Made by a program: the position numbers and the translations under genes. A DNA stretch of 64,000 nucleotides from a phage, in the NCBI GenBank assembly GCA_012411765.1, contig GCA_012411765.1_3031.1. The stretch is one strand, 5' to 3'. This document shows, piece by piece, positions 1 to 64,000 of this stretch. The notes beneath the pieces are model-generated. The model was not told the DNA's origin and made no database searches. It saw only the letters and a program-made list of their open reading frames with translations. Numbering within the stretch: the stretch's first letter is position 1; the number at the start of each line of letters is the position of its first letter.

Positions 1-1373
1 CTGCTATGACAGCGGTTGACTTTCAAACAAATCTTAAAAAATACGGAATTCCAGGAGTAGTAGCTCTTTATCCAGGCGAATTAGGCGATAAAATTGAAAT
101 TGAAATCGTATCTAAAGCTGACTACGCAAAAGGAGCTTCTGCATTACTCCCAATTTATCCAGGTGGTGGTACTCGTGCATCTACTGCTAAAGCAGTGTTT
201 GGATATGGACCACAAACTGATTCACAGTATGCTATTATAGTTCGTCGTAATGATGCTATTGTTCAAAGCGTTGTTCTTTCAACTAAGCGTGGTGAAAAAG
301 ATATTTACGATAGTAACATCTATATCGATGACTTTTTCGCAAAAGGTGGTTCAGAATATATTTTTGCAACTGCACAAAACTGGCCAGAAGGCTTCTCTGG
401 AATTTTAACTCTGTCTGGTGGATTATCATCAAATGCTGAAGTAACAGCAGGAGATTTGATGGAAGCTTGGGACTTCTTTGCTGACCGTGAATCCGTTGAT
501 GTTCAACTGTTTATTGCGGGTTCTTGTGCCGGTGAATCTTTAGAAACAGCATCTACTGTCCAAAAACACGTCGTTTCAATTGGGGATGCTCGCCAAGATT
601 GCTTAGTATTATGCTCTCCTCCGCGTGAAACTGTAGTTGGAATTCCTGTAACTCGTGCTGTTGATAACTTAGTCAATTGGAGAACTGCAGCAGGTTCATA
701 CACTGATAATAATTTTAATATCAGTTCAACCTATGCAGCAATCGACGGCAACTACAAATATCAGTATGACAAATATAATGATGTGAATCGTTGGGTTCCA
801 TTAGCAGCTGATATTGCTGGTTTATGCGCGAGAACCGATAACGTTTCTCAGACTTGGATGTCTCCAGCTGGTTATAATCGTGGCCAAATTTTGAACGTTA
901 TTAAACTGGCTATTGAAACTCGCCAAGCTCAGCGCGACCGTTTATACCAAGAAGCTATCAACCCAGTAACTGGTACAGGTGGTGATGGTTACGTATTGTA
1001 TGGTGATAAAACAGCTACTTCTGTTCCTTCTCCGTTTGATCGTATTAACGTTCGTCGTCTGTTTAATATGTTGAAAACGAATATCGGACGTAGTTCAAAA
1101 TATCGTTTGTTCGAATTAAACAATGCGTTTACTCGTTCATCATTCCGCACAGAAACTGCCCAGTACTTACAGGGAATTAAAGCTCTCGGTGGAATTTATG
1201 AATATCGTGTAGTTTGCGATACAACAAATAACACTCCGTCAGTAATTGATAGAAATGAGTTTGTTGCAACATTCTACATCCAACCGGCTAGAAGCATTAA
1301 CTACATTACCTTAAACTTCGTAGCAACTGCTACCGGTGCAGATTTCGATGAGTTAACTGGTCTTGCAGGTTAA
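1..1373 (+). CDS. 18: Tail sheath protein gp18, C-terminal ~455 aa (5' end of gene lies outside window)
   Basis: ORF runs from window edge; sequence and position (upstream of gp19) match T4 gp18 C-terminus. Confidence 0.9.
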   Translation, partial: AMTAVDFQTNLKKYGIPGVVALYPGELGDKIEIEIVSKADYAKGASALLPIYPGGGTRASTAKAVFGYGPQTDSQYAIIVRRNDAIVQSVVLSTKRGEKDIYDSNIYIDDFFAKGGSEYIFATAQNWPEGFSGILTLSGGLSSNAEVTAGDLMEAWDFFADRESVDVQLFIAGSCAGESLETASTVQKHVVSIGDARQDCLVLCSPPRETVVGIPVTRAVDNLVNWRTAAGSYTDNNFNISSTYAAIDGNYKYQYDKYNDVNRWVPLAADIAGLCARTDNVSQTWMSPAGYNRGQILNVIKLAIETRQAQRDRLYQEAINPVTGTGGDGYVLYGDKTATSVPSPFDRINVRRLFNMLKTNIGRSSKYRLFELNNAFTRSSFRTETAQYLQGIKALGGIYEYRVVCDTTNNTPSVIDRNEFVATFYIQPARSINYITLNFVATATGADFDELTGLAG

Positions 1374-1408
1374 TACGGTGCATTCTAAAGGCCTGTTTCG
1401 GCAGGCCA

Positions 1409-1416
1409 TATAAATA
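1409..1416 (+). promoter_or_regulatory. Late promoter TATAAATA (one of two upstream of gene 19; second at 1468-1475)
   Basis: Exact TATAAATA octamers in gp18-gp19 intergenic region. Confidence 0.55.
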
Positions 1417-1489
1417 CACTATATCCTTAATTCTTTAATTCTATATGCCCTAGGTTAAACATAGGGATATAAATACTACAGAGGCTAAT

Positions 1490-1981
1490 ATGTTTGTAGA
1501 TGATGTAACACGAGCGTTTGAATCTGGTGATTTTGCTCGACCTAACTTATTCCAAGTAGAAATTTCTTATCTTGGACAAAATTTTACGTTTCAATGTAAA
1601 GCCACTGCTTTACCAGCTGGTATTGTAGAAAAAATTCCAGTCGGATTTATGAACCGTAAAATTAACGTAGCAGGCGATCGTACATTCGATGACTGGACTG
1701 TTACAGTAATGAACGATGAGGCGCATGATGCTCGCCAGAAGTTTGTTGATTGGCAAAGCATTGCTGCAGGACAAGGAAACGAAATTACTGGTGGAAAACC
1801 TGCAGAGTATAAAAAGAGCGCTATCGTTCGTCAATATGCTCGTGACGCTAAAACAGTAACAAAAGAAATTGAAATTAAAGGTCTGTGGCCTACTAACGTG
1901 GGTGAACTTCAATTAGATTGGGATTCAAACAATGAAATCCAAACCTTTGAAGTAACTCTTGCTCTCGATTATTGGGAATAA
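1490..1981 (+). CDS. 19: Tail tube protein gp19 (163 aa)
   Basis: 163 aa, same length and order as T4 gp19; late promoter just upstream. Confidence 0.93.
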   Translation: MFVDDVTRAFESGDFARPNLFQVEISYLGQNFTFQCKATALPAGIVEKIPVGFMNRKINVAGDRTFDDWTVTVMNDEAHDARQKFVDWQSIAAGQGNEITGGKPAEYKKSAIVRQYARDAKTVTKEIEIKGLWPTNVGELQLDWDSNNEIQTFEVTLALDYWE

Positions 1982-2013
1982 AATGAATGGGGAGAAATCC
2001 CCATCCTGCTTAA

Positions 2014-3638
<1,625 letters not shown>

Positions 3639-3639
<1 letters not shown>

Positions 3640-3893
3640 TGGAAGGTTTAATTGAAGCTATTAAATCAAACGACCTCGTAGCCGCTCGTAAATTATTTGC
3701 TGAAGCCATGGCTGCAAGAACGATTGATTTAATTAAAGAAGAAAAAATTGCTATCGCTCGTAATTTCTTAATTGAAGGTGAAGAACCTGAAGACGAGGAT
3801 GAAGATGAAGATGATGACGAAGATAGCGATGATAAAGACGACAAAAAAGACAAAGACTCTGATGAAGATGACGAAGACGAGGATGATGAATAA
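3639..3893 (+). CDS. 67: Prohead core protein gp67 with extremely acidic D/E-rich C-terminal tail
   Basis: Small protein between gp20 and gp68, start overlaps gp20 stop (TAATG); D/E run. Confidence 0.85.
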
Positions 3894-4318
3894 TGCTTCT
3901 GATCCCTGAAACTCATGAATTAGTTCTCGAGAATGTCGAAGCACTTATTCCTGAAGCACAGGGTCGCTTCGACGAATTGTCTTCTGCTTTAAATAAAGAC
4001 GATATAAATACAATTGTCGAGAATATGCTTGATGATGAAACTGATTTAGCGGTTGCATTAGCTTCTATTAATGAAAATATGCCACTAAATGAATTTATCG
4101 TTAAACATGTTTCCGCCCGTGGTGAAATTACACGTACCAAAGATCGCAAAACGCGTGAACGTAATGCATTTCAAACCACCGGGCTGTCTAAAGCAAAACG
4201 TAGACAAATTGCTCGTAAAGCTACCAAAACGAAGATTGCCAATCCAGCAGGTCAATCTCGTGCTCAGCGTAAGCGTAAAAAAGCTCTTAAACGCCGTAAA
4301 GCATTAGGATTAAGCTAA
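3893..4318 (+). CDS. 68: Prohead core protein gp68 (141 aa)
   Basis: Position between gp67 and gp21; basic C-terminus; overlapping start/stop. Confidence 0.85.
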
Positions 4319-4956
4319 TGAATGAACCCCAATTACTAATTGAAACTTGGGGTCAACCTGGCGAAATTATTGATGGCGTACCAATGCTTGAATCTCATGA
4401 TGGAAAAGACTTAGGTTTAAAACCGGGTTTATACATCGAAGGAATATTCATGCAAGCGGAAGTCGTCAATAGAAATAAACGTCTTTATCCAAAACGCATA
4501 TTAGAAAAAGCGGTAAAAGACTATATTAATGAGCAAGTTTTAACTAAACAAGCTCTCGGAGAATTAAATCATCCTCCACGCGCTAATGTTGACCCGATGC
4601 AAGCCGCTATCATTATAGAAGATATGTGGTGGAAAGGAAATGACGTATACGGACGAGCTCGTGTTATTGAAGGTGACCACGGTCCTGGAGATAAATTAGC
4701 AGCTAATATTCGTGCCGGATGGATTCCAGGAGTTTCTTCTCGTGGATTAGGTTCATTGACTGACACAAATAAAGGTTATCGTATCGTAAACGAAGGATTC
4801 AAATTAACTGTAGGTGTTGATGCAGTATGGGGTCCAAGTGCTCCAGATGCATGGGTAACTCCTAAGGAAATTACCGAATCACAGACGGCGGAAGCCGATA
4901 CAAGTGCCGATGACGCCTATATGGCTCTCGCAGAGGCCATGAAAAAAGCGTTATAA
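4318..4956 (+). CDS. 21: Prohead core protein and maturation protease gp21 (212 aa)
   Basis: 212 aa, same as T4 gp21; position before scaffold gp22. Confidence 0.93.
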   Translation: MNEPQLLIETWGQPGEIIDGVPMLESHDGKDLGLKPGLYIEGIFMQAEVVNRNKRLYPKRILEKAVKDYINEQVLTKQALGELNHPPRANVDPMQAAIIIEDMWWKGNDVYGRARVIEGDHGPGDKLAANIRAGWIPGVSSRGLGSLTDTNKGYRIVNEGFKLTVGVDAVWGPSAPDAWVTPKEITESQTAEADTSADDAYMALAEAMKKAL

Positions 4957-4986
4957 ATATTATTATCTAAACAACAGGACTACAAA

Positions 4987-5796
4987 ATGCTTAAAGAACA
5001 ACTGATTGCCGAAGCGCAGAAAATTGATGCTTCCGTTGCTCTTGATAGTATTTTCGAATCAGTTAATATTTCTCCGGAAGCAAAAGAAACTTTCGGCACT
5101 GTATTCGAAGCTACCGTCAAGCAGCACGCCGTTAAATTAGCTGAATCTCATATCGCTAAAATTGCTGAAAAAGCAGAAGAAGAAGTAGAAAAAAATAAAG
5201 AAGAAGCCGAAGAAAAAGCTGAGAAGAAAATCGCTGAGCAAGCTTCTAAATTCATTGACCATCTTGCGAAAGAATGGCTCGCTGAAAATAAATTAGCAGT
5301 TGATAAAGGCATCAAAGCCGAACTGTTTGAATCCATGCTTGGTGGATTAAAAGAGCTCTTTGTTGAACACAACGTTGTTGTTCCAGAAGAATCAGTTGAT
5401 GTTGTAGCTGAAATGGAAGAAGAGCTGCAAGAACATAAAGAAGAATCAGCTCGTCTGTTCGAAGAACTCAATAAGCGTGACGCATATATCAATTATGTGC
5501 AGCGTGAAGTGGCATTGAGCGAAAGTACTAAAGATCTGACCGAGTCTCAAAAAGAAAAAGTCTCTGCTCTGGTCGAAGGTATGGATTATTCAGATGCATT
5601 CTCAAGTAAATTGAGTGCAATCGTAGAAATGGTGAAGAAATCTAATAAAGATGAAAGCACTATTACTGAGAGTATAAATACTCCTGATACTGAAGCAGCC
5701 GGACTGAATTTCGTCACTGAAGCTGTAGAAGATAAAGCTGCACAGGGTGCAGAAGATATTGTAAGTGTATATGCGAAAGTCGCATCTCGTTTCTAA
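4987..5796 (+). CDS. 22: Prohead scaffold core protein gp22 (269 aa), coiled-coil, E/K rich
   Basis: 269 aa; charged helical composition; immediately upstream of gp23. Confidence 0.93.
   Translation: MLKEQLIAEAQKIDASVALDSIFESVNISPEAKETFGTVFEATVKQHAVKLAESHIAKIAEKAEEEVEKNKEEAEEKAEKKIAEQASKFIDHLAKEWLAENKLAVDKGIKAELFESMLGGLKELFVEHNVVVPEESVDVVAEMEEELQEHKEESARLFEELNKRDAYINYVQREVALSESTKDLTESQKEKVSALVEGMDYSDAFSSKLSAIVEMVKKSNKDESTITESINTPDTEAAGLNFVTEAVEDKAAQGAEDIVSVYAKVASRF
5683..5690 (+). promoter_or_regulatory. Late promoter TATAAATA inside 3' end of gene 22, upstream of gene 23
   Basis: Exact octamer about 125 nt upstream of gp23 ATG. Confidence 0.45.
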
Positions 5797-5814
5797 TTTT
5801 AAAGGTTAACACAA

Positions 5815-7380
5815 ATGACTATCAAAACTAAAGCTGAACTTTTGAACAAATGGAAGCCATTACTGGAAGGTGAAGGTTTACCGGAAATTGCTAATAGCAA
5901 ACAAGCGATTATCGCTAAAATCTTTGAAAACCAGGAAAAAGATTTCCAGACAGCTCCGGAATATAAAGACGAAAAAATTGCTCAGGCATTCGGTTCTTTC
6001 TTAACAGAAGCTGAAATCGGTGGTGACCACGGTTACAATGCTACCAACATCGCTGCAGGTCAGACTTCTGGCGCAGTAACTCAGATTGGCCCAGCTGTTA
6101 TGGGTATGGTACGTCGTGCTATTCCTAACCTGATTGCTTTCGATATTTGTGGTGTTCAGCCGATGAACAGCCCGACTGGCCAGGTATTCGCACTGCGCGC
6201 AGTATATGGTAAAGACCCAATCGCTTCCGGCGCTAAAGAAGCATTCCACCCAATGTATGGTCCAGATGCAATGTTCTCTGGTCAGGGTGCTGCTAAGAAA
6301 TTCCCAGCTCTGGCTGCTAGCACGCAAACTACAGTAGGTGATATCTATACTCACTTCTTCCAGGACACTGGTACTGTGTATCTGCAAGCTTCTGCTCAAG
6401 TAACAATTAGTTCTACTGCAGATGATGCAGCTAAATTAGATGCTGAAATTAAGAAACAAATGGAAGCTGGTGTACTGGTAGAAATCGCAGAAGGTATGGC
6501 TACTTCTATCGCTGAACTTCAGGAAGGTTTCAACGGTTCTACCGATAACCCATGGAATGAAATGGGCTTCCGTATCGATAAACAAGTTATCGAAGCTAAA
6601 TCTCGCCAGCTGAAAGCTGCTTACTCTATCGAATTAGCACAAGACCTCCGCGCTGTTCACGGTATGGATGCTGATGCTGAACTGTCTGGTATTCTGGCTA
6701 CAGAAATTATGCTGGAAATCAACCGTGAAGTTGTTGATTGGATTAACTACTCAGCTCAGGTTGGTAAATCTGGTATGACCCTGACTCCGGGTTCTAAAGC
6801 TGGTGTATTTGACTTCCAGGACCCAATCGATATTCGTGGTGCTCGCTGGGCGGGTGAATCCTTTAAAGCTCTGTTGTTCCAGATTGACAAAGAAGCAGTT
6901 GAAATTGCTCGTCAGACCGGTCGTGGTGAAGGTAACTTCATTATCGCTTCCCGTAACGTAGTTAACGTTCTGGCTTCAGTTGATACCGGCATTTCTTATG
7001 CTGCACAGGGTCTGGCTACCGGCTTTAACACTGATACTACCAAGTCAGTATTTGCTGGTGTTCTGGGTGGTAAATACCGCGTATATATCGACCAGTATGC
7101 TAAACAGGATTATTTCACTGTAGGTTATAAAGGTCCGAACGAAATGGATGCTGGTATTTACTATGCTCCATATGTAGCTCTGACTCCGCTGCGTGGTTCT
7201 GATCCGAAGAACTTCCAACCGGTAATGGGATTCAAAACTCGTTACGGTATCGGTATCAACCCATTTGCAGAATCCGCTGCTCAGGCTCCGGCTTCTCGCA
7301 TCCAGAGCGGTATGCCTTCTATTCTGAACAGCCTTGGTAAAAACGCTTACTTCCGCCGTGTATATGTTAAAGGTATCTAA
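5815..7380 (+). CDS. 23: Major capsid protein gp23 (521 aa)
   Basis: N-terminus MTIKTKAELLNKWKPLLEGEGLPEIANSK and length 521 aa match T4 gp23. Confidence 0.98.
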   Translation: MTIKTKAELLNKWKPLLEGEGLPEIANSKQAIIAKIFENQEKDFQTAPEYKDEKIAQAFGSFLTEAEIGGDHGYNATNIAAGQTSGAVTQIGPAVMGMVRRAIPNLIAFDICGVQPMNSPTGQVFALRAVYGKDPIASGAKEAFHPMYGPDAMFSGQGAAKKFPALAASTQTTVGDIYTHFFQDTGTVYLQASAQVTISSTADDAAKLDAEIKKQMEAGVLVEIAEGMATSIAELQEGFNGSTDNPWNEMGFRIDKQVIEAKSRQLKAAYSIELAQDLRAVHGMDADAELSGILATEIMLEINREVVDWINYSAQVGKSGMTLTPGSKAGVFDFQDPIDIRGARWAGESFKALLFQIDKEAVEIARQTGRGEGNFIIASRNVVNVLASVDTGISYAAQGLATGFNTDTTKSVFAGVLGGKYRVYIDQYAKQDYFTVGYKGPNEMDAGIYYAPYVALTPLRGSDPKNFQPVMGFKTRYGIGINPFAESAAQAPASRIQSGMPSILNSLGKNAYFRRVYVKGI

Positions 7381-7394
7381 TCTTTGACGATTTA

Positions 7395-7418
7395 AGGGAC
7401 CTTCGGGTCCCTTTAGTT
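7395..7418 (+). terminator. Intrinsic terminator after gene 23
   Basis: AGGGACC-TTCG-GGTCCCT followed by T-rich run. Confidence 0.7.
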
Positions 7419-7428
7419 GTTTTTATGG

Positions 7429-7436
7429 TATAAATA
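7429..7436 (+). promoter_or_regulatory. Late promoter TATAAATA for gene 24
   Basis: Exact octamer about 28 nt upstream of gp24 ATG. Confidence 0.6.
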
Positions 7437-7463
7437 AATCATATAAACCAAAAGGAAAGCGCA

Positions 7464-8747
7464 ATGGCTAAAATCAACGAACTTCTGCGCGAATCAACCA
7501 CAACGAATAGCAACTCAATCGGTCGCCCAAATCTCGTTGCTTTGACTCGCGCTACCACTAAATTAATATATTCTGACATTGTAGCAACGCAAAGAACTAA
7601 TCAACCTGTTGCTGCTTTTTATGGTATCAAATACCTTAACCCAGATAACGAATTTACATTTAAAACTGGTGCTACTTACGCTGGCGAAGCTGGATATGTA
7701 GACCGAGAACAAATCACAGAATTAACAGAAGAGTCTAAATTAACTCTCAATAAAGGCGATTTATTCAAATATAATAATATCGTTTATAAAGTATTAGAAG
7801 ATACACCATTTGCTGATATTGAAGAAAGCGATTTAGAATTAGCTCTTCAGATTGCAATTGTTCTTTTAAAGGTTCGTCTATTTTCTGACGCAGCGTCAAC
7901 AAGCAAATTTGAAAGCTCTGATAGCGAAATTGCGGATGCTAGATTCCAGATTAATAAATGGCAAACCGCAGTTAAATCTCGTAAACTTAAAACTGGTATC
8001 ACAGTTGAATTAGCACAAGATTTAGAAGCAAATGGATTCGATGCTCCTAATTTCTTGGAAGATTTGCTTGCAACTGAAATGGCAGATGAAATCAATAAAG
8101 ATATTCTACAGTCTTTGATTACAGTGTCAAAACGCTATAAAGTTACAGGAATTACTGATAGTGGATTCATCGATTTGAGTTATGCATCTGCTCCTGAAGC
8201 TGGTCGTTCATTATACCGAATGGTATGTGAAATGGTTTCGCATATCCAAAAAGAATCAACTTATACAGCAACGTTCTGTGTAGCTTCTGCTCGTGCTGCT
8301 GCTATTCTTGCTGCTTCAGGTTGGTTAAAACATAAACCAGAAGATGACAAATATCTTTCACAAAATGCCTATGGGTTCTTAGCTAATGGTTTACCGCTTT
8401 ATTGCGATACCAACAGCCCATTAGATTATGTAATCGTTGGCGTAGTAGAAAATATCGGTGAAAAAGAAATTGTTGGTTCAATTTTCTATGCTCCGTATAC
8501 AGAAGGTCTTGACTTAGATGACCCTGAACATGTGGGTGCATTTAAAGTTGTTGTTGATCCAGAAAGCTTACAACCGTCTATCGGTTTATTAGTTAGATAT
8601 GCTTTATCAGCAAATCCTTATACTGTAGCAAAAGATGAAAAAGAAGCAAGAATAATTGACGGTGGAGACATGGATAAAATGGCGGGTCGTTCAGATTTGT
8701 CTGTTTTATTAGGTGTTAAATTACCAAAAATTATTATTGATGAATAA
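7464..8747 (+). CDS. 24: Capsid vertex protein gp24 (427 aa)
   Basis: 427 aa, gp23 paralog immediately downstream, late promoter upstream. Confidence 0.95.
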   Translation: MAKINELLRESTTTNSNSIGRPNLVALTRATTKLIYSDIVATQRTNQPVAAFYGIKYLNPDNEFTFKTGATYAGEAGYVDREQITELTEESKLTLNKGDLFKYNNIVYKVLEDTPFADIEESDLELALQIAIVLLKVRLFSDAASTSKFESSDSEIADARFQINKWQTAVKSRKLKTGITVELAQDLEANGFDAPNFLEDLLATEMADEINKDILQSLITVSKRYKVTGITDSGFIDLSYASAPEAGRSLYRMVCEMVSHIQKESTYTATFCVASARAAAILAASGWLKHKPEDDKYLSQNAYGFLANGLPLYCDTNSPLDYVIVGVVENIGEKEIVGSIFYAPYTEGLDLDDPEHVGAFKVVVDPESLQPSIGLLVRYALSANPYTVAKDEKEARIIDGGDMDKMAGRSDLSVLLGVKLPKIIIDE

Positions 8748-8751
8748 AACA

Positions 8752-8777
8752 AAGGGACCTTTCGGTCCCTTTTTTAT
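8752..8777. terminator. Bidirectional terminator between gene 24 (+) and rnlB (-)
   Basis: AAGGGACC-TTTC-GGTCCCTT followed by TTTTTT. Confidence 0.7.
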
Positions 8778-9782
8778 TTAGCTCACCAACTCAATCCAAG
8801 CTGGACGAAGTACATCTTGCACCATTTTAACTAATTCCTTTTTAATCAAAGAAGGATTATCTGCTTGAGTTAGAGTAATACCTTCACGAGAAGTTTCTTC
8901 CAAAATATCTTGAACAGTTAGCCCCATCACCTTTCCAAAATCCTTTGGACCAATTTCGCCAATTTTAGAAATAACGTTATTTACCCGGTTCAGTGTAACA
9001 TAACAAGCTAAAATTCCAACCAATTTGTTATCAGCTTCTGATAGTTCAACTTTCGCTTTAATAGGCTTATCAGACTTTTTCTTTTCACTAAATTTGGAAT
9101 TCTTGCATTTAATCGCTACACGATTGCGATTAGGCAGCCAAGAAGGATAACAAGGTTTCAATACATATCCTTCAGCGGTAAATACTTCGCCTTTTGCTTC
9201 GGCATTCCAAACGCATTTATTTGCATCAACTAATCCAGCATGGTCTACTGTAAAATTATAATCTTGGACGACAGAATCTAAATCATTTGGCAATTTAATA
9301 AGCTCTTCAAATTTACCGCGACCTAAAAGTGGAGCCATTTTAAATTTAAATGTATTACAGAATGATTCCATCATATAATCGTCGACATAAGTCACATCAC
9401 CACTTTCTGTAGTGACAATAATGTCAAATACATAAAAATCTTTATCGCCATAATCAACATTCTTCTGAATGCCAGGTCCAGCAAATTCGCCAAAAACTTG
9501 ATAAGATACAACCGCTGAAGTTTCCATAATATCTTGTACTGCTTTAATGGAATCAGCGTAATTCTTTAGAATAATTTCATACCCAAAGAAATCTTCAGCA
9601 GGAAGAATCGGTCCAGTACGTTTAGCGCAAGTTACTTTATCACGCTCAATAATCAATGAGAAATTTGTGCCGTGAATCTTTTCACGAGCTACCCATTCGC
9701 CGCTAGTCAATCCCAAGCTGTAAAGTTTTTCAATAAATTTAGAGTTGTAATGATTTTCAAGACTGCTATACTTTTTAAACAT
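8778..9782 (-). CDS. rnlB: RNA ligase 2 (334 aa)
   Basis: 334 aa; nucleotidyltransferase KxHG motif ([10 protein letters not shown]); position after gene 24. Confidence 0.93.
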
Positions 9783-9791
9783 AATTAATCC

Positions 9792-10070
9792 TCAAAATGT
9801 AATTTCTAACCAATCACCATCACGCTGATCACTATTGACTTTAAAGCTGAATCCTTCTTTTCTCAGCCAATCACCAATTTCTTCAGTAATCAATTTATCA
9901 CGAGCAATACAATAATAATTAAAATGTGTTTTACCTTGTTCAGCTGCTTTATTAGCAAGTTCCGAAAAATCTTTAATAAAACACTCTAGCTTAAACTGTT
10001 TACTTTTGAATGCTTTTTCGCGTAATTGATTAGCAAAAGATTCATTTTCATAAAGATCATACTGTTCCAT
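9792..10070 (-). CDS. 24.2: Hypothetical protein (T4 24.2 position)
   Basis: ATG-start ORF, packed between rnlB and 24.3. Confidence 0.6.
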   Translation of the reverse strand: MEQYDLYENESFANQLREKAFKSKQFKLECFIKDFSELANKAAEQGKTHFNYYCIARDKLITEEIGDWLRKEGFSFKVNSDQRDGDWLEITF

Positions 10071-10272
10071 TTCTCACCTTTTTATTGATATGTCTTTTTC
10101 TATAGACGACTTTTTCTCGAGTTTCAAATTTATTTTTAGCAGTCATAGCTCGAGCCCATAATACAGCCACTTCTTTTGCCTGTAAGTTTAATTCACGAGC
10201 AATTTCAATGAATGACTTTCCAGACTCATGAAGAGTAAACACCACAACCTCAGTTCTCATAATCAATCTCAT
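10057..10272 (-). CDS. 24.3: Small predicted helix-turn-helix protein (T4 24.3 position)
   Basis: 71 aa; segment GKSFIEIARELNLQAKEVAVLW resembles sigma-region-4/LuxR-type HTH. Confidence 0.55.
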   Translation of the reverse strand: MRLIMRTEVVVFTLHESGKSFIEIARELNLQAKEVAVLWARAMTAKNKFETREKVVYRKRHINKKVRNGTV

Positions 10273-10361
10273 GTTATCGAGTTGGTGCCATTATATACAT
10301 CATTTTCTGATTGTGTTTTGTGTGCTTTCAAAATGAAGAAAGGGGCCGAAGCCCCTTATGA

Positions 10362-11780
10362 TTATGGATAGGTATAGATGATACCAGTTTCTAAAGCAGT
10401 TTTATGAATGATGTATCCATTACGTGATTCTTGAACATCAACTTCTGGATAGTCTTTCATCATCTTCTGAAGAGTATAACGATGCAGATAGTATTTACTA
10501 TCTGGGTCTTCAGTTTTCCAATCTTTACCTTCTTCGGTCATTTTTTGGATTTCATCCATAACCCACCAACCGCACCAGATGTAAGCTGAAGTACGATGTG
10601 GAAGAGGATGAACATAAGGCAATTCACCTTCTGGTTCTGGAGCAACTTTATCAGTTACCTGAACTTGACCTTCTGCTGTAATAGTTTTGCTATCATAATC
10701 AGCAGCAGTAACAGTTGCAGTAACTTCAATAGTTTGACTTCCAATAGATGAGGTATCAACGGTATATACATTAGTTGACCCTTCTGCAGGAGAAGAATCT
10801 TTCTTCCATGAATATTCAATTTGCGCTTCTTCTGGAGCATCAGTGACATTAGCAGTAAATGTAGCCGAAGCATCTTGTTGAACGTTAATAGAAGGAGGAG
10901 TCAATGTAACCTGTGGATTCATTGTCTTCTTATTAACCGTTAATGATACTTCATTAGAAGTAACTTCCTTTTCATTGTAATTTTCAGCAGTTACTTGAGC
11001 TACGCATTTAATTCTTTTTACTCCACTTGTAGTTGGAGTATAGTTAAATGTAGAGTTAGTTTCTCCACCAACCTGTGAATCATCTACATACCACTGATAC
11101 GTAGCAGATGCTCCAACTGGTTGAGAAGCTAAGGCAGCAGTAAATTGAACTGGGGTTCCAATTACTCCAGCTGAAGGACTATCGGGAGTTACTGCCAAAG
11201 TAGTTGTCTGTGTCTTCTTATTAACAGTCAGCGACACTTCATTAGAAGTAACGCTTAGTGCGTCATAATCTGTTGCGGTTACTTGAGCCACACACTTAAT
11301 TCTTTTTACCCCGCTTTCGGCAGGAGTGTAATTGAACGTGGCGTTAGTTGCTTCGCCCACAGGAGAATCATCTACATACCATTGATAAGTAGCGTTTGCG
11401 CCCGATGGCTGCGAAGCTAAAGCGGCAGTAAATTCAATAGCTGTTCCGATTACTCCAGCGTCAGGGCTATTAGGAGTTACAGCTAAGGTAGTCGTTTGTG
11501 TCTTATTTTGAACTGTGATAGTTGTTGTCGCTTCAGCCGTTTCCGGGCCTCCTTCAGAAAGTGTATTTGTTGCAACTACTTTAATAGTCTTTTGACCGGC
11601 AGGTCCTTTTAGTACATAACTAAAAGTTGCTTCAGCTCCATCTTGTGGAACATCATCTACAGTCCAAGCATAGGTAATAGTTCCGCCTCCAGTTTCACCA
11701 CTGGGTGTAGCAGTAAACTGCTGAGTCTGATCTATAACTCCAGTAGGTGTTTTAGGAGTTATATCAACTGTAAAAGCCAT
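10362..11780 (-). CDS. hoc: Hoc outer capsid decoration protein, 472 aa, with an extra tandemly duplicated Ig-like domain
   Basis: N-terminus MAFTVDITPKTPTGVID, C-terminal capsid-binding region, internal Ig-like repeats. Confidence 0.9.
   Translation of the reverse strand: MAFTVDITPKTPTGVIDQTQQFTATPSGETGGGTITYAWTVDDVPQDGAEATFSYVLKGPAGQKTIKVVATNTLSEGGPETAEATTTITVQNKTQTTTLAVTPNSPDAGVIGTAIEFTAALASQPSGANATYQWYVDDSPVGEATNATFNYTPAESGVKRIKCVAQVTATDYDALSVTSNEVSLTVNKKTQTTTLAVTPDSPSAGVIGTPVQFTAALASQPVGASATYQWYVDDSQVGGETNSTFNYTPTTSGVKRIKCVAQVTAENYNEKEVTSNEVSLTVNKKTMNPQVTLTPPSINVQQDASATFTANVTDAPEEAQIEYSWKKDSSPAEGSTNVYTVDTSSIGSQTIEVTATVTAADYDSKTITAEGQVQVTDKVAPEPEGELPYVHPLPHRTSAYIWCGWWVMDEIQKMTEEGKDWKTEDPDSKYYLHRYTLQKMMKDYPEVDVQESRNGYIIHKTALETGIIYTYP
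10935..11504 (-). repeat. In-frame tandem duplication (2 x ~285 bp, ~95 aa each) inside hoc
   Basis: Two adjacent protein segments starting KTQTTTLAVTP and ending EVSLTVNKK; DNA copies about 75-80% identical by eye. Confidence 0.85.
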
Positions 11781-11789
11781 AAGTTATCC

Positions 11790-12470
11790 TTATTTTAATG
11801 TTACGAAAGAAGAGTTGCGTGTTTCACGAATTAAAACTGATCCGTCACGGTTAATGTAATAAATTAAGCTAAATAAAGTTTGGTGTGCTGACGCATGTTC
11901 AAAACTAGTTGGGTGAGATTTCCAATCAGGAGTTTCAGCAATCCATTGATAAATCCACCAAGGAACAGTGCAGAATCCTGGATTTTTTCCAATCAGCTGA
12001 AGATTCGGACTAAAGTTTTCCGGAAGAGTAAATACAGACGGCTTTTCAGATTCAATAATCTCAGCTACAGCCTGTTCGAATTTTTCTTCAACAAAAGGAG
12101 TATCTTCAATCAAAACATCGGTATTTTCAGGAATTTTATCCTTTTCTACTACTTCAATTTTAATGTCAGATTTAACCGGAGAATCAATCAGAAGTGCTGC
12201 CTCTGGATTGACTTCTTCATCGTCATATTTTAATCCGTCTGCAGCATCAGCAGCATCAATTAAGTCTTTAATAGATAACCCATCAGTCTCTGGCATAGGT
12301 TCACTAGCGAGCTTCTGGAGGGCTTCTTCAATATCATTAACGATATTATCAAAAGATTTATTCTTTTTGACCTTTATACCAAACTGTTCAGCATATTCAG
12401 CTAATTTAGCTTTAGCTTCTTTATTATCATCAAGAGCCTTCAGCTCTGCAATATAATCTTTATCTATCAT
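11790..12470 (-). CDS. inh: Inh, inhibitor of prohead protease gp21 (226 aa)
   Basis: 226 aa, position between hoc and uvsW as in T4. Confidence 0.8.
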   Translation of the reverse strand: MIDKDYIAELKALDDNKEAKAKLAEYAEQFGIKVKKNKSFDNIVNDIEEALQKLASEPMPETDGLSIKDLIDAADAADGLKYDDEEVNPEAALLIDSPVKSDIKIEVVEKDKIPENTDVLIEDTPFVEEKFEQAVAEIIESEKPSVFTLPENFSPNLQLIGKNPGFCTVPWWIYQWIAETPDWKSHPTSFEHASAHQTLFSLIYYINRDGSVLIRETRNSSFVTLK

Positions 12471-12483
12471 AATATTTCCTCAG

Positions 12484-12491
12484 TATAAATA
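12484..12491 (+). promoter_or_regulatory. Late promoter TATAAATA upstream of uvsW
   Basis: Exact octamer about 30 nt upstream of uvsW ATG. Confidence 0.55.
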
Positions 12492-12520
12492 TAGATATAT
12501 TTATTACATGGTATTTAGAC

Positions 12521-14032
12521 ATGACTGACATTAAAGTACATTTTTATGATTTTAGTCACGTGAGAATTGATTGTGAAGAAAGTACATTTCATGAACTCCG
12601 TGATTTCTTTAGCTTTGAAGCTGATGGGTATCGTTTTAATCCGAAGTACAAATATGGTCATTGGGATGGACGAATCCGTCTTTTAGATTATAATCGTCTT
12701 CTTCCATTCGGCTTAGTCGGGCAAATTAAAAAGTTCTGCGATAACTTTGGCTATAAAGCCTGGATTGACCCACAAATTAACGAAAAAGAAGAATTATCAA
12801 GAAAAGATTTTGATGAATGGCTTTCTAAATTAGAAATCTATTCAGGAAATAAAAGAATTGAACCACACTGGTATCAAAAGGATGCAGTGTTCGAAGGATT
12901 AGTTAATCGTCGTAGAATTCTTAATCTTCCAACATCCGCAGGTAAATCTTTAATTCAAGCTTTGCTTGCACGTTATTATTTGGAAAATTATGAAGGTAAA
13001 ATTCTTATCATTGTTCCAACAACTGCTCTGACAACTCAGATGGCTGATGACTTTGTTGACTATCGTTTATTCAGTCATGCAATGATAAAGAAAATCGGTG
13101 GTGGAGCATCAAAAGATGATAAATATAAAAATGATGCGCCAGTCGTTGTTGGTACATGGCAAACTGTAGTAAAACAGCCGAAAGAATGGTTCTCACAGTT
13201 TGGAATGATGATGAATGATGAATGCCATCTTGCTACAGGAAAAAGTATTTCATCTATCATATCAGGTTTAAATAACTGCATGTTCAAATTCGGTTTGTCT
13301 GGTTCATTACGCGATGGCAAAGCCAATATCATGCAGTATGTTGGAATGTTCGGTGAAATATTTAAGCCAGTAACGACCTCTAAATTAATGGAAGATGGAC
13401 AAGTAACTGAGCTAAAAATTAATAGTATTTTTCTTCGCTATCCCGATGAGTTCACTACTAAATTAAAGGGAAAAACTTATCAAGAAGAAATAAAAATTAT
13501 TACTGGGCTTAGTAAAAGAAATAAATGGATCGCTAAATTAGCTATTAAGCTTGCGCAAAAAGATGAAAACGCTTTTGTCATGTTTAAACATGTATCGCAT
13601 GGTAAAGCTATTTTCGATTTAATTAAAAATGAATACGATAAAGTTTATTACGTATCAGGGGAAGTTGATACCGAAACCCGCAATATAATGAAAACCTTAG
13701 CTGAAAATGGTAAAGGAATAATTATAGTAGCTAGTTATGGTGTATTTTCTACTGGTATTTCAGTTAAAAATCTGCATCACGTTGTTTTAGCGCACGGTGT
13801 TAAATCAAAAATCATTGTATTACAAACAATCGGTCGTGTATTACGTAAGCATGGTTCTAAAACAATCGCAACAGTCTGGGACCTCATAGATGATTGTGGC
13901 GTTAAGCCAAAATCTGCTAATACGAAAAAGAAATATGTTCATTTGAACTATCTTTTAAAACACGGCATTGATCGTATTCAGCGCTACGCAGATGAAAAAT
14001 TTAATTACGTAATGAAAACAGTTAATTTATAA
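12521..14032 (+). CDS. uvsW: UvsW RNA-DNA / DNA-DNA helicase (503 aa)
   Basis: SF2 helicase motifs (PTSAGKS Walker A, DECH box), 503 aa. Confidence 0.95.
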   Translation: MTDIKVHFYDFSHVRIDCEESTFHELRDFFSFEADGYRFNPKYKYGHWDGRIRLLDYNRLLPFGLVGQIKKFCDNFGYKAWIDPQINEKEELSRKDFDEWLSKLEIYSGNKRIEPHWYQKDAVFEGLVNRRRILNLPTSAGKSLIQALLARYYLENYEGKILIIVPTTALTTQMADDFVDYRLFSHAMIKKIGGGASKDDKYKNDAPVVVGTWQTVVKQPKEWFSQFGMMMNDECHLATGKSISSIISGLNNCMFKFGLSGSLRDGKANIMQYVGMFGEIFKPVTTSKLMEDGQVTELKINSIFLRYPDEFTTKLKGKTYQEEIKIITGLSKRNKWIAKLAIKLAQKDENAFVMFKHVSHGKAIFDLIKNEYDKVYYVSGEVDTETRNIMKTLAENGKGIIIVASYGVFSTGISVKNLHHVVLAHGVKSKIIVLQTIGRVLRKHGSKTIATVWDLIDDCGVKPKSANTKKKYVHLNYLLKHGIDRIQRYADEKFNYVMKTVNL

Positions 14033-14057
14033 GGGCTTCGGCCCTTTGGAGAAAAAG

Positions 14058-14288
14058 ATGTTACTAGAATTTAAACAATTTCTTTATGAAGCTTCTATTG
14101 ATGAATTTATGGGTAAAATTGCCTCTTGTCAAACATTAGAAGGTCTAGAAGAACTTGAAGCTTATTATAAGAAAAGAGTCAAAGAAACTGAATTAAAAGA
14201 TACTGATGACATCTCAGTCAGAGATGCTTTGGCAGGAAAAAGAGCTGAATTAGAAGATTCAGACGATGAAGTAGAAGAAAGCTTTTAA
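14058..14288 (+). CDS. uvsW.1: UvsW.1 small acidic protein (76 aa)
   Basis: Track ORF starts at TTG 14046; ATG 14058 preceded by GGAG. Confidence 0.7.
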   Translation: MLLEFKQFLYEASIDEFMGKIASCQTLEGLEELEAYYKKRVKETELKDTDDISVRDALAGKRAELEDSDDEVEESF

Positions 14289-14343
14289 ATTAAAAAAGGC
14301 CCAACCAAAAAGGAAGGGCCAAAACTATAGACTAAAGGTCACA

Positions 14344-14511
14344 CTATAGCAAAAGTTGTGTTTCATTTAATTGTTCTTCCGAACTTTCTGAAACTGGTAG
14401 TTCTTTAATGTAATTATAGCAAGGCCCAGGATGTACAGGACCTTTGTCTGTTTCAACAACCAATGCAGAATCGATTGGAGTTTTACAGACAACACAAATC
14501 TTATCTGACAT
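14344..14511 (-). CDS. Small Cys-containing protein (55 aa), T4 uvsY.-1 position; not in ORF track (<60 aa)
   Basis: Hand translation MSDKICVVCKTPIDSALVVETDKGPVHPGPCYNY...; fills gap between uvsW.1 and uvsY.-2. Confidence 0.45.
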   Translation of the reverse strand: MSDKICVVCKTPIDSALVVETDKGPVHPGPCYNYIKELPVSESSEEQLNETQLLL

Positions 14512-14539
14512 GATTGTCTCCTCTGAATTATATATCTAT

Positions 14540-14764
14540 TTATACAACTCTCATATGCATATCAATGCCCATATCTTTAGAATAAAAATATTCATCAAGA
14601 TATCCGGCAAATTTTCCTTTAATATAAAGGACATCTTCACCACACGGGTGGTCGGCCAGGATACGAATATCCTGACGCTTAAGATTATACTTTTTCATTA
14701 AGAATTGAATTTCCGTTTCGAATTCTTCTTCATAATTAAAAGCATCATCAATGCTATATCTCAT
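14540..14764 (-). CDS. uvsY.-2: Hypothetical protein (T4 uvsY.-2 position)
   Basis: ATG start, stop overlaps uvsY start (ATGA). Confidence 0.6.
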   Translation of the reverse strand: MRYSIDDAFNYEEEFETEIQFLMKKYNLKRQDIRILADHPCGEDVLYIKGKFAGYLDEYFYSKDMGIDMHMRVV

Positions 14765-15177
14765 TATTTTCCAGCCTCAAATGCTCGCATGTCTTGAATA
14801 TGCTTAATAGCAAATCCGCGTGATTTGATAGCATCAAGAGCTCCGCTACAGAAATCCAATAAAATCCCCCAATACTGTAACGAGGTATCAACCTTTAAAA
14901 CATCCTTATCAGCTGATAGAACTGTCTTCATTTCTGATTTCTCGTAACGATCCATACTAAATTCATCACCATCTCCTCGTCCCGAATAGTAGTCTAATTT
15001 AGCTTTAAGAGCAACTTTTTTCTGTGCATCAATTCTAAGCATTTCCTTTTTAATACTTGAATGCTTATTAAGCCATTTACTATATAACATCACATTATTA
15101 GCTGCTTCATACTGCAATTTAGTCGAATCTATAAACACATCTTTCTTCAATTCTTCTTGAAGATCTTCTAATCTCAT
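14764..15177 (-). CDS. uvsY: UvsY recombination mediator protein (137 aa)
   Basis: 137 aa, MRLEDLQEELKKDVFIDSTKLQYEAANN matches T4 UvsY. Confidence 0.95.
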   Translation of the reverse strand: MRLEDLQEELKKDVFIDSTKLQYEAANNVMLYSKWLNKHSSIKKEMLRIDAQKKVALKAKLDYYSGRGDGDEFSMDRYEKSEMKTVLSADKDVLKVDTSLQYWGILLDFCSGALDAIKSRGFAIKHIQDMRAFEAGK

Positions 15178-15217
15178 ATTGTTCTCTATTCAATTGTTAT
15201 TGGATGGACTTAGATTC

Positions 15218-15245
15218 ATTATACCACGTTTTAACGTGAAGCATT
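15218..15245 (-). promoter_or_regulatory. MotA-dependent middle promoter upstream of uvsY (MotA box AATGCTTCA, 13 nt spacer, TATAAT)
   Basis: Minus-sense reads AATGCTTCA-N13-TATAAT about 40 nt upstream of uvsY ATG. Confidence 0.65.
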
Positions 15246-15642
15246 ATACTCTATTACTAGAAGCCAGTTGTAGTTTTATCTGCTCAATATCATCAGGGTT
15301 ATCGATGACCGAAAAGCGTATTTCTACTATTAGAGTATAATCATCATAAACGGGTATCACATTAACTGATAATTTATCAATACGTGGTTCATAGTTTCTT
15401 ACTGCGCTTTCAATATTGCGCTCAACTGTATCAGCAGTAAGAGGAGTCATATTTTCAAAAAGCTGGTCTGATAAATCACATCCAAATTCAGGGTCAAACG
15501 GTCTTGAACCTTTTCTTGTTGTAATAATTCCCAAAAGACTGTTTTTAATTGACCTTAATCCAAGTGATCTGGAAACATCTTTGTTCCAATCCATTTTCAT
15601 TTCCGGGTCAATGTCAGAATAAAGCTTATTAATATTTGACAT
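15244..15642 (-). CDS. 25: Baseplate wedge protein gp25 (132 aa)
   Basis: 132 aa; matches T4 gp25. Confidence 0.93.
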   Translation of the reverse strand: MSNINKLYSDIDPEMKMDWNKDVSRSLGLRSIKNSLLGIITTRKGSRPFDPEFGCDLSDQLFENMTPLTADTVERNIESAVRNYEPRIDKLSVNVIPVYDDYTLIVEIRFSVIDNPDDIEQIKLQLASSNRV

Positions 15643-16268
15643 TATAGTAACTCAAAGAACTCTTTGAGGCCTCTTATTACGTGAGCATGGGTTTTTCCAC
15701 ACTCTGGACACTTAATTGGAACAGCCAAATAAACAGTAGGCTTTAAAAGCATATCTTTTATAGCTACAATATCTGACTCTGTGATGATAGAATATAAATC
15801 TTCCAGTTCTTTTTCATTTAAGTCTTCAACTGGAATGCTTTCCCCGTTAGCATGAATCGTTTCTATGCATGATACTATCATGTGGGCTATATTTTTATCA
15901 TCAAAAATTTTAGGGTATCGGAATTTAATTTTAATGTCACCCAGTGTATACCAGAGGTCTTCTGGTGCATCTATTTGTGTATGTAATAGATTTATATGGG
16001 TTGGTATTTCAGTTCCACAGATGCACTTCCAGGAGTTTTCGTGATTAACTTCGCCGAGAGAATGTGCCCATAAATGAATCAACAATAGTTCTGATTCTTG
16101 GCGGTTTAAATCTTTTGCATTTGTGCAGTCTTTGATTAGCTTTTTAACAATTACTTCTACAGAACCATTATTTTTGGCAGTAATAAGTTCTAGATATTCT
16201 TTAAGCGTGAATGCGCGACAATTGATTATTTTAGAACCAACTCTCACGTCAAATTTATATTCATACAT
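15642..16268 (-). CDS. 26: Baseplate hub subunit gp26 (208 aa)
   Basis: 208 aa; position between 25 and 51. Confidence 0.88.
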
Positions 16269-16289
16269 ATTTAGCTCCTTTATTTATCA

Positions 16290-16301
16290 TATTTATAAAT
16301 A
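16290..16301. promoter_or_regulatory. Overlapping divergent late promoters (TATAAATA on both strands) for gp26 and gp51
   Basis: catATTTATAAATAg contains TATAAATA at 16294-16301 (+) and its complement at 16290-16297 (-). Confidence 0.6.
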
Positions 16302-16318
16302 GAATAAAAGGAGCATCT

Positions 16319-17068
16319 ATGGCAAACATTATTCGTTGTAAATTACCAGATGGTGTTCATCGTTTTAAACCATTTACGGTAGAAGATTATCGAGATTTTT
16401 TGTTAGTTCGAAACGATATAGAACATCGGTCACCACAAGAACAAAAAGAAATAATTGCTGATTTAATTGCTGATTATTTTGGAGACTATCCGAAGACTTG
16501 GCAACCATTTATATTTTTGCAGGTATTTGTAGGGTCAATAGGTAAAACAAAAGTACCAGTCACATTCGTATGTCCAAAATGTAAAAAAGAAAAGACAGTT
16601 CCATTTGAAATATACCAAAAAGAATTAAAGGAGCCTGTTTTTGATGTAGCTAATGTTAAAATTAAATTAAAGTTTCCTTCTGAGTTTTATGAAAATAAAG
16701 CAAAGATGATTACTGAAAATATTCATTCTGTTCAAGTAGATGAAATATGGTATGATTGGAAGGAAATTAGCGAATCAAGTCAAATAGAACTTGTTGACGC
16801 CATCGAGATAGAAACATTAGAAAAAATTCTCGATGCAATGAATCCTATTAATTTAACTCTACATATGTCATGCTGTAATAAGTACATTAAAAAATACACT
16901 GATATAGTAGACGTGTTTAAGCTATTAGTTAACCCAGATGAGATATTTACTTTTTATCAAATTAATCACACACTCGTAAAAAGTAATTATAGCTTAAATT
17001 CAATAATGAAAATGATTCCTGCTGAGCGCGGATTCGTATTAAAACTGATTGAGAAGGATAAACAATAA
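16319..17068 (+). CDS. 51: Baseplate hub assembly catalyst gp51 (249 aa)
   Basis: 249 aa, order 26-51-27. Confidence 0.88.
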
Positions 17069-18240
17069 TGAGTATGTTGCAACGCCCCGGATATCCAAAT
17101 CTCAGCGTTAAATTATTTGATAGCTACGACGCTTGGAGTAATAATAGATTTGTTGAATTAGCTGCTACTATTACCACATTAACTATGCGGGATTCTCTTT
17201 ATGGACGAAATGAAGGAATGCTGCAGTTTTATGATTCTAAAAACATCCATACAAAAATGGATGGAAATGAAATAATTCAGATTTCTGTAGCTAATGCAAA
17301 TGATATTAATAATGTTAAAACACGAATTTATGGATGTAAGCATTTTTCCGTGTCAGTAGATTCAAAAGGTGATAACATCATTGCTATTGAATTGGGAACT
17401 ATTCATTCTATAGAAAATCTTAAATTTGGTAGACCATTTTTCCCTGATGCAGGTGAATCTATAAAAGAAATGCTTGGTGTCATTTATCAGGATCGCACAT
17501 TATTAACTCCAGCAATAAATGCTATAAATGCTTATGTTCCTGATATTCCATGGACTAGCACATTTGAAAACTATTTGTCATATGTAAGAGAAGTTGCTCT
17601 AGCTGTAGGAAGTGACAAATTTGTATTTGTATGGCAAGACATCATGGGAGTTAACATGATGGACTATGATATGATGATAAATCAAGAACCATATCCAATG
17701 ATTGTCGGTGAACCATCTTTAATAGGTCAATTCATCCAAGAATTAAAATATCCATTAGCATATGATTTCGTTTGGTTGACTAAATCGAATCCTCACAAAC
17801 GTGACCCAATGAAAAATGCTACTATCTATGCTCATTCATTTTTAGATTCTTCACTGCCAATGATTACTACGGGAAAGGGCGAAAACTCTATTGTAGTGTC
17901 AAGGTCAGGTGCTTATTCTGAAATGACTTATAGGAATGGATATGAAGAAGCTATTCGTCTTCAAACTATGGCACAATATGACGGTTATGCTAAATGTTCT
18001 ACTGTCGGTAATTTTAACTTGACTCCTGGTGTTAAAATTATTTTTAATGATAGTAAAAACCAATTTAAAACAGAATTTTACGTTGATGAAGTTATCCATG
18101 AATTATCCAATAATAATTCAGTAACTCATCTATATATGTTCACTAATGCAACGAAACTGGAAACAATAGACCCAGTTAAGGTTAAAAATGAATTTAAATC
18201 TGATACTACCACTGAAGAAAGTAGTTCTTCCAATAAGTAA
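17068..18240 (+). CDS. 27: Baseplate hub subunit gp27 (390 aa)
   Basis: Length and order as T4 gp27. Confidence 0.93.
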
Positions 18241-18721
18241 TAAAGAAGTTTCTATTCCTAAAATGGGTCTTAAACATTATAACATTTTAAAAGATGTTAA
18301 AGGCCCTGATGAAAATTTAAAACTTCTTATTGATTCTATTTGTCCGAATTTATCACCGGCAGAAGTTGATTTCGTTTCTATTCATTTATTGGAATTTAAT
18401 GGAAAGATTAAATCTCGTAAAGAAACAGATGGCTATACTTATGACATTAATGATGTCTATGTATGCCAAAGATTAGAATTTCAATACCAAGGAAATACAT
18501 TTTATTTTAGACCTCCTGGAAAATTTGAACAATTTTTAACGGTGAGCGATATGTTATCTAAATGCTTGCTTAAGGTCAATGATGAAGTTAAAGAAATTAA
18601 TTTTCTTGAGATGCCAGCATTCGTTTTAAAATGGGCAAATGATATTTTTACAACTTTAGCAATTCCTGGCCCTAATGGTCCAATAACTGGAATTGGCAAT
18701 ATTATTGGATTATTTGAATGA
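18188..18721 (+). CDS. 28: Baseplate hub distal subunit gp28 (177 aa); 5' end overlaps gp27 by ~53 nt
   Basis: 177 aa; out-of-frame overlap with gp27 3' end. Confidence 0.88.
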
Positions 18722-20490
18722 AAAAGCCACAAGAAATGCAAACGATGCGTAGAAAAGTTATTTCAGATAATAAACCAACACAGGAAGCGGCTAAATCCGC
18801 TTCCAACACTTTATCTGGGCTTAATGACATTTCTACGAAATTGGATGATGCTCAAGCTGCTTCTGAATTAATAGCTCAAACTGTCGAAGAAAAATCGAAT
18901 GAAATAATTGGAGCAATTGATAACGTAGAAAGCGCAGTGAGTGATACTACTGCCGGTTCTGAGTTAATTGCTGAAACTGTCGAAATTGGCAACAATATTA
19001 ATAAAGAAATTGGTGAATCACTCGGAAGCAAATTAGATAAATTAACGAGTTTATTAGAACAAAAAATTCAGACAGCTGGAATTCAACAGACTGGGACTAG
19101 TTTAGCCACGGTTGAAAGCGCTATTCCGGTTAAAGTCGTTGAGGATGATACTGCTGAATCTGTGGGTCCTTTATTACCAGCTCCTGAAGCAGTTAATAAT
19201 GATCCTGACGCTGATTTTTTCCCTACCCCTCAGCCAGTTGAACCCAAACAAGAATCACCAGAAGAAAAACAGAAAAAAGAAGCATTTAACTTAAAATTAT
19301 CTCAAGCTTTAGATAAATTAACAAAGACTGTTGATTTTGGATTTAAAAAATCCATTTCAATTACTGATAAAATATCAAGCATGCTATTTAAGTATACCGT
19401 CAGTGCTGCTATTGAAGCCGCTAAAATGACTGCAATGATATTGGCTGTTGTTGTTGGAATAGACCTTTTGATGGTTCACTTTAAATACTGGTCAGATAAA
19501 TTTTCAAAAGCCTGGGATTTATATGATACTAACTTTAATAAATTTTCTACCGAAACCGGAACATGGGGTCCTTTATTACAGAGCATCTTTGATTCTATTG
19601 ATAAAATTAAACAACTTTGGGAAGCGGGAGATTGGGGTGGATTGACAGCAGCTATTGTTGAAGGACTCGGAAGTGTTCTTTTTAATTTAGGTGAACTTAT
19701 TCAATTAGGTATGGCTAAATTATCTGCAGCAATTCTTCGAGTCATTCCTGGTATGAAGGATACTGCTGATGAAGTAGAAGGAAGAGCATTAGAAAATTTC
19801 CAAAATTCTACTGGAGCATCTCTCAATAAAGAAGACCAGGAAAAAGTTGCAAATTATCAAGATAAACGAATGAACGGAGACCTTGGTCCGATAGCAAAAG
19901 GATTAGATAAAATTGCTAATTGGAAAACTCGTGCATCTAATTGGATTCGTGGGGTTGATAATAAAGAAGCACTAACTACCGACGAAGAACGTGCAGCAGA
20001 AGAAGAAAAATTAAAGCAACTTTCACCTGAAGAAAGAAAAAATGCTTTAATGAAGGCTAATGAAGCCCGTGCCGCAATGATTCGCTTTGAAAAATATGCC
20101 GATTCAGCTGATATGAGTAAAGACTCAACGGTTAAATCAGTTGAAGCTGCCTATGAAGACCTTAAAAAACGGATGGATGACCCGGATTTAAATAATTCAC
20201 CGGCAGTTAAAAAAGAACTTGCTGCTAGATTTTCTAAAATTGATGCTACTTATCAAGAGCTCAAGAAAAATCAGCCTAATGCCAAACCTGAAACTTCTGC
20301 TAAATCGCCAGAAGCAAAACAAGTCCAGGTAATAGAAAAGAACAAAGCACAGCAAGCTCCTGTTCAACAAGCATCTCCTTCAATCAACAATACTAATAAT
20401 GTTATTAAGAAAAATACTGTCGTTCATAATATGACACCTGTCACAAGCACAACTGCTCCTGGTGTATTTGATGCGACTGGGGTTAATTAA
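18718..20490 (+). CDS. 29: Baseplate hub / tail length determining protein gp29 (590 aa)
   Basis: 590 aa, internal hydrophobic segment; start overlaps gp28 stop (ATGA). Confidence 0.93.
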   Translation: MKKPQEMQTMRRKVISDNKPTQEAAKSASNTLSGLNDISTKLDDAQAASELIAQTVEEKSNEIIGAIDNVESAVSDTTAGSELIAETVEIGNNINKEIGESLGSKLDKLTSLLEQKIQTAGIQQTGTSLATVESAIPVKVVEDDTAESVGPLLPAPEAVNNDPDADFFPTPQPVEPKQESPEEKQKKEAFNLKLSQALDKLTKTVDFGFKKSISITDKISSMLFKYTVSAAIEAAKMTAMILAVVVGIDLLMVHFKYWSDKFSKAWDLYDTNFNKFSTETGTWGPLLQSIFDSIDKIKQLWEAGDWGGLTAAIVEGLGSVLFNLGELIQLGMAKLSAAILRVIPGMKDTADEVEGRALENFQNSTGASLNKEDQEKVANYQDKRMNGDLGPIAKGLDKIANWKTRASNWIRGVDNKEALTTDEERAAEEEKLKQLSPEERKNALMKANEARAAMIRFEKYADSADMSKDSTVKSVEAAYEDLKKRMDDPDLNNSPAVKKELAARFSKIDATYQELKKNQPNAKPETSAKSPEAKQVQVIEKNKAQQAPVQQASPSINNTNNVIKKNTVVHNMTPVTSTTAPGVFDATGVN

Positions 20491-20498
20491 GGAATAAT

Positions 20499-21593
20499 AT
20501 GGCAATTGTTAAAGAAATAACTGCTGATTTAATTAAAAAGTCCGGTGAGAAAATTTCAGCCGGACAGAGTACTAAATCAGAAGTAGGAACTAAAACATAC
20601 ACAGCCCAGTTTCCAACTGGGCGTGCTAGTGGTAATGACACTACAGGGGACTTCCAGGTAACAGATCTATATAAGAATGGATTATTATTTACTGCATACA
20701 ATATGTCATCTAGGGATTCTGGAAGTCTTAGATCGATGAGATCTAACTACTCTTCTTCATCTTCGAGTATTTTACGTACAGCCAGAAACACTATCAGTAA
20801 TACAGTATCAAAACTGTCAAATGGATTAATATCAGATAATAATTCAGGAACAATAAGTAAAGCCCCTGTTGCAAATATTCTTTTACCAAGATCTAAATCC
20901 GATGTTGATACATCATCACATAGATTTAATGATGTTCAAGAAAGTCTTATCAGCAGAGGCGGAGGTACTGCTACTGGTGTGCTAAGTAATATTGCTTCAA
21001 CTGCAGTATTTGGAGCACTGGAAAGTATAACACAAGGTATAATGGCTGATAATAATGAACAAATATACACTACGGCTCGAAGTATGTATGGTGGTGCTGA
21101 AAATAGAACTAAAGTGTTTACTTGGGATTTGACTCCACGTTCAACAGAAGATTTAATGGCTATTATTAATATCTATCAATATTTTAACTATTTTTCTTAT
21201 GGTGAAACTGGTAAATCTCAATATGCTGCTGAAATAAAGGGGTATTTAGATGATTGGTATCGTTCTACGTTAATTGAACCTTTATCTCCGGAAGACGCAG
21301 CTAAAAATAAAACACTATTTGAGAAAATGACATCGAGTTTAACTAACGTTCTAGTAGTTTCAAACCCGACAATTTGGATGGTGAAAAACTTTGGTGCAAC
21401 ATCTAAGTTTGATGGAAAAACGGAAATATTTGGCCCATGCCAAATACAAAGCATCAGATTTGATAAAACACCTAATGGTAACTTTAACGGATTAGCTATT
21501 GCTCCAAACCTCCCTAGTACATTTACTCTTGAGATTACTATGAGAGAAATTATCACGTTAAACCGTGCTTCTTTATATGCGGGGACTTTTTAA
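20499..21593 (+). CDS. 48: Baseplate tail-tube junction protein gp48 (364 aa)
   Basis: 364 aa; order 29-48-54. Confidence 0.93.
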   Translation: MAIVKEITADLIKKSGEKISAGQSTKSEVGTKTYTAQFPTGRASGNDTTGDFQVTDLYKNGLLFTAYNMSSRDSGSLRSMRSNYSSSSSSILRTARNTISNTVSKLSNGLISDNNSGTISKAPVANILLPRSKSDVDTSSHRFNDVQESLISRGGGTATGVLSNIASTAVFGALESITQGIMADNNEQIYTTARSMYGGAENRTKVFTWDLTPRSTEDLMAIINIYQYFNYFSYGETGKSQYAAEIKGYLDDWYRSTLIEPLSPEDAAKNKTLFEKMTSSLTNVLVVSNPTIWMVKNFGATSKFDGKTEIFGPCQIQSIRFDKTPNGNFNGLAIAPNLPSTFTLEITMREIITLNRASLYAGTF

Positions 21594-22558
21594 TGTATTC
21601 TTTAGAGGAATTTAATAATCAAGCAATAAACGCAGATTTCCAACGTAATAATATGTTTAGCTGCGTTTTTGCGACAACTCCATCAACTAAAAGCTCTTCG
21701 TTGATAAGTTCAATTAGCAACTTTTCTTATAATAACTTGGGCCTAAATTCAGATTGGTTAGGATTGACTCAAGGTGATATTAATCAGGGAATTACCACGC
21801 TAATTACTGCTGGCACACAAAAACTGATAAGAAAATCAGGGGTTAGTAAATATCTTATTGGTGCCATGAGTCAACGTACAGTTCAAAGTTTATTAGGCTC
21901 ATTTACAGTTGGTACATATTTAATTGACTTCTTTAACATGGCATATAACTCATCTGGATTGATGATATACTCTGTAAAAATGCCAGAGAATAGATTATCC
22001 TATGAAACTGACTGGAACTATAATTCTCCTAATATTCGTATAACTGGGAGAGAATTAGACCCTTTGGTTATTTCATTTAGAATGGATTCAGAAGCTTGTA
22101 ACTATCGTGCAATGCAAGACTGGGTTAACTCCGTTCAAGACCCAGTAACTGGATTACGCGCTTTGCCACAGGATGTCGAGGCAGATATTCAGGTTAATCT
22201 TCATTCTCGTAATGGATTGCCTCATACTGCGGTGATGTTCACTGGATGCATTCCAATATCAGTGAGCGCTCCTGAGTTATCATATGATGGAGATAACCAA
22301 ATAACTACATTTGATGTTACTTTTGCGTACAGAGTGATGCAGGCTGGAGCGGTTGATAGGCAAGCTGCGCTTGAATGGCTTGAATCTGCTGCTATAAATG
22401 GTATTCAAAGCGTTCTCGGAAATAGTGGAGGTGTTACTGGACTATCTAATTCGCTTTCACGACTTAGTAGATTAGGAGGGACTGCTGGAAGCATTTCAAA
22501 CATTAATACTATGACAGGAATTGTTAATTCGCAGAGTAAAATATTAGGAGCAATATAA
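21593..22558 (+). CDS. 54: Baseplate tail-tube initiator gp54 (321 aa)
   Basis: Length/order; stop followed by strong hairpin. Confidence 0.93.
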   Translation: MYSLEEFNNQAINADFQRNNMFSCVFATTPSTKSSSLISSISNFSYNNLGLNSDWLGLTQGDINQGITTLITAGTQKLIRKSGVSKYLIGAMSQRTVQSLLGSFTVGTYLIDFFNMAYNSSGLMIYSVKMPENRLSYETDWNYNSPNIRITGRELDPLVISFRMDSEACNYRAMQDWVNSVQDPVTGLRALPQDVEADIQVNLHSRNGLPHTAVMFTGCIPISVSAPELSYDGDNQITTFDVTFAYRVMQAGAVDRQAALEWLESAAINGIQSVLGNSGGVTGLSNSLSRLSRLGGTAGSISNINTMTGIVNSQSKILGAI

Positions 22559-22562
22559 CAAT

Positions 22563-22586
22563 GGGGACCTTTCGGTCCCCATATTT
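22563..22586. terminator. Bidirectional intrinsic terminator hairpin between gp54 (+) and the downstream minus-strand ORF
   Basis: GGGGACC-TTTC-GGTCCCC followed by T-run. Confidence 0.65.
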
Positions 22587-22877
22587 TTATTTACGGAATG
22601 AAATGAAAGCAGAAACTGAAGCAACTAAACTGTCTTCAATATAAACTTCAATTTTTACCGGAGCTTCTGACTCGAATTTACCTGTTACTACACCTTGGAA
22701 AATACTTTCAGTTTGTTCTGGCTTTGAAAAATTTTCAGAAGGAAAAATTCCGAACTTTTTATCTGTTCCAAAAATTTTGATAAATTCATCATAAACTGCT
22801 TCATTAAAAGCATTATCAGCAGGAATAACGCCTTCAACTACAAGTTCTTGACCCAAAAAGCGCAAAGAAGATTTCAT
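22587..22877 (-). CDS. Hypothetical protein (96 aa) downstream of alt paralogs
   Basis: ATG-start ORF with its own early promoter. Confidence 0.55.
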   Translation of the reverse strand: MKSSLRFLGQELVVEGVIPADNAFNEAVYDEFIKIFGTDKKFGIFPSENFSKPEQTESIFQGVVTGKFESEAPVKIEVYIEDSLVASVSAFISFRK

Positions 22878-22884
22878 TTTGTGT

Positions 22885-22938
22885 TCCTCATGTTATGTCA
22901 GTAAGTCTACTATAACACAACACGAGGGACTTGTAAAC
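22885..22938 (-). repeat. 54-bp dispersed repeat (promoter-containing), copy 1; copy 2 at 38207-38260
   Basis: tcctcatgttatgtcagtaagtctactataacacaacacgagg(g/a)acttgtaaac present at both loci with one mismatch. Confidence 0.8.
22909..22938 (-). promoter_or_regulatory. Early promoter (GTTTACA-N17-TATAGT), part of a 54-bp repeat shared with the alc promoter
   Basis: Minus-sense GTTTACAagtccctcgtgttgtgtTATAGT upstream of 22877 ATG. Confidence 0.6.
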
Positions 22939-24995
22939 TACATCTTGAACTTTTTAGACATTCCGTTGATGTTAACCAAAGAAGCCAAGATTTGAGAAAC
23001 TTCGTTTTCCTCTTCTTTTGATTCTTCTACAAGGAATTGATTAAATCCAGCCATTGGACGAACTTCACCAGTTTCCATTAAATGGTCGCCATCATATATT
23101 GATTCTTCTAATTGTTCAGAAGGAGGAACGATTGTACCTTCGATTAGATACTTGTTATAAGCAGTTTCTTTCATAAAGTACGTACTTACTTTATTAATCT
23201 TCAGTAAAATTCCACGCGGTAGAATAACTTCAGCTTCTGATGGAAATCCTGATAAATGACCTGGAACGATAACTTTGATTCGCTCAGCTCCTTTAATTAC
23301 CATACCCACGCTAGTTTCAGCATCTTCATTGGCATATGTAGAATGACTACCCATATGCATTAAATCTTCTGCATCAACGGAACCTTCTCCTTCGTCAGAA
23401 AATACTGCGCCGGAATCATCTAGAGCCATATAGTTTTTACCATGCTCACCGAAGATATTTGGTTTAAGTGATGTCGATACGAAGTTCTTGAAATAGAACA
23501 TTTTGTTTTCAATGTTATGACGCAAAGTTTTAAAGGTAACTTCTTGTCCACGGTAAAGTGTAGTTCCTGGAGGAAGAACTGATCCTTTGGCAAAGGCAGA
23601 ATCTAACGTCTCGATGTGCTTAATAGCTCTTTCCATGTATTCTTCACGGGTAGAATCTGGTTTACCCAAAAGGAACGAGTTCATTTCAACATATGAATCT
23701 GCACAATAATCTTCAATTACATCAGATTCAGCCTGAGTCAGTCCTTTTGGAGTTACTTCGGTGCTTGCGTATTCATATGCCTGAGCAGCAGATTCATTAA
23801 TCAATTTATAAATGCCATTCATTACAAATTGAATAATAGCTGTCTTTTCATCTGATGTAGCTTTAGAACCTTTAACTAAATCATTGATAATTTTCTTAAT
23901 AACATCAAAGCTATTAGAAATATTAATGTCAGCAAGATCGCTTAAAATTTTATCAGTTTTATAATCAAAGAATTCTTTATTCTTTAAATATTCTTGAGAA
24001 CCTTGATATGTTATATCGCTCTGCAGCTTGATAGATGGATCGCGTAAACGTGCATGGGCTAATGCAATATGATTTCGGAAACTTTCTAGTTCATAATCAT
24101 TAGATTTAAAACGAGAAGCACTTCTCATACCACCGATAGCTCCTTTGCTGAAGTTTGAACCAATCTGGATAACGCCAGAGTTCATTGGTCCTTCTGCTTT
24201 ATATACCGGAACTTTAGATTCAAACTCTTGATATTTCTTGGCAGCGAAGCTATCGCCCTGAAGTGAAGCATCAACAGTAGAATATTGAGCTTGTGCTGCT
24301 AATCGACGACTAATTTTAGTTTTCTGAATAACAGCTTGATCAGTGCGCTTATCATTTTCTAAAGCAATAGAAGCAGCAACAGCGACAGCTTTAGGAACAG
24401 CATTACCTGTTTTAACGTCTACATAAACATCACCAACCTTTGATTCAACTTTTGTGAATAACTCAGTTGAAATAGGAGGTACACCTGGAATGTCTTCTAA
24501 ATTGGCATTTTTACGGTAAACCATAATATATGCATATTTTTTATCATAGTCCCAGATTTCCTTTAAAAGAACATATCGACCTGCTCCCTTAGTACGTACT
24601 AAACGGTCAGCAATAACTTGCATTTGACGAGCTGCGCCATTTGTTTTACTCTTTAGTACGCGGAATAGGCATGCGTCGATTTTATACTGTTTCATTGTTT
24701 GAAGAGCAGTATCAAAAACGGCATTAATGACACCAATTGGATTTCCACCCAAGTTTTTAAGCTTAACTAATGATAGTTTCTCATTGACACCTATCATTAC
24801 AATATGCATCATTTTATCGCCTGGCTTAACGTTTTTATTTGTATCACCACCAGAGGTGTATGTACAAAATCTAAATCCAGGAAGCACGCTTTCTTCACCG
24901 GCTTGGATAGCAAAAATTTGTGGTATTTTATGCTTAGGATTTAAGTTAACAACCGGCGCCGAAGCGCCGTCAAATAATTCTGTAATAAGTTCCAT
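22938..24995 (-). CDS. Alt-family ADP-ribosyltransferase paralog (685 aa) with N-terminal capsid-targeting sequence
   Basis: N-term MELITELFD; C-terminal R/S-T-S/E-x-E motifs (YRG, FVSTSL, EAEVILPRG). Confidence 0.85.
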   Translation of the reverse strand: MELITELFDGASAPVVNLNPKHKIPQIFAIQAGEESVLPGFRFCTYTSGGDTNKNVKPGDKMMHIVMIGVNEKLSLVKLKNLGGNPIGVINAVFDTALQTMKQYKIDACLFRVLKSKTNGAARQMQVIADRLVRTKGAGRYVLLKEIWDYDKKYAYIMVYRKNANLEDIPGVPPISTELFTKVESKVGDVYVDVKTGNAVPKAVAVAASIALENDKRTDQAVIQKTKISRRLAAQAQYSTVDASLQGDSFAAKKYQEFESKVPVYKAEGPMNSGVIQIGSNFSKGAIGGMRSASRFKSNDYELESFRNHIALAHARLRDPSIKLQSDITYQGSQEYLKNKEFFDYKTDKILSDLADINISNSFDVIKKIINDLVKGSKATSDEKTAIIQFVMNGIYKLINESAAQAYEYASTEVTPKGLTQAESDVIEDYCADSYVEMNSFLLGKPDSTREEYMERAIKHIETLDSAFAKGSVLPPGTTLYRGQEVTFKTLRHNIENKMFYFKNFVSTSLKPNIFGEHGKNYMALDDSGAVFSDEGEGSVDAEDLMHMGSHSTYANEDAETSVGMVIKGAERIKVIVPGHLSGFPSEAEVILPRGILLKINKVSTYFMKETAYNKYLIEGTIVPPSEQLEESIYDGDHLMETGEVRPMAGFNQFLVEESKEEENEVSQILASLVNINGMSKKFKM

Positions 24996-24998
24996 GAT

Positions 24999-27086
24999 TT
25001 ATCCTTGAACGAACTTGTAAGGCATGTTTGTAATATCTATGCAAGACGCAATAATTCCAAGAGATGATTCTACTTTCTGTTTAACATTTGATGAAACAAA
25101 TGATGCAAAGTCAACTCTATCTTCTATATCACCTGTCATTGTAACCAATTCACCAGTTTCCATTAAATGGTCTCCGTCATAGATTACCGATTCGGTGAGT
25201 TCTTCTGTGGTCATAACTTCAGCTTGAATGAGTTTTGTATTATTAGATGTTGTTCCGTCATTATTAGAAGCATCAGTTATTTTATTAACTTTGACCATCA
25301 ATCCGCGCGGTAGAATAACTTCAGCTTCTGTTGCTATTCCGAGACTTCCTGGATATACAACATTAACTTTATGAGCTCCATCAATTGCCCATCCTATTTG
25401 AACTTTAACGTATTCAGGATTTTCTTTATACGCTCTTATTTCGTTTGGATTAATAATTATTCCTTCTTCATTTTTATCAACTGTTAATTCATTGCGAGCT
25501 TCTGGTTCTAAAAGACCAATACCAGCATGTGTGATTCCAAAACGTCCAAAAATGATAGGAGTTAAAGAAGTAGATACAAAATTTCTGAAGTAGAACACTT
25601 TATTTTTAACTAACGCTTCATATATAGGAGCAGTCATACTTTGAGCACGATAAACTGTAATGCCTTCTGGTATACGGTCACCATTTTCAAAAGCTGAATC
25701 TAAGTTATTTATAGCAGATTCAATTTCTTTTTCACTCATTACATCATATCGTTCTGGATTGTAACGACCTAAAAGAAGATTATTGATGTCAGTATATCCT
25801 GAACCGCAATATTCTCTAATGCCACGCTTTTGTGATGGAGTATATTTAGAACCATCACGGGCAATAGTAATATCAATCATTGGACCAGCACCAATTCCAG
25901 AAAAACTGTAAATCATTCGTTTGAGGAATTTAGTTTTTGCTGCGTTCCAGGAATTTTTAGTTATTTCTTCCCAGACTTCATCTGGTTGTCCTTTACGATT
26001 TTTATTATGATTAGCAAGCCATTTATCTTTATAATCTTCAAAGAATTGATTTACAGCTGCTGCGTATTTCTCTAAACATTTTATTGAAGTAGTTGGTTCA
26101 TTTTTAATTGCATTAAAAATTACTTCTTTAATTTTTTCTGAAACTTCACCGACTTGACTCATTGGAAAGAATTTATAATCATAGTGAAGTTCATCTGCCG
26201 TTCCTTCAGCAATAATTTTTGCTGCCTTTGTTTTAGAAGCTAATGAATTAATTCCAATTTTCATTTCTTCTGCTTCGGGAATTAAAGGTGCAGTAGCTGG
26301 TTTATTGAAATTAGCTGCGGTAGATTCATACTTCTGGAATAATTCACTTTCAAATCTAGAAGATTCCAATGATTGACTTTGCGCAATTGCTCTACGGGAA
26401 ATTTTAACTTTAACGATTACAGCTTGGTCAGAACGTTTATCATTTTCTTGTGCAATAGATGCTGCAATTGCCTCATTTTTAGTTACTTGGGCTCCAGTAT
26501 CTTTATTGATATAAACATCGCCGACTTTCGATTCAACTTTAGTAAAGAGCTCGGTACTAATTTCCGGAACTCCTGGAATGTCTTCTAGTGATACATTTTT
26601 GCGATGTATAAGAATATATGCATACTTTTTATCATAATCCCAGAGTTCCTTAAGAAGGACGTATCTGCCACCTGAACGACTACGGATAAGTCTATCAGCA
26701 ATAACTTGAATTTGTCGAGCTTGACCTGCGGTTTTAGACTTAAGAATACGAAGCATACAAGCATCAATTTTATACTGACGCATAGTTTGCATTGCAACAG
26801 TAAAAACTGAATTGATATAATTAATTGGGCTTGGACCAAGACCTTTTAATTTAGCAATTGAACCTTTAGCAGTTAATGTAAAAGGAACAATATGCATCAT
26901 TTTATCGCCCATCTTTAAATCGCGATTAGTATCACCTCCAGATGTATAGGTACATAAACGAAAGCCTGGTTGTTCAATTGCATCATCAACATGAACTGAA
27001 AAAATTTGTGGTATTTTCTTCTTTGGGTTTAAGTTTGTAATCGGAAGAGTAGTATCTTCGTCAAATAATTCTGTAATGAGTTCCAT
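24999..27086 (-). CDS. alt: Alt ADP-ribosyltransferase (695 aa from second ATG; track ORF begins MM at 27089)
   Basis: N-term MELITELFDEDTTLPIT; R-S-E motifs (YRA, FVSTSL, EAEVILPRG); late promoter upstream. Confidence 0.85.
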   Translation of the reverse strand: MELITELFDEDTTLPITNLNPKKKIPQIFSVHVDDAIEQPGFRLCTYTSGGDTNRDLKMGDKMMHIVPFTLTAKGSIAKLKGLGPSPINYINSVFTVAMQTMRQYKIDACMLRILKSKTAGQARQIQVIADRLIRSRSGGRYVLLKELWDYDKKYAYILIHRKNVSLEDIPGVPEISTELFTKVESKVGDVYINKDTGAQVTKNEAIAASIAQENDKRSDQAVIVKVKISRRAIAQSQSLESSRFESELFQKYESTAANFNKPATAPLIPEAEEMKIGINSLASKTKAAKIIAEGTADELHYDYKFFPMSQVGEVSEKIKEVIFNAIKNEPTTSIKCLEKYAAAVNQFFEDYKDKWLANHNKNRKGQPDEVWEEITKNSWNAAKTKFLKRMIYSFSGIGAGPMIDITIARDGSKYTPSQKRGIREYCGSGYTDINNLLLGRYNPERYDVMSEKEIESAINNLDSAFENGDRIPEGITVYRAQSMTAPIYEALVKNKVFYFRNFVSTSLTPIIFGRFGITHAGIGLLEPEARNELTVDKNEEGIIINPNEIRAYKENPEYVKVQIGWAIDGAHKVNVVYPGSLGIATEAEVILPRGLMVKVNKITDASNNDGTTSNNTKLIQAEVMTTEELTESVIYDGDHLMETGELVTMTGDIEDRVDFASFVSSNVKQKVESSLGIIASCIDITNMPYKFVQG

Positions 27087-27109
27087 CATATCCTCTCTAG
27101 TGTTTATTC

Positions 27110-27117
27110 TATTTATA
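27110..27117 (-). promoter_or_regulatory. Late promoter TATAAATA upstream of alt
   Basis: Complement of TATTTATA about 20 nt upstream of alt start. Confidence 0.5.
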
Positions 27118-27138
27118 AAATTAAAGGCCCGAAGGCCT

Positions 27139-27327
27139 TTAGTAATCTAGTGGTAAGAGAGTACGATATATTTCAAACTTTGGTCCTTTTTCATAAGCAT
27201 CAAAAGTTTCTGTGAATTTATTATAAGCATATGCATCTATAAATTCAATCATGATTTGTGATACAGAAGTAGAAACATCTCCACCTTCTTTTTGAGCCAC
27301 GACAATTGTTTCTAAGTAAGCTTTCAT
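27139..27327 (-). CDS. Hypothetical small protein (62 aa) between gp30 and alt
   Basis: ATG start overlapping ligase stop (ATGA). Confidence 0.5.
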   Translation of the reverse strand: MKAYLETIVVAQKEGGDVSTSVSQIMIEFIDAYAYNKFTETFDAYEKGPKFEIYRTLLPLDY

Positions 27328-28787
27328 AGACCAGTTACCTCATGAAAATCACCAAATACATCTTCGAATGTATTAGCTTTAGTTTTATCTTCACGTAAAC
27401 GAATCGCAATCGGAAGAAATAATTTAACGTAATCCGTGCGGCCATCGGATTTTAACCAACCGTTGCATTCGCACTCTAGAATTTTTCCAATATAATAATT
27501 TTGGTTTTCCATAATGCGAGTACGGTCAAGTTCATGTGATTTTACGCCGGCTTTATCTTTTAAGCCTGAACCCGCATTTACTTTAATTTTTCCACACTCT
27601 GACTCAAGAATAAATCCACCCGCTTTAGTAGGGTCTTTACGGTGAGGATAAATTCCTACAATTTTTAAATCAACATCAATTACTTCTTTAAATTTATAGA
27701 GATTTTTTGAACGAGCATTTTCCCATAATCCATCGATATTTTTGAGAATAATACCTTCAAGACCTTGGTCAATATACTTTTTATAAATTACCTTAGCTTC
27801 ATCTAGGTTATTTACTACTTGGTTTTCAATTAAAATTACTTTATCATATCCTGATGTCATTTGTTCTAATTTAGAAAAACGTACATCATATTTTAAACGA
27901 AATGCTGGAAGACCGTATATTTCTACCAACGGAACATAATCCCAGACCTGAAACTTCATGCATTGAGCTTCTTTTTCTGAAATAGTTCCCTTTAAAGATT
28001 TATTAGCGATTCCATTAGAAGTAGTACGTGATTCAGCTACTTCAGCAAACTCTTTAGCTTTACTAATTTCAGGATAAGCATCAAAAAGAAAATCTAGGCC
28101 TTCTGGCTCCTTTTTAACTTGCTCATGGTATACCAATTCGCCATCAATTAACACACCTTCTGGATGAATCTGGCGGGCTTCAGCGGTCATTTTGATTAAC
28201 TCTTCCTTAAGAAGATCTAATCCTAGATATTCATTACCAGCTCGTGATAAAAGACGGACATCATCTAATTCATCACCTCTAACTTCAGCAAAACACCGAG
28301 CTCCATCTGCTTTTAATTGTGCAAAGGCTGGAAATTTGATATTCTTACTAATGCCTTTTTCATCATAAGAACTTGCGAGCATTTGAGGTTGTTCAGGAAT
28401 TAAACCTGGCCAAACTTTGTTTGCAATAGATACTGAAGCACCACATTCAAGGTCTCGCATCATCACTCGACGCAAAACTTCAACATCATCTTTTTTACCG
28501 TCAGTAATATAACCTACTAATTCCTCAATTGCCGCATTTCCGGTCAATTTCCGAGTAGCTAACGTAAATTCAATGAAGTCAAGCATATCAGTAAGAGTCA
28601 ACATTCCAAAACTCTGGGTAGCAATACCAGATTTAGGCCATTTCTTGATATAATACTGCAACCCACGAGAATAAGTCAGACGATATACTCGTTTAAGCAA
28701 TTCATTATCTTTATTCTTTTCAAGAATTGCTTGCTTCTGCTTAGTTGAACCAATAGATGCTATTTCGTTCAGAATTTTAAGAATCAT
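27324..28787 (-). CDS. 30: ATP-dependent DNA ligase gp30 (487 aa)
   Basis: 487 aa; adenylation motif KADGAR; matches T4 DNA ligase. Confidence 0.97.
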   Translation of the reverse strand: MILKILNEIASIGSTKQKQAILEKNKDNELLKRVYRLTYSRGLQYYIKKWPKSGIATQSFGMLTLTDMLDFIEFTLATRKLTGNAAIEELVGYITDGKKDDVEVLRRVMMRDLECGASVSIANKVWPGLIPEQPQMLASSYDEKGISKNIKFPAFAQLKADGARCFAEVRGDELDDVRLLSRAGNEYLGLDLLKEELIKMTAEARQIHPEGVLIDGELVYHEQVKKEPEGLDFLFDAYPEISKAKEFAEVAESRTTSNGIANKSLKGTISEKEAQCMKFQVWDYVPLVEIYGLPAFRLKYDVRFSKLEQMTSGYDKVILIENQVVNNLDEAKVIYKKYIDQGLEGIILKNIDGLWENARSKNLYKFKEVIDVDLKIVGIYPHRKDPTKAGGFILESECGKIKVNAGSGLKDKAGVKSHELDRTRIMENQNYYIGKILECECNGWLKSDGRTDYVKLFLPIAIRLREDKTKANTFEDVFGDFHEVTGL

Positions 28788-29053
28788 TGTTCATCCTTTA
28801 GAGTTTGGTTTACAGCTCTATTATAAATCAATTCATCATTAAGCTCAGTCAAAGACCTATGATATGTGGTTCTAACTTTATTTCCTTGCATCCAGTGCTT
28901 GACGTAAATGAAACCTTGCTCTACACATTTTTTAAAAATTCGTTCGTCTTTTTGAGCTCGGAATTCTGGATTGCATCTAAAAAATTGATTTACGTGACCG
29001 TAATCACGTGTAGTATTACCTTCATTTTCATAAATAGTGTGAACAACAAACAT
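28784..29053 (-). CDS. 30.1: Hypothetical protein
   Basis: ATG-start ORF upstream of ligase, overlapping junctions. Confidence 0.6.
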   Translation of the reverse strand: MFVVHTIYENEGNTTRDYGHVNQFFRCNPEFRAQKDERIFKKCVEQGFIYVKHWMQGNKVRTTYHRSLTELNDELIYNRAVNQTLKDEQ

Positions 29054-29889
29054 TAGAATGCTCCTTGGAAAATATTATCACCACAAGTAGGTCTATTATA
29101 CAAATACTCTATACCACCGGGTTTAATATAGTTACATGTCTGAAACGGATGCGTCTGATATGGATGATATGGATTATAAGGATTAAATCCAGGAGTTCTC
29201 CAGGTAGTGTTCCAACGAAAAGAATCATTTTTAATCATCTTCTCGATTGTATCTTTTATAGCTTTTTCACGATCAAAACTTTCTTTATTTTCCTTCAATG
29301 GAAAAAGCTTATTCTCTACATCATTCCATGTATAAACTCGCTGTGCAGTTTTTGGAATACTGTCACGCTCTCCTCGAGCCATCCAATACACAGGAACACG
29401 TAATATTTCACTCGCATGATCGCAGTGGTGAGCGAGATCGTCAATATAACAAATTACGTTATATTTCTCTTTTGCCTTTTTGAACAACTCTTCTTTTGAA
29501 GAATCATGACCACACATCATTACTTCTGAGAAGGCACCAGGAAAAAGAGCATTCAAATTAAATTGACGATTCAACAGAGCGTCAATAGAATCACCCAATG
29601 CTGTAACAGCTACAAAATTATAATCTTCTTTTAATTTGTTAATTACACACAGAGCATCTTTATATGGAGACAAGTAACGAATAAAATCTGATCGATTGTA
29701 TTTTTCAATTAGCTTAACGCCAAGTTCTTCATCACAGTTAAAGAGTTTACCAGGAGAAATAAATTTCTCATCTTGGATCATTTTTAAAATATGTTCTAAC
29801 GGAAGATTATATTTCTGAGCAAAATAAGGAAGGCCTGATTGCCAGCTTAAACATACTCCATCAATATCAGTTAAAATAGTAGGCTTCAT
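29053..29889 (-). CDS. 30.2: HAD-superfamily-like phosphatase/nucleotidase-like protein (278 aa)
   Basis: N-terminal ILTDIDGV (DxDG HAD motif I). Confidence 0.65.
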   Translation of the reverse strand: MKPTILTDIDGVCLSWQSGLPYFAQKYNLPLEHILKMIQDEKFISPGKLFNCDEELGVKLIEKYNRSDFIRYLSPYKDALCVINKLKEDYNFVAVTALGDSIDALLNRQFNLNALFPGAFSEVMMCGHDSSKEELFKKAKEKYNVICYIDDLAHHCDHASEILRVPVYWMARGERDSIPKTAQRVYTWNDVENKLFPLKENKESFDREKAIKDTIEKMIKNDSFRWNTTWRTPGFNPYNPYHPYQTHPFQTCNYIKPGGIEYLYNRPTCGDNIFQGAF

Positions 29890-30344
29890 AGAGAGTCTCT
29901 TAATAGGTTTAACACATCAATAAATTCAGCTTCGGTTAGTATTGTATCATCTTTTGTTAGACCACTAGCCATGCTGTGCTTCAAAACTTTTCCTTTCGAG
30001 GCTTGTAATGCATCACGAAAGCCCTTGTTTTGGATCGCTGCTTCAAAATATGCATTTGTGTATAATTCTTTCCACGCCGGAGAGTATCTTGAAAATGGAA
30101 CTCCAAGCCAGAAGAGGGTCCCATGGTCCTGAGCTCTAGCATAAGACCTTCCAGCTTGTTGGGCGGCAAGCCCGGATAATCCAAATATACGACGTTGTTG
30201 TTCAACGTTTTTCACCTTACATCCTTGGAGGAATCCTTCGAGACCTCCGAATTGAATACCATCCATGACGAAAGGCCATTGGGCAAAATTACTTAATGCG
30301 CATGATGGCCATCTAAAATTACTTCTAATCTCTAACTCAGACAT
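29886..30344 (-). CDS. 30.3: Hypothetical protein (track start 30350 is TTG; ATG at 30344)
   Basis: ORF in T4 30.3 position. Confidence 0.55.
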   Translation of the reverse strand: MSELEIRSNFRWPSCALSNFAQWPFVMDGIQFGGLEGFLQGCKVKNVEQQRRIFGLSGLAAQQAGRSYARAQDHGTLFWLGVPFSRYSPAWKELYTNAYFEAAIQNKGFRDALQASKGKVLKHSMASGLTKDDTILTEAEFIDVLNLLRDSL

Positions 30345-30400
30345 TTTCAATGCTTATAATTTCAACATCAGCCCAATGACCATAGCAAGGAAGACGAAAT

Positions 30401-30529
30401 TCAACTGGCCTCTAATATAATAGACTTAACTTGTGGTTCTTCGTGTTCATCAGTATACGGATTTTTATCTGTTACTTTATATGTGACCTTAATGTACTGA
30501 ATTCCAAAAATCTTATTAATTATATTCAT
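30401..30529 (-). CDS. Small ORF (42 aa), T4 30.3' position; not in ORF track
   Basis: Hand translation MNIINKIFGIQYIKVTYKVTDKNPYTDEHEEPQVKSIILEAS; ATG overlaps stop of upstream ORF (ATGA). Confidence 0.35.
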   Translation of the reverse strand: MNIINKIFGIQYIKVTYKVTDKNPYTDEHEEPQVKSIILEAS

Positions 30530-30723
30530 ACTAATTCCTTTAATCCGTAAATAGGAGATAATTCATCACCCATACGAAGGTCTTCATTTCCATCTACCCA
30601 GGAAACAATATAAGCCTCTTTTATTTGAATACCACTCCATTTAAATGGAGGTAGAACCTTAGAAATTAATCCAGGTATACCAACTCCCTTTAATTCAACG
30701 GTTTGACCTAAAAAGAATTTCAT
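30526..30723 (-). CDS. 30.4: Hypothetical protein (65 aa)
   Basis: ATG start overlapping upstream stop. Confidence 0.5.
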   Translation of the reverse strand: MKFFLGQTVELKGVGIPGLISKVLPPFKWSGIQIKEAYIVSWVDGNEDLRMGDELSPIYGLKELV

Positions 30724-31010
30724 TAAAACCTCATCTGAAAACCGTGCGATTTAACGTTACCGCCGCCAATATCAGAAATGTTAATTTCACGCGCAATTGA
30801 AGGGTCAATATCAATTTCACGATTGAGTTTAGTGATAGCTAAAGTATCGCGCCCATTTACAGTACGAAACTCTAAAGGACAAACCACATCAACGTAGTTT
30901 TTAATCGATTCGCTAGTAGGCTGCAAATGAGCAGGAAGGTCTTTAGGCGCCTTTGAGAAAACCACTTCGCAGAAATTTTTGCGGGTATCAAAATAAGTAG
31001 TCATAAACAT
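30723..31010 (-). CDS. 30.5: Hypothetical protein (95 aa)
   Basis: ATG start with AAGGA upstream. Confidence 0.55.
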   Translation of the reverse strand: MFMTTYFDTRKNFCEVVFSKAPKDLPAHLQPTSESIKNYVDVVCPLEFRTVNGRDTLAITKLNREIDIDPSIAREINISDIGGGNVKSHGFQMRF

Positions 31011-31051
31011 AATATTTTCCTTAGTAAGGGGCCGAAGCCCCCCATTTTATT

Positions 31052-31417
31052 TTAAATATCAAATTCATTAAGAACTACATCAAAGATTGCTTCCAAGTGC
31101 TCAGGTTTAGCTTTGTTACTCAGAATATGACGAATCCAAGTTTTAACTAAGAGTTTACGATTAACGCCATTCCAGCAAGGATGAGTCCCTAAATCGCGTT
31201 GACGGAAATCATCATCCAGAGCGATTTTGAAGTTGGAACCTTCCATTGTGATTGAAACCGTGATACCGTTTTCAAATCGCATATAAACGTAGTTAGGAGT
31301 CATATACTGTTCAATTTCGCATACTGATCCATTTTGATGTTTCCAAAGGCAAATAGTATTAATAGAACCTGCAATACCATTAGAAACATATTTACGTTCA
31401 AAGTTGATGTAGTTCAT
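31052..31417 (-). CDS. 30.6: Hypothetical protein (121 aa from ATG; track start 31429 is TTG)
   Basis: GGAGAATAAA-ATG Shine-Dalgarno context at internal ATG. Confidence 0.6.
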   Translation of the reverse strand: MNYINFERKYVSNGIAGSINTICLWKHQNGSVCEIEQYMTPNYVYMRFENGITVSITMEGSNFKIALDDDFRQRDLGTHPCWNGVNRKLLVKTWIRHILSNKAKPEHLEAIFDVVLNEFDI

Positions 31418-31484
31418 TTTATTCTCCAAGATGTTTAATTGCGGTACAGGTATATAATATCATATCCTGTACCAAAGTAAACAA

Positions 31485-31817
31485 TTATTTTACTACTTTC
31501 CAATGCTGCATGTCAAGTTTACCAACTTTTTTCATCTTCTCAATTAATCGTTCTGCGCGTTGGCGAGCTGTAACATAATACCATTCACCTAATTCATTTT
31601 GTTCAATTTTTCCAACGATTACTGTATTCAATTCATAAATCCAACCAGTAAAGAAATTATGAACTTGAATTGTAAAGGTGAAATCTGTTCCCATACCTTC
31701 TGTTGTTTCTACTTCAATAATATCACCTTCAACTGCCATTAAGAACCACATAGTTTCATTATATTTACCATTGAAGCATTTAGTTTTAACTGCAGCGTTC
31801 AGATTAATCGTTTTCAT
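31485..31817 (-). CDS. 30.7: Hypothetical protein (110 aa)
   Basis: ATG start; early promoter GTTTACA-N17-TAGTAT upstream. Confidence 0.6.
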   Translation of the reverse strand: MKTINLNAAVKTKCFNGKYNETMWFLMAVEGDIIEVETTEGMGTDFTFTIQVHNFFTGWIYELNTVIVGKIEQNELGEWYYVTARQRAERLIEKMKKVGKLDMQHWKVVK

Positions 31818-31927
31818 TTTATTCTCCTTTGTTTGTGTAAGATAATACTATCACAAAGGAACCATATTGTAAACAACTTTGTGCAATCTTTGGAAAATAA
31901 AAAAGGACTCCCGAAGGAGTCCTCAAC

Positions 31928-32146
31928 TTATGCTTTCTGCTTACCAAAACGAGAAGCATCATCTCGAAGAACCGCACGTGCTCGGCGCATGATCTTCTCA
32001 ACAGTTTGATTGATACGAGAGTTCGACCCACGCTTGTAGCCAGCGCGTTTAGAATCACCAACTTTCTTTTCAACTGCTTTCTTTGCTTTAACTTGTTTTG
32101 CCATTATAAATTCTCTTTTAAATGAAAATGCAGGACTTATTGGCAT
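31928..32146 (-). CDS. 30.8: Small highly basic protein (start ambiguous: ATG 32146 or 32104)
   Basis: K/R-rich ORF MAKQVKAKKAVEKKVGDSKRAGYKRG. Confidence 0.5.
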   Translation of the reverse strand: MPISPAFSFKREFIMAKQVKAKKAVEKKVGDSKRAGYKRGSNSRINQTVEKIMRRARAVLRDDASRFGKQKA

Positions 32147-32325
32147 TGCCTGCGCAAGCCCTCAAGGGGGTACTTAGGTTTTGAATATTTACCGACAGGA
32201 TAACCATAAACCTCGTCATCATACCACCAAGACTTACACAGATAACACTTTTCTGACGCATGATAGTAACATTCAAGAGGTACACCGTAAAACTGCCGGG
32301 GTCTTAAAACTATAATGATTCGCAA
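32137..32325 (-). CDS. 30.9: Small Cys-rich hypothetical protein; only a TTG start available
   Basis: ORF in T4 30.9 position; weak start. Confidence 0.4.
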   Translation of the reverse strand: MRIIIVLRPRQFYGVPLECYYHASEKCYLCKSWWYDDEVYGYPVGKYSKPKYPLEGLRRQCQ

Positions 32326-32392
32326 ATCATTAATCAGACAGTTCGACGGCTCCTCGATTTAGCTCACACTAAGGCAGTGAATCTCCAATAAA

Positions 32393-32641
32393 TTACTTCA
32401 ATGTTACCACAAAGTGACGAACTGCTTTTCGTGCAGCAGAAGCCAGAGGCTTAGCATATTTAAGTTCATCTTTTTCCTGAAGCTCAGCAGCTAATGCAGT
32501 TTGAGCAGGATTCAGATGTTTGAAATAACGCAGGATTTCAAGAGCTTCGGCTTCAACATCAATAGATGCGCCATAGTTTTCGTGACCATTATTCCATGCG
32601 TTTCGTTGCAGTTCAAGAGCGTGTTGTAATTGTTTAATCAT
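32393..32641 (-). CDS. rIII: rIII lysis inhibition accessory protein (82 aa)
   Basis: 82 aa, position between 30.x cluster and gene 31. Confidence 0.8.
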   Translation of the reverse strand: MIKQLQHALELQRNAWNNGHENYGASIDVEAEALEILRYFKHLNPAQTALAAELQEKDELKYAKPLASAARKAVRHFVVTLK

Positions 32642-32780
32642 TTAAAAATTCTCGTTAGAGATTAAAACTCGGTAGTCACGTTCTTCTGAATTTCATCTTC
32701 TTTCGACAGATCTCTCAGTTGTAGACTACCACATAGAATTGTTCGGTTAACTTATTATTCCGACACCCAATTCATATTAT

Positions 32781-32788
32781 TATTTATA
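32781..32788 (-). promoter_or_regulatory. Late promoter TATAAATA directly downstream of gene 31, upstream of rIII
   Basis: Complement of TATTTATA. Confidence 0.45.
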
Positions 32789-33124
32789 TCACTTATAAAG
32801 ACATGGAATAGCTTTATAGTGACAAGTAACGAATTTTTGTTTAATTTCTTTTGGCTGCTTAAGACCCAGAGCTACAAAAGGATGCGGAACATTTCGAATT
32901 TGACCAACTGGAAGAGAAGTCAAATCACCAACTTCGCAAAAACCTTCAGGAACATCAGGACCTACAGAGTGAACTACGCACAGTTCAGGAACTTCACCTT
33001 GAACACGTTTACCGATAATAAGTCCTGATTCTGTAACTTCTTCATCACCGGCTTGTGCAGGTTCAGAAACTAAAATAACATATTCACCGACAGCACGAAT
33101 TGGTAGCTGTTGTACTTCAGACAT
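32789..33124 (-). CDS. 31: Co-chaperonin gp31 (GroES analogue, 111 aa)
   Basis: 111 aa, [19 protein letters not shown] matches T4 gp31. Confidence 0.95.
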
Positions 33125-33154
33125 CGTTTTTCCTTTTTGTTAACAGATGAATTA

Positions 33155-33181
33155 ATAATAACAAATAATTCTTAAAGCATT
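33155..33181 (-). promoter_or_regulatory. MotA-dependent middle promoter for gene 31 (AATGCTTTA-N12-TATTAT)
   Basis: Minus-sense MotA box and -10 element about 30 nt upstream of gene 31 ATG. Confidence 0.55.
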
Positions 33182-33489
33182 TATTTACCAATAAATTGGA
33201 GTAAATGCTCAACTTTCATACCATTAACAGAAATCAATTTGTCAATAGAAAAACCTCGCCATGCACCAAGTTCAACATCAAATACTGGAATCATGTCAGT
33301 AGATTCTTTCCGAGTAGATTCAGTCAATTTACCAGTTTGCATGGTTGGCATAAAGTCTGCGTCGCGAGTACCTTTCATGGTACGAATAGTACCATCAGAC
33401 TTTTCAAAAACTACGTTTGAAACACCCATGGACAATTTAGTTTTCAAAATTTCACGAATTGCTACTTTCTGCTCAGTTGTCAGTTTCAT
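33181..33489 (-). CDS. 31.1: Hypothetical protein (102 aa)
   Basis: ATG-start ORF upstream of gene 31. Confidence 0.6.
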   Translation of the reverse strand: MKLTTEQKVAIREILKTKLSMGVSNVVFEKSDGTIRTMKGTRDADFMPTMQTGKLTESTRKESTDMIPVFDVELGAWRGFSIDKLISVNGMKVEHLLQFIGK

Positions 33490-33726
33490 TTATTTACCTA
33501 TTACAGTTTTAATATGAGTTGTTCCACGTTCTTTAAGGGTGGAAAGTAATTTTTGGCATTTTTCTAAATCAGATTTCCAACTATATGGTCTATCAATACT
33601 AGTCCAATCAGTTTTATAATACTGTTTCCATTTCGAGAAAAAATATTTCTTATACTCTACAGCAAATGAGATGTTCTCGTTAGAATAAGAACTAATTGCT
33701 GTGAGCTTTACCAAACGAAATTTCAT
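33490..33726 (-). CDS. 31.2: Hypothetical protein (78 aa)
   Basis: ATG-start ORF. Confidence 0.55.
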   Translation of the reverse strand: MKFRLVKLTAISSYSNENISFAVEYKKYFFSKWKQYYKTDWTSIDRPYSWKSDLEKCQKLLSTLKERGTTHIKTVIGK

Positions 33727-34307
33727 TATTCACCACAGAATTCGTTGATATTTTCCCAGTTTAACTTATTCAAGTTTTTCTTAGGAACATTGAACACTTC
33801 AATACCTGCATTTCGCAGAATATCATCCCAGCCAGGTTTATTTTTATCGTATGTTTCGCAATAAACCAGCTTTTTAATGCCAGATTGAGCTATCGCTTTT
33901 GCACAATCTGGGCAAGGAGAAAGTGTTACATACATAGTAGCACCTTCAATAGAAGAACCATTTCGTGCAGCAAACAAAATTGCATTTAGTTCAGCATGAA
34001 TTTCATTTTTAGATGACCATTCCGAGTGAGCATTACGATGTTCTTTCGCCAAGACAAAACGATCAGTTGAACCAAATGATACGCATTCAGGCTTATGACC
34101 TTGAATGATAGTATGTTTAGGCTTATTTAACAACCAACCTTGCTCAGCAGCATAATCACAACAGTTCACACCCCCTGCGGGTGAACCATTATATCCGGTA
34201 GAAATAATACGTCCATTCTTTTCAATTACTGCTCCTACCTTCCAGGAGCAACATTTTGATTCTTGTGATACTAAATATGCAATTTGAAGTACTGTACTCG
34301 CTTTCAT
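33726..34307 (-). CDS. cd: dCMP deaminase (193 aa)
   Basis: Zinc-binding HAE...PCxxC motifs (HAELNAILFAARNG, SPCPDCAKAI). Confidence 0.95.
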   Translation of the reverse strand: MKASTVLQIAYLVSQESKCCSWKVGAVIEKNGRIISTGYNGSPAGGVNCCDYAAEQGWLLNKPKHTIIQGHKPECVSFGSTDRFVLAKEHRNAHSEWSSKNEIHAELNAILFAARNGSSIEGATMYVTLSPCPDCAKAIAQSGIKKLVYCETYDKNKPGWDDILRNAGIEVFNVPKKNLNKLNWENINEFCGE

Positions 34308-34642
34308 TTCATAATCACCAGATAAGCAGATTTAGCAGTTTCAACACGATAAATTTCGTGACGAAGTTTAGTTATACTTTTAATAACAGAACTAATTATA
34401 TTCTGCCCATCTTTAAAGCGGTTTTTCTTATCAATAAAAATTGCGCCAGTCATCTTTTTGTGAAGCTCAACTGGATACTTCGTCACAATAATAGCATCAT
34501 ACACAGAAGGATGAATACTATTCACCAGAGTATCATTCATTAAAGTTATTCTAATGAACTGTGCTGTTTCAGAATCAAGCGCTCTATGATCGCCAGTATC
34601 ATTTTCAAGACAATTATCAATTATATCAGTTAAATTCATCAT
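34304..34642 (-). CDS. cd.1: Hypothetical protein
   Basis: ATG-start ORF. Confidence 0.55.
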   Translation of the reverse strand: MMNLTDIIDNCLENDTGDHRALDSETAQFIRITLMNDTLVNSIHPSVYDAIIVTKYPVELHKKMTGAIFIDKKNRFKDGQNIISSVIKSITKLRHEIYRVETAKSAYLVIMK

Positions 34643-34875
34643 AGTACGCCATACACCCTTTGTGCTTCAACTAATCCATCAAAATCCAATTTGAGATGTG
34701 TTATTTGGTCACCATCACCTGGATTCACAATTACTAATACTGAACGAGGAGTTTCGGTAATAACACGAACCGATGTTTCAGGAAATCGTTCAGAAACCTT
34801 ATTTACCAATTCCTGCGCAAATAGTTTAACTTTTTCTTGGAATTCTTTAACAGTAATTGGTTTTTCACTTAGCAT
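34639..34875 (-). CDS. cd.2: Hypothetical protein
   Basis: ATG-start ORF; early promoter upstream. Confidence 0.55.
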   Translation of the reverse strand: MLSEKPITVKEFQEKVKLFAQELVNKVSERFPETSVRVITETPRSVLVIVNPGDGDQITHLKLDFDGLVEAQRVYGVL

Positions 34876-34937
34876 TTTGTTTTCCTCATTTGTTTTGGTA
34901 GAGCTATAATATCACAACTCTACCATAAAGTAAACTG

Positions 34938-35213
34938 TTAAATTGCCTTGAATTCTGATGTCTGTGATTCAAAACGAATATCGCCTTTGATGACTAGCTC
35001 AGCATCAAGACCAAATACGACAATGATATGCGCGGAACCCGGATACAGCGTAATTGCAATAGAATCCACCTGGTCTGGAAGCAAAGTGTTCAATACATGA
35101 GTCACTTGAGCATGAATTCGAAGCTCGGCTGCGTTATCAAGCTTTTCAAACATATTATTAGCGATAATTTGACTAAACACTACTTCTACGATTTTAGAAT
35201 AAGTCGGAAACAT
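34938..35213 (-). CDS. cd.3: Hypothetical protein (track start 35219 is GTG; ATG at 35213)
   Basis: ORF in T4 cd.3 position. Confidence 0.5.
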   Translation of the reverse strand: MFPTYSKIVEVVFSQIIANNMFEKLDNAAELRIHAQVTHVLNTLLPDQVDSIAITLYPGSAHIIVVFGLDAELVIKGDIRFESQTSEFKAI

Positions 35214-35215
35214 AT

Positions 35216-35408
35216 TCACCTCACATAATTTTCTTCAAGCCAATTAATAACATCCAACGCATTATCAAAAGTTGAACCATCTACTATGTCTTCTGTTTCA
35301 TAATCAAGAATATCTAAGTCTACTCTTCCATCAACAATAGGCCATAAACAAAATAGATATTTCTTTTCTTTTTCAATTTTATCACAAAGTCGATAAATCT
35401 TTTCTATG

Positions 35409-35416
<8 letters not shown>
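35216..35416 (-). CDS. cd.4: Hypothetical protein
   Basis: ATG-start ORF. Confidence 0.5.
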
Positions 35417-36831
<1,415 letters not shown>

Positions 36832-36834
36832 TTA

Positions 36835-37059
36835 TTATTTCTCAACCAATGATTGAATATAATCATGCAGGTCTTTAGATGCTTTACCCCACTTATTTTG
36901 ATATTCATTTTTGAGATTAGCACGTGATTGAGCTAATAAAACATCATTAGTTGGAGGTAAAGATTCTAACCGCTGAATTTGGCGTCCATAAATCATTGCA
37001 GCCATCTCGGATTCATAAATCAATCCTTTGAGATGTTCAAATTGATGCCATGAAATCAT
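36835..37059 (-). CDS. Hypothetical protein (74 aa)
   Basis: ATG-start ORF. Confidence 0.5.
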   Translation of the reverse strand: MISWHQFEHLKGLIYESEMAAMIYGRQIQRLESLPPTNDVLLAQSRANLKNEYQNKWGKASKDLHDYIQSLVEK

Positions 37060-37355
37060 TTACATTTATCCTCTTTTAACTCTTGACGATAATAACATAT
37101 CATAGTTTTCTGGTCATGTACATATCGTTTTACATCATTAAGCCAAATACGAAATTCCTGAGAATCTTCAAATGGCATACCGACCCAAGCTTTACCATCG
37201 ATAACTTTAACTTGCCAAGATAGTTTAGCTTCGTCATATGACTTTATTTGTACAGGCCAATTAGGATGAACTGTTTCTTTCTTTACTTCTAGAGGCTTTG
37301 TAGAACAACCAACTAGAAGACCAATAGATAATATTACTGCTGATAGTTTAATCAT
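37056..37355 (-). CDS. pseT.2: Outer-membrane spanin (o-spanin) lipoprotein
   Basis: Signal peptide plus lipobox LVGC (MIKLSAVILSIGLLVGCSTK); adjacent to i-spanin. Confidence 0.7.
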   Translation of the reverse strand: MIKLSAVILSIGLLVGCSTKPLEVKKETVHPNWPVQIKSYDEAKLSWQVKVIDGKAWVGMPFEDSQEFRIWLNDVKRYVHDQKTMICYYRQELKEDKCK

Positions 37356-37705
37356 TTAGAAAGGTCCTGGATGTCTTCTGCGAACTTGTTGAAGGAGTTG
37401 TTGATTTGTTTTTCAACCAATCCTGGCTTATGAGCCACCACATCCGCCTTCTTTGCATCTTTGCGCAGTTTTTCATTTTCACGCTCAATAGCAGCAATTG
37501 CCTCACGATTTTTATTATTCATCGCATCAATATAATTATACTGAATTCGCAAATTATTTAATGCTAAGGCGTTTTCATTGGCCGTTTTTGTAATTTCAGT
37601 AACCGATGTTTCTAATCTTTCTACCTTATTTTTTAAAATAATAGATGTTCCGCCAAATACTATTACAAGTAATAGCAAACCTGCTGTCGTATTACTTAAT
37701 TGCAT
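37352..37705 (-). CDS. pseT.3: Inner-membrane spanin (i-spanin), N-terminal TM helix plus coiled coil
   Basis: TM segment AGLLLLVIVFGGTSIIL followed by charged helical region. Confidence 0.7.
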   Translation of the reverse strand: MQLSNTTAGLLLLVIVFGGTSIILKNKVERLETSVTEITKTANENALALNNLRIQYNYIDAMNNKNREAIAAIERENEKLRKDAKKADVVAHKPGLVEKQINNSFNKFAEDIQDLSK

Positions 37706-38199
37706 AAAGTTTTAATAACCTCTATAATATCGTCTTGAGAAAGACCGTTAATTAAAATATGATGTTCCGCCGGAGATTTAGAAATTTTAAAGCATGCCGC
37801 AACATCTTCTGCCATATCTGATGCGCTACGATTTGGATTACTAATTCCAAGACGATGTTTTCCCGTTAAAGGATTAACGATGATATAGCATTTACAGCTA
37901 TTGATATGAACATTAGGTTGAGTCTGATTAATGAACACTTCACAATCATACTTAGCGAGTTGATTTTCTAAAAAGACTTTCATCTCTTCAACCGCATCAG
38001 GAAGCATATCACGGGCTTGCTCAAGACGACGATTTCGATATTCTTTAATGGTCGTTTTCCTCTTGACATGCTTAGCTAAATCTTTCTTAAGATCGGTGAT
38101 ATATCCAACTCGACGATTTCCTTTGAATACAGAAATCCCATCTGTAGTATCACCGTATGCTTCAACGACCATTTCAGTAGTAATAAGCTGCAAATCCAT
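37696..38199 (-). CDS. alc: Alc, inhibitor of host transcription on cytosine DNA (167 aa)
   Basis: 167 aa from second Met; position between pseT cluster and rnlA. Confidence 0.8.
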   Translation of the reverse strand: MDLQLITTEMVVEAYGDTTDGISVFKGNRRVGYITDLKKDLAKHVKRKTTIKEYRNRRLEQARDMLPDAVEEMKVFLENQLAKYDCEVFINQTQPNVHINSCKCYIIVNPLTGKHRLGISNPNRSASDMAEDVAACFKISKSPAEHHILINGLSQDDIIEVIKTLCN

Positions 38200-38230
38200 C
38201 ATAAAGTCCTCATGTTATGTCAGTAAGTCT

Positions 38231-38260
38231 ACTATAACACAACACGAGGAACTTGTAAAC
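38231..38260 (-). promoter_or_regulatory. Early promoter for alc (GTTTACA-N17-TATAGT), second copy of the 54-bp repeat
   Basis: Near-identical to 22885-22938. Confidence 0.6.
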
Positions 38261-38263
38261 AGC

Positions 38264-39851
<1,588 letters not shown>

Positions 39852-39858
39852 AATAAAA

Positions 39859-39874
39859 TGGGCCTTGCGGCCCA
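39859..39874 (-). terminator. Hairpin downstream of nrdB
   Basis: TGGGCC-TTGC-GGCCCA stem-loop. Confidence 0.45.
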
Positions 39875-39878
39875 CTCC

Positions 39879-41057
39879 TTAAAAGTATTTTTTAAAACTC
39901 ATCATAACTTTATCATCAACATCATTATCAATCTGTGCAACAAGGTAAGATGACAGTTCTACTTCTTGTGGCGCGGATTGAACATTATCAGAATTAAGAT
40001 ATTCACGAATCCAAGGATATGGATGTTTAACCGGAGCATCGGTAATTGGGCATGGAAGACCACACTGTTTCATACGAGATACAGTTAAGTAATCAATAAA
40101 GCTCCACATGCTATTTGTATTTAATCCAGGAACATCGCCATCTTTAAATAAATGAACCGCCCAATCTTTTTCTTGGCGGTTAACTTCCATGAAAATATCA
40201 ACTGCTTCTTGTTCACACTCTTGGGCAATTTTAACCCATTCATCGCCATCAGTACCGGATTGAAGCTGACGAATAATATATTGAGTGCCTTTAAGGTGAA
40301 GCTGCTCATCACGCGCAATGAACTTCATAATCTTGGCATTACCTTCCATGATTTCCATATTCTTATGGAAGTTAAAGGTACATGCGAAAGATACATAAAA
40401 CCGAATAGCTTCTAAAGCATTAATAACGTGCAAACAGAGGTAAAGAGATTTCATTAAAGCACGTTTAGCTTCGGCTTCTTGTTTAATAGCTCGGTTTAAA
40501 CGAAAGTCGGCATCAGGAGATTCTTTAGCTAGTTCTACAAATTCTTTAGCATTTTCCCATTCACGAGTTTTAATCAGAACATCATCATAATAACGTCCAA
40601 TTGATTCAGCACGTTTCATAATAGCTTCATCTAATACAATCTCATCAAATACCTTTGACGGATCAGTATAAAGATTTCGCATGATATGAGTATATGAACG
40701 ACTATGAATAGTTTCACTAAAAGTCCATGTAGCAACCCATGTATCAAGACTTGGGTCTGAAATTAATGACATAAGTACAGCAGACGGTGCACGACCCTGA
40801 ATGCTATCCAAAAGTGATTGATACTTCAGGTTATTAGTAAAAATATTTTGCTGATACTGAGGAAGCTTATTAAACTGTGCAGCATCCATCATTAAGTTTA
40901 CTTCTTCAGGACGCCAGAAAAATGATAATTGCTTTTCGGTCAAATCTTCAAAAACTTTATGGCGTTGAATATCATAACGCGCAATACCAAGACCTGAACC
41001 AAAAAACATGGGTTCTTTTAAAACATCAACTGGATTTGTATTAAAAACTGTGCTCAT
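39879..41057 (-). CDS. nrdB: Ribonucleotide reductase small subunit, uninterrupted (no intron)
   Basis: 392-aa continuous ORF with R2 features; no internal non-coding insert. Confidence 0.93.
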   Translation of the reverse strand: MSTVFNTNPVDVLKEPMFFGSGLGIARYDIQRHKVFEDLTEKQLSFFWRPEEVNLMMDAAQFNKLPQYQQNIFTNNLKYQSLLDSIQGRAPSAVLMSLISDPSLDTWVATWTFSETIHSRSYTHIMRNLYTDPSKVFDEIVLDEAIMKRAESIGRYYDDVLIKTREWENAKEFVELAKESPDADFRLNRAIKQEAEAKRALMKSLYLCLHVINALEAIRFYVSFACTFNFHKNMEIMEGNAKIMKFIARDEQLHLKGTQYIIRQLQSGTDGDEWVKIAQECEQEAVDIFMEVNRQEKDWAVHLFKDGDVPGLNTNSMWSFIDYLTVSRMKQCGLPCPITDAPVKHPYPWIREYLNSDNVQSAPQEVELSSYLVAQIDNDVDDKVMMSFKKYF

Positions 41058-41108
41058 AAATTTTCCACTTAGTTAATAGTTGGTGACTCGTCCATGAGTC
41101 AAATTATA

Positions 41109-43373
41109 TCATAATTTACAGGATGAACAATCTTCAGCTTTTGGAGTTTCTATTTCATAATCATCAGTACCAGAACCATCGCGGGTATTATGATAATAGA
41201 AATTTTTTCCGCCAAAATACCAAAAATACAAAAGGTCATCAATCATTATTGACATTGGAACCTTTCCTTTTGGAAAAATCTGCGGGTCATAGTATGTATT
41301 CGCCGAAGCTGATTGACAAACCCATTTCAGCATAATAGCTACCTGCGTAAGATAAGGTTTATTACCTTTCTTAGCTAATTTCCATGTATAATCATAGAGG
41401 TCTATGTTATGCTCAATATTGGGCACGACTTGATTAAAGGAGCCCTCTTTTGATTCTTTAACAGAGACTGGTCCACGTGGAGGCTCGATACCGTTTGTAC
41501 TGTTAGAAACTTGGGAAGATGACTCACATGGCATAAGTGCTGATAATGTGCTATTACGGATGCCAAAGAGCTTAAGGTCTTCCCGCAGCGACGACCAGTC
41601 ACAAACGTATTTTGGAGCTGCGATTTGGTCAATCTTTTTATTGTACCAGTCGATAGGTAATTCGCCTCGAGACCAACGAGTGTCTGAATAATATTCGCAA
41701 GGTCCTTTTTCTTTGGCGAGCTTAATGGATGCTTTAATGAGTCCATACTGTAATCTCTCAAATAGTTCATGTGTTAAATCGTTAGCATCTTCATAAGAAG
41801 CAAAGTTACTTGCCAGCCAAGCTGCATAGTTGGTAACACCTACACCGAGGTTACGACGCTTTTTAGCTTTTTCTGCTTCAGGAACTGGATATCCTTGGTA
41901 ATCCAAAAGATTATCAAGAGCACGAACTTGAACTTCTGCCAATTCATTAATTTTATCTTGGTCTTGCCAGTCAAAATTATCTAGTACGAATGCAGAGAGA
42001 GTACACAATCCAATTTCAGCATCAGGGCTATTCACATCATTTGTTGGAATAGCAATTTCACAGCACAAGTTACTCTGACGAATAGGTGCTTTTTCACGAA
42101 TAAACGGAGTGTAGTTATTCGTATTATCAATGAACTGCACATAAATCCTTGCTGTTCCTGAACGTTCAGTCATGAGCAATTCAAATAGTTCACGGGCTTT
42201 AATACGCTTTTTGCGAATATTAGGGTCTTTTTCTGCTGCTTCGTATAATTCACGGAAACGGTCTTGGTCTTTAAAATAAGAATAATAAAGCTCTCCACCC
42301 ATTTCATGCGGACTGAACAAAGTAATGTAATCGTTCTTTCCAAAACGTTCCATCATTAGGTCATTCAGTTGAACACCATAATCCATATGACGAATGCGGT
42401 TTTCTTCTACGCCTTTGTTATTTTTCAAAACGAGAAGATTTTCAACTTCCAAATGCCAAATAGGATAATAAGCAGTAGCAGCGCCGCCACGAATTCCACC
42501 CTGTGAACATGATTTAACTGCAGTCTGAAAATGTTTCCAAAAAGGAATAACACCGGTATGGCGTACTTCACCCATGCCAATCTTAGAACCTTCGGCACGA
42601 ATCATACCAACGTTAATACCAATTCCAGCGCGTTTAGAGATATATTCAACAATTGAAGCAGAAGCCTTATTGATAGACTTTAATGAATCACCTGCCTCAA
42701 TAACAACACATGAACTAAACTGTCGAGTCGGAGTACGGCAACCAGCCATAATAGGAGTTGGTAATGAAATCTGTCGAGTAGATACTGCTTCATAAAAACG
42801 AATAACGTGTTTTAGTCTATCAACAGGTTCATCTTGATGCAATGCCATTCCAATAGCCATAAATGCAAACTGCGGAGTTTCATAAATTTGACCAGTGGTT
42901 TTATCTTTAACTAGATATTTTTCTTTTAATTGCATCGCCCCGGAATAAGTAAATTCCATATCCCGTTCGTGCTTAATTTTTGATTCTAAAAATGTAATTT
43001 CTTCTGCTGAATATTTTGACAATAATTCAGGGTCGTATTTACCTGCATTTACACAGTAAGAAATATGGTCAATAAATGAACGTGGTTCATACTGTCCATA
43101 AACATGCTTACGAAGAGCGAACATTAAACAGCGTGCAGCTACATATTGATAATCAGGTTCTTCAACCGAAATAGAATTCGCAGCGGCCTTAATGACAATA
43201 GTCTGAATATCATCAGTTGTCATTCCATCACGGAGATAAGATTTAATATTTTCATATAATTCATAAGGATCTACTGATGTTCCCTCAGCTGCCCAAGATA
43301 AAACTTTAATAATTTTTTGTGGGTCAAAGCTCTGAGAAACACCACTACTTTTGATAACATTAATTAATTGCAT
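41109..43373 (-). CDS. nrdA: Ribonucleotide reductase large subunit (754 aa)
   Basis: 754 aa, ATP-cone N-terminus, catalytic Cys region. Confidence 0.95.
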   Translation of the reverse strand: MQLINVIKSSGVSQSFDPQKIIKVLSWAAEGTSVDPYELYENIKSYLRDGMTTDDIQTIVIKAAANSISVEEPDYQYVAARCLMFALRKHVYGQYEPRSFIDHISYCVNAGKYDPELLSKYSAEEITFLESKIKHERDMEFTYSGAMQLKEKYLVKDKTTGQIYETPQFAFMAIGMALHQDEPVDRLKHVIRFYEAVSTRQISLPTPIMAGCRTPTRQFSSCVVIEAGDSLKSINKASASIVEYISKRAGIGINVGMIRAEGSKIGMGEVRHTGVIPFWKHFQTAVKSCSQGGIRGGAATAYYPIWHLEVENLLVLKNNKGVEENRIRHMDYGVQLNDLMMERFGKNDYITLFSPHEMGGELYYSYFKDQDRFRELYEAAEKDPNIRKKRIKARELFELLMTERSGTARIYVQFIDNTNNYTPFIREKAPIRQSNLCCEIAIPTNDVNSPDAEIGLCTLSAFVLDNFDWQDQDKINELAEVQVRALDNLLDYQGYPVPEAEKAKKRRNLGVGVTNYAAWLASNFASYEDANDLTHELFERLQYGLIKASIKLAKEKGPCEYYSDTRWSRGELPIDWYNKKIDQIAAPKYVCDWSSLREDLKLFGIRNSTLSALMPCESSSQVSNSTNGIEPPRGPVSVKESKEGSFNQVVPNIEHNIDLYDYTWKLAKKGNKPYLTQVAIMLKWVCQSASANTYYDPQIFPKGKVPMSIMIDDLLYFWYFGGKNFYYHNTRDGSGTDDYEIETPKAEDCSSCKL

Positions 43374-43690
43374 AAGTCCTCAACTTGAAAATCGTCTTTA
43401 AACAATCGGTTAACTATATGAGCTATTATATCACCATGACACGGCTTTGGTTTACATGTGCATCCTAGCCTCATTCCACGCAAAGGCTCTAAATGTGCTT
43501 TAGTTATTTCTCCGGATTTAATTCGACGTATAAAATCTTTTTTGAATAATTCAATGGCAGCCTCCCGGCTGCCAGCATCTTTACCGACGTAATTTCCCCA
43601 AAATGTACCGCGGTGAATATTAACATCAAAGTCGGATTTATATTTATTCACTACCCGGCATAGACGGCCCACGCTGGAATAATTCGTCAT
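43364..43690 (-). CDS. nrdA.1: Hypothetical protein with Cys/His cluster ([11 protein letters not shown])
   Basis: ATG-start ORF between nrdA and td. Confidence 0.6.
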
Positions 43691-43907
43691 ATTGTTTTTC
43701 CGTTAAAACAGTAATATCGTAGTAACAGTCAGAAGAAGTTTTAACTGTGGAAATTTTATTATCAAAATACTCACGAGTCATTTTATGAGTATAGTATTTT
43801 TTACCATAAATGGTAATAGGCTGTTCTGGTCCTGGAACTTCTAACTCGCTTGGGTTAGGAAGTGTAAAAAGAACAACGCCAGAAGTATCTTTAAATCGTA
43901 AAATCAT
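43644..43907 (-). CDS. nrdA.2: Hypothetical protein
   Basis: ATG-start ORF, overlapping junctions. Confidence 0.55.
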
Positions 43908-44764
43908 ATTGCCATTTTCCCTTTAATTGCTGGATGCGATTCATAATTTTCAAGGATAAAATCTTTCGGTTTCATGTATTCAGTTAACCAGTAAAGCTGT
44001 GTTTCGGTGTCACAATTTCCAAACTCTATAGGCCAATCAATTTTAAGTTCACATAGTTCTTTAGGCTCACGACGTAAAATTTCTTTACATTGCTCAGTAT
44101 GATTCATATAGATGTGAGTATTACCACCAGAAAATATCAAATCTCCTGGGATAAGATTACACATCTTAGCCACAATATGTGTCAAGGCAGCGTACGAGGC
44201 AATGTTGAATGGCAATCCCAAGAAAACATCTACACTTCTTTGGTACCATTGTAAATCAAGATAACCATTACGCACATTAAACTGATAGAACATATGACAG
44301 GGCGGTAATGCCATTTGATTGATTTCAGCTGGATTCCATGCTGAAACGATTTGACGTCGATCAGTTGGTAATTTTTTAATACGATCAATAGTTTCAACTA
44401 ATTGATCCACACCACCGAAATCACGCCATTGTTTACCGTATATAGGACCAAGTTCACCACTATGATATCCTAGGTCTTTAGCCTGGTTTTCATAGTTATC
44501 GTCCCAAATAGTTTTACCTTGAATAAGACTACCATGAGTGCGAAGACGTAAATCATTAACATTGGTAGAACCGGAAATAAACCATAGAAGCTCAGCAATA
44601 CATGCATTCCACGCAAGCTTCTTAGTTGTTACCGCAGGAAAACCTTTAGTTAAATCCCAGCGTAATTTAGTACCGAACAAAGCAATTGTTCCTGTGCCTG
44701 TTCGGTCATCGGTTTCATAACCATTTTCAAAAATGTCTTTAATTAAATCTTGGTATTGTTTCAT
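43904..44764 (-). CDS. td: Thymidylate synthase (286 aa), uninterrupted (no group I intron)
   Basis: Continuous 286-aa ORF; catalytic PPCH motif ([11 protein letters not shown]). Confidence 0.96.
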
Positions 44765-44808
44765 TTAGTACCTTATATAAATTATAATACATTTTATGAA
44801 GCTAATAA

Positions 44809-45168
44809 TCAATACGGTTTAGCAACAAATTTTCTCTCAATTTCAGGCGTGAAATATAATTCTTTACCGCGTTTGGAAAAGCGACCAATAATATGATAAT
44901 TATTCTCATCAAACGTGATATTACCAATATCCATAGCTTTCAACCAAATATCGATATTTCTATCCAGCTTTATGTCAAAATTCCAATACGGAGAACTATT
45001 ACCGAAAATACTGCAAGCGGATTCAGTGAAACAACTGCTATAAATCTTGTCTTTAGGAACTACTAATTGATAGACACCTTTAATAAACTGAGGACCCTGC
45101 CACTTTGGCTGTTTCGCGTCTTTTTCTAATAGAATAGGGTAATAATTAAAATTCATATTTTCCGCCAC
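44809..45168 (-). CDS. Hypothetical protein (115-119 aa) in an insertion between frd and td; GTG at 45168 or ATG at 45156
   Basis: ORF fills a ~410 bp gap between frd stop and td start; no recognisable motif. Confidence 0.55.
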   Translation of the reverse strand: MAENMNFNYYPILLEKDAKQPKWQGPQFIKGVYQLVVPKDKIYSSCFTESACSIFGNSSPYWNFDIKLDRNIDIWLKAMDIGNITFDENNYHIIGRFSKRGKELYFTPEIERKFVAKPY

Positions 45169-45176
45169 GCGTTATT

Positions 45177-46003
<827 letters not shown>

Positions 46004-46014
46004 ATCATCTCCAA

Positions 46015-46347
46015 TTAAAAAGGATCAGGAACGTATCCGCTAGCTTTAATCATTTTAATTAACGTTAACATTCCTTTGTTAACTGCTCGTGAGATTTCAT
46101 CAAAAGCTTCAGGATTAAAAAGTTCTAACACGCCCTTCTGAACTTTTAATTTACAGCCAACAATTTCTTCATCGCCTATAGTAAATTCATTACCACCAAT
46201 TCCTCCGAAAAACTTAATTACACCAGTTAACTGTCTTCCACGAGAATATGGGTCGTGTGATAAATTAATATGAGTCACCCCGGGTACAGTTTTAAATTGG
46301 CAGCGAATGTTTACTTGGGAAATTCCAGTTACATGAATATCAGACAT
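46015..46347 (-). CDS. Hypothetical protein (110 aa)
   Basis: ATG-start ORF. Confidence 0.55.
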   Translation of the reverse strand: MSDIHVTGISQVNIRCQFKTVPGVTHINLSHDPYSRGRQLTGVIKFFGGIGGNEFTIGDEEIVGCKLKVQKGVLELFNPEAFDEISRAVNKGMLTLIKMIKASGYVPDPF

Positions 46348-46357
46348 AATATTTTCC

Positions 46358-46600
46358 TCAAACAGACTTTTTCACAATTTTCCAATCAGCTTTAAACTGT
46401 TCAACGTCAGAATGGTAAATCCAGAATCCTGCGCTTTCTCCATCCTCATAAAGAGGGCATCCATCACATTCATCTTCCCATCCCATATCACGCAAAAGAC
46501 GTTCAGCTTTTTCAACAAGTTCAGAATCTTTACCAATAATATTAAAATACCATTTACCTCTAACTTCTGAATCTTTGATACTCTGACGTTGTAATCTCAT
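46358..46600 (-). CDS. Hypothetical protein (80 aa from ATG; track start is TTG inside the promoter)
   Basis: AAGGAG-N6-ATG at 46600; early promoter at 46626-46655. Confidence 0.55.
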   Translation of the reverse strand: MRLQRQSIKDSEVRGKWYFNIIGKDSELVEKAERLLRDMGWEDECDGCPLYEDGESAGFWIYHSDVEQFKADWKIVKKSV

Positions 46601-46625
46601 TTTATTCTCCTTAGTTGATAAGGCT

Positions 46626-46655
46626 ATAGTATCACTACCATAGCCTGTTGTAAAC
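46626..46655 (-). promoter_or_regulatory. Early promoter GTTTACA-N17-TACTAT
   Basis: Minus-sense GTTTACAacaggctatggtagtgaTACTAT. Confidence 0.55.
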
Positions 46656-46657
46656 AA

Positions 46658-46918
46658 TTATTTTTGAATTTTATCGAGCCACTTACCAAGCTTAATCATT
46701 TCTTTAGTAGCCTTTTCCATACTTCTGAACTTAACCAATAGAGGATAGGTATCGACACCCATAACTAAACTGGTTACAAGACTGTGTTCACCCACAAGCC
46801 ATAACGAATACGTTTGAATATCGAGCCCGTAATTTCTGTCTTTGTGGACCCGTACACCCATCACTTCAAATTTCTCACTAGCTTTTTCTACCGCATTCAG
46901 GAAATCATCTTTAGTCAT
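46658..46918 (-). CDS. Hypothetical protein (86 aa from ATG)
   Basis: Track start TTG; ATG at 46918. Confidence 0.5.
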   Translation of the reverse strand: MTKDDFLNAVEKASEKFEVMGVRVHKDRNYGLDIQTYSLWLVGEHSLVTSLVMGVDTYPLLVKFRSMEKATKEMIKLGKWLDKIQK

Positions 46919-46919
46919 A

Positions 46920-47300
46920 TTAGGCCTTAAAAGTTTTTCGCAAAAGTTCAATGATTTCGTCTACATTGTTTTCATCTACAATGCAGTGAATTTTTGTTAC
47001 GCCAGAAACCTTGTCTTTGACTTCATCTTTTTCAGAAGTCGGTTCTTTATACTCACGAAAACAATGAAATTCGTCTTCGCAAATTTCTAAAAGTCTATCT
47101 TTGAGGTAAAAATGCTTTCCATTTGCGCATTCAATGTGTTTTACTGCTTTATATCCGTTAGCGACGGAAACTTCTTTAACCTCAAACCATCCGCCATTAT
47201 CTCGAATGGCTTTAACTATTGATGAATTAGAACGTGGGCTATAATTAATAAATGTATCAATAAGTCTTGGAACAAGTTCATACTTTTTACCAGTATACAT
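46920..47300 (-). CDS. Hypothetical protein (126 aa), Cys/His-containing
   Basis: ATG-start ORF. Confidence 0.55.
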   Translation of the reverse strand: MYTGKKYELVPRLIDTFINYSPRSNSSIVKAIRDNGGWFEVKEVSVANGYKAVKHIECANGKHFYLKDRLLEICEDEFHCFREYKEPTSEKDEVKDKVSGVTKIHCIVDENNVDEIIELLRKTFKA

Positions 47301-47344
47301 TACGGTTTCCTCATTTTGATAGGGGCTTGATAGCCCCTTGATAA

Positions 47345-47575
47345 TTATTGTTCAATCAGTCCCATGTAAAATTCTGCGTCTTCAGAATCCATGCCATCAC
47401 AATATTCATTAGCCATAAAGCGGGTGAGGTCTTCAAGAGGACCTTCAATGACAATAGAAAAATTGCAATAATTGGGATCATCGTGAATACTTGTGATGCT
47501 AAGTTCAGGATAACGATTACGAATAATTTCTTCGATATATTCAAAATCAACGATGTCAATATCAACTTTAGCCAT
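47345..47575 (-). CDS. Hypothetical acidic protein (76 aa from ATG)
   Basis: AAAGAGGA-N7-ATG; track start is TTG. Confidence 0.55.
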
Positions 47576-47618
47576 ATTATTTTCCTCTTTAATCATCAGC
47601 AGTATTGCCGATAGTTGT

Positions 47619-47648
47619 ATAGTACCATGGAAGGACAAGGATGTAAAC
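47619..47648 (-). promoter_or_regulatory. Early promoter GTTTACA-N17-TACTAT (shares the motif tggtactatacaactatc with the motA promoter)
   Basis: Minus-sense GTTTACAtccttgtccttccatggTACTATACAACTATC. Confidence 0.55.
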
Positions 47649-47678
47649 TGTTTTGTGAAAAAAATTTGAAATAAAAAA

Positions 47679-47697
47679 GGGGACCTCTAGGGTCCCC
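47679..47697 (-). terminator. Terminator hairpin downstream of gene 32
   Basis: GGGGACC...GGTCCCC stem followed (minus sense) by T-run. Confidence 0.6.
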
Positions 47698-47719
47698 AAT
47701 TAATTAATAATATAATCTA

Positions 47720-48628
47720 TTAAAGGTCATTCAAAAGGTCATCCAGGTCCGTGTCATCAGCACTAGATGAACTGCCAGAGCTTGAGCTCATAAAATCATC
47801 TTCAGTTTTTGTATTGAAGTCATCAACATTGAATGCATCCAAATCATCAGCAACTTTATCAGCTTTCTTAGCAGCAGTCGCTGCGGCACCGCCCATCACA
47901 GCAGTTCCCATAACTTGACCGAATTTAGTATTCAGTTCTTCAAATGATTTGAATTTATCTTTAGAAGTCATTTCAGAAAGGTCAACCATTTGTTCGAACA
48001 GTTCTTTCTGGAAAGATTCATCATCAATGTTTGGAATCGCAGATTGATTCAGGAATTTAGATTCGTCGTAGTTACTAAATCCAGAAACTTGTTTAACTTT
48101 CAGTACAAAGTTAGCACCTTCCCACGGACAAGTTACATCAACTGGAGTTTCACCCATTTCAACATCAACCGCAATCATTGCATTGATTTTATCCCAGATT
48201 TTCTTACCGAAACGGTATTTAAATACTTTACCTTCGTTTTCTGGAGCAGCTGGGTCTTTTACTACAAGAATGTTAGCCCAGTAAGAAGTTTTACGTTTAA
48301 CAAGACTGTACTCTTTATTGTCAGTGTTGTACAGATCATTTTTACTAATGTATTGACATACTGGGCAAGAATCGTAATCACCGTGGGTAGATGAACAGTT
48401 TTCAATATACCATTTACCATTTTTCTTGAAACCGTGATTTACAAGAATTGCGAATGGTGCTTGTTCATCATTTTTAGACGGAAGAAAACGAATTACTGCT
48501 TGACCGTTACCCGCATTGTCGAGTTTCAGTTTCCACTCGCCTTTATCTTCAGAAGAAAAACCACCTTTATTTCCAGCCAGTTTAGCCATTTGTGCAGCGA
48601 GTTCAGCAGTAGATTTACGTTTAAACAT
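47720..48628 (-). CDS. 32: Single-stranded DNA-binding protein gp32
   Basis: [18 protein letters not shown]-terminus, zinc-binding Cys/His, acidic C-terminal tail ...DLDDLLNDL. Confidence 0.97.
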
Positions 48629-48727
48629 TTTTATTTCCTTTTTAATTTAATTAACAGTTGGTGCTATGACGATGTATGACCTCATAGCTGGTCAATGAGA
48701 TAATTATAATCTATTTATAATAAGCAA
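48629..48727 (-). promoter_or_regulatory. Gene 32 mRNA leader: AU-rich translational operator (UUAAAUUAAAAAGGAAAUAAAAAUG), upstream pseudoknot-like region and a late promoter (48712-48719)
   Basis: Minus-sense leader matches the classic gp32 autoregulatory operator architecture. Confidence 0.6.
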
Positions 48728-49381
48728 TTAATACTTACAAGATTTCACAGTTTCAATGAAAACACTTTTAGCTTTCTGTGAATCAATATTTAAAATTTTT
48801 CTATAAGCCTTTAACTTTATAGAATAATTATTCCAGACTAAATTATCAGTCTGTTCATCATGTTTATCAATTATATTTAAAAATGAATCAAGCAAGATAA
48901 ACGTCTCAAACGAAATTATGTTCGACTGAAGCAGTTTAAAAATATAACTTGATTGAACTTTTGGATTATATTCAAAAATTTCTTTAAAAGCAGAAACTTC
49001 AACTTTTTTACTAAAATAATAAATGTTGCGAATATCTTCTTCAAACTTAAATTTAATTTGCTTTAAGCGTCCGATATATTCACGATAAAACACAAGTGCA
49101 TCAGCGTCAGAGATGTCACCAATCCAAGCATCTTGGTTAGCAACAAGATTGCTTATAAAGATTAAAGCAAGTTCCTTTAATTTATATTTTTCTGATAACT
49201 TCTGGAAAAAATACTTATCCCTTCGCTTTTGATAAGCGGCATCAGACACCCGCATGCACCAATTATACTTAATAACATCATACTTTCCATTCATATGCTG
49301 TTTTATCATTAAGTATAATTTATAAACTGATTTACCATCAATGTATCTTTCACCACCAGCAGGCATGCGGAGTTTAATCAT
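48728..49381 (-). CDS. 59: Helicase loader gp59 (217 aa)
   Basis: 217 aa MIKLRMPAGGERYIDGKSVYKLYLMIKQHMNGKYD matches T4 gp59. Confidence 0.95.
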   Translation of the reverse strand: MIKLRMPAGGERYIDGKSVYKLYLMIKQHMNGKYDVIKYNWCMRVSDAAYQKRRDKYFFQKLSEKYKLKELALIFISNLVANQDAWIGDISDADALVFYREYIGRLKQIKFKFEEDIRNIYYFSKKVEVSAFKEIFEYNPKVQSSYIFKLLQSNIISFETFILLDSFLNIIDKHDEQTDNLVWNNYSIKLKAYRKILNIDSQKAKSVFIETVKSCKY

Positions 49382-49716
49382 AGTAGAAAATCTAATGTAT
49401 TAGTTTTTTCACAACGAACAACAGAAGGACGTAAAAGATTTTCGTCAATAGCTTCTGACTGAATTTTTTCAATTATACCCGAAGGAATAAATTTAGCAAA
49501 TTGAGTTTCAGGAATAGAATTTTCTTCCAAGAATGCTGTCGTAGCTTCAAGATAACTCATTCCAAACTCTTCTACCATTTTTTCAATAATAAATCCATTT
49601 TCTTGACGATCAAGAAGCTTTGCTATTTCATCCTTTTCTTTCTTAATTGAAAGTTCTTTTTCTGAAAGACCGGTCTCATCGACCGGACGAATATCATTTA
49701 GAGAAAACTGTGTCAT
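49378..49716 (-). CDS. 33: Late transcription co-activator gp33 (112 aa)
   Basis: ATG at 49716 gives MTQFSLNDIRP; track start is TTG. Confidence 0.85.
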   Translation of the reverse strand: MTQFSLNDIRPVDETGLSEKELSIKKEKDEIAKLLDRQENGFIIEKMVEEFGMSYLEATTAFLEENSIPETQFAKFIPSGIIEKIQSEAIDENLLRPSVVRCEKTNTLDFLL

Positions 49717-49963
49717 AAAGTTCAACTACCTCTTCAGTTTCAGCTTCAAACACATCACGGTTATCTTTATGATACAAAGCTAATAGACGATTAAACATCT
49801 TACCATCAACACCAAGTTCATCTTTGGCACGAATTCGAATATCTTTAATCAGTTCATTATAACCGGAAATTTTCAGTTTATGATCAGATGCTTCTTTAAT
49901 AAATTTAGCCAAGTCTTCGCCATGGATAGCTTCATCAAATTCAACCATTTCTTTTTTAGCCAT
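49694..49963 (-). CDS. dsbA: DsbA dsDNA-binding late transcription enhancer (89 aa)
   Basis: 89 aa, position between 33 and rnh. Confidence 0.8.
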   Translation of the reverse strand: MAKKEMVEFDEAIHGEDLAKFIKEASDHKLKISGYNELIKDIRIRAKDELGVDGKMFNRLLALYHKDNRDVFEAETEEVVELYDTVFSK

Positions 49964-49971
49964 TATTCACC

Positions 49972-50889
49972 TCAAAATTCATTAATGCTATTAGTTAATT
50001 TAGAAAGACCCGCTTTTACAAAATATGAATAAATTTTGCCACGCGGTGGTAATTTATATGAATTATAGTAATTCACAATGTTTGAAGCAATATTATCAGG
50101 AATATAATCAAAATCAATTAGAACTAAATTTTCTTTATAACGATTATATTCAGATTCTGTGAGAAGCACCTTAGCTTGCTCACGGTCATTAGCAATAGCT
50201 TCAACGATTGAAGTTTTCATTGAAGGAGTTCGTTCACCTTCAACTTTGGTAAACCAAAAGTCAGATCGTACTTTAACTGAAGCAACGTTATCCTTTTTGT
50301 CGCCTTTAAGGATTTTAGTCATACAGTCAATTTCAGCAGAACCGCTTTTAATTTTAACCCACTTCTTGTGCATCGGTGACCATTGCTTAACATTTGGATA
50401 TTTGTGAAGTTGTGTAAAGTCACCATCCGATGAAATGATTAAAATCTTATGTCCTTCTAAAGAGAACTTTTTAACAAGAACAGCAATGTGGTCATCTGCT
50501 TCATACTTATCAATATCCATAACAATGTATGGCATATAAGCTTTCAATTCATCTATAACTTTATGGCTGGATTCAAAATAACCTTCCCAGTCCCAAGTAG
50601 ATTCTTCTCGTGCTTTTCCACGGTTTTTCTTGTAATAGTAAGCAAAATCACGACGCCAGTATCCAGATTTCGCGTTATCAATACACAGTACAATTTTAGT
50701 GTATCCAAGCGTTTTTGCTTTTTTAACATTAAACTTAATTGAGTTCAATATCAAATGACGAACCATTGATAAATTAATTTTTTCTTTATCTGGGAAGTTT
50801 ACTAGAGCAGTTGAAAGAGCAATTTGACTAAAGTCAATAAAGCAAATTCCTTCTTTGTAATCTTCATCCAGCATCATTTCTAAATCCAT
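49972..50889 (-). CDS. rnh: RNase H / 5'-3' exonuclease (FEN-1 family, 305 aa)
   Basis: ATG at 50889 gives MDLEMMLDEDYKEG as T4 RNase H; track start is TTG. Confidence 0.93.
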   Translation of the reverse strand: MDLEMMLDEDYKEGICFIDFSQIALSTALVNFPDKEKINLSMVRHLILNSIKFNVKKAKTLGYTKIVLCIDNAKSGYWRRDFAYYYKKNRGKAREESTWDWEGYFESSHKVIDELKAYMPYIVMDIDKYEADDHIAVLVKKFSLEGHKILIISSDGDFTQLHKYPNVKQWSPMHKKWVKIKSGSAEIDCMTKILKGDKKDNVASVKVRSDFWFTKVEGERTPSMKTSIVEAIANDREQAKVLLTESEYNRYKENLVLIDFDYIPDNIASNIVNYYNSYKLPPRGKIYSYFVKAGLSKLTNSINEF

Positions 50890-50951
50890 ATGAACCTCGT
50901 TCAATTAGTGAGATTTCTATTATATACCATCCAAATCTTAAAGTAAACAAG

Positions 50952-50959
50952 TATAAATA
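50952..50959 (+). promoter_or_regulatory. Late promoter TATAAATA for gene 34
   Basis: gTATAAATAc about 35 nt upstream of gp34 ATG. Confidence 0.6.
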
Positions 50960-50993
50960 CTTATTATTGAAAACACAATAGGAGCCCGGGAGA

Positions 50994-53900
50994 ATGGCCG
51001 AGATTAAAAGAAAGTTCAGAGCAGAAGATGGTCTGGACGCAGGTGGTGATAAAATAATCAACGTAGCTTTAGCTGATCGTACCGTAGGAACTGACGGTGT
51101 TAACGTTGATTACTTAATTCAAGAAAACACAGTTCAACAATACGATCCAACTCGTGGATATTTAAAAGATTTTGTAATCATTTATGATAACCGCTTTTGG
51201 GCTGCTATAAATGATATTCCAAAACCGGCAGGAGCTTTTAATAGCGGACGCTGGAGAGCATTACGTACCGATGCTAACTGGATTACAGTCTCATCTGGTT
51301 CATATCAATTAAAATCCGGTGAAGCTATTTCGGTTAACACTGCAGCTGGTAATGATATTACATTTACTTTACCATCTACCCCAATTGACGGTGATACTAT
51401 CGTTCTCCAAGATATTGGAGGAAAACCTGGAGTTAACCAAGTTTTAATTGTAGCTCCAGTGCAAAGTATTGTAAACTTTAGAGGTGAACAGGTACGTTCA
51501 GTACTAATGACTCATCCAAAGTCACAGCTAGTTTTAATTTTTAGTAATCGTCTGTGGCAAATGTATGTAGCTGATTATAGTAGAGAAGCTGTAGTTGTAA
51601 CACCAGCGAATACTTATCAAGCGCAATCTAATGATTTTATCGTGCGTAGATTTACTTCTGCTGCACCAATTAATGTTAAACTTCCAAGATTTGCTAATCA
51701 TGGCGATATTATTAATTTCGTCGATTTAGATAAACTGAATCCACTTTATCATACAATTGTTACTACATACGATGAAACGACTTCAGTACAAGAAGTTGGA
51801 ACTCATTCCATTGAAGGCCGTACATCGATTGACGGTTTCTTGATGTTTGATGATAATGAGAAATTGTGGAGATTGTTTGACGGGGATAGTAAAGCACGTT
51901 TACGCATTATAACGACTAATTCTAATATTCGTCCAAACGAAGAAGTTATGGTATTTGGTGCGAATAACGGAACAACTCAGACAATTGAACTTCAGCTTCC
52001 TACTGATATTTCTGTTGGTGATACTGTTAAAATTTCCATGAATTACATGAGAAAAGGACAAACAGTTAAAATCAAAGCTGCAGGCGAAGATAAAATTGCT
52101 TCTTCAGTTCAATTGCTGCAATTCCCAAAACGCTCAGAATATCCACCTGAAGCTGAATGGGTTACAGTTCAAGAATTAGTTTTTAACGGTGAAACTAATT
52201 ATGTTCCAGTTTTACAACTTGCTTATATAGAAGATTCTGATGGAAAATACTGGGTTGTACAGCAAAACGTTCCAACTGTAGAAAGAGTTGATTCTTTAAA
52301 TGATTCTACTAGAGCAAGATTAGGCGTAATTGCTTTAGCTACACAAGCTCAAGCTAATGTCGATTTAGAAAATTCTCCACAAAAAGAATTAGCAATTACT
52401 CCAGAAACATTAGCTAACCGTACTGCTACAGAAACTCGCAGAGGTATCGCAAGAATAGCAACTACTGCTCAAGTGAATCAGAACACCACATTCTCTTTTG
52501 CTGATGATATTATCATCACTCCTAAAAAGCTGAATGAAAGAACTGCTACAGAAACTCGCAGAGGTATCGCAGAAATTGCTACGCAGCAGGAAACTAATAC
52601 AGGTACTGATGATACTACAATCATCACTCCTAAAAAGCTTCAAGCTCGTCAAGGTTCTGAATCATTATCCGGTATTGTAACTTTTGTATCTACTGCAGGT
52701 GCTACTCCAGCTTCTAGCCGTGAATTAAATGGTACGAATGTTTATAATAAAAACACTAATAATTTAGTTGTTTCACCTAAAGCTTTGGATCAGTATAAAG
52801 CTACTCCAACACAGCAAGGTGCAGTAATTTTAGCAGTTGAAAGTGAAGTAATTGCTGGACAAAGTCAGGAAGGATGGGCAAATGCTGTTGTAACGCCAGA
52901 AACGTTACATAAAAAGACATCAACCGATGAAAGAATTGGTTTAATTGAAATTGCTACGCAAAGTGAAGTTAATACAGGAACTGATTATACTCGTGCAGTC
53001 ACTCCTAAAACTTTAAATGACCGTAGAGCAACTGAAAGTTTAAGTGGTATAGCTGAAATTGCTACACAAGTTGAATTCGACGCAGGCGTCGACGATACTC
53101 GTATCTCTACACCATTAAAAATTAAAACCAGATTTAATAGTACTGATCGTACTTCTGTTGTTGCTCTATCTGGATTAGTTGAATCAGGAACTCTCTGGGA
53201 CCATTATACCCTTAATATTCTTGAAGCAAATGAGACACAGCGTGGTACACTTCGTGTAGCTACACAGGTTGAAGCTGCTGCAGGAACATTAGATAATGTT
53301 TTAATAACTCCTAAAAAGCTTTTAGGTACTAAATCTACCGAATCGCAAGAAGGTGTTATTAAAGTTGCAACTCAGTCTGAAACTGTGACTGGAACGTCAG
53401 CAAATACTGCTGTATCTCCAAAAAATTTAAAATGGATTGTGCAGAGTGAACCTACTTGGGCAGCTACTACTGCGATAAGAGGTTTTGTTAAAACTTCATC
53501 TGGTTCAATTACATTCGTTGGTAATGATACAGTCGGTTCTACTCAAGATTTAGAACTGTATGAGAAAAATAGCTATGCAGTATCACCATATGAATTAAAC
53601 CGTGTATTAGCAAATTATTTACCGTTAAAAGCAAAAGCTGCTGATACAAATTTATTGGATGGTCTAGATTCATCTCAGTTCATTCGTAGGGATATTGCAC
53701 AGACGGTTAATGGTTCACTAACCTTAACCCAACAAACGAATCTGAGTGCCCCTCTTGTATCATCTAGTACTGCTACGTTTGGTGGTTCAGTTTCGGCAAA
53801 TAGTACATTAACTATTTCTAATACTGGAACTGCAACTCGTCTGATTTTTGAGAAAGGACCTCAAACTGGAACTAACCCAGCACAGACGATGACTATTAGA

Positions 53901-54863
53901 GTTTGGGGAAATCAGTTTGGCGGCGGTTCAGATACAACACGTTCTACTGTATTTGAAGTTGGTGATGAAACGTCTAATCACTTTTATTCTCAACGTAATA
54001 AAGCTGGGAATATAACGTTTAGTATCAATGGTACTGTAATGCCAATAAACATTAATGCTTCGGGTTCTTTGAACGCGAACGGCGTTGCAACATTTGGTAG
54101 TTCAGTTACAGCCAATGGCGAATTCATCAGCAAGTCTGCAAATGCTTTCAGAGCAATAAATGGCGACTATGGATTCTTTATTCGCAATGATGCTGCTAAC
54201 ACATATTTTATGCTAACTAATTCGGGTGACCAGACAGGTGGTTTTAATGGATTACGTCCTTTAGCTATTAATAATGCATCTGGTCAAGTAACGATCGGTG
54301 AAAGCTTAATCATTGCTAAAGGTGCTACTATAAATTCAGGTGGTTTGACTGTTAACTCGAGAATTCGTTCTCAGGGTACTAAAACATCTGATTTATATAC
54401 CCGTGCACCAACATCTGATACGGTAGGATTCTGGTCAATTGATATTAACGATTCAGCTACTTATAACCAATTCCCGGGTTATTTTAAAATGGTTGAAAAA
54501 ACTAATGAAGTGACTGGGCTTCCATACTTAGAACGTGGAGAAGAAGTTAAATCTCCTGGTACACTGACTCAGTTTGGTAATACACTTGATTCACTTTACC
54601 AAGATTGGATTACTTATCCAACAACTCCAGAAGCGCGTACCACTCGCTGGACACGTACATGGCAGAAAACCAAAAACTCTTGGTCAAGTTTTGTTCAGGT
54701 ATTTGACGGAGGTAACCCTCCTCAACCATCTGACATCGGTGCTTTACCATCTGATAATGCTACAATGGGCAATCTTACTATTCGTGATTTCTTACGAATT
54801 GGTAATGTTCGCATTATTCCTGACCCAGTGAATAAAACTGTTAAATTTGAATGGGTTGAATAA
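50994..54863 (+). CDS. 34: Long tail fibre proximal subunit gp34 (1289 aa)
   Basis: 1289 aa, repetitive beta-rich sequence with repeated TATETRRGIA / ITPKKL motifs. Confidence 0.96.
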   Translation: MAEIKRKFRAEDGLDAGGDKIINVALADRTVGTDGVNVDYLIQENTVQQYDPTRGYLKDFVIIYDNRFWAAINDIPKPAGAFNSGRWRALRTDANWITVSSGSYQLKSGEAISVNTAAGNDITFTLPSTPIDGDTIVLQDIGGKPGVNQVLIVAPVQSIVNFRGEQVRSVLMTHPKSQLVLIFSNRLWQMYVADYSREAVVVTPANTYQAQSNDFIVRRFTSAAPINVKLPRFANHGDIINFVDLDKLNPLYHTIVTTYDETTSVQEVGTHSIEGRTSIDGFLMFDDNEKLWRLFDGDSKARLRIITTNSNIRPNEEVMVFGANNGTTQTIELQLPTDISVGDTVKISMNYMRKGQTVKIKAAGEDKIASSVQLLQFPKRSEYPPEAEWVTVQELVFNGETNYVPVLQLAYIEDSDGKYWVVQQNVPTVERVDSLNDSTRARLGVIALATQAQANVDLENSPQKELAITPETLANRTATETRRGIARIATTAQVNQNTTFSFADDIIITPKKLNERTATETRRGIAEIATQQETNTGTDDTTIITPKKLQARQGSESLSGIVTFVSTAGATPASSRELNGTNVYNKNTNNLVVSPKALDQYKATPTQQGAVILAVESEVIAGQSQEGWANAVVTPETLHKKTSTDERIGLIEIATQSEVNTGTDYTRAVTPKTLNDRRATESLSGIAEIATQVEFDAGVDDTRISTPLKIKTRFNSTDRTSVVALSGLVESGTLWDHYTLNILEANETQRGTLRVATQVEAAAGTLDNVLITPKKLLGTKSTESQEGVIKVATQSETVTGTSANTAVSPKNLKWIVQSEPTWAATTAIRGFVKTSSGSITFVGNDTVGSTQDLELYEKNSYAVSPYELNRVLANYLPLKAKAADTNLLDGLDSSQFIRRDIAQTVNGSLTLTQQTNLSAPLVSSSTATFGGSVSANSTLTISNTGTATRLIFEKGPQTGTNPAQTMTIRVWGNQFGGGSDTTRSTVFEVGDETSNHFYSQRNKAGNITFSINGTVMPININASGSLNANGVATFGSSVTANGEFISKSANAFRAINGDYGFFIRNDAANTYFMLTNSGDQTGGFNGLRPLAINNASGQVTIGESLIIAKGATINSGGLTVNSRIRSQGTKTSDLYTRAPTSDTVGFWSIDINDSATYNQFPGYFKMVEKTNEVTGLPYLERGEEVKSPGTLTQFGNTLDSLYQDWITYPTTPEARTTRWTRTWQKTKNSWSSFVQVFDGGNPPQPSDIGALPSDNATMGNLTIRDFLRIGNVRIIPDPVNKTVKFEWVE

Positions 54864-54871
54864 GAGGTATT

Positions 54872-55987
54872 ATGGAAAAATTTATGGCAGAGTTTGGACA
54901 AGGATATATCCAAACGCCATTTTTATCGGAAAGCAATTCAGTAAGATATAAAATAAGTATAGCGGGTTCTTGCCCGCTTTCTACAGCAGGACCATACGTT
55001 AAATTTCAGGATAATCCTGTAGGAAGTCAAACATTTAGCGCAGGCCTTCATTTAAGAGTTTTTGACCCTTCTACAGGAGCATTAGTTGATAGTAAGTCAT
55101 ATGCTTTTTCGACTTCAAATGATACTACATCGGCTGCTTTTGTTAGTTTCATGAATTCTTTGACGAATAACAGACTTGTTGCTATATTAACTAGCGGAAA
55201 GGTTAATTTTCCTCCTGAAGTAGTATCTTGGCTAAGAGCTGCAGGAACGTCTGCTTTTCCATCTGATTCTTTATTGTCAAGATTTGACGTATCATATGCT
55301 GCTTTTTACACTTCTTCTAAAAGAGCTATTGCATTAGAGCATGTTAAACTAAGTAATAGAAAAAGCACAGATGATTATCAAACTATTTTAGATGTTGTAT
55401 TTGACAGTTTAGAAGATGTCGGAGCTACCGGGTTTCCAAGAAGAACGTATGAAAGCGTTGAGCAATTTATGTCAGCGGTTGGTGGAACTAATAACGAAAT
55501 TGCGCGTCTACCAACTTCAGCTACTATAAGTAAATTATCTGACTATAATTTAATCCCTGGTGATGTTCTTTATCTTAAAGCACAGTTATATGCCGATGCC
55601 GATTTACTTGCGCTTGGAACTACAAATATATCTATCCGTTTTTATAATGCATCGAATGGATATATTTCCTCGACACAAGCTGAGTTTACCGGGCAAGCTG
55701 GGTCTTGGGAATTAAAAGAAGATTATGTGGTTGTTCCAGAAAACGCAGTAGGATTTACGATATACGCACAGAGAACTGCACAAGCTGGCCAAGGTGGCAT
55801 GAGAAATTTAAGCTTTTCTGAAGTATCAAGAAACGGCGGTATTTCAAAACCTGCTGAATTTGGCGTCAACGGTATTCGTGTTAATTATATCTGTGAATCT
55901 GCTTCACCTCCGGATATAATGGTACTTCCTACACAAGCATCGTCTAAAACTGGTAAAGTGTTTGGGCAAGAATTTAGAGAAGTATAA
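54872..55987 (+). CDS. 35: Long tail fibre hinge protein gp35
   Basis: 371 aa between gp34 and gp36. Confidence 0.9.
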   Translation: MEKFMAEFGQGYIQTPFLSESNSVRYKISIAGSCPLSTAGPYVKFQDNPVGSQTFSAGLHLRVFDPSTGALVDSKSYAFSTSNDTTSAAFVSFMNSLTNNRLVAILTSGKVNFPPEVVSWLRAAGTSAFPSDSLLSRFDVSYAAFYTSSKRAIALEHVKLSNRKSTDDYQTILDVVFDSLEDVGATGFPRRTYESVEQFMSAVGGTNNEIARLPTSATISKLSDYNLIPGDVLYLKAQLYADADLLALGTTNISIRFYNASNGYISSTQAEFTGQAGSWELKEDYVVVPENAVGFTIYAQRTAQAGQGGMRNLSFSEVSRNGGISKPAEFGVNGIRVNYICESASPPDIMVLPTQASSKTGKVFGQEFREV

Positions 55988-55992
55988 ATTGA

Positions 55993-56015
55993 GGGAGCCT
56001 TCGGGTTCCCTTTTT
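55993..56015 (+). terminator. Intrinsic terminator after gene 35
   Basis: GGGAGCC-TTCG-GGTTCCC followed by TTTTT. Confidence 0.65.
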
Positions 56016-56018
56016 CTT

Positions 56019-56026
56019 TATAAATA
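56019..56026 (+). promoter_or_regulatory. Late promoter TATAAATA for gene 36
   Basis: TATAAATA about 25 nt upstream of gp36 ATG. Confidence 0.6.
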
Positions 56027-56049
56027 CTATTAAAATAAAGGGGCATACA

Positions 56050-56715
56050 ATGGCTGATTTAAAAGTAGGTTCAACAACCGGAGGCTCTGTCATTTGGCAT
56101 CAAGGAAATTTTCCATTGAATCCAGCCGGTGACGATGTACTCTATAAATCATTTAAAATATATTCAGAATACAATAAACCACAAGCTACAGATAACGATT
56201 TCGTTTCTAAAGCTAATGGTGGTACTTATGCATCAAAGGTAACATTTAATGCTGGTGTTCAAGTACCATATGCTGTAAACAATACAAACCCATGCGGTAT
56301 TTATCCAGGTAATGGTGATGCAGCTACTTTTGCTACAGCAAATATTGATATTGTTTCATGGTATGGTATTGGTTTTAAATCATCACAGGGTTCAGCAGCC
56401 AGAACTGTAGTAATCAATACACGTAATGGTGATATTAGTACAAAAGGCGTTGTATCCGCTGCAGGTCAAGTAAGAAGTGATGCAGCTGCTCCTATAGCAG
56501 CGAATGACCTTACTAGAAAGGACTATGTTGATGGAGCAATAAATACTGTTACAGCAAATGCAAACTCTAGAGTGTTACGATCTGGTGACACTATGACGGG
56601 AAACTTAACCGCACCAAACTTTTTCTCGCAGAATCCTGCATCTCAACCTTCACATGTTCCACGATTTGACCAAATCGTAATTAAGGATTCTGTTCAAGAT
56701 TTCGGCTATTATTAA
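56050..56715 (+). CDS. 36: Long tail fibre distal connector gp36 (221 aa)
   Basis: 221 aa, order 35-36-37. Confidence 0.9.
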
Positions 56716-56723
56716 GAGGACTT

Positions 56724-59700
56724 ATGGCTACTTTAAAACAAATACAATTTAAAAGAAGCAAAACCGCAGGTGCACGTCCTGCTGCTTCAGTATTAGCCGA
56801 AGGTGAATTGGCTATAAACTTAAAAGATAGAACAATTTTTACTAAAGATGATTCAGGAAATATCATTGATTTAAGCATTTCCGCTGGCGGTAATATCAGT
56901 GGAAATGTAACTATTGATGGAACTTTACGCGTCAATGGACCAATAAACAATTTTGGAAATTTTTCCACAAGTGGCCAGATTACCGCTGGTAGTAGTATTT
57001 CAGCTCAAGTTTTTAGAGCATTGCAAGGTTCGTTTTATACAAGAGCATCAAATGATGTCTCAAATGCCCATTTATGGTTTGAAAATGCCGATGGCACTGA
57101 ACGAGGCGTTATATATGCTCGTCCTCAAACTACAACTAACGGTGAAATACGCCTTAGGGTTAGACAAGGATCAGGAAGCACCATTAATAGCGAATTCTAT
57201 TTCCGTTCTATAAACGGCGGTGAATTTCAAGCCAATCGTATTTTAGCATCAGATTCGTTAGTAACAAAACGCATTGCAGCTGATACAGTTATTCACGGTG
57301 GCAAAGCCTTTGGTGTATATGATACGGATTCATTAGTTAACTACGTATACCCAGGCACCGGTGAAACTAACGGAGTAAACTATCTTCGTAAAGTTCGCGC
57401 TAAATCAGGCGGTACCATATGGCATGAGCTTTGTACTGCTCAATCAGGCCAAGCTGATGAAATGTCTTGGTGGACCGGTTCTACTCCTATTTCAAAACAA
57501 TTTGGTATTCGTAATGACGGTCGGATGATTGTCCGCAATAGTCTTGCATTAGGCACTATGACTACTGATTTTCCATCGAGCGATTATGGTAATGGTGGCG
57601 CATTAGGATTCGGTGCTTATTTGGCTCTAGGTGATAACGGGACTGGTTTACGCTATCAAAAAACCGGTGTTTATGATTTAGTTGGTTCCGGATTGTCTGT
57701 TGCATCTATTACTCCAGATAGTTTCCGTAGTACTCGCAAAGGTTTATTTGGACGTTCAGAAGACCAAGGCACCACATGGATTATGCCTGGAACGAACGCT
57801 GCATTTTTATCAGTTCAAACACAGGCTGATGAAAACACTGCTGGAGACGGCCAGACGCATATTGGCTATAACTCAGGCGGAAAAATGAACCACTATTTCC
57901 GTGGTAAAGGCAAAACTAATATTAATACTCAGGAAGGTATGGAAGTTAATCCGGGTATTTTGAAATTGGTAACTGGCTCTAATAATGTAATGTTTTATGC
58001 TGATGGCGGTATTACATCTGTTAAGCAGCTTTCAATATATAATGGCATATATTTAGCAGCTAATAATTCTACTGCTGGGCTAACATTCGCTCCAACTACT
58101 ACAATTGATGGTACTAAGCAAATTTTGTGGGAAGGCGGTACTCGTGCTGGGCAGAATAAAAGCTATGTAACTGTTAAAGCGTGGGGTAATTCATTTAACG
58201 CATCTGGCGATCGTAATCGTGAAACGGTTTTTGAAGTAGCTGACGGACAAGGTTATTATTTTTATTCCCAACGCGTAGCCCCAAGCGGCTCAGAAACTAC
58301 TGGTCCTGTTGTAACCCAGTTCAATGGACAAGTTAATGCTAGAGGAAGTATTATTACTGACGGAAGTTTTAAAGTTAATGGATTAAGCACTTTAGTCGGT
58401 AATGTTACTATGTCTAACGGTTTGTTTGTCCAAGGTGGTTCTTCTATTACTGGACAAGTTAAAATCGGCGGAACTGTTGATGCATTAAGAATTTGGAATG
58501 CTGAATACGGTGCTATTTTCCGCCGTTCAGAAGCATCATTACATATTATCCCGACTCCTAAAGATGCTGGTGAAAGTGGTGGAATAAGTAATCTCCGCCC
58601 GTTAAGTATTAGTCTTAATAATGGTATGGTACAAATGCGTCATTCTGTCACGTTAGGTGATGATGGTGCAGGCGGTAATATGATTACTGTGGACAACGAT
58701 AACAAACGTGTTGTTGTTGCTAGTAATAGTCGTATTGCTCCTAATTTCAGAATGCAATTAGGGCAATCATCTTATATTGATGTAGAATGTACTGATGCTG
58801 CTCGCCCAGCCGGTGCAGGTTCATTTGCATCCCAGAATGACGCAAACGTAAGAGCTCCAATTTATATGAATATAGAGCGTACTGCTGCTTCTGAATATAT
58901 TCCAATTGTTAAACAGCGGTATGTAAATGGTGATAGTACTTATTCTATTGGCACCTTAATTTCTCAAGGAGACTTTCGCGTTCATTATCACCAGGGTACT
59001 AGTACTACCGGTACTGATTTAAGCTGGGAATTCCGTCGCAATGGTGATTTCCGCGCGGCAGGTAAAATTATTGCCGGTGCTGCTACTTTTGGCACTGATG
59101 GTAATATTACTGGTGGTTCAGGAAACTTTGCCAACTTAAACAGCACAATTGAATCACTTAAAACTGATATTGTTTCAAGTTATCCTATTGGGGCTCCTAT
59201 TCCATGGCCAACGGATACTCCTCCTGACGGTTACGCTATTATGGAAGGCCAGACCTTTGATAAGTCTGCGTATCCAAAGCTAGCTGTTGCATATCCTAGT
59301 GGCGTTATTCCGGATATGCGCGGGCAAACTATTAAAGGTAAACCGAGTGGTCGTAATGTATTAAGCGCGGAAGCTGATGGTATTAAGTCTCATACCCATG
59401 GAGCATCTGCATCCAATACAGATTTAGGTACTAAAACTACATCAAGCTTTGATTATGGCACTAAGACCTCTTCAAGTTTTGACTATGGTACTAAAACCAG
59501 TAATACCACAGGTAACCACTCTCATACTGTAAGCGGTACTACGAGTTCTGCTGGTGCACACCAACATGCGCGCTCAGGTCCTCAGTTACAAGCCGGCATA
59601 CCCAATAACATATTCTATGACGGATATAATACTGTAGGTGCAAACGCCAACGCTAAAATCACCGGATCTGTGAGCGGTGCTACTGCAGGGTCAAATATAG

Positions 59701-59936
59701 CCAAAACTTCTTCAGACGGTGCTCATACTCATACTTGGTCTGGTACTACAAGCACTACAGGTAACCATGCTCACACAGTAGGTATTGGTGCTCATACCCA
59801 TACTGTAGGTATCGGTGCTCATACCCACACGGTAGCAATTGGCTCGCATGGTCATACTATCACTGTAAATAGTACAGGTAATACAGAAAACACGGTTAAA
59901 AACATCGCTTTTAACTATATCGTTCGTTTAGCATAA
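56724..59936 (+). CDS. 37: Long tail fibre distal subunit gp37 (receptor-binding, 1070 aa) with His-x-His repeats near C-terminus
   Basis: C-terminus ...[15 protein letters not shown] and GxHxH repeats as in T4 gp37. Confidence 0.95.
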
Positions 59937-59940
59937 GGAG

Positions 59941-59956
59941 AGGGGCTTCGGCCCCT
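59941..59956 (+). terminator. Hairpin after gene 37
   Basis: AGGGGC-TTCG-GCCCCT. Confidence 0.5.
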
Positions 59957-59963
59957 TCTGAAC

Positions 59964-60515
59964 ATGAAAATTTATCATTATTATTTTGACACTAAAGAAT
60001 TTTATAAAGAAGAAAATTATAAACCAATTAAAGGATTAGGTCTTCCTGCACATTCAACAACTAAAAAACCTTTAGAACCTAAAGAAGGATATGCGGTTGT
60101 ATTTGATGAAAGAATTCAAGATTGGATTTATGAAGAAGACCATCGCGGTAAACGAGCCTGGACTTTTAATAAAGAAGAAATTTTAATAGGCGAAATAGGA
60201 AGTTTAGTAGGTGTAACTTTTGATGAGCCCGGCGAATTTGATATATGGACTGATGACGGTTGGAAAGAAGACGAAACATATAAGCGAGTTTTAATTCGTA
60301 ATAGAAAAATTGAAGAATTATATAAAGAGTTCCAAGTTTTAAATAATATGATTGAAGCTTCTGTCGCGAATAAAAAGGAAAAATTCTATTATAAAAACCT
60401 TAAGCGGTTCTTTGCTCTTTTAGAAAAGCATGAGCATTTAGGTGGTGAATTTCCTAAATGGCCTGAAAAAGAACAGAAGCCTTGGTATAAGCGTTTATTC
60501 AAGCATTACGTATAA
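59964..60515 (+). CDS. 38: gp38, T4-type tail fibre assembly chaperone (183 aa)
   Basis: 183 aa MKIYHYYFDTKEFYKEENYKPIKGLGLPAHS; not the longer T2-type adhesin. Confidence 0.9.
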   Translation: MKIYHYYFDTKEFYKEENYKPIKGLGLPAHSTTKKPLEPKEGYAVVFDERIQDWIYEEDHRGKRAWTFNKEEILIGEIGSLVGVTFDEPGEFDIWTDDGWKEDETYKRVLIRNRKIEELYKEFQVLNNMIEASVANKKEKFYYKNLKRFFALLEKHEHLGGEFPKWPEKEQKPWYKRLFKHYV

Positions 60516-60518
60516 ATA
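60511..60518 (+). promoter_or_regulatory. Late promoter TATAAATA for holin gene t
   Basis: TATAAATA about 18 nt upstream of t ATG. Confidence 0.55.
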
Positions 60519-60535
60519 TCTTAAAAGGAGGGTCT

Positions 60536-61192
60536 ATGGCAGCACCTAGAATATCATTTTCGCCCTCTGATATTCTATTTGGTGTTCTAGATCGCTTGTT
60601 CAAAGATAACGCTACCGGGAAAGTTCTTGCTTCCCGGGTAGCTGTCGTAATTCTTTTATTTATGATGGCGATTGTTTGGTATAGGGGAGATAGTTTCTTT
60701 GAGTACTATAAGCAATCAAAGTATGAAACATACAGTGAAATTATTGAAAAGGAAAGAAATGCACGCTTTGAATCTGTCGCCCTGGAACAACTCCAGATAG
60801 TTCATATATCATCTGAGGCAGACTTTAGTGCGGTGTATTCTTTCCGCCCTAAAAACTTAAACTATTTTGTTGATATTATAGCATACGAAGGAAGATTACC
60901 TTCAACAATAACTGAAAAATCACTTGGAGGATATCCTGTTGATAAAACTATGGATGAATATGCAGTTCATTTAAATGGACGTCATTATTATTCTGACTCA
61001 AAATTTGCTTTTTTACCAACTAAAAAGCCTACTCCCGAAATAAACTACATGTACAGTTGTCCATATTTTAATTTGGATAATATCTATGCTGGAACGATAA
61101 CCATGTACTGGTATAGAAATGATCATATAAGTAATGACCGCCTTGAATCAATATGTGCTCAGGCGGCCAGAATATTAGGAAGGGCTAAATAA
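60536..61192 (+). CDS. t: Holin T (218 aa) with single TM domain and large periplasmic domain
   Basis: 218 aa MAAPRISFSPSDILFGVLDRLF..., TM segment VAVVILLFMMAIVWY. Confidence 0.95.
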   Translation: MAAPRISFSPSDILFGVLDRLFKDNATGKVLASRVAVVILLFMMAIVWYRGDSFFEYYKQSKYETYSEIIEKERNARFESVALEQLQIVHISSEADFSAVYSFRPKNLNYFVDIIAYEGRLPSTITEKSLGGYPVDKTMDEYAVHLNGRHYYSDSKFAFLPTKKPTPEINYMYSCPYFNLDNIYAGTITMYWYRNDHISNDRLESICAQAARILGRAK

Positions 61193-61465
61193 TTATTTGT
61201 TCGTATACATCTCTAGATATCGATATACACCCTCAAAACCCTCGTTGAATTCGTCGATGAGGGTTTTCTTATCTTCTTGAGTTAATTCAGAAACAACTTT
61301 ACGGAATGAATTCTGATTTAATTTTCTACCTTCATGCGTTACTCCAATCTCATTCAGAAATGCAATAAAATTAGCACGATTTTCAACAATATCTTCTCTG
61401 GAAAATTTAATCAAAATAGACGCAACAGTAATAATTTCACGAACTGTATCAATGTTTTTATTCAT
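61193..61465 (-). CDS. asiA: Anti-sigma-70 protein AsiA (90 aa)
   Basis: 90 aa MNKNIDTVREIITVASILIKFSRED matches T4 AsiA. Confidence 0.95.
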   Translation of the reverse strand: MNKNIDTVREIITVASILIKFSREDIVENRANFIAFLNEIGVTHEGRKLNQNSFRKVVSELTQEDKKTLIDEFNEGFEGVYRYLEMYTNK

Positions 61466-61479
61466 TAACTATACCACTC

Positions 61480-61525
61480 AATTAGTTGACTTTGTTATAA
61501 TATCATCAGACGCTTGATTTGTAAA
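61480..61525 (-). promoter_or_regulatory. Early promoter for asiA (GTTTACA-N17-TATTAT); coordinates approximate
   Basis: Minus-sense ccaGTTTACAaatcaagcgtctgatgaTATTAT upstream of asiA. Confidence 0.5.
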
Positions 61526-61626
61526 CTGGTCTGTGTTATTTTCTTCAAAAATTTTTTCTACGAATTCCTTGAACGACTCACGTTCCTGAGCTACATTATG
61601 CTCGATTACCTTTTCAAGATTATGAC

Positions 61627-61905
61627 TCATTCGAAATAATCTTCAATTTCATAATCATGGACATAAATCATTATAGTTTTTAATACATCATCAATACTTT
61701 TTCCTGGAGCTGGAATTACGTAAAAATATCCTGCTTTTGAGAGGTCTTTATAAGTTCCAATCAAAAAATCGTTATTCTCAAGATGTAGTTCTTCAACTAA
61801 TTCATTGACAATTGAATGGTATAAATTTGGTAGAAACTTATATAGCTTTTCTAGAATATCAATTTTGATTGTGTATTGAACCACGGATTGAGAATCAATA
61901 ATCAT
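61627..61905 (-). CDS. arn: Arn anti-restriction nuclease (McrBC inhibitor-type, 92 aa)
   Basis: 92 aa, acidic, position after asiA. Confidence 0.75.
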   Translation of the reverse strand: MIIDSQSVVQYTIKIDILEKLYKFLPNLYHSIVNELVEELHLENNDFLIGTYKDLSKAGYFYVIPAPGKSIDDVLKTIMIYVHDYEIEDYFE

Positions 61906-61988
61906 AGACCTTCCCCTTATGTTTCTGTTTGCGATTAGATTCTTTAAACGCTTTCTTCTTATCTTTATGAACAGAAGCTTTATTAAAA

Positions 61989-62207
61989 TTATGCTTTGCG
62001 ACTAAATTGTTCATAGTGCTGAATTACCTCTCTTAAACATTTGCATGTGAATGAAAACTTTTTAGCTACACCACATTCAAATATATGTTCTCTTAAATCG
62101 CATGTATCGGTATATCCCATCTCAACAATAAAATGCCGTATTAGATTTTTATCTTTATCATTGAGAGAATTAAAATAATCAGATTTTGAATTAATTTCCC
62201 TGGCCAA
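61989..62207 (-). CDS. arn.1: Hypothetical Cys-containing protein
   Basis: ORF in arn-motA interval. Confidence 0.45.
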   Translation of the reverse strand: MAREINSKSDYFNSLNDKDKNLIRHFIVEMGYTDTCDLREHIFECGVAKKFSFTCKCLREVIQHYEQFSRKA

Positions 62208-62487
62208 ATTGAATCACCTTCAGTTGACGTTTTAATTCTTTTATCATTTCTTCGTTCATCGCAATATAAAGATCGCGTAAAGCAGGTTTTAACATTCCAT
62301 TTACTGGAGAACTAAATGGGCATACATAATCTTTTCCTACAAGCTTTTTAGTAAATTCCATATCACAGAACTTAAATCCCGGCTCATTGGTATAAATTCC
62401 CCAATTAGTTGACATCATTTTATTGGCATATTCTAGTGCCTGGATTTGATTCATAATTCCATCAATTTGAAACTTTTTAATATTCAT
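62191..62487 (-). CDS. arn.2: Hypothetical protein
   Basis: ORF. Confidence 0.5.
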   Translation of the reverse strand: MNIKKFQIDGIMNQIQALEYANKMMSTNWGIYTNEPGFKFCDMEFTKKLVGKDYVCPFSSPVNGMLKPALRDLYIAMNEEMIKELKRQLKVIQFGQGN

Positions 62488-62948
62488 TAGTAAAGGTCCT
62501 CAGAGTAAAGTTCTTTTTCACTACCACCACGTTCAATACGTACTTGTCCAGCGTAAGTTGCAATAATCATTGCTTCTTCACGTGTCCAATAATTACTATA
62601 TTGGTCAATAAACCCTTGGTCATCATCACAAACTTGTTGAGTAACTAATTGAGGTTTAACTACATCTAAAACTTCTGCCATATCTTTAGAATAATGACGA
62701 GCACCTGGAATAATAAGAGTTCGTCCATCTTTTAATTTAAAACGGTTGGCTGCACAGACAATTCGTCGTTGATACTTTTGGTTTTCATCCCAATACGCAG
62801 TCTGCCAACAGATTTCAGGAACTTCTTTCAGAATATCTTCTTCTGTGCATTTATAACCATGCGCTTTAAATTTTTGAACAAGACTCTCCGGAGTCTCACG
62901 AGATAAAGACACATTCAGCATTTTTAAACGATTAATAAATGGGTTCAT
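62487..62948 (-). CDS. arn.3: Hypothetical protein (153 aa)
   Basis: ORF. Confidence 0.55.
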
Positions 62949-63274
62949 TTAAACCATCCTTTAATACGTTGCCACAAAGTTTTCTGCTGAGCTTTGTTAA
63001 CACCAATTGAACGAATAACCGGTTGAGATTCCTGGAATTCTTTATAATCGGCAAGGTAAATTTCGTAAGCTGCATCCGTAAATGAACTTATCGCTGCCAT
63101 AAAATTATTGCGAATACCTACTGGAGCATCTTTACTTTCACGAATAATCATGTATTTACCAGTCTTAATCTTTACGATAGTTCCAAGATAAGCTCCATGG
63201 TACCAGATGTCCCACCCCTCTTGAGTGGGTTCTGCGCAACGACGAAGTTCATTGACAATTTCTAACTTGTTCAT
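62945..63274 (-). CDS. arn.4: Hypothetical protein (109 aa)
   Basis: ORF. Confidence 0.55.
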
Positions 63275-63284
63275 TATTTATTCC

Positions 63285-63920
63285 TCACAGTTCAGATGCT
63301 ACAGTGATTACAGCTTCAATGTTTTCTGCCGAGCGTTTAATGTCAAGATACACATTACCGTTTTTAGCGATTTTACATGACATTCCGATGTCAGTAAATT
63401 TCTGAATATGATGTTCCATCATTTTGTATCCAAAAATTCGCATATTTCCATTGTTGTTAATTTCAAAATTACGAATTCCGTGAGTGCGTTTTTCTAAAAT
63501 AGCGAGATAGTTACTGCGATAAGTTTCAACCTTTTTAAGAACAAATCCGTTTTCATCTAAAAGTTTTAACATGAGGTCTTTATCTTCTTCCATATCGGAA
63601 GTAATCTCACGAGCTTTACGAGTTGCTCGTTTTTTCAGCAGTTCCGGAGCATTTTCTTGCGCGTATAAAGTTGCTGCATTTGAAATAATATCCTGAGCTT
63701 CACCAGTAATGATTAATCCATCACCAGATTTCTCCACCAGACCTTTTTTAATCAACACCCCAATATTACTATTAACTACTGCATTACCTAAATCTGGATG
63801 CACCTCACGAACTTCTGCAGCTGTAATGAAATCTTTCTTAGCAATAGTAATTAAAATCGCAGCAGTTTTTTCATTCAGAACATCGTTAGAAGCTTTGATG
63901 ATGTAAGTTACTTTAGACAT
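63285..63920 (-). CDS. motA: MotA middle-promoter transcription activator (211 aa)
   Basis: 211 aa MSKVTYIIKASNDVLNEKTAAILITIAKKDF matches T4 MotA. Confidence 0.95.
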   Translation of the reverse strand: MSKVTYIIKASNDVLNEKTAAILITIAKKDFITAAEVREVHPDLGNAVVNSNIGVLIKKGLVEKSGDGLIITGEAQDIISNAATLYAQENAPELLKKRATRKAREITSDMEEDKDLMLKLLDENGFVLKKVETYRSNYLAILEKRTHGIRNFEINNNGNMRIFGYKMMEHHIQKFTDIGMSCKIAKNGNVYLDIKRSAENIEAVITVASEL

Positions 63921-63961
63921 TTTCTAATCTCCGTAATTCTGTATCAGTAGTTGATAGTTGT

Positions 63962-63991
63962 ATAGTACCACAGTATGCTTTGGTTGTAAAC
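63962..63991 (-). promoter_or_regulatory. Early promoter for motA (GTTTACA-N17-TACTAT)
   Basis: Minus-sense GTTTACAaccaaagcatactgtggTACTATACAACTATC. Confidence 0.55.
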
Positions 63992-64000
63992 CGTTTTGTG

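Follow-up and report, generated by a model that had tools for sequence, protein, structure and literature searches.

The hoc gene (highly immunogenic outer capsid protein) lies at positions 10362..11780 on the minus strand of the window, by which is meant the whole 64,000-nucleotide stretch of phage DNA that was analysed, and consists of an open reading frame of 472 amino acids plus a stop codon. It is bordered by inh (11790-12470) on one side and by a homologue of gene 24.3 (10057-10272) on the other, as in T4. Among the ORFs of the window, the gene order rnlB, 24.2, 24.3, hoc, inh, uvsW and the orientation match the T4 annotation, apart from the absence of segE. The gap between inh and uvsW is only 50 nt here (12471-12520), and it is at this place that T4 carries the homing-endonuclease gene segE (5058-5675 in the T4 locus, L001); segE is therefore missing at that site in this phage. 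The ORF in the 24.3 position is 71 amino acids long, and T4 24.3 is annotated as a 171-nt gene of 56 amino acids. Over its first 25 kb, the window shares 98.1% identity with Escherichia phage vB_Eco_Solly; among the other matches listed, PhiZZ30 (Tequatrovirus), teqdroes, AndreasVesalius, and several more stand at 97.5-97.7%.

Hoc is a non-essential fibre at the centre of each major-capsid-protein hexamer in T4-like phages. By all testable criteria, which concern the capsid-binding domain, the string of Ig-like domains, and the genomic position, the window protein is a member of the Hoc family. Its C-terminal capsid-binding domain (aa 377-472; 10365..10652, minus strand) is equivalent to T4 Hoc residues 281-376, from which it differs by three substitutions in a global alignment; the boundary of this domain was taken from section 3.6 of PMC10385173. 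An Ig-like string is found with Pfam models (PKD, E=1e-9; PKD_4; Ig_3; Ig_2), AlphaFold2, and Foldseek, and comparison of the window ORFs with the T4 annotation places the gene in its conserved position. Additionally, a phmmer search of the PDB matched the T4 Hoc chain 5vf3_Z at E=3.9e-223, with residues 189-472 against 93-376 as the best stretch. Given the near-identical capsid-binding domain, one copy of Hoc would be expected at the centre of each gp23 hexamer.

The remainder of the gene, also on the minus strand, divides into Ig-like domains. Ig-like domain 1 (aa 1-92; 11505..11780) is collinear with T4 Hoc aa 1-92 and is modelled with strands of pLDDT ~90. It is followed by repeat unit 1 (aa 93-188; 11217..11504), an alpha-type copy of domain 2, and by repeat unit 2 (aa 189-284; 10929..11216), a beta-type copy, where both units were delimited by the repeat search and the types refer to the clades described below. 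Ig-like domain 3 (aa 285-376; 10653..10928) is collinear with T4 Hoc aa 189-280 and is further supported by Pfam Ig_3 and I-set matches at 289-373 and by confident AlphaFold2 beta strands.

A first-pass annotation of this DNA had placed an in-frame tandem duplication of an Ig-like domain at 10935-11504, which agrees with the units found here except for a shift of 6 nt at the lower coordinate. The repeat search found a direct repeat of 251 nt with 75% identity at a spacing of 288, plus a 42-nt repeat with 88% identity at the same spacing. The two units are of equal length, 96 codons each, and a spacing of 288 nt makes them an in-frame tandem duplication of a whole domain. When Hoc was compared with itself at offsets from 60 to 329, the matches peaked at offset 96 (103 matches), against 54 at offset 95 and 45 or fewer at the rest, so that the internal repeat anticipated by the annotation is recovered by self-comparison. 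As it had also described, both units start with KTQTTTLAVTP, finish with EVSLTVNK, and hold the motifs YQWYVDDS and GVKRIKCVAQVTA. The array is without a report in Tandem Repeats Finder at its thresholds, as expected for only two copies of 75% identity, and the repeat call is therefore based on the direct-repeat search and the protein self-alignment.

The two units are identical at 77/96 amino acids (80.2%) and at 215/288 nucleotides (74.7%). The copies had been called near-identical at the protein level, which is thus overstated, and the accompanying estimate of 75-80% identity in DNA is borne out. Third codon positions are 52% identical, the codon differences comprise 36 synonymous and 19 non-synonymous changes, and identical in-register runs reach 17 nt at most. 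In contrast to their mutual identity of 80%, the units are 28-40% identical to domains 1 and 3 of the same protein (39-40% for domain 1).

The length of 472 aa, against 376 aa for T4 Hoc (NP_049793), had likewise been noted in the first pass and is confirmed by the ORF and by the T4 annotation and alignment. In a global alignment, the two proteins are collinear from end to end except for one gap of 96 residues adjoining domain 2. Because the single domain 2 of T4 aligns to both units, the extra segment is a second copy of Ig-like domain 2. Of the two, unit 2 is more like T4 domain 2 (90.3% nucleotide identity), and T4 Hoc is without a counterpart of unit 1.

Domain prediction, which had been proposed as a check on the duplication, gave a concordant picture. 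An AlphaFold2 model built with 43 homologues (mean pLDDT 81.8) has four all-beta (beta-sandwich) domains over residues 1-376, with block pLDDT mostly 85-95 (~90), and a C-terminal domain of low confidence. Both units show the same strand pattern in the model, and each, with the same set of beta strands, is one complete structural domain. Pfam PKD and Ig models are also placed on both domain-2 units. A Foldseek search of the PDB returned four-Ig chains from Sidekick, Dscam, and ICAM-5, as well as RB49 Hoc (3shs, E=6e-10).

The first-pass annotation implied that a duplicated domain would be unusual for Hoc. However, many reference Hoc proteins match that of the window in both length and number of domains. 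A hoc query matched 659 phage records, of which 60 were sampled at even steps down the match ranking. The match spans 1418-1425 nt, corresponding to two units, in 26/60 of these; it spans 1131 nt, corresponding to one unit, in another 26/60, and ~850 nt (two Ig domains) in 2/60, while the remaining records are partial matches. Similarly, a unit 1 query matched 892 places in 617 records, with at least two places per record in 17 of 40 sampled at even steps. Both estimates agree that, among the roughly 617 Tequatrovirus and Mosigvirus records, about 43% carry at least two units. Record spans and places per record were used here since megablast coverage cannot tell one-unit from two-unit genes, as a single unit in the subject is aligned to each of the two in the query. 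The evenly spaced samples of phage records were preferred to IMG/VR, whose 21 loci, mostly distant, offered too small a base for a census. The best 120 protein clusters gave a comparable range of Hoc lengths, with 376 aa in 78, 472 aa in 29, and 568-570 aa in 8.

The two-unit hoc is therefore an ordinary variant, being among the three states in which the gene commonly occurs in Tequatrovirus and Mosigvirus. A protein identical to that of the window is present at NCBI (EFD7934003.1) on a contig of 166,879 bp from an E. coli assembly, and its cluster includes the Hoc proteins of phages FT, WilhelmHis, wV7, and Sf21. RefSeq phages with multiple units include wV7, Sf21, PhiZZ30, teqskov, and SHFML-11, and the record of the Mosigvirus moskry has a machine-annotated repeat_region over the hoc array. 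That Hoc can hold an extra copy of domain 2 is already known in the sense that public sequences are plentiful and the general phenomenon is published. Publications describing alpha and beta domain-2 cassettes or this duplication were not found in literature searches, in which 'hoc' collides with 'post hoc'; what these did return was PMC10385173, with its general remark that domain number varies, and PNJ-9, a variant that has lost a domain. With the architecture in hundreds of deposited genomes, the observation carries little weight as a discovery and has some practical relevance.

The annotation had favoured an older duplication or an acquisition over a recent slip, and the divergence of the copies agrees with this. 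By the Nei-Gojobori method, units 1 and 2 differ with a dS of 1.41, a dN of 0.14, and a dN/dS of 0.10. The dS between copies is ~5 times that of orthologous hoc segments in related phages (0.2-0.3). For instance, the median dS of the orthologous domain 1, domain 3, and C-terminal segments is 0.21-0.23 between the window and phages with a 92-codon domain 1, and 0.21-0.31 over all pairs, compared to a median of 0.95 over all pairs of alpha and beta units. Therefore, the copies separated well before the sampled hoc genes diverged, and both stayed functional; both are kept under purifying selection. In each of 12 multi-unit hoc genes, DNA identity between the copies is 75-82%, and a young duplicate is thus absent among these genes. 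Across nine genomes, the alpha-beta identity is 0.771 within a genome and 0.769 between genomes (permutation P=0.32). The copies are therefore not being homogenised, and concerted evolution of the units is rejected.

Base composition differs between the copies. In the window gene, GC3 is 0.33 for the alpha unit and 0.16-0.18 for domain 1, the beta unit (0.18), and domain 3, and the bias is weaker in the clade means (0.267 for alpha and 0.203 for beta). This is a weak hint that the alpha unit has a separate history; the bias could stem from a different origin or from selection that favours divergence of the copies in DNA.

The relationships among units were examined with a tree of 36 units from 21 hoc genes, namely those of the window, T4, 15 further phage records, and four IMG/VR loci. 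This is a neighbour-joining tree of 288 recombining sites, without bootstrap support, from genes chosen by the authors as opposed to a full census. It has two clades, alpha and beta, which correspond to the first and second positions in the array, respectively. In 11 of the 12 multi-unit genes, the first unit falls in the alpha clade and the remaining units in the beta clade; the exception is LDJ77, both of whose units are in the beta clade. The alpha clade additionally holds the single units of RB18, ATK47, PYPS2T, PNJ-9, and an IMG/VR locus (L005), and the beta clade holds those of T4, RB59, RB68, and two further loci (L003 and L004). The same division emerges when the units are painted with 13 diagnostic sites, which also reveal small exchanges between alpha and beta. 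By this measure, the single units of RB18, ATK47, PYPS2T, and L005 are near-pure alpha and those of RB68 and L003 are near-pure beta. Across the Hoc protein clusters, units are mosaics of a few recurring patches that assort combinatorially among phages.

The single unit of T4 hoc (3188-4318 in the T4 locus) is itself such a mosaic, with a beta body and an alpha-type patch of ~35 nt. Its identity to the beta unit of the window is 97-100% at nt 37-215 and 253-288; at nt 217-250, which encode TDYDALS, the T4 unit instead resembles alpha (92-94% identity). Moskry carries the same alpha patch in its second unit, and the patch recurs among the units of three-unit genes. An origin of the T4 unit by simple deletion from an alpha-beta array like that of the window was considered and is rejected, because one in-register crossover would leave an alpha head and a beta tail, as opposed to the beta body with an alpha patch that is observed.

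Taken together, it is very likely that the window carries a two-unit (alpha and beta) allele of hoc, in which the copies of domain 2 derive from an old in-frame duplication or an old joining. The encoded protein would be ordered as Ig domain 1, domain 2-alpha, domain 2-beta, Ig domain 3, and the capsid-binding C-terminal domain. The whole 96-codon domain would have been duplicated or joined long ago, and the copies would since have formed separate orthologous lineages across phages. Switching between one, two, and three units most likely occurs by homologous recombination in the conserved unit ends, and short patches would also be exchanged between units. With only 75% DNA identity between its copies and identical in-register runs of at most 17 nt, the array in this phage is probably stable with respect to deletion by recombination.

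How the two copies came to be adjacent is less certain. They may have been the domain-2 alleles of different one-unit phages that were joined by out-of-register recombination in a mixed infection, and this is a tentative possibility, somewhat doubtful on the evidence. The existence of near-pure alpha and near-pure beta one-unit phages fits it, as does the GC3 difference, and T4-like phages recombine freely, as the patch mosaics show. However, the same pattern is predicted if one domain was duplicated long ago and either copy was later lost by crossing over within the conserved unit ends, the GC3 difference is based on 96 codons, and alpha-type DNA was found in phage records, using the unit 1 query, only within this phage group, so that no outside donor is visible. 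Judged from their sequences, the near-pure one-unit types would fit repeated loss from a two-unit ancestor and the joining of alleles equally. A less probable proposal is that the domain-2 units form an old balanced cassette polymorphism, with arrays of one to three units and shuffled loop patches, under diversifying selection on binding or evasion. If this were true, hoc would be a locus of capsid-surface variation comparable to the adhesin cassettes of tail fibres, facing mucin glycans and antibodies. The high GC3 of the alpha unit and the absence of young duplicates in the 12 genes could, in turn, reflect selection for divergence that guards the array from recombinational collapse.

Other origins were considered and are rejected. 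The units are exactly tandem, in frame, and both 288 nt long, as a recent replication slip or unequal crossover private to this phage would produce; yet such copies should be near-identical, and those observed are only 74.7% identical in DNA, with a dS of 1.41 and no identical run beyond 17 nt. The same units are moreover found at the same positions in hundreds of genomes at 84-98% identity, which makes a recent event highly improbable. Programmed hypervariation, in which one unit would template the other in the style of a diversity-generating retroelement, is just as improbable. It would account for the clustering of differences in a few patches that lie mostly in loops (the 19 residue differences affect 13/45 non-strand against 6/51 strand positions; Fisher P=0.043) and for their combinatorial assortment among phages. 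However, the 73 nucleotide differences lack an adenine bias (A15 C23 G21 T14 in unit 1; A27 C11 G13 T22 in unit 2) and are mostly synonymous, ordinary recombination accounts for the mosaics, and a reverse transcriptase was not seen among the ORFs around hoc (9500-13000). A reverse transcriptase is not known from this phage group. Expansion of a repeat through an assembly or sequencing error is the most remote of all these explanations: the general risk posed by tandem repeats is all that speaks for it, and against it are an intact ORF, copies too divergent at 75% identity to confuse an assembler, more than 250 independently sequenced phages with the same architecture, and the identical protein on the separate NCBI contig.

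The T4 protein (PDB 5vf3 and 8t1x) is encoded at the same position and is nearly identical to that of the window in domains 1 and 3 and the C-terminal domain; it has a single beta-type domain-2 unit with its short alpha patch, to which the window adds an alpha unit upstream. Hoc proteins of 472-474 aa from vB_EcoM_FT, WilhelmHis, PhiZZ30, teqskov, moskry, wV7, Sf21, and PST share the alpha and beta architecture. Their genes are 93-97% identical to the whole window gene in DNA, they differ from it only by point differences and small patch mosaics within units, and domain 1 is longer by two residues in the 474-aa forms. The Hoc proteins of 568-570 aa (UGKSEcP1, UGKSEcP2, and E. coli contigs) have the same cassette family and flanks, with alpha first, and differ from the window in having one more beta-clade unit and hence five Ig domains. 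Two such three-unit loci were inspected, at 501-2213 in L024 (Escherichia phage UGKSEcP2, OV876900.1) and at 501-2207 in L025. The three units within one gene are 75-78% identical to one another in DNA, the first being alpha and the other two in the beta clade.

Mosigvirus hoc genes show related variation. Those of moskry (L023) and PTK (L031) are 89-95% identical in DNA to the Tequatrovirus hoc of the window and have the same two-unit array, ATK47 has one alpha unit, and PNJ-9 lacks domain 3. The sharing of similar sequences suggests that hoc alleles may pass between Tequatrovirus and Mosigvirus by recombination.

More broadly, Hoc homologues have from 1 to 10 Ig domains (PMC10385173). T4 Hoc is a 180 A fibre with three Ig-like domains on a capsid-binding domain, RB49 Hoc (PDB 3shs) is also an Ig string, and the Hoc of Serratia phage Muldoon has ten Ig domains (PMC10385173). 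A distant T4-like lineage in IMG/VR, at ~48% protein identity, has Hoc proteins of 282, 377, and 471-472 aa, with two Ig domains in L012, three in L009, and four in L006 (1501-2919) and L007 (1501-2916). Here the number of domain-3-type units varies: in the last two loci, it is the domain-3 type that is duplicated and not domain 2, and the alternative in this lineage is a missing middle domain. Therefore, domain gain and loss arose independently in that lineage and is a general property of hoc.

Hoc serves as an anchor in T4 display and vaccine platforms and is a proposed mucus-adherence factor of T4-like phages. For such uses, the 376 aa of T4 should not be taken as the only form of Hoc, as nearly half of the therapeutic and environmental Tequatrovirus and Mosigvirus isolates have domain 2, to which a mucin-binding motif has been mapped, in one or two additional copies. 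The expected mass of the window's Hoc would be 50.7 kDa, compared to 40.4 kDa for T4. The first-pass annotation had also proposed a longer surface fibre. The four confident beta-sandwich domains in the AlphaFold2 model are consistent with this, and the fibre would likely be one Ig domain longer, extending ~4 nm beyond the reported 18 nm of T4; the added length is itself an extrapolation from the domain count.

Such a fibre would likely display two slightly different domain-2 surfaces, each with the motif SLT, which is found at aa 183-185 in unit 1 and aa 279-281 in unit 2. In PNJ-9 Hoc, residues S183, L184, and T185 of domain 2 bind the fucose of MUC2 (PMC11853027). That protein shares the Ig string on a capsid-binding domain with the Hoc of the window, but it has two Ig domains and is without domain 3 (PMC11853027); the mucin-binding data thus come from a Hoc of different architecture, and any effect of a second SLT copy on adhesion would be by analogy.

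Shorter Hoc-related proteins also occur. The 90% cluster that contains the window's Hoc includes proteins of 278 aa (P0123), 281 aa (P0129), and 184 aa (P0133), with sources such as phages vB_EcoM-UFV05 and vB_Eco_EH2, and several CDSs lie under the hoc match in the UFV06 record. Additional losses of domains could explain them, as could genes that were called in pieces or cut short.

Follow-up and report, generated by a model that had tools for sequence, protein, structure and literature searches.

What is known of injected phage ADP-ribosyltransferases comes nearly all from T4, a phage with a single Alt gene, whose product is carried at about 40 copies per head, is ejected into the host and has Arg265 of RNA polymerase alpha as its main target. 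The phage DNA analysed here (the window, a stretch of 64,000 nt) carries two adjacent Alt-type genes, an arrangement also found in T2 and in about three in four sequenced Tequatrovirus records. In our reading, to which we give a probability of about 0.8, the locus is a late-transcribed two-gene cassette of Tequatrovirus encoding two paralogous Alt-family mono-ADP-ribosyltransferases, both of which would be made from one mRNA, packaged, trimmed and injected.

The alt locus and its expression signals

The sequence-only reading had placed two tandem Alt-type paralogues at 22938-27089, and this is borne out: the two ORFs have exactly the coordinates it gave, and their products align over the full length at 42% identity (BLASTP), with an E value (5e-164) that rules chance out as the source of their likeness. 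ORF2, here AltA, spans 24999..27089 (-) and encodes 696 aa from its first ATG or 695 aa from the second (27086), the latter being the T4 start MELITE; ORF1, here AltB, encodes 685 aa. The tandem pair is real, correctly read and already known. The pair of 6phi13 and SHFML-11 was described in a 2026 paper (PMC13600099), and a 2006 paper had reported paralogous alt duplications in RB49, 44RR and T4, the last as alt.-1 and alt.-2 (PMC1524935). RefSeq labels both genes "Alt-like RNA polymerase ADP-ribosyltransferase". The order of genes at the locus is that of T4, i.e. gene 30/alt.1, the Alt genes and alt.-3/gene 54, with the following features:

27122..27141 (-): terminator-like hairpin, G+C-rich and followed by a T-run, between alt.1 and alt
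27110..27117 (-): T4-type late promoter box TATAAATA, 31 nt upstream of the AltA MELITE ATG
24999..27086 (-): AltA, T4 alt orthologue, 695 aa + stop; the in-frame ATG at 27089 adds one Met
24993..25010 (-): AltA/AltB junction CAAGGATAAATCATG, with the alt stop TAA, 3 nt and the AltB ATG
22938..24995 (-): AltB, full-length second Alt paralogue, 685 aa + stop
22909..22937: sigma-70-like promoter, just upstream of the alt.-3 homologue
22587..22877 (-): alt.-3 homologue, 96 aa, Pfam DUF5498, closing the co-oriented block
22561..22582 (.): bidirectional terminator-like hairpin between alt.-3 and the convergent gene 54

Elements equivalent to both hairpins are annotated as terminators in the record of Yersinia phage fPS-65, the one at 22561..22582 on both strands, and the same record has a predicted early promoter at the place of the alt.-3 promoter. 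The hairpin at 27122..27141 would terminate transcripts of the upstream gene 30/alt.1. A comparison of eight related loci finds TATAAATA at -31 in six of them and at -36 in T4, and the box also lies upstream of the A copy in L004, a locus of another lineage with a divergent tandem Alt pair. The stop-3 nt-ATG junction is likewise conserved in T2, fPS-65, SHFML-11, RB68, Killian, the T4 remnant of the second gene and L004. An AAGGA Shine-Dalgarno sequence for AltB sits within the final alt codons, and no separate AltB promoter was found at the junction. Lacking a promoter of its own, AltB would be read from the late mRNA of AltA, at a level that depends on read-through and translational coupling. 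As the first of four proposed steps, both genes would thus share the single TATAAATA late promoter, with AltB translated by coupling on the same mRNA.

Domains, catalytic motifs and processing sites

Each of the two genes codes for a complete member of the Alt family (PHROG 802). Specifically, phrog_802 matches both ORFs end to end (E 1e-257 and 2e-274), as Pfam PF03496 also matches both (4e-20 and 1e-37), and proteins 89-99% identical to AltB carry precomputed matches to PF26846 (Tevenvirinae_ADPRT) and PF03496. Each protein comprises a 6-residue MELITE propeptide, a basic N-terminal domain of ~230 aa, a helical middle, an R-S-E catalytic domain of C3/VIP2/Vis type and a C-terminal propeptide of 54-63 aa:

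27069..27077 (-): AltA propeptide MELITE with gp21 site ITE-6; a motif, and the T4 cleavage site (PMC5694885)
26379..27086 (-): AltA N-terminal domain, aa 1-236, basic, pI 9.5
25191..25856 (-): AltA ART domain, aa 411-632, ending with gp21 motif LTE-632
25647..25649 (-): AltA R480 (VYRAQ), catalytic codon
25566..25574 (-): AltA S505-T-S507 (FVSTSL), catalytic codons
25320..25328 (-): AltA E587-A-E589 (TEAEVILPRG), catalytic codons
25191..25199 (-): AltA gp21 motif LTE-632, predicted cleavage site
25002..25190 (-): AltA predicted C-terminal propeptide, aa 633-695, with 98.5% identity to the 63-residue piece cut from T4 Alt by gp21
24978..24986 (-): AltB propeptide MELITE with gp21 site ITE-6, a motif
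24291..24995 (-): AltB N-terminal domain, aa 1-235, basic, pI 9.7
23751..24290 (-): AltB middle region, aa 236-415, all-helical in the model, 19% identical to that of AltA
23103..23750 (-): AltB ART domain, aa 416-631, ending with gp21-type motif LEE-631
23550..23552 (-): AltB R482 (LYRGQ), catalytic codon
23469..23477 (-): AltB S507-T-S509 (FVSTSL), catalytic codons
23229..23237 (-): AltB E587-A-E589 (SEAEVILPRG), catalytic codons
23103..23111 (-): AltB gp21-type motif LEE-631, predicted cleavage site
22941..23102 (-): AltB predicted C-terminal propeptide, aa 632-685, acidic, with the invariant SIYDGDHLMETGE block first

The two proteins share an identical MELITELFD start (residues 1-9), as had been noticed from the letters alone. 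The accompanying claim that their first ~240 aa are near-identical was overstated: the actual identity is 66.8% (161/241 columns), and the first 800 nt are 62.7% identical as DNA with a longest common run of 23 nt, so this part is well conserved rather than near-identical. Divergence in mid-protein is confirmed (19% identity in aa 241-415), and identity reaches 32% in the ART domain and 38% in the C-terminal tail.

A full set of R, S-T-S and E-x-E motifs had been read in each copy, and every motif quoted is present. We find no disrupted catalytic residue in either gene, the Arg, S-T-S and E-x-E being invariant in an alignment of 22 family sequences. In alignments with solved ARTs, the Alt Arg and E-x-E also fall on the YR and ExE/QxE motifs, and structure prediction, which had been suggested as a check, gives for both proteins a match to solved R-S-E ARTs. 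ExE is the arginine-specificity signature of R-S-E ARTs, and its occurrence in both copies fits arginine specificity. In T4 Alt the E577A mutant is catalytically dead (PMC11404850), and by alignment E577 would be the second Glu of ExE, i.e. E589 in AltA and AltB alike.

The N-terminal domain is almost confined to proteins of 600-712 aa, and among its matches of atypical length an ART domain scores above the cutoff in 7 of the 10 scanned with Pfam. The likeliest role of this family-specific domain is to attach the protein to the prohead core; more tentatively, it may have a GNAT-like alpha/beta fold and a function beyond anchoring in the head. Targeting has otherwise been discussed for the extreme N-terminus: T4 internal proteins have a 10-residue N-terminal CTS that directs packaging, defined for IPIII (PMC9026906), and a targeting role of the 6-residue Alt propeptide is assumed by analogy in the literature (PMC5694885).

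T4 Alt is cleaved by gp21 at ITE-6 and LTE-619, the C-terminal site having been identified by mass spectrometry (PMC5694885). At the aligned column AltA has LTE-632 and AltB has LEE-631; the motif residues E6 and E631 are invariant in the 22-sequence alignment, and an invariant IYDGDxxxETGE block follows each C-terminal motif. Both termini of the predicted structures are disordered, and pLDDT falls below 50 in residues 651-695 of AltA and 629-685 of AltB. The idea that both copies are packaged and trimmed is strengthened by this C-terminal gp21 site, which adds to ITE-6, and both enzymes are probably packed into the head and injected. In the remaining steps of the proposed mechanism, both precursors would enter the prohead core; the prohead protease gp21 would trim both ends, giving mature proteins of ~70.1 and 69.2 kDa; and both would enter the cell along with the DNA, ADP-ribosylating arginines of host proteins at the expense of host NAD+ before phage gene expression. 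For AltB, the searchable literature yielded no virion proteomics, activity assay or mutant.

AltB might instead be made late and stay behind, acting in the producing cell or serving mainly as a structural part of the prohead core. Its packaging is deduced from motifs, and T4 Alt has been described both as an enzyme and as part of the core (PMC9026906, PMC11404850). We nevertheless regard this as improbable, given that AltB shares both gp21 sites and the whole N-terminal domain with AltA, and that purifying selection has kept its catalytic residues invariant, a sign that the enzyme activity of AltB matters.

Conservation, loss and likely targets of AltB

AltB is under strong purifying selection, with a dN/dS of 0.027-0.052 among six Tequatrovirus orthologues (e.g. 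82 synonymous vs 16 nonsynonymous changes) and no internal stop codons among the copies examined. Its distal half is found in 402 phage records, T2 included, at 93.9-99.7% identity, and it occurs with two different AltA alleles, combining freely with them. These alleles are T2-type in 336 records and T4-type in 175, and in its central and catalytic region the AltA of the window is of the T2 type.

All that the T4 reference retains of the second copy is a pair of short remnants, alt.-1 (61 aa) and alt.-2 (67 aa), annotated (NP_049810, NP_049809) as "an old duplication of the first part of gene alt". These lie directly after the alt stop codon, the place of AltB in the window, and match the first ~116 codons of AltB at 89-90% protein and 96% DNA identity. 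Against the window sequence, T4 lacks one nucleotide of an A-run (at window ~24836), which splits the AltB frame, and shows a 1,699-bp deletion that removes AltB codons ~117-682 and lies between 9-bp repeats, at these window coordinates:

24656..24648: 9-bp repeat CTAAAGAGT
22957..22949: 9-bp repeat CTAAAAAGT

The AltB of the window is the intact form of this broken T4 gene. Since the remnant is still 96% identical as DNA, the loss from T4 is a recent event and does not reflect the usual situation: it is laboratory phage T4 that is unusual, having lately lost most of its second Alt copy, and alt.-1 and alt.-2 should be annotated as what a recent deletion has left of a full-length gene, not as an old partial duplication. 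AltB is dispensable in some other lineages as well. In phage sutha, a 5' deletion has reduced it to a 38-aa 3' remnant, and Yersinia phage PST and the metagenomic phages L003 and L005 have a single A/B hybrid gene that joins the AltA N-terminus to the AltB middle and catalytic regions, so that the single "alt" in PST and similar phages is a recombinant of A and B, to be annotated as such.

Independent losses of this kind, i.e. by frameshift and 1.7-kb deletion in T4, in sutha and in the hybrid-gene phages, are what one would see if AltB were a decaying duplicate with no function of its own, en route to a pseudogene as in T4. This explanation is already disfavoured and, in our view, very improbable: dN/dS is 0.03-0.05, all full-length copies examined retain an intact frame, AltB stands at about 94% identity or more in some 400 records, and the T4 loss is recent and does not represent the usual condition.

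Because its middle region and catalytic-domain surface are very different from those of AltA, AltB probably has a different or wider set of targets. A packaged and active AltB could also be redundant, hitting the same targets as AltA (Arg265 and minor substrates), with the pair adding dosage or robustness. T4 grows well with AltA as its sole copy, and the hybrids of PST, L003 and L005 carry the AltB effector alone behind an AltA N-terminus, so each effector half can occur as the sole one in a phage; the arginine-specific ExE is, moreover, common to both copies. However, identity between the two effector parts is only 19% in the middle and 32% in the ART domain while each part is near-constant within Tequatrovirus (dN/dS 0.03-0.10), AltB combines freely with both AltA alleles, and the long-term retention of two divergent copies in ~400 genomes is unexpected under pure redundancy, which we therefore consider rather unlikely. 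We tentatively suggest that AltB may be a second injected effector with host targets of its own, for example a defence or translation component and not RNA polymerase alpha.

Should AltB prove to be packaged and to act on targets of its own, a second enzyme would have to be added to models of immediate-early takeover and considered when alt mutants of phages other than T4 are interpreted. The classical picture of one injected ADP-ribosyltransferase would then be an accident of recent gene loss in T4, and AltB would account for part of any contrast between T4 and T2-like phages in how they take over the host early on or how sensitive they are to its defences.

Comparison with known ADP-ribosyltransferases

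With the R-S-E toxins (C3, VIP2, iota, CDTa and Vis), the window proteins have in common the ART fold with R / S-T-S / (E or Q)-x-E, at a sequence identity of only 14-24%. They differ from these toxins by the family-specific N-terminal domain, the gp21 propeptides and a presumed delivery by the phage head rather than by a binary-toxin pore or secretion. Delivery of the binary-toxin type was considered and rejected: the N-terminal 415 aa hold no ART-like duplicate that could act as an adaptor, consist in the models of an alpha/beta domain and a helical region, and have no Pfam match, so that the window proteins have the catalytic domain in common with these toxins without being of their type.

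ModA and ModB of T4 are also R-S-E ARTs, from the same phage lineage as Alt, and are set apart here by their descriptions. Both are small (about 200 aa) and have neither the Alt N-terminal domain nor its propeptides. ModA also acts on Arg265 of RNA polymerase alpha, and the two are early products made after infection (PMC2988021) which, unlike Alt, are not injected from the head (PMC5512222).

T4 Alt itself (NP_049811; 682 aa), a head-packaged NAD+:arginine ADP-ribosyltransferase, shares with AltA and AltB the architecture, N-terminal domain, R/S-T-S/E-x-E motifs, both gp21 motifs, late promoter and genomic position. Pairwise alignment with T4 Alt, another check that the sequence-only reading had suggested, identifies AltA as the orthologue (99.6% identity in aa 1-240, 33% in the middle, 61% in the ART domain and 98.5% in the last 60 aa). 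By contrast, AltB is only 42-43% identical to T4 Alt overall and 10-35% in the effector part, with 67% in the N-terminal domain. The closest counterparts of AltB are the second Alt-like genes of T2, RB68, SHFML-11, fPS-65, 6phi13 and ~400 other Tequatrovirus records, which are the same gene in the same tandem arrangement; the window copy differs from these by a few percent, mostly at synonymous sites, and shows no substantive difference.

Two tandem Alt-type genes and their catalytic domains

The window, part of a T4-like (Tequatrovirus) genome whose nearest records in the phage collection are ~97–98% identical to it and come from other phages, carries two adjacent genes, AltA and AltB, whose products we predict with high confidence to be functional Alt-family enzymes made late. 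The surrounding genes are 29, 48, and 54 on the plus strand, and alt.-3, the two long ORFs, alt.1, DNA ligase (30), 30.1, and 30.2 on the minus strand. Scans for tRNA and Rfam families over the whole window were empty, and its G+C is 0.43 at 6001–8000 and 0.42 at 58001–60000, with ~0.35 elsewhere. The tandem Alt-type ORFs proposed by the sequence-only reading were recovered at the same positions, and the catalytic motifs it had quoted are all found in both.

The two alt genes of the window
22938..24995, minus strand: ORF1 (AltB), downstream gene, 685 aa; LYRGQ (R482), FVSTSL (S507–S509), SEAEVILPRG (E587, E589)
24999..27089, minus strand: ORF2 (AltA), upstream gene, 696 aa, or 695 aa counted from the second ATG (27086), the start used in the T4 annotation; VYRAQ (R480), FVSTSL (S505–S507), TEAEVILPRG (E587, E589)

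From end to end the two proteins share 42% identity (E 5e-164), and residues 1–9, the MELITELFD start, are identical, as had been noticed. The first ~240 aa had also been described as near-identical; measured identity is 66.8% for protein and 62.7% for DNA, with a longest common run of 23 nt, and this is the sole inaccuracy in the details of the earlier reading. The divergence it saw in the middle is borne out, with 19% identity in aa 241–415, followed by 32% in the ADP-ribosyltransferase (ART) domain and 38% in the C-terminal tail.

Both ORFs match Pfam PF03496 and, end to end, phrog_802 ("Alt-like RNA polymerase ADP-ribosyltransferase"). NCBIfam gives no match for either. In 22 aligned Alt sequences of 42–95% identity, no change is seen at the catalytic Arg, at either Ser of S-T-S, at either Glu of E-x-E, or in the ILPRG that follows. 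Specifically, neither ORF1 nor ORF2 carries a disrupted catalytic residue, the finding that had been named in advance as counting against two active enzymes. The E577A substitution abolishes catalysis by T4 Alt (PMC11404850). Counted from MELITE, the T4 Alt motif is E574-M-E576, and a difference of one residue is what counting from the in-frame ATG upstream would give; we thus infer that T4 E577 is the second Glu of ExE—i.e. E589 in both window proteins.

Predicted packaging and expression

T4 Alt is a prohead core component present in ~40 copies, and is trimmed at both ends by the prohead protease gp21, after ITE-6 and LTE-619, with removal of 63 C-terminal residues (PMC5694885, PMC9026906). 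AltA and AltB both keep ITE-6, and the column of the C-terminal gp21 site holds LTE-632 in AltA and LEE-631 in AltB; across the family neither the Glu of this site nor the IYDGDxxxETGE block after it varies. In the models, long low-confidence stretches are confined to the predicted termini: residues 1–11 (both proteins), 629–685 (ORF1), and 651–695 (ORF2). The predicted mature forms, AltB 7–631 (69.2 kDa) and AltA 7–632 (70.1 kDa), would co-migrate on a gel. Literature searches turned up neither proteomic data on virions nor biochemical work for a second Alt.

The N-terminal domain is basic (pI 9.5–9.7) and the catalytic domain acidic (pI ~4.9). A phmmer search with the N-domain reached only 69 clusters among 1.84 billion cluster representatives, nearly all of them 600–712 aa long. 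Among 10 N-domain proteins of atypical length scanned with Pfam, PF03496 scored above cutoff in 7, with a fragment only in 1; any Pfam match in this set was to PF03496, and no fusion of the N-domain to another effector type was found. Two distant N-domain homologues, P0183 (485 aa, E 3e-8) and P0184 (541 aa, E 8e-7), have a remainder without Pfam match, and in these the N-domain may have a fusion partner that is not a recognisable ART. The N-terminal and middle regions give no Pfam match even at E up to 10; precomputed annotations of related proteins show that Pfam has a family for the Alt N-domain. A basic, family-restricted N-domain and retained gp21 sites agree with a role in head association, and the case that AltB is packaged and injected, as predicted, is good but indirect.

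Expression features of the alt block
27141..27122, minus strand: terminator-like hairpin, followed by the late-promoter box
27117..27110, minus strand: T4 late-promoter box TATAAATA, 31 nt before the AltA ATG
AltA/AltB junction, CAAGGATAAATCATG: AltB start 3 nt past the AltA stop codon, with an AAGGA Shine-Dalgarno within the last AltA codons
22909..22937, minus strand: sigma-70-like promoter (TTTACA, 17 nt, TATAGT, upstream TG), between the AltB stop codon and alt.-3
22561..22582: bidirectional terminator, after the alt.-3 homologue (DUF5498), which is the last gene of the block, and before gene 54

The late box lies at −31 in 6 of the 8 related loci examined and at −36 in T4, and is found upstream of the A copy in a metagenomic contig of a more distant lineage that carries a divergent tandem pair (L004). 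The AltA/AltB junction is conserved even in the T4 remnant of AltB and in this divergent pair. An internal late promoter for AltB, TATAAATA at 25713..25706 (minus strand) within ORF2 and 718 nt before the AltB start codon, was considered and rejected because it is not conserved: it occurs in the window, T2, and RB68, and is absent in Killian and all carriers of the T4-type AltA allele. This copy inside AltA is probably incidental. Over the whole window TATAAATA occurs 19 times, with 8.8 expected and 19 reached in no shuffle, an excess that fits a T4-type late-gene region. Given the sigma-70-like promoter and terminator that flank it, alt.-3 may in addition have early expression that does not depend on the late alt transcript.

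Two paralogues, their alleles, and their loss

AltB is a distinct paralogue of AltA. Its distal 1.3 kb is found in 402 phage records at 93.9–99.7% identity, and tblastn with aa 236–685 returns the same count at ≥95%; both alt genes are intact, in the same arrangement, in T2, RB68, Killian, fPS-65, and SHFML-11. Among 6 AltB orthologues, pairwise dN/dS is 0.027–0.052 and no internal stop codon is present. For example, the window and Killian copies differ at 82 synonymous vs. 16 nonsynonymous positions.

The divergent pair of L004 is 74% (AltB) and ~63% (AltA) identical to the window proteins. Across lineages, N-domain identities are 88.5% for A–A, 92.8% for B–B, and 64–68% for A–B, and since the N-domains cluster by type and not by genome, the duplication is older than the split from the L004 lineage. 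The same grouping rules out concerted evolution or gene conversion as the source of the N-domain likeness, and the higher identity of the N-domains relative to the remainder reflects stronger constraint, not homogenisation. Some relatives outside core Tequatrovirus apparently carry three Alt paralogues (H104, fDHCT2, with "alt_3"; H129, QL01, in 3 places of the record), and the QL01/JS10-type Alt protein is ~47–50% identical to AltB, nearer to it than to AltA.

AltA is the orthologue of T4 alt; against T4 Alt, its N-terminal 240 aa are 99.6% identical and its final 60 aa 98.5%. Between these ends identity falls to 33% (middle region) and 61% (catalytic domain).

Allelic segment of AltA
25230..26360, within ORF2: divergent centre of AltA, 33–61% identical to T4 Alt

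With ends at ~99% identity to T4 Alt and a centre unlike it, the window AltA is a mosaic that has another allele of the effector part—i.e. the middle region plus catalytic domain. The window-type allele is common to T2, RB10, and RB33, and is found in 336 phage records vs. 175 with a T4-type centre (coverage ≥80%). These are the two main AltA alleles circulating in Tequatrovirus; others exist, e.g. the WG01 type (~81–84% DNA identity). Inside one allele class, dN/dS for AltA is 0.03–0.10. AltB sits beside T4-type AltA in fPS-65 and SHFML-11, and beside T2-type AltA in the window, T2, RB68, and Killian.

At the position of AltB, T4 has two short ORFs, alt.-1 and alt.-2, which GenBank describes as an "old duplication of the first part of alt". 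Their proteins are 89–90% identical to the corresponding parts of AltB, and the T4 remnant segment (5034..5451 of the T4 locus, L001) is 96% identical to the window in DNA, two lesions apart.

Lesions separating T4 alt.-1/alt.-2 from AltB (window coordinates)
near 24836: 1-nt deletion in an A-run, breaking the reading frame
24656..24648 and 22957..22949: 9-bp direct repeats CTAAAGAGT and CTAAAAAGT, with a 1,699-bp deletion between them

The deletion size follows from the spacing between the AltB and alt.-3 ATGs, 2118 nt in the window vs. 418 nt in T4. Because the divergence of the remnant is not above that of the surrounding genome, full-length AltB was lost by T4 recently; T4 did not inherit an old partial duplication, and the GenBank note is misleading. 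How the T4 reference treats the second copy, which the sequence-only reading had left as a question, is thus answered: it is annotated as alt.-1/alt.-2, which we identify as remnants of full-length AltB.

In some other phages the locus has just one alt gene, a hybrid that begins as AltA type at the 5′ end and continues as AltB type.

Hybrid alt genes, each with one clean crossover in the N-domain
2353..4413 in the cultured Yersinia phage PST (L008): crossover near nt 300
5001..7055 in a metagenomic phage (L003): crossover near nt 550
5001..7061 in a second metagenomic phage (L005): crossover near nt 155

An assembly artefact could in principle produce such A/B hybrid proteins (P0003–P0006), and is ruled out by PST, a cultured and fully sequenced phage with the same single hybrid gene; its crossover is single and clean, and the longest identical stretch common to the A and B copies is 23 nt. 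The hybrids are unequal-recombination deletions between the tandem paralogues, with the tandem N-domain repeat as the substrate for deletion. Escherichia phage sutha (L011) has a full AltA and after it, at 5012..5128, a 38-aa ORF corresponding to the AltB 3′ end, and in RefSeq-style annotation this remnant is still named "Alt-like RNA polymerase ADP-ribosyltransferase".

Either effector half can thus be lost, so neither is essential, and T4 Alt is itself non-essential (PMC9026906). The existence of the hybrids, and of T4, speaks for the main rival reading, to which we give some weight: that AltB is redundant with AltA. The two proteins would have a packaging module in common and differ in the middle region and the catalytic-domain surface, and with these differences their substrates probably differ as well. 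That AltB would have targets unlike those of AltA is plausible only.

Proposed function and comparison with known systems

We propose that the locus would be a late-transcribed two-gene cassette encoding two head-packaged ARTs, processed by gp21 and injected by the phage. AltA would act as T4 Alt does, on Arg265 of RNA polymerase alpha and on minor targets (PMC2988021).

The tandem pair itself is already known, given the RefSeq names, the Pfam N-domain family, and 2 papers. In many RefSeq records both genes bear the name "Alt-like RNA polymerase ADP-ribosyltransferase", and the RB68 annotation labels the second alt gene alt.-2. Paralogous alt duplications in T4-like phages, with a full-length one in 44RR, were described by Nolan et al. 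[quoted passage not shown] Four points are added here: AltB conserves the C-terminal gp21 site; selection on the genes has been measured; the precise lesions leading from AltB to T4 alt.-1/alt.-2 are given; and PST-like phages are shown to have a single, recombinant alt gene.

A PDB sequence search with ORF1 returned nothing at E 0.01 or better, and a family-profile search of PDB reached only C3-like and iota-like ARTs; no solved structure of an Alt protein is known. In profile and pairwise alignments with these toxins, their YR aligns with the Alt Arg and their E/Q-x-E with the Alt ExE.

Follow-up and report, generated by a model that had tools for sequence, protein, structure and literature searches.

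Uninterrupted td and nrdB genes and empty homing-element sites in a 64-kb genome segment of a T4-related phage

Results

The window, i.e. the whole 64-kb stretch of DNA analysed, carries td and nrdB as continuous reading frames enclosing nrdA, nrdA.1 and nrdA.2, with denA adjoining nrdB and a small open reading frame located between frd and td (Table 1). A whole-window BLASTN comparison with T4 (NC_000866) revealed colinearity with positions 99,143-163,682 of T4, an identity of 90-98% and a gene order kept throughout. Unlike T4, the window contains the frd-td reading frame, four other small reading frames, a full second alt paralog and one additional Hoc repeat.

Table 1. Genes, empty sites and T4-specific blocks in the window
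Feature	Position in window	Strand	Position in T4	Size	Basis or remark
23-24 intergenic region	7381..7463			83 bp	Empty; occupied by segD in T4
segD block	vs 7391-7452		106521-107311		Missing from window; BLASTN
inh-uvsW intergenic region	12471..12520			50 bp	Empty; occupied by segE in T4
segE block	vs 12507-12527		112044-112680		Missing from window; BLASTN
denA (endonuclease II)	39441..39875	-			99% identical to T4 DenA (TBLASTN)
nrdB	39879..41057	-		392 aa	Uninterrupted; ORF list, BLASTN
nrdB intron with I-TevIII	between 40381 and 40382		138458-139055	598 nt	Missing from window; BLASTN
nrdA-nrdB intergenic region	41058..41108			51 bp	Empty; occupied by nrdB.1 and mobE in T4; 48/51 identical to T2
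nrdB.1 and mobE block	vs 41058-41112		139720-140419	~700 bp	Missing from window; BLASTN
nrdA	41109-43373	-			Colinear with T4
nrdA.1	43364-43690	-			Colinear with T4
nrdA.2	43644-43907	-			Colinear with T4
td	43904..44764	-		286 aa	Uninterrupted, RB14-type allele; ORF list, BLASTN
I-TevI homing-site equivalent (-27 to +12)	44204..44242	-			Alignment to T4 intron-deleted site
td intron with I-TevI	between 44215 and 44216		143547-144563	1017 nt	Missing from window; BLASTN
frd-td ORF	44809..45168	-		119 aa	Conserved, without T4 counterpart; phrog_1928
59-32 intergenic region	48629..48727			99 bp	Empty; occupied by segG in T4; 98/99 identical to T2
segG block	vs 48691-48727		147918-148542		Missing from window; BLASTN
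gene 38	59964..60515	+		183 aa	T4-type tail-fibre assembly chaperone; within block 96.9% identical to T4

Just six T4-specific blocks have no counterpart in the window, namely segD, segE, the nrdB intron with I-TevIII, nrdB.1 together with mobE, the td intron with I-TevI, and segG. None of the 15 T4 homing-endonuclease proteins (SegA-G, MobA-E, I-TevI/II/III) gave a match in the window better than E=0.02 (TBLASTN), DenA being the only protein with a match. Furthermore, no seg-type GIY-YIG reading frame (about 200-225 aa, N-terminal domain) was detected in the window between genes 23 and 24, inh and uvsW or 32 and 59, and no mob-type HNH reading frame in the short gap between nrdA and nrdB, MobA-E and I-TevIII giving no significant TBLASTN match. 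Window segments unmatched by T4 contained no homing-endonuclease-like reading frame either.

Spliced T4 td and nrdB aligned codon for codon and without gaps over the insertion sites, which correspond to the positions after nucleotide 549 of td and nucleotide 676 of nrdB. The group I intron model RF00028 gave no match at E<=1 in window positions 39400-45300, and it detected both T4 introns (40.3 and 35.7 bits); the Rfam gathering threshold misses even T4's own introns, so the model was applied with an E-value threshold, the T4 sequence serving as positive control. The original prediction, which had described a T4 relative with a T4-type gp38, continuous and intron-free td and nrdB genes and no seg-type genes at the 23-24, inh-uvsW and 32-59 positions, is in agreement with these results: the phage is a Tequatrovirus, and the whole-window alignment to T4 proposed there as a check was colinear, with no intron in td or nrdB and no seg homologs. 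Its description of the phage as largely free of selfish elements holds for the 64 kb of the window, which make up 38% of a T4-sized genome and cover six of the 15 T4 element positions. The lengths of the three intergenic regions (83, 50 and 99 bp) agree with its estimate of about 50-100 bp. That mobE and nrdB.1 are missing too goes beyond its list.

At the nrdB insertion site 47 of 50 positions were identical to the intron-deleted site of T4, with differences at -20, -5 and -2 only, and the sequence in which I-TevIII cleaves T4-type sites, at 14 and 16 bp upstream, is nearly T4-identical. The td gene shows only 77% DNA identity to td of both T4 and T2, whereas these two share 96%. It is 99.0% identical to td of RB14, and this allele was found at an identity of at least 95% in 104 phage records. 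In the I-TevI homing-site equivalent (dimensions taken from PMC2988022) 11 of 39 positions are substituted compared to the intron-deleted T4 site, all of them silently, so that the encoded peptide stays the same. CAAAG at 44238-44242 preserves the CNNNG cleavage motif at the correct spacing, and positions -17 to -2 are fully conserved.

Two phages carry a 1016-nt td intron with I-TevI inside this very allele. In Lutter (MT682714) T4-type sequence is restricted to about -45 to +6, exon 2 being of the window type from +7 onward; in AV121 (OR352951) the switch from window-type to T4-type sequence occurs at about -49 to -60. Both thus differ from the window td in having a T4-type tract over the I-TevI cleavage site, and AV121 differs additionally in possessing the nrdB intron, whose I-TevIII is full-length. 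The presence of the intron inside the RB14-type td allele suggests that this allele has already been a homing recipient in nature. Such mosaics could in principle also have arisen by ordinary recombination, without repair initiated by I-TevI.

The source of the window is very probably an ordinary Tequatrovirus of the teqdroes, RB18 and RB14 kind, whose element-free gene order in this interval is common to most T4 relatives including T2. The best phage record reached about 98% identity, none being identical, and the best matches form a mosaic pattern along the window. The td-nrdB region (39000-47000) aligned in a single piece with 97-98% identity to 303Ecol101PP, JK1, teqsoen, teqdroes and RB18, and positions 1-25000 aligned in a single piece to vB_Eco_Solly. 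Teqdroes (NC_054932) has the same layout as the window, without an annotated homing endonuclease in the interval from motA to gene 30.3, and RB14 is element-free in this stretch in the same way. In FriedrichMiescher, belonging to the same species as teqdroes, an endonuclease gene (243 aa) separates nrdA from nrdB, unlike in the window. The layout of the window is also found in T2 (PV958097), with gene 59, a 99-bp gap and gene 32, then frd, the small reading frame and a continuous td (861 nt), followed by nrdA.2, nrdA.1, nrdA, a 51-bp gap, a continuous nrdB (1179 nt) and denA. In the window, gene 32 is of the T2 type at its 5' end; nrdB shows 91% identity to T2 overall, the middle part being different. 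T2 gp38 is a T2-type adhesin, in contrast to the T4-type chaperone encoded in the window.

Among 50,697 phage records, the td intron was detected in 197, the nrdB intron in 118, segD in 53, segE in 159 and segG in 142; mobE with nrdB.1 was present in full T4-type form in 20 and with any match in 143. Duplicate laboratory records of T4 inflate these counts. Any one element is found in only about 3-38% of Tequatrovirus records, and these percentages depend on the choice of the denominator (about 513-661 Tequatrovirus-level records).

Some other genes of the window were considered as possible mobile or foreign elements and rejected. The product of denA, which was not on the list of the original prediction, is a GIY-YIG nuclease (PF01541, 27.5 bits against a cutoff of 22.6; phrog_1111, 'endonuclease'). 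It is not a seg or homing gene but the ortholog of DenA, the host-DNA-degrading nuclease, with 99% identity to T4 EndoII. The small reading frames at 36511-36831, 45758-46003, 46015-46347 and 46658-46951 belong to PHROG or DUF families without assigned function and gave no nuclease signal, and the second alt-like gene is an ADP-ribosyltransferase paralog reduced to remnants in T4. The conserved frd-td reading frame, located where the T4 genes overlap, had likewise not been listed before. Its AlphaFold model (20 sequences, exhaustive HMMER search; pLDDT 89.4) shows a small, beta-rich and weakly OB-like fold.

Discussion

The lack of homing elements in the window is correctly described but ordinary; descriptions of a patchy distribution of introns and of seg and mob genes in T-even phages go back to 1987-1989. 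Most T4 relatives have the empty state, and the phrase 'usual T4 positions' used in the original prediction is T4-centric. T4 itself was called "the outlier" (Edgell et al. 2010).

In the picture we propose, td and nrdB would be translated from unspliced mRNA, and genes 24, uvsW, nrdB and 32 would be preceded by short native intergenic regions without seg or mob cassettes, T4 being the exception with six homing elements inserted in this interval. In a mixed infection an element-carrying donor such as T4 or RB3 would then cut or nick the empty alleles of the window, and donor-templated repair would import the element together with a flanking donor tract, resulting in intron homing, intronless homing and local marker exclusion. 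That this phage is a recipient in homing and marker-exclusion crosses is plausible from its sequence, since the empty 59-32 and nrdA-nrdB sites are almost those of T2 (Table 1), the nrdB site differs from the intron-deleted T4 site at only 3 of 50 positions, and the td intron of Lutter and AV121 lies in the same allele, the I-TevI cleavage site being at the centre of the conversion tracts. T2, the classic recipient for crosses with T4 on marker exclusion and homing, was used experimentally as recipient for SegG and MobE (PMC2790892; PMC2988022), and in these crosses it is empty sites of the T2 type that are cut or nicked (PMC2790892). We infer that the sites of this phage would be cleaved efficiently. 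Because of the 11 substitutions in its site, cleavage of the window td by I-TevI could be less efficient than that of T4 or T2 td.

Alternatively, introns or seg genes might have been present in ancestors of this phage and then precisely deleted, e.g. when a spliced cDNA or an empty allele recombined with the element-bearing copy, the empty sites then being derived. The identity pattern around the nrdB insertion site, where the window is 95-100% identical to the T4 exons on both sides and only 25-55% identical 80-160 nt upstream, would fit a past exchange with an intron-carrying lineage. Elements do decay, since relatives have degenerate td introns lacking a reading frame, e.g. one of 254 nt in 236Ecol005PP. 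However, the td gene of the window lacks the T4-type tract seen at the insertion site in Lutter and AV121, T2 has nearly the same empty spacers at 59-32 and nrdA-nrdB, and neither BLASTN nor TBLASTN detected element remnants in the window. As the empty state is the majority state across hundreds of records, it is most simply ancestral, and we consider a secondary loss unlikely. It is very unlikely that the dense silent substitutions in the td site (11 of 39 positions from -27 to +12, amino acids unchanged) result from selection for resistance to I-TevI, in which case the phage would be no recipient at td. The site is no more diverged from T4 than the whole gene, its positions -17 to -2 and its cleavage motif with the correct spacing are kept, and the intron was inserted into the same allele in Lutter and AV121. 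Furthermore, I-TevI reportedly tolerates variation in the sequence of its site.

The td region would not be free of selfish elements if the frd-td reading frame were a free-standing homing endonuclease. It is labelled 'putative homing endonuclease' in FriedrichMiescher (MZ501066, bas39_0071) and in one Klebsiella phage record, and its place is a junction at which the genes of T4 overlap. Nevertheless, this function appears extremely improbable: a nuclease domain or fold of the GIY-YIG, HNH, LAGLIDADG, PD-(D/E)XK or EDxHD type was sought in Pfam, the PDB and the AF2 model and was not detected. The protein and 19 relatives have no Pfam match, phrog_1928 is without assigned function, no PDB entry matches in sequence and no nuclease fold matches the model. 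The relatives are all 99-116 aa long, none with a catalytic motif. In 555 records the reading frame is located likewise between frd and td, among them phages of Klebsiella, Enterobacter and Erwinia with 30-47% identity; the shared position across several host genera indicates a vertically inherited gene rather than a sporadic mobile one.

It is very improbable that the RB14-type td, silently recoded at 11 of 39 I-TevI positions, is a partially cleavage-resistant variant slowing down intron invasion; if true, this would help to explain why about 100 sequenced Tequatroviruses have this td allele without the intron. Still less likely is an effect of the frd-td protein on recombination or homing at td. 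Lutter and AV121 provide clean examples of short co-conversion tracts near the I-TevI cut in a diverged td allele, and in the annotation of T4 relatives the gene spacing of T4 should not be taken as the norm.

Absence of the T4 homing elements

BLASTN alignment of the whole 64 kb to T4 (NC_000866), the check named in the original prediction, gave a single colinear block series from T4 99,143 (gene 18) to 163,682 (motA) with 90-98% identity and without an intron inside td or nrdB. As predicted, both genes are continuous ORFs (Table). The T4 introns of td (T4 143547-144563, 1017 nt) and nrdB (T4 138458-139055, 598 nt) appear as clean gaps in this alignment, placing the insertion sites at 44215/44216 and 40381/40382, respectively. 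The Rfam group I intron model had no match in positions 39400-45300 at E<=1, and the same search found both introns in T4 (40.3 and 35.7 bits). These scores lie below the RF00028 gathering threshold of 50 bits, and at default both introns are missed even in T4 itself (37000-46000 of L001, our T4 sequence). A whole-window Rfam negative at the gathering threshold therefore carries no weight, and 'no Rfam hit' at default settings is not evidence for the absence of introns from a phage.

The 23-24, inh-uvsW and 32-59 spacers are short and free of endonuclease genes, as had been expected, and the nrdA-nrdB spacer, which the prediction did not mention, is empty as well. A TBLASTN search of all six window frames with the 15 homing-endonuclease proteins of T4 yielded no match better than E=0.02 except denA (99%), hence no seg homolog at these positions. 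With two introns, three seg spacers and the nrdA-nrdB spacer empty, all six T4 homing elements of the interval are missing (T4 element positions verified with Table 1 in Edgell, Gibb and Belfort 2010, PMC2988022). We also inspected all window segments absent from T4 (the hoc repeat, the second alt, five small ORFs and the variable gene 37 end), and none contains a nuclease domain. Thus, the description 'largely free of selfish elements' is valid only for the 64-kb window, i.e. for 6 of the 15 T4 element positions.

Two short protein segments are wholly unlike T4 between flanks of at least 95% identity. In NrdB this concerns KEFVELAKESPDADFRLNRAIKQEAEAKRA (40480-40580, codons ~160-200), about 80-160 nt upstream of the insertion site, and in td 43990-44045 (codons ~241-265), near the 3' end. 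Both are local replacement hot spots.

Features of the window and td mosaics of related phages (L006, L008 and L009, sequences of AV121, Lutter and 236Ecol005PP with their own coordinates)
Feature	Position or length	Strand	Remarks
hoc	10362-11780	minus	472 aa; 376 aa in T4
Second full-length alt paralog	22938-24995	minus	not in T4
Small ORFs absent from T4	36511-36831, 45758-46003, 46015-46347, 46658-46951	minus (all)	phrog_2364, phrog_3183, phrog_3566/DUF7247, phrog_4423
nrdB	39879-41057	minus	uninterrupted ORF, 392 aa
td	43904-44764	minus	uninterrupted ORF, 286 aa
I-TevI site equivalent (-27 to +12)	44204-44242		11 substitutions, all silent
frd-td ORF	44809-45168	minus	119 aa; phrog_1928
Gene 37	56724-59936		gp37 1070 aa; 1026 aa in T4
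Gene 38, T4-type chaperone	59964-60515		183 aa; block 96.9% identical to T4
23-24 spacer	83 bp		segD in T4
inh-uvsW spacer	50 bp		segE in T4
32-59 spacer	99 bp		segG in T4
nrdA-nrdB spacer	51 bp		nrdB.1 and mobE in T4
Lutter td mosaic	L008 1501-3548		full 1016-nt intron inside window-type (RB14-type) td
AV121 td mosaic	L006 6223-8099		td intron inside window-type (RB14-type) td; window-type until ~-49 to -60, T4-type beyond
236Ecol005PP td mosaic	L009 401-1515		254-nt ORF-less intron; exon 1 window-type up to -2, exon 2 T4/T2-type

The frd-td ORF

In T4 frd and td overlap, whereas the window carries an ORF between them that has no T4 counterpart. In some public records, among them that of the BASEL phage FriedrichMiescher (MZ501066), its ortholog is labelled 'putative homing endonuclease'. 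Neither the ORF nor 19 relatives matched Pfam, a PDB sequence match to the ORF was not found, and PHROG assigns no function to its family. When 1.84 billion representatives were searched exhaustively with HMMER, only 17 relatives came up, all of 99-116 aa. The AF2 model is confident and shows a weakly OB-like beta fold; the ORF has no known relative. It occupies the identical position in 555 phage records, among them T2, RB3 and, at 30-47% identity, Klebsiella, Enterobacter and Erwinia phages. We therefore reject the endonuclease assignment. This distribution is not that of a homing element and points to a vertically conserved gene lost by T4.

Relatives and further differences from T4

Among 50,697 phage records, megablast matched hundreds of Tequatrovirus genomes, the top ones at 97-98% (303Ecol101PP, JK1, teqsoen, teqdroes, RB18, PhiZZ30, vB_Eco_Solly), none identical to the window and with the top match varying from place to place. 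Together with the T4 colinearity this makes the phage an ordinary representative of the T4 genus with a mosaic sequence. The predicted T4-type gp38 is present. Distal gp37 (58579-59793) is only ~74% identical to T4 or unalignable, which makes it the variable part that determines host range.

Instead of the single alt and the remnants alt.-1 and alt.-2 of T4, the window has tandem full-length Alt-like ADP-ribosyltransferase genes (22938-24995 and 24999-27089, both minus, 685 and 696 aa, both PF03496). The hoc gene contains an extra repeat of ~305 bp, roughly one Ig/PKD-like domain, as judged from overlapping BLAST blocks. The four small ORFs listed in the Table belong to families without assigned function and lie in the pseT/pseT.1 gap and the frd-32 interval. 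Intergenic sequences of 55-100 bp (47610-47712, 22885-22941, 38207-38260) resemble several unlinked intergenic places of T4 (e.g. T4 27042, 55346, 70658, 163635; 78-96% identity) and are probably promoter or terminator modules that are shared.

Frequency of the empty state and homing potential

Counting phage-collection records that match at least 80% of an element, we found the td intron in 197, the nrdB intron in 118, segD in 53, segE in 159, segG in 142 and full T4-type nrdB.1+mobE in 20 (143 with any match). These counts are too high, as laboratory T4 is represented by many duplicate records. Relative to ~513 records at least 90% identical to the td-nrdB region, or to 661 with a td match, each element is thus a minority trait (roughly 3-38%). 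T2 (PV958097) and teqdroes (NC_054932) show the same arrangement as the window. FriedrichMiescher, of the teqdroes species and there 95-98% identical to the window, has a gene for a putative homing endonuclease of 243 aa in the nrdA-nrdB gap (2258-2989 of its sequence, L007), so element content varies even within one species.

At individual sites, emptiness might also result from secondary loss of elements once present. Overall we regard this as improbable, since T4-type tracts are missing from the td allele, the spacers agree with their T2 counterparts (59-32, 98/99; nrdA-nrdB, 48/51) and most records are empty. The T2-like spacers would also suit a recipient of the free-standing elements. 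Gene 32 is likewise T2-type over its first 120 nt, and experiments with T2 demonstrated SegG-dependent exclusion as well as MobE-dependent nicking within the 5' part of nrdB (PMC2790892; PMC2988022). Between -30 and +20 the nrdB site differs from spliced T4 only at -20, -5 and -2.

The td gene is an RB14-type allele, common to 104 records at >=95% and 77% identical in DNA to T4 and T2 td alike (protein 83%). Such an allele might confer immunity against I-TevI, which is unlikely because the homing site has diverged no more than the remaining td and intron-carrying mosaics occur naturally. CAAAG, at the correct distance, preserves the CNNNG cleavage motif, and -17 to -2 are unchanged. In Lutter (MT682714) the T4-type tract extends only from ~-45 to +6 (~50 nt) and includes the position of the I-TevI cut (-23/-25). 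This tract and those of AV121 (OR352951) and 236Ecol005PP resemble the footprints expected of double-strand-break repair with co-conversion, which argues that the allele would be invadable.

Every statement of the original observation is confirmed, and its interpretation is supported inside the 64-kb window. Such absence of homing elements is well known, and the empty state is the common one. Judged by its sequence, the phage may reasonably be regarded as a recipient in homing, with a td allele that would be open to invasion, not immune.

Follow-up and report, generated by a model that had tools for sequence, protein, structure and literature searches.

Which receptor does the tail-fiber tip of this phage recognize, and is the tip a new one? 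The tip sets which bacteria a phage adsorbs to, and knowing its allele predicts the receptor. The question is raised by the end of gene 37 in a 64,000-nucleotide stretch of phage DNA (hereafter the window; GenBank assembly GCA_012411765.1, contig GCA_012411765.1_3031.1), where a sequence-only reading had noticed an array of His-x-His motifs separated by loops unlike those of T4 and had taken a changed receptor specificity to be probable. We consider it highly probable that the tip is the TuIb allele of the Tequatrovirus gp37 receptor-binding tip, with one extra needle module, eight metal sites and OmpC as its receptor. For comparison, the T4 tip is built from three chains that form a collar and then a six-stranded antiparallel β needle, in which, at each His-x-His box, one axial iron ion is held octahedrally by six histidines, all three chains contributing.

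The locus itself is a familiar one. Gene 37 is flanked by open reading frames of 1289, 371 and 221 aa upstream and of 183 and 218 aa downstream, and this neighborhood is the T4 long-tail-fiber cluster, genes 34, 35, 36, 37, 38 and t; the phage is a Tequatrovirus. The nearest record to the window in the phage collection is Serratia phage PhiZZ30, at 97.1% nucleotide identity over 98% of the 25 kb compared (39001–64000), and that stretch is identical to no record in the collection; the phage is probably a distinct isolate from PhiZZ30 that has its tail-fiber allele in common with it. Gene 37 itself is 99.0% identical to its PhiZZ30 counterpart at the nucleotide level, and its product is 72% identical to T4 gp37 at the amino acid level, in a mosaic pattern. 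Two places in the shaft stand out. Residues 51–100 (56874–57023) are just 34% identical to T4 between flanks at 90–96%, and there is an 11-aa insertion relative to T4 at aa 637 (aa 601–650, about 58524–58673); PhiZZ30 gp37 differs from that of the window at nine residues, all before aa 615, and five of the nine cluster at aa 604–614. The patches at aa 51–100 and 601–650 look like recombination patches. The features of the locus are as follows, with the needle and head assigned by homology to T4:

56724..59936, + strand: gene 37, long tail fiber distal subunit, 1070 aa (open reading frame)
59190..59333, + strand: phage tail collar domain, aa 823–870 (Pfam PF07484, E = 2.7e-11)
59391..59567, + strand: ascending needle strand, aa 890–948, His boxes 1–3, spacers of 42 and 14 residues
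59391–59399, + strand: His box 1, aa 890
59427–59456, 59457–59486 and, partial, 59487–59513, + strand: GTKTxSSFDY units in the 42-residue spacer
59517–59525, + strand: His box 2, aa 932
59559–59567, + strand: His box 3, aa 946
59568..59723, + strand: head (receptor-contact) domain of the TuIb type, aa 949–1000, 52 aa
59724..59855, + strand: descending needle strand, aa 1001–1044, His boxes 4–8, spacers of 14, 9, 9 and 9 residues
59724–59732, + strand: His box 4, aa 1001
59766–59774, + strand: His box 5, aa 1015
59781–59807 and 59808–59834, + strand: GIGAHTHTV units
59793–59801, + strand: His box 6, aa 1024
59820–59828, + strand: His box 7, aa 1033
59847–59855, + strand: His box 8, aa 1042
59856..59933, + strand: conserved C-terminal stretch that returns to the collar, with the same sequence in T4, TuIb, PhiZZ30 and the window
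59940..59957 (outer stem 59926–59963), + strand: UUCG-tetraloop hairpin, GC-rich, between genes 37 and 38 (-16.8 kcal/mol, z = -3.05)
59964..60515, + strand: gene 38, T4-type tail-fiber assembly chaperone, 183 aa, 95% identical to T4 gp38

That the region is the receptor-binding tip and host-range determinant, as had been proposed, is upheld by homology: in a phmmer search, the C-terminal 278 aa of gp37 match the solved structure 2XGF, the T4 gp37 receptor-binding tip of Bartual et al. 2010, with E = 1.7e-93 (query aa 93–370 against chain residues 2–242). The collar domain scores 43.7 bits against a gathering cut-off of 24 and aligns with the collar part of 2XGF. Gene 38 is placed as in T4, TuIb and PhiZZ30. 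Taken together, the 2XGF match, the collar and the T4-type gp38 indicate the T4-type arrangement, in which gp37 ends in the adhesin. We also considered a tip of the T2/T6 type, in which the adhesin is a separate, glycine-rich gp38, unlike T4 gp38 in sequence, that caps a gp37 with no His-box needle, and rejected it because gp38 here is a T4-type chaperone and gp37 carries a His-box needle. The UUCG hairpin in the 27-nt spacer ahead of gene 38 overlaps the Shine–Dalgarno region of that gene, and it is kept, with small changes in the stem, in T4, TuIa and TuIb.

The motifs of the tip are all in place. The last ~180 aa hold eight His-x-His boxes (T4 has seven) and a repeated GTKTxSSFDY motif, every element quoted in the sequence-only reading being found, and the C-terminal 11-residue motif that it quoted lies at aa 1060–1070. 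Sixteen of the 25 histidines of gp37 fall within the last 182 aa, and all 16 belong to the eight boxes; when these 182 aa are shuffled, HxH occurs 1.3 times on average, and none of 200,000 shuffles reaches eight. Two full GTKTxSSFDY units occupy aa 902–921 and are followed by GTKTSNTTG, a third and partial unit, and two identical copies of GIGAHTHTV occupy aa 1020–1037. The interval 59390–59936 that had been given for the array has an exact end and a start that precedes the first His codon, at 59391, by a single base.

How, then, does this tip differ from that of T4? The T4 chain runs up the needle with boxes 1–3, forms the head, and runs down again with boxes 4–7 (PMC9659904, PMC6957217). Its boxes, at aa 883, 915, 929, 966, 980, 989 and 998, are all in register with boxes of the window, which has one more. 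Relative to T4, the window tip has 10 additional residues between His boxes 1 and 2, namely one GTKTxSSFDY unit; 15 and 3 additional residues in the head, between boxes 3 and 4; and 9 additional residues that make up one GIGAHTHTV unit with the eighth His box. These insertions account for 37 of the 44 residues by which gp37 exceeds its T4 counterpart, the lengths of 1070 and 1026 aa given by the open reading frame and by NC_000866 agreeing with those cited earlier; the net other 7 residues lie upstream, where the main changes are the insertion of 11 aa at aa 637 and the loss of 5 aa near aa 758. Over aa 951–1000, the head is 26% identical to that of T4, and it is 18 aa longer (52 aa against 34). 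In other words, the tip shares with T4 a collar, an iron-stapled β needle, a head, a conserved C-terminus and a gp38 chaperone, and differs in the head and in one additional needle module. Alignment with T4 gp37 thus finds a tip that is not identical to that of T4. The claim of a conserved scaffold and C-terminus holds, as the C-terminal return is the same in T4, TuIb and PhiZZ30. The claim of diverged loops is right for the region between boxes 3 and 4, which has been replaced, but the His array has not diverged diffusely: what sets it apart from T4 is the discrete insertion of whole, matched repeat units.

Although the tip differs from that of T4, its allele is already known: it is widespread, and its earliest sequence came from phage TuIb in 1990. 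The TuIb gp37 record (X55191; Montag, Hashemolhosseini and Henning 1990) has the same eight His boxes, two GTKT units and 52-aa head, followed as in the window by a T4-type gene 38 and gene t, and it is 96% identical to the window over the last 267 aa, which is the extent of the comparison since the record is without the N-terminal three quarters of gp37. The differences are a few substitutions around His box 1 (SHTHG against AHSHS) and in the collar; within the 52-aa head there are two conservative changes, L/I and T/S. Architectures were compared as full His-box spacing vectors, and that of the window (42, 14 / head / 14, 9, 9, 9) is identical to that of TuIb. With a 58-aa query spanning the head, identity is 96.6% to TuIb, 91% to FelixPlatter (Bas40) and 60.7% to TuIa; the window tip shares its spacings with TuIb and its head lies above the 90% identity to TuIb that we required for the TuIb-type allele. 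The closest match of all is PhiZZ30 gp37 (MT176426, QIN97916), which is 100% identical over the last 282 aa and has the identical tip. FelixPlatter gp37 has the same architecture, is 94% identical over the last 182 aa and carries five substitutions in the head. TuIa gp37 (X55190) likewise has 8 His boxes and 2 GTKT units in the same arrangement, and its head is equally long; it is the sequence of the head that differs. The 8-box architecture is thus common to TuIb, TuIa and FelixPlatter.

An insertion on one strand would put the needle out of register unless the opposite strand gained a partner for it, and we looked across the family for such pairing. A first set comprised the 120 best homologues from a database clustered at 90%, together with the window, T4, TuIb, TuIa and FelixPlatter; 122 of these could be parsed, and 122 of 122 obey both of two pairing rules, with the 3 unparsed sequences conforming by eye. 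By the first rule, the number of descending 9-residue spacers follows the length of the first ascending spacer: two for 32 residues (1 GTKT unit), three for 42 (2 units) and four for 52 (3 units), with n = 50, 71 and 1 in this set. By the second, both strands carry equally many 14-residue spacers (0/0, 1/1 or 2/2 in this set). A second set of 146 new representatives at 50% identity, taken from a profile search, yielded 116 parsed sequences, and again all 116 conform; it includes a zero-unit class, in which a 22-residue spacer goes with one 9-residue spacer, and five cases of a 52-residue spacer with four 9-residue spacers. The 238 parsed sequences are related to each other and are not independent events; nevertheless, four to five length classes and about 240 members with no parsed mismatch argue strongly that the GTKT and 9-residue units would pack against each other. 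At least 59 different head sequences are found on needles that keep the rule, so the match between units is maintained despite head swapping.

What would such a tip look like? By homology to T4, the three chains would form a collar and a β needle with axial irons, and would then intertwine beyond the needle to make the small, receptor-contacting head, with the gp38 chaperone encoded downstream assisting the folding of gp37. In the extra module, the ascending 10-residue GTKTxSSFDY unit would be matched by the descending 9-residue GIGAHTHTV unit. From the box positions we infer eight metal sites, against seven in T4, and a needle that would be about one repeat (roughly 2–3 nm) longer than that of T4, which measures ~150 × 25 Å by electron microscopy (PMC3004832). 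From the box spacings, the irons are predicted to interleave every ~7–9 residues, with a putative order of 3, 4, 2, 5, 6, 7, (8), 1 from head to collar. An AlphaFold2 monomer model of the last 256 aa, built on a 36-sequence alignment, has a pLDDT of 54 and a pTM of 0.21, and a Foldseek search of the PDB with that model returns only 2XGF (TM 0.21, rmsd 16 Å), a match driven by sequence. A monomer model of low confidence is what one expects of a tip that is an obligate intertwined trimer; this model, at its pLDDT of 54, shows a hairpin formed by the 14-residue units.

Do the inserted units lengthen the needle at all, or could they be structurally silent, looped out or disordered, such that the needle keeps the length of T4 and seven metals? 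In favor of silent units, the two are unequal in length by one residue (10 and 9 aa). Against it, both unit types co-vary over the ~240 members described above with no parsed exception, and the added GIGAHTHTV reproduces its iron-binding neighbor exactly. Moreover, H929 and H931 are iron ligands of T4 gp37, seven irons lie along the T4 needle, and changing these two histidines to alanine abolished plaque formation (PMC6957217). We therefore regard silent units as quite unlikely. A still more skeptical explanation ascribes the duplications to a recent slip of replication in this one genome or to an error in its assembly, and draws on the fact that the units are tandem repeats in the DNA: Tandem Repeats Finder reports a period of 30 at 59430–59498 (2.3 copies, 79% matches) and one of 27 at 59772–59835 (2.4 copies, 86% matches). 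These levels of matching are low enough, however, to indicate that the duplications are old rather than the product of recent slippage. The same architecture has, besides, been sequenced independently in TuIa and TuIb (1990), PhiZZ30 and FelixPlatter. One match spans at least 80% of the tip DNA in 107 phage records, and the best 40 of those 107 matches are single full-length pieces, which speaks against length differences. We give this explanation next to no weight, and prefer an old, matched module that would extend the needle. As for phage contingency loci, a 2025 preprint on the subject concerns homopolymer tracts, in which it reports tail fibers to be depleted, and is not relevant to these repeats.

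The receptor is the point at which we part from the sequence-only reading. T4 uses OmpC, and according to Datta and Henning in 1977 and Montag in 1990, TuIb reportedly does as well. TuIb is also listed with OmpC, and TuIa with OmpF (PMC9659904), and an ompC mutant is not infected by the BASEL phage FelixPlatter, infection being restored by complementation (PMC8594841). Because the head in the window is nearly identical to that of TuIb, for which OmpC is the reported receptor, and 91% identical to that of FelixPlatter, which depends strictly on OmpC, the primary porin of the window tip is most likely OmpC, the same as for TuIb, FelixPlatter and T4. A receptor other than that of T4 is thus unsupported at the protein level. 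Could the tip nonetheless recognize another primary protein, be it OmpF, as in TuIa, or a porin specific to Serratia? The head is, after all, replaced relative to T4, and the T4 specificity region, residues ~932–965 (PMC9659904; specificity also PMC5221442), falls within what has changed. Head loops can indeed switch porin: TuIa, with the same needle and a related head (61% identical), uses OmpF. In addition, PhiZZ30, whose tip is identical, is recorded on the host Serratia sp. ATCC 39006; a search of the literature for a study of PhiZZ30's receptor or host range found none, the phage being mentioned as a reference genome only. Against another receptor stand the two conservative changes that separate the head from that of a phage listed with OmpC, the knockout and complementation of ompC with a head at 91% identity, and phages ESh17 and ESh18, whose heads are 98% identical and which plate on Shigella, as a binder of enterobacterial porins would. 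We judge a different primary porin improbable and retain OmpC.

Finer specificity (the mode of lipopolysaccharide binding, OmpC variants, the Serratia host of PhiZZ30) may nevertheless differ from that of T4. For example, T4 residues G938 and T939 are needed for the E. coli B lipopolysaccharide mode (PMC5221442), and they align to T and V in the window, which we count on the side of a changed receptor as well; the alignment is weak there, and the substitutions are only a hint of a possible different mode.

How common is this head? A tblastn search with the head query returned 111 records from phages of Escherichia, Shigella, Serratia and Yersinia, of which 65 reach at least 80% identity. The T4 head type gave 43 phage records, about 20 of which are T4 stocks or derivatives; in the collection searched, the T4 head type is rarer than the TuIb head type among sequenced phages. 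The rest of the T4-head matches listed are mostly phages of ~86–88 kb that are unrelated to T4, and the T4 head is 76–90% identical in vB_EcoM-VpaE1, REP5-10, AYO145A and phiWec174/177 (H168–H181). The presence of the T4 head in unrelated phages implies that phage families have exchanged the tip module horizontally.

The module also reaches beyond T4-like phages. The lambda Stf family, i.e. the side tail fibers of lambdoid and other enterobacterial prophages, shares the collar–needle–head module, the rule of matched units and the C-terminal 11-residue motif, and differs in having short, unrelated N-terminal parts, 6–10 His boxes and other heads. Hundreds of prophage side tail fibers end in the same module, in E. 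coli, Shigella, E. fergusonii and Enterobacter, and their needles of 6–10 His boxes always have units matched between strands (P0001–P0266). In P0237, a family representative from the second set of sequences and the only oddity there, His box 2 is lost (GTKTTDSAGPFS...), yet one GTKT unit and two 9-residue units are present; some axial metal sites may be dispensable.

With OmpC as the predicted receptor and an allele that is among the commonest in sequenced T4-like phages, the window brings no new biology. The strict pairing rule is the only mildly new point, and it may or may not have been published already; no statement of it was found in the literature covered, to which Bartual 2010, Montag 1990 and Tetart 1998 do not belong. 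A speculative extension, which we offer tentatively and think rather doubtful, is that the needle acts as a modular ruler, in which 10-/9-residue (GTKTxSSFDY/GxGxHxHTV) and 14-residue units come and go strictly as pairs to give 6–10 metal sites, its length being evolvable and tuning the reach of the head through lipopolysaccharide or O-antigen to the porin. If this were true, needle length, besides the head, would be an evolvable trait of these fibers. For the engineering of fiber tips, the pairing itself offers a simple rule: units of the needle should be added to, or taken from, both strands at once.
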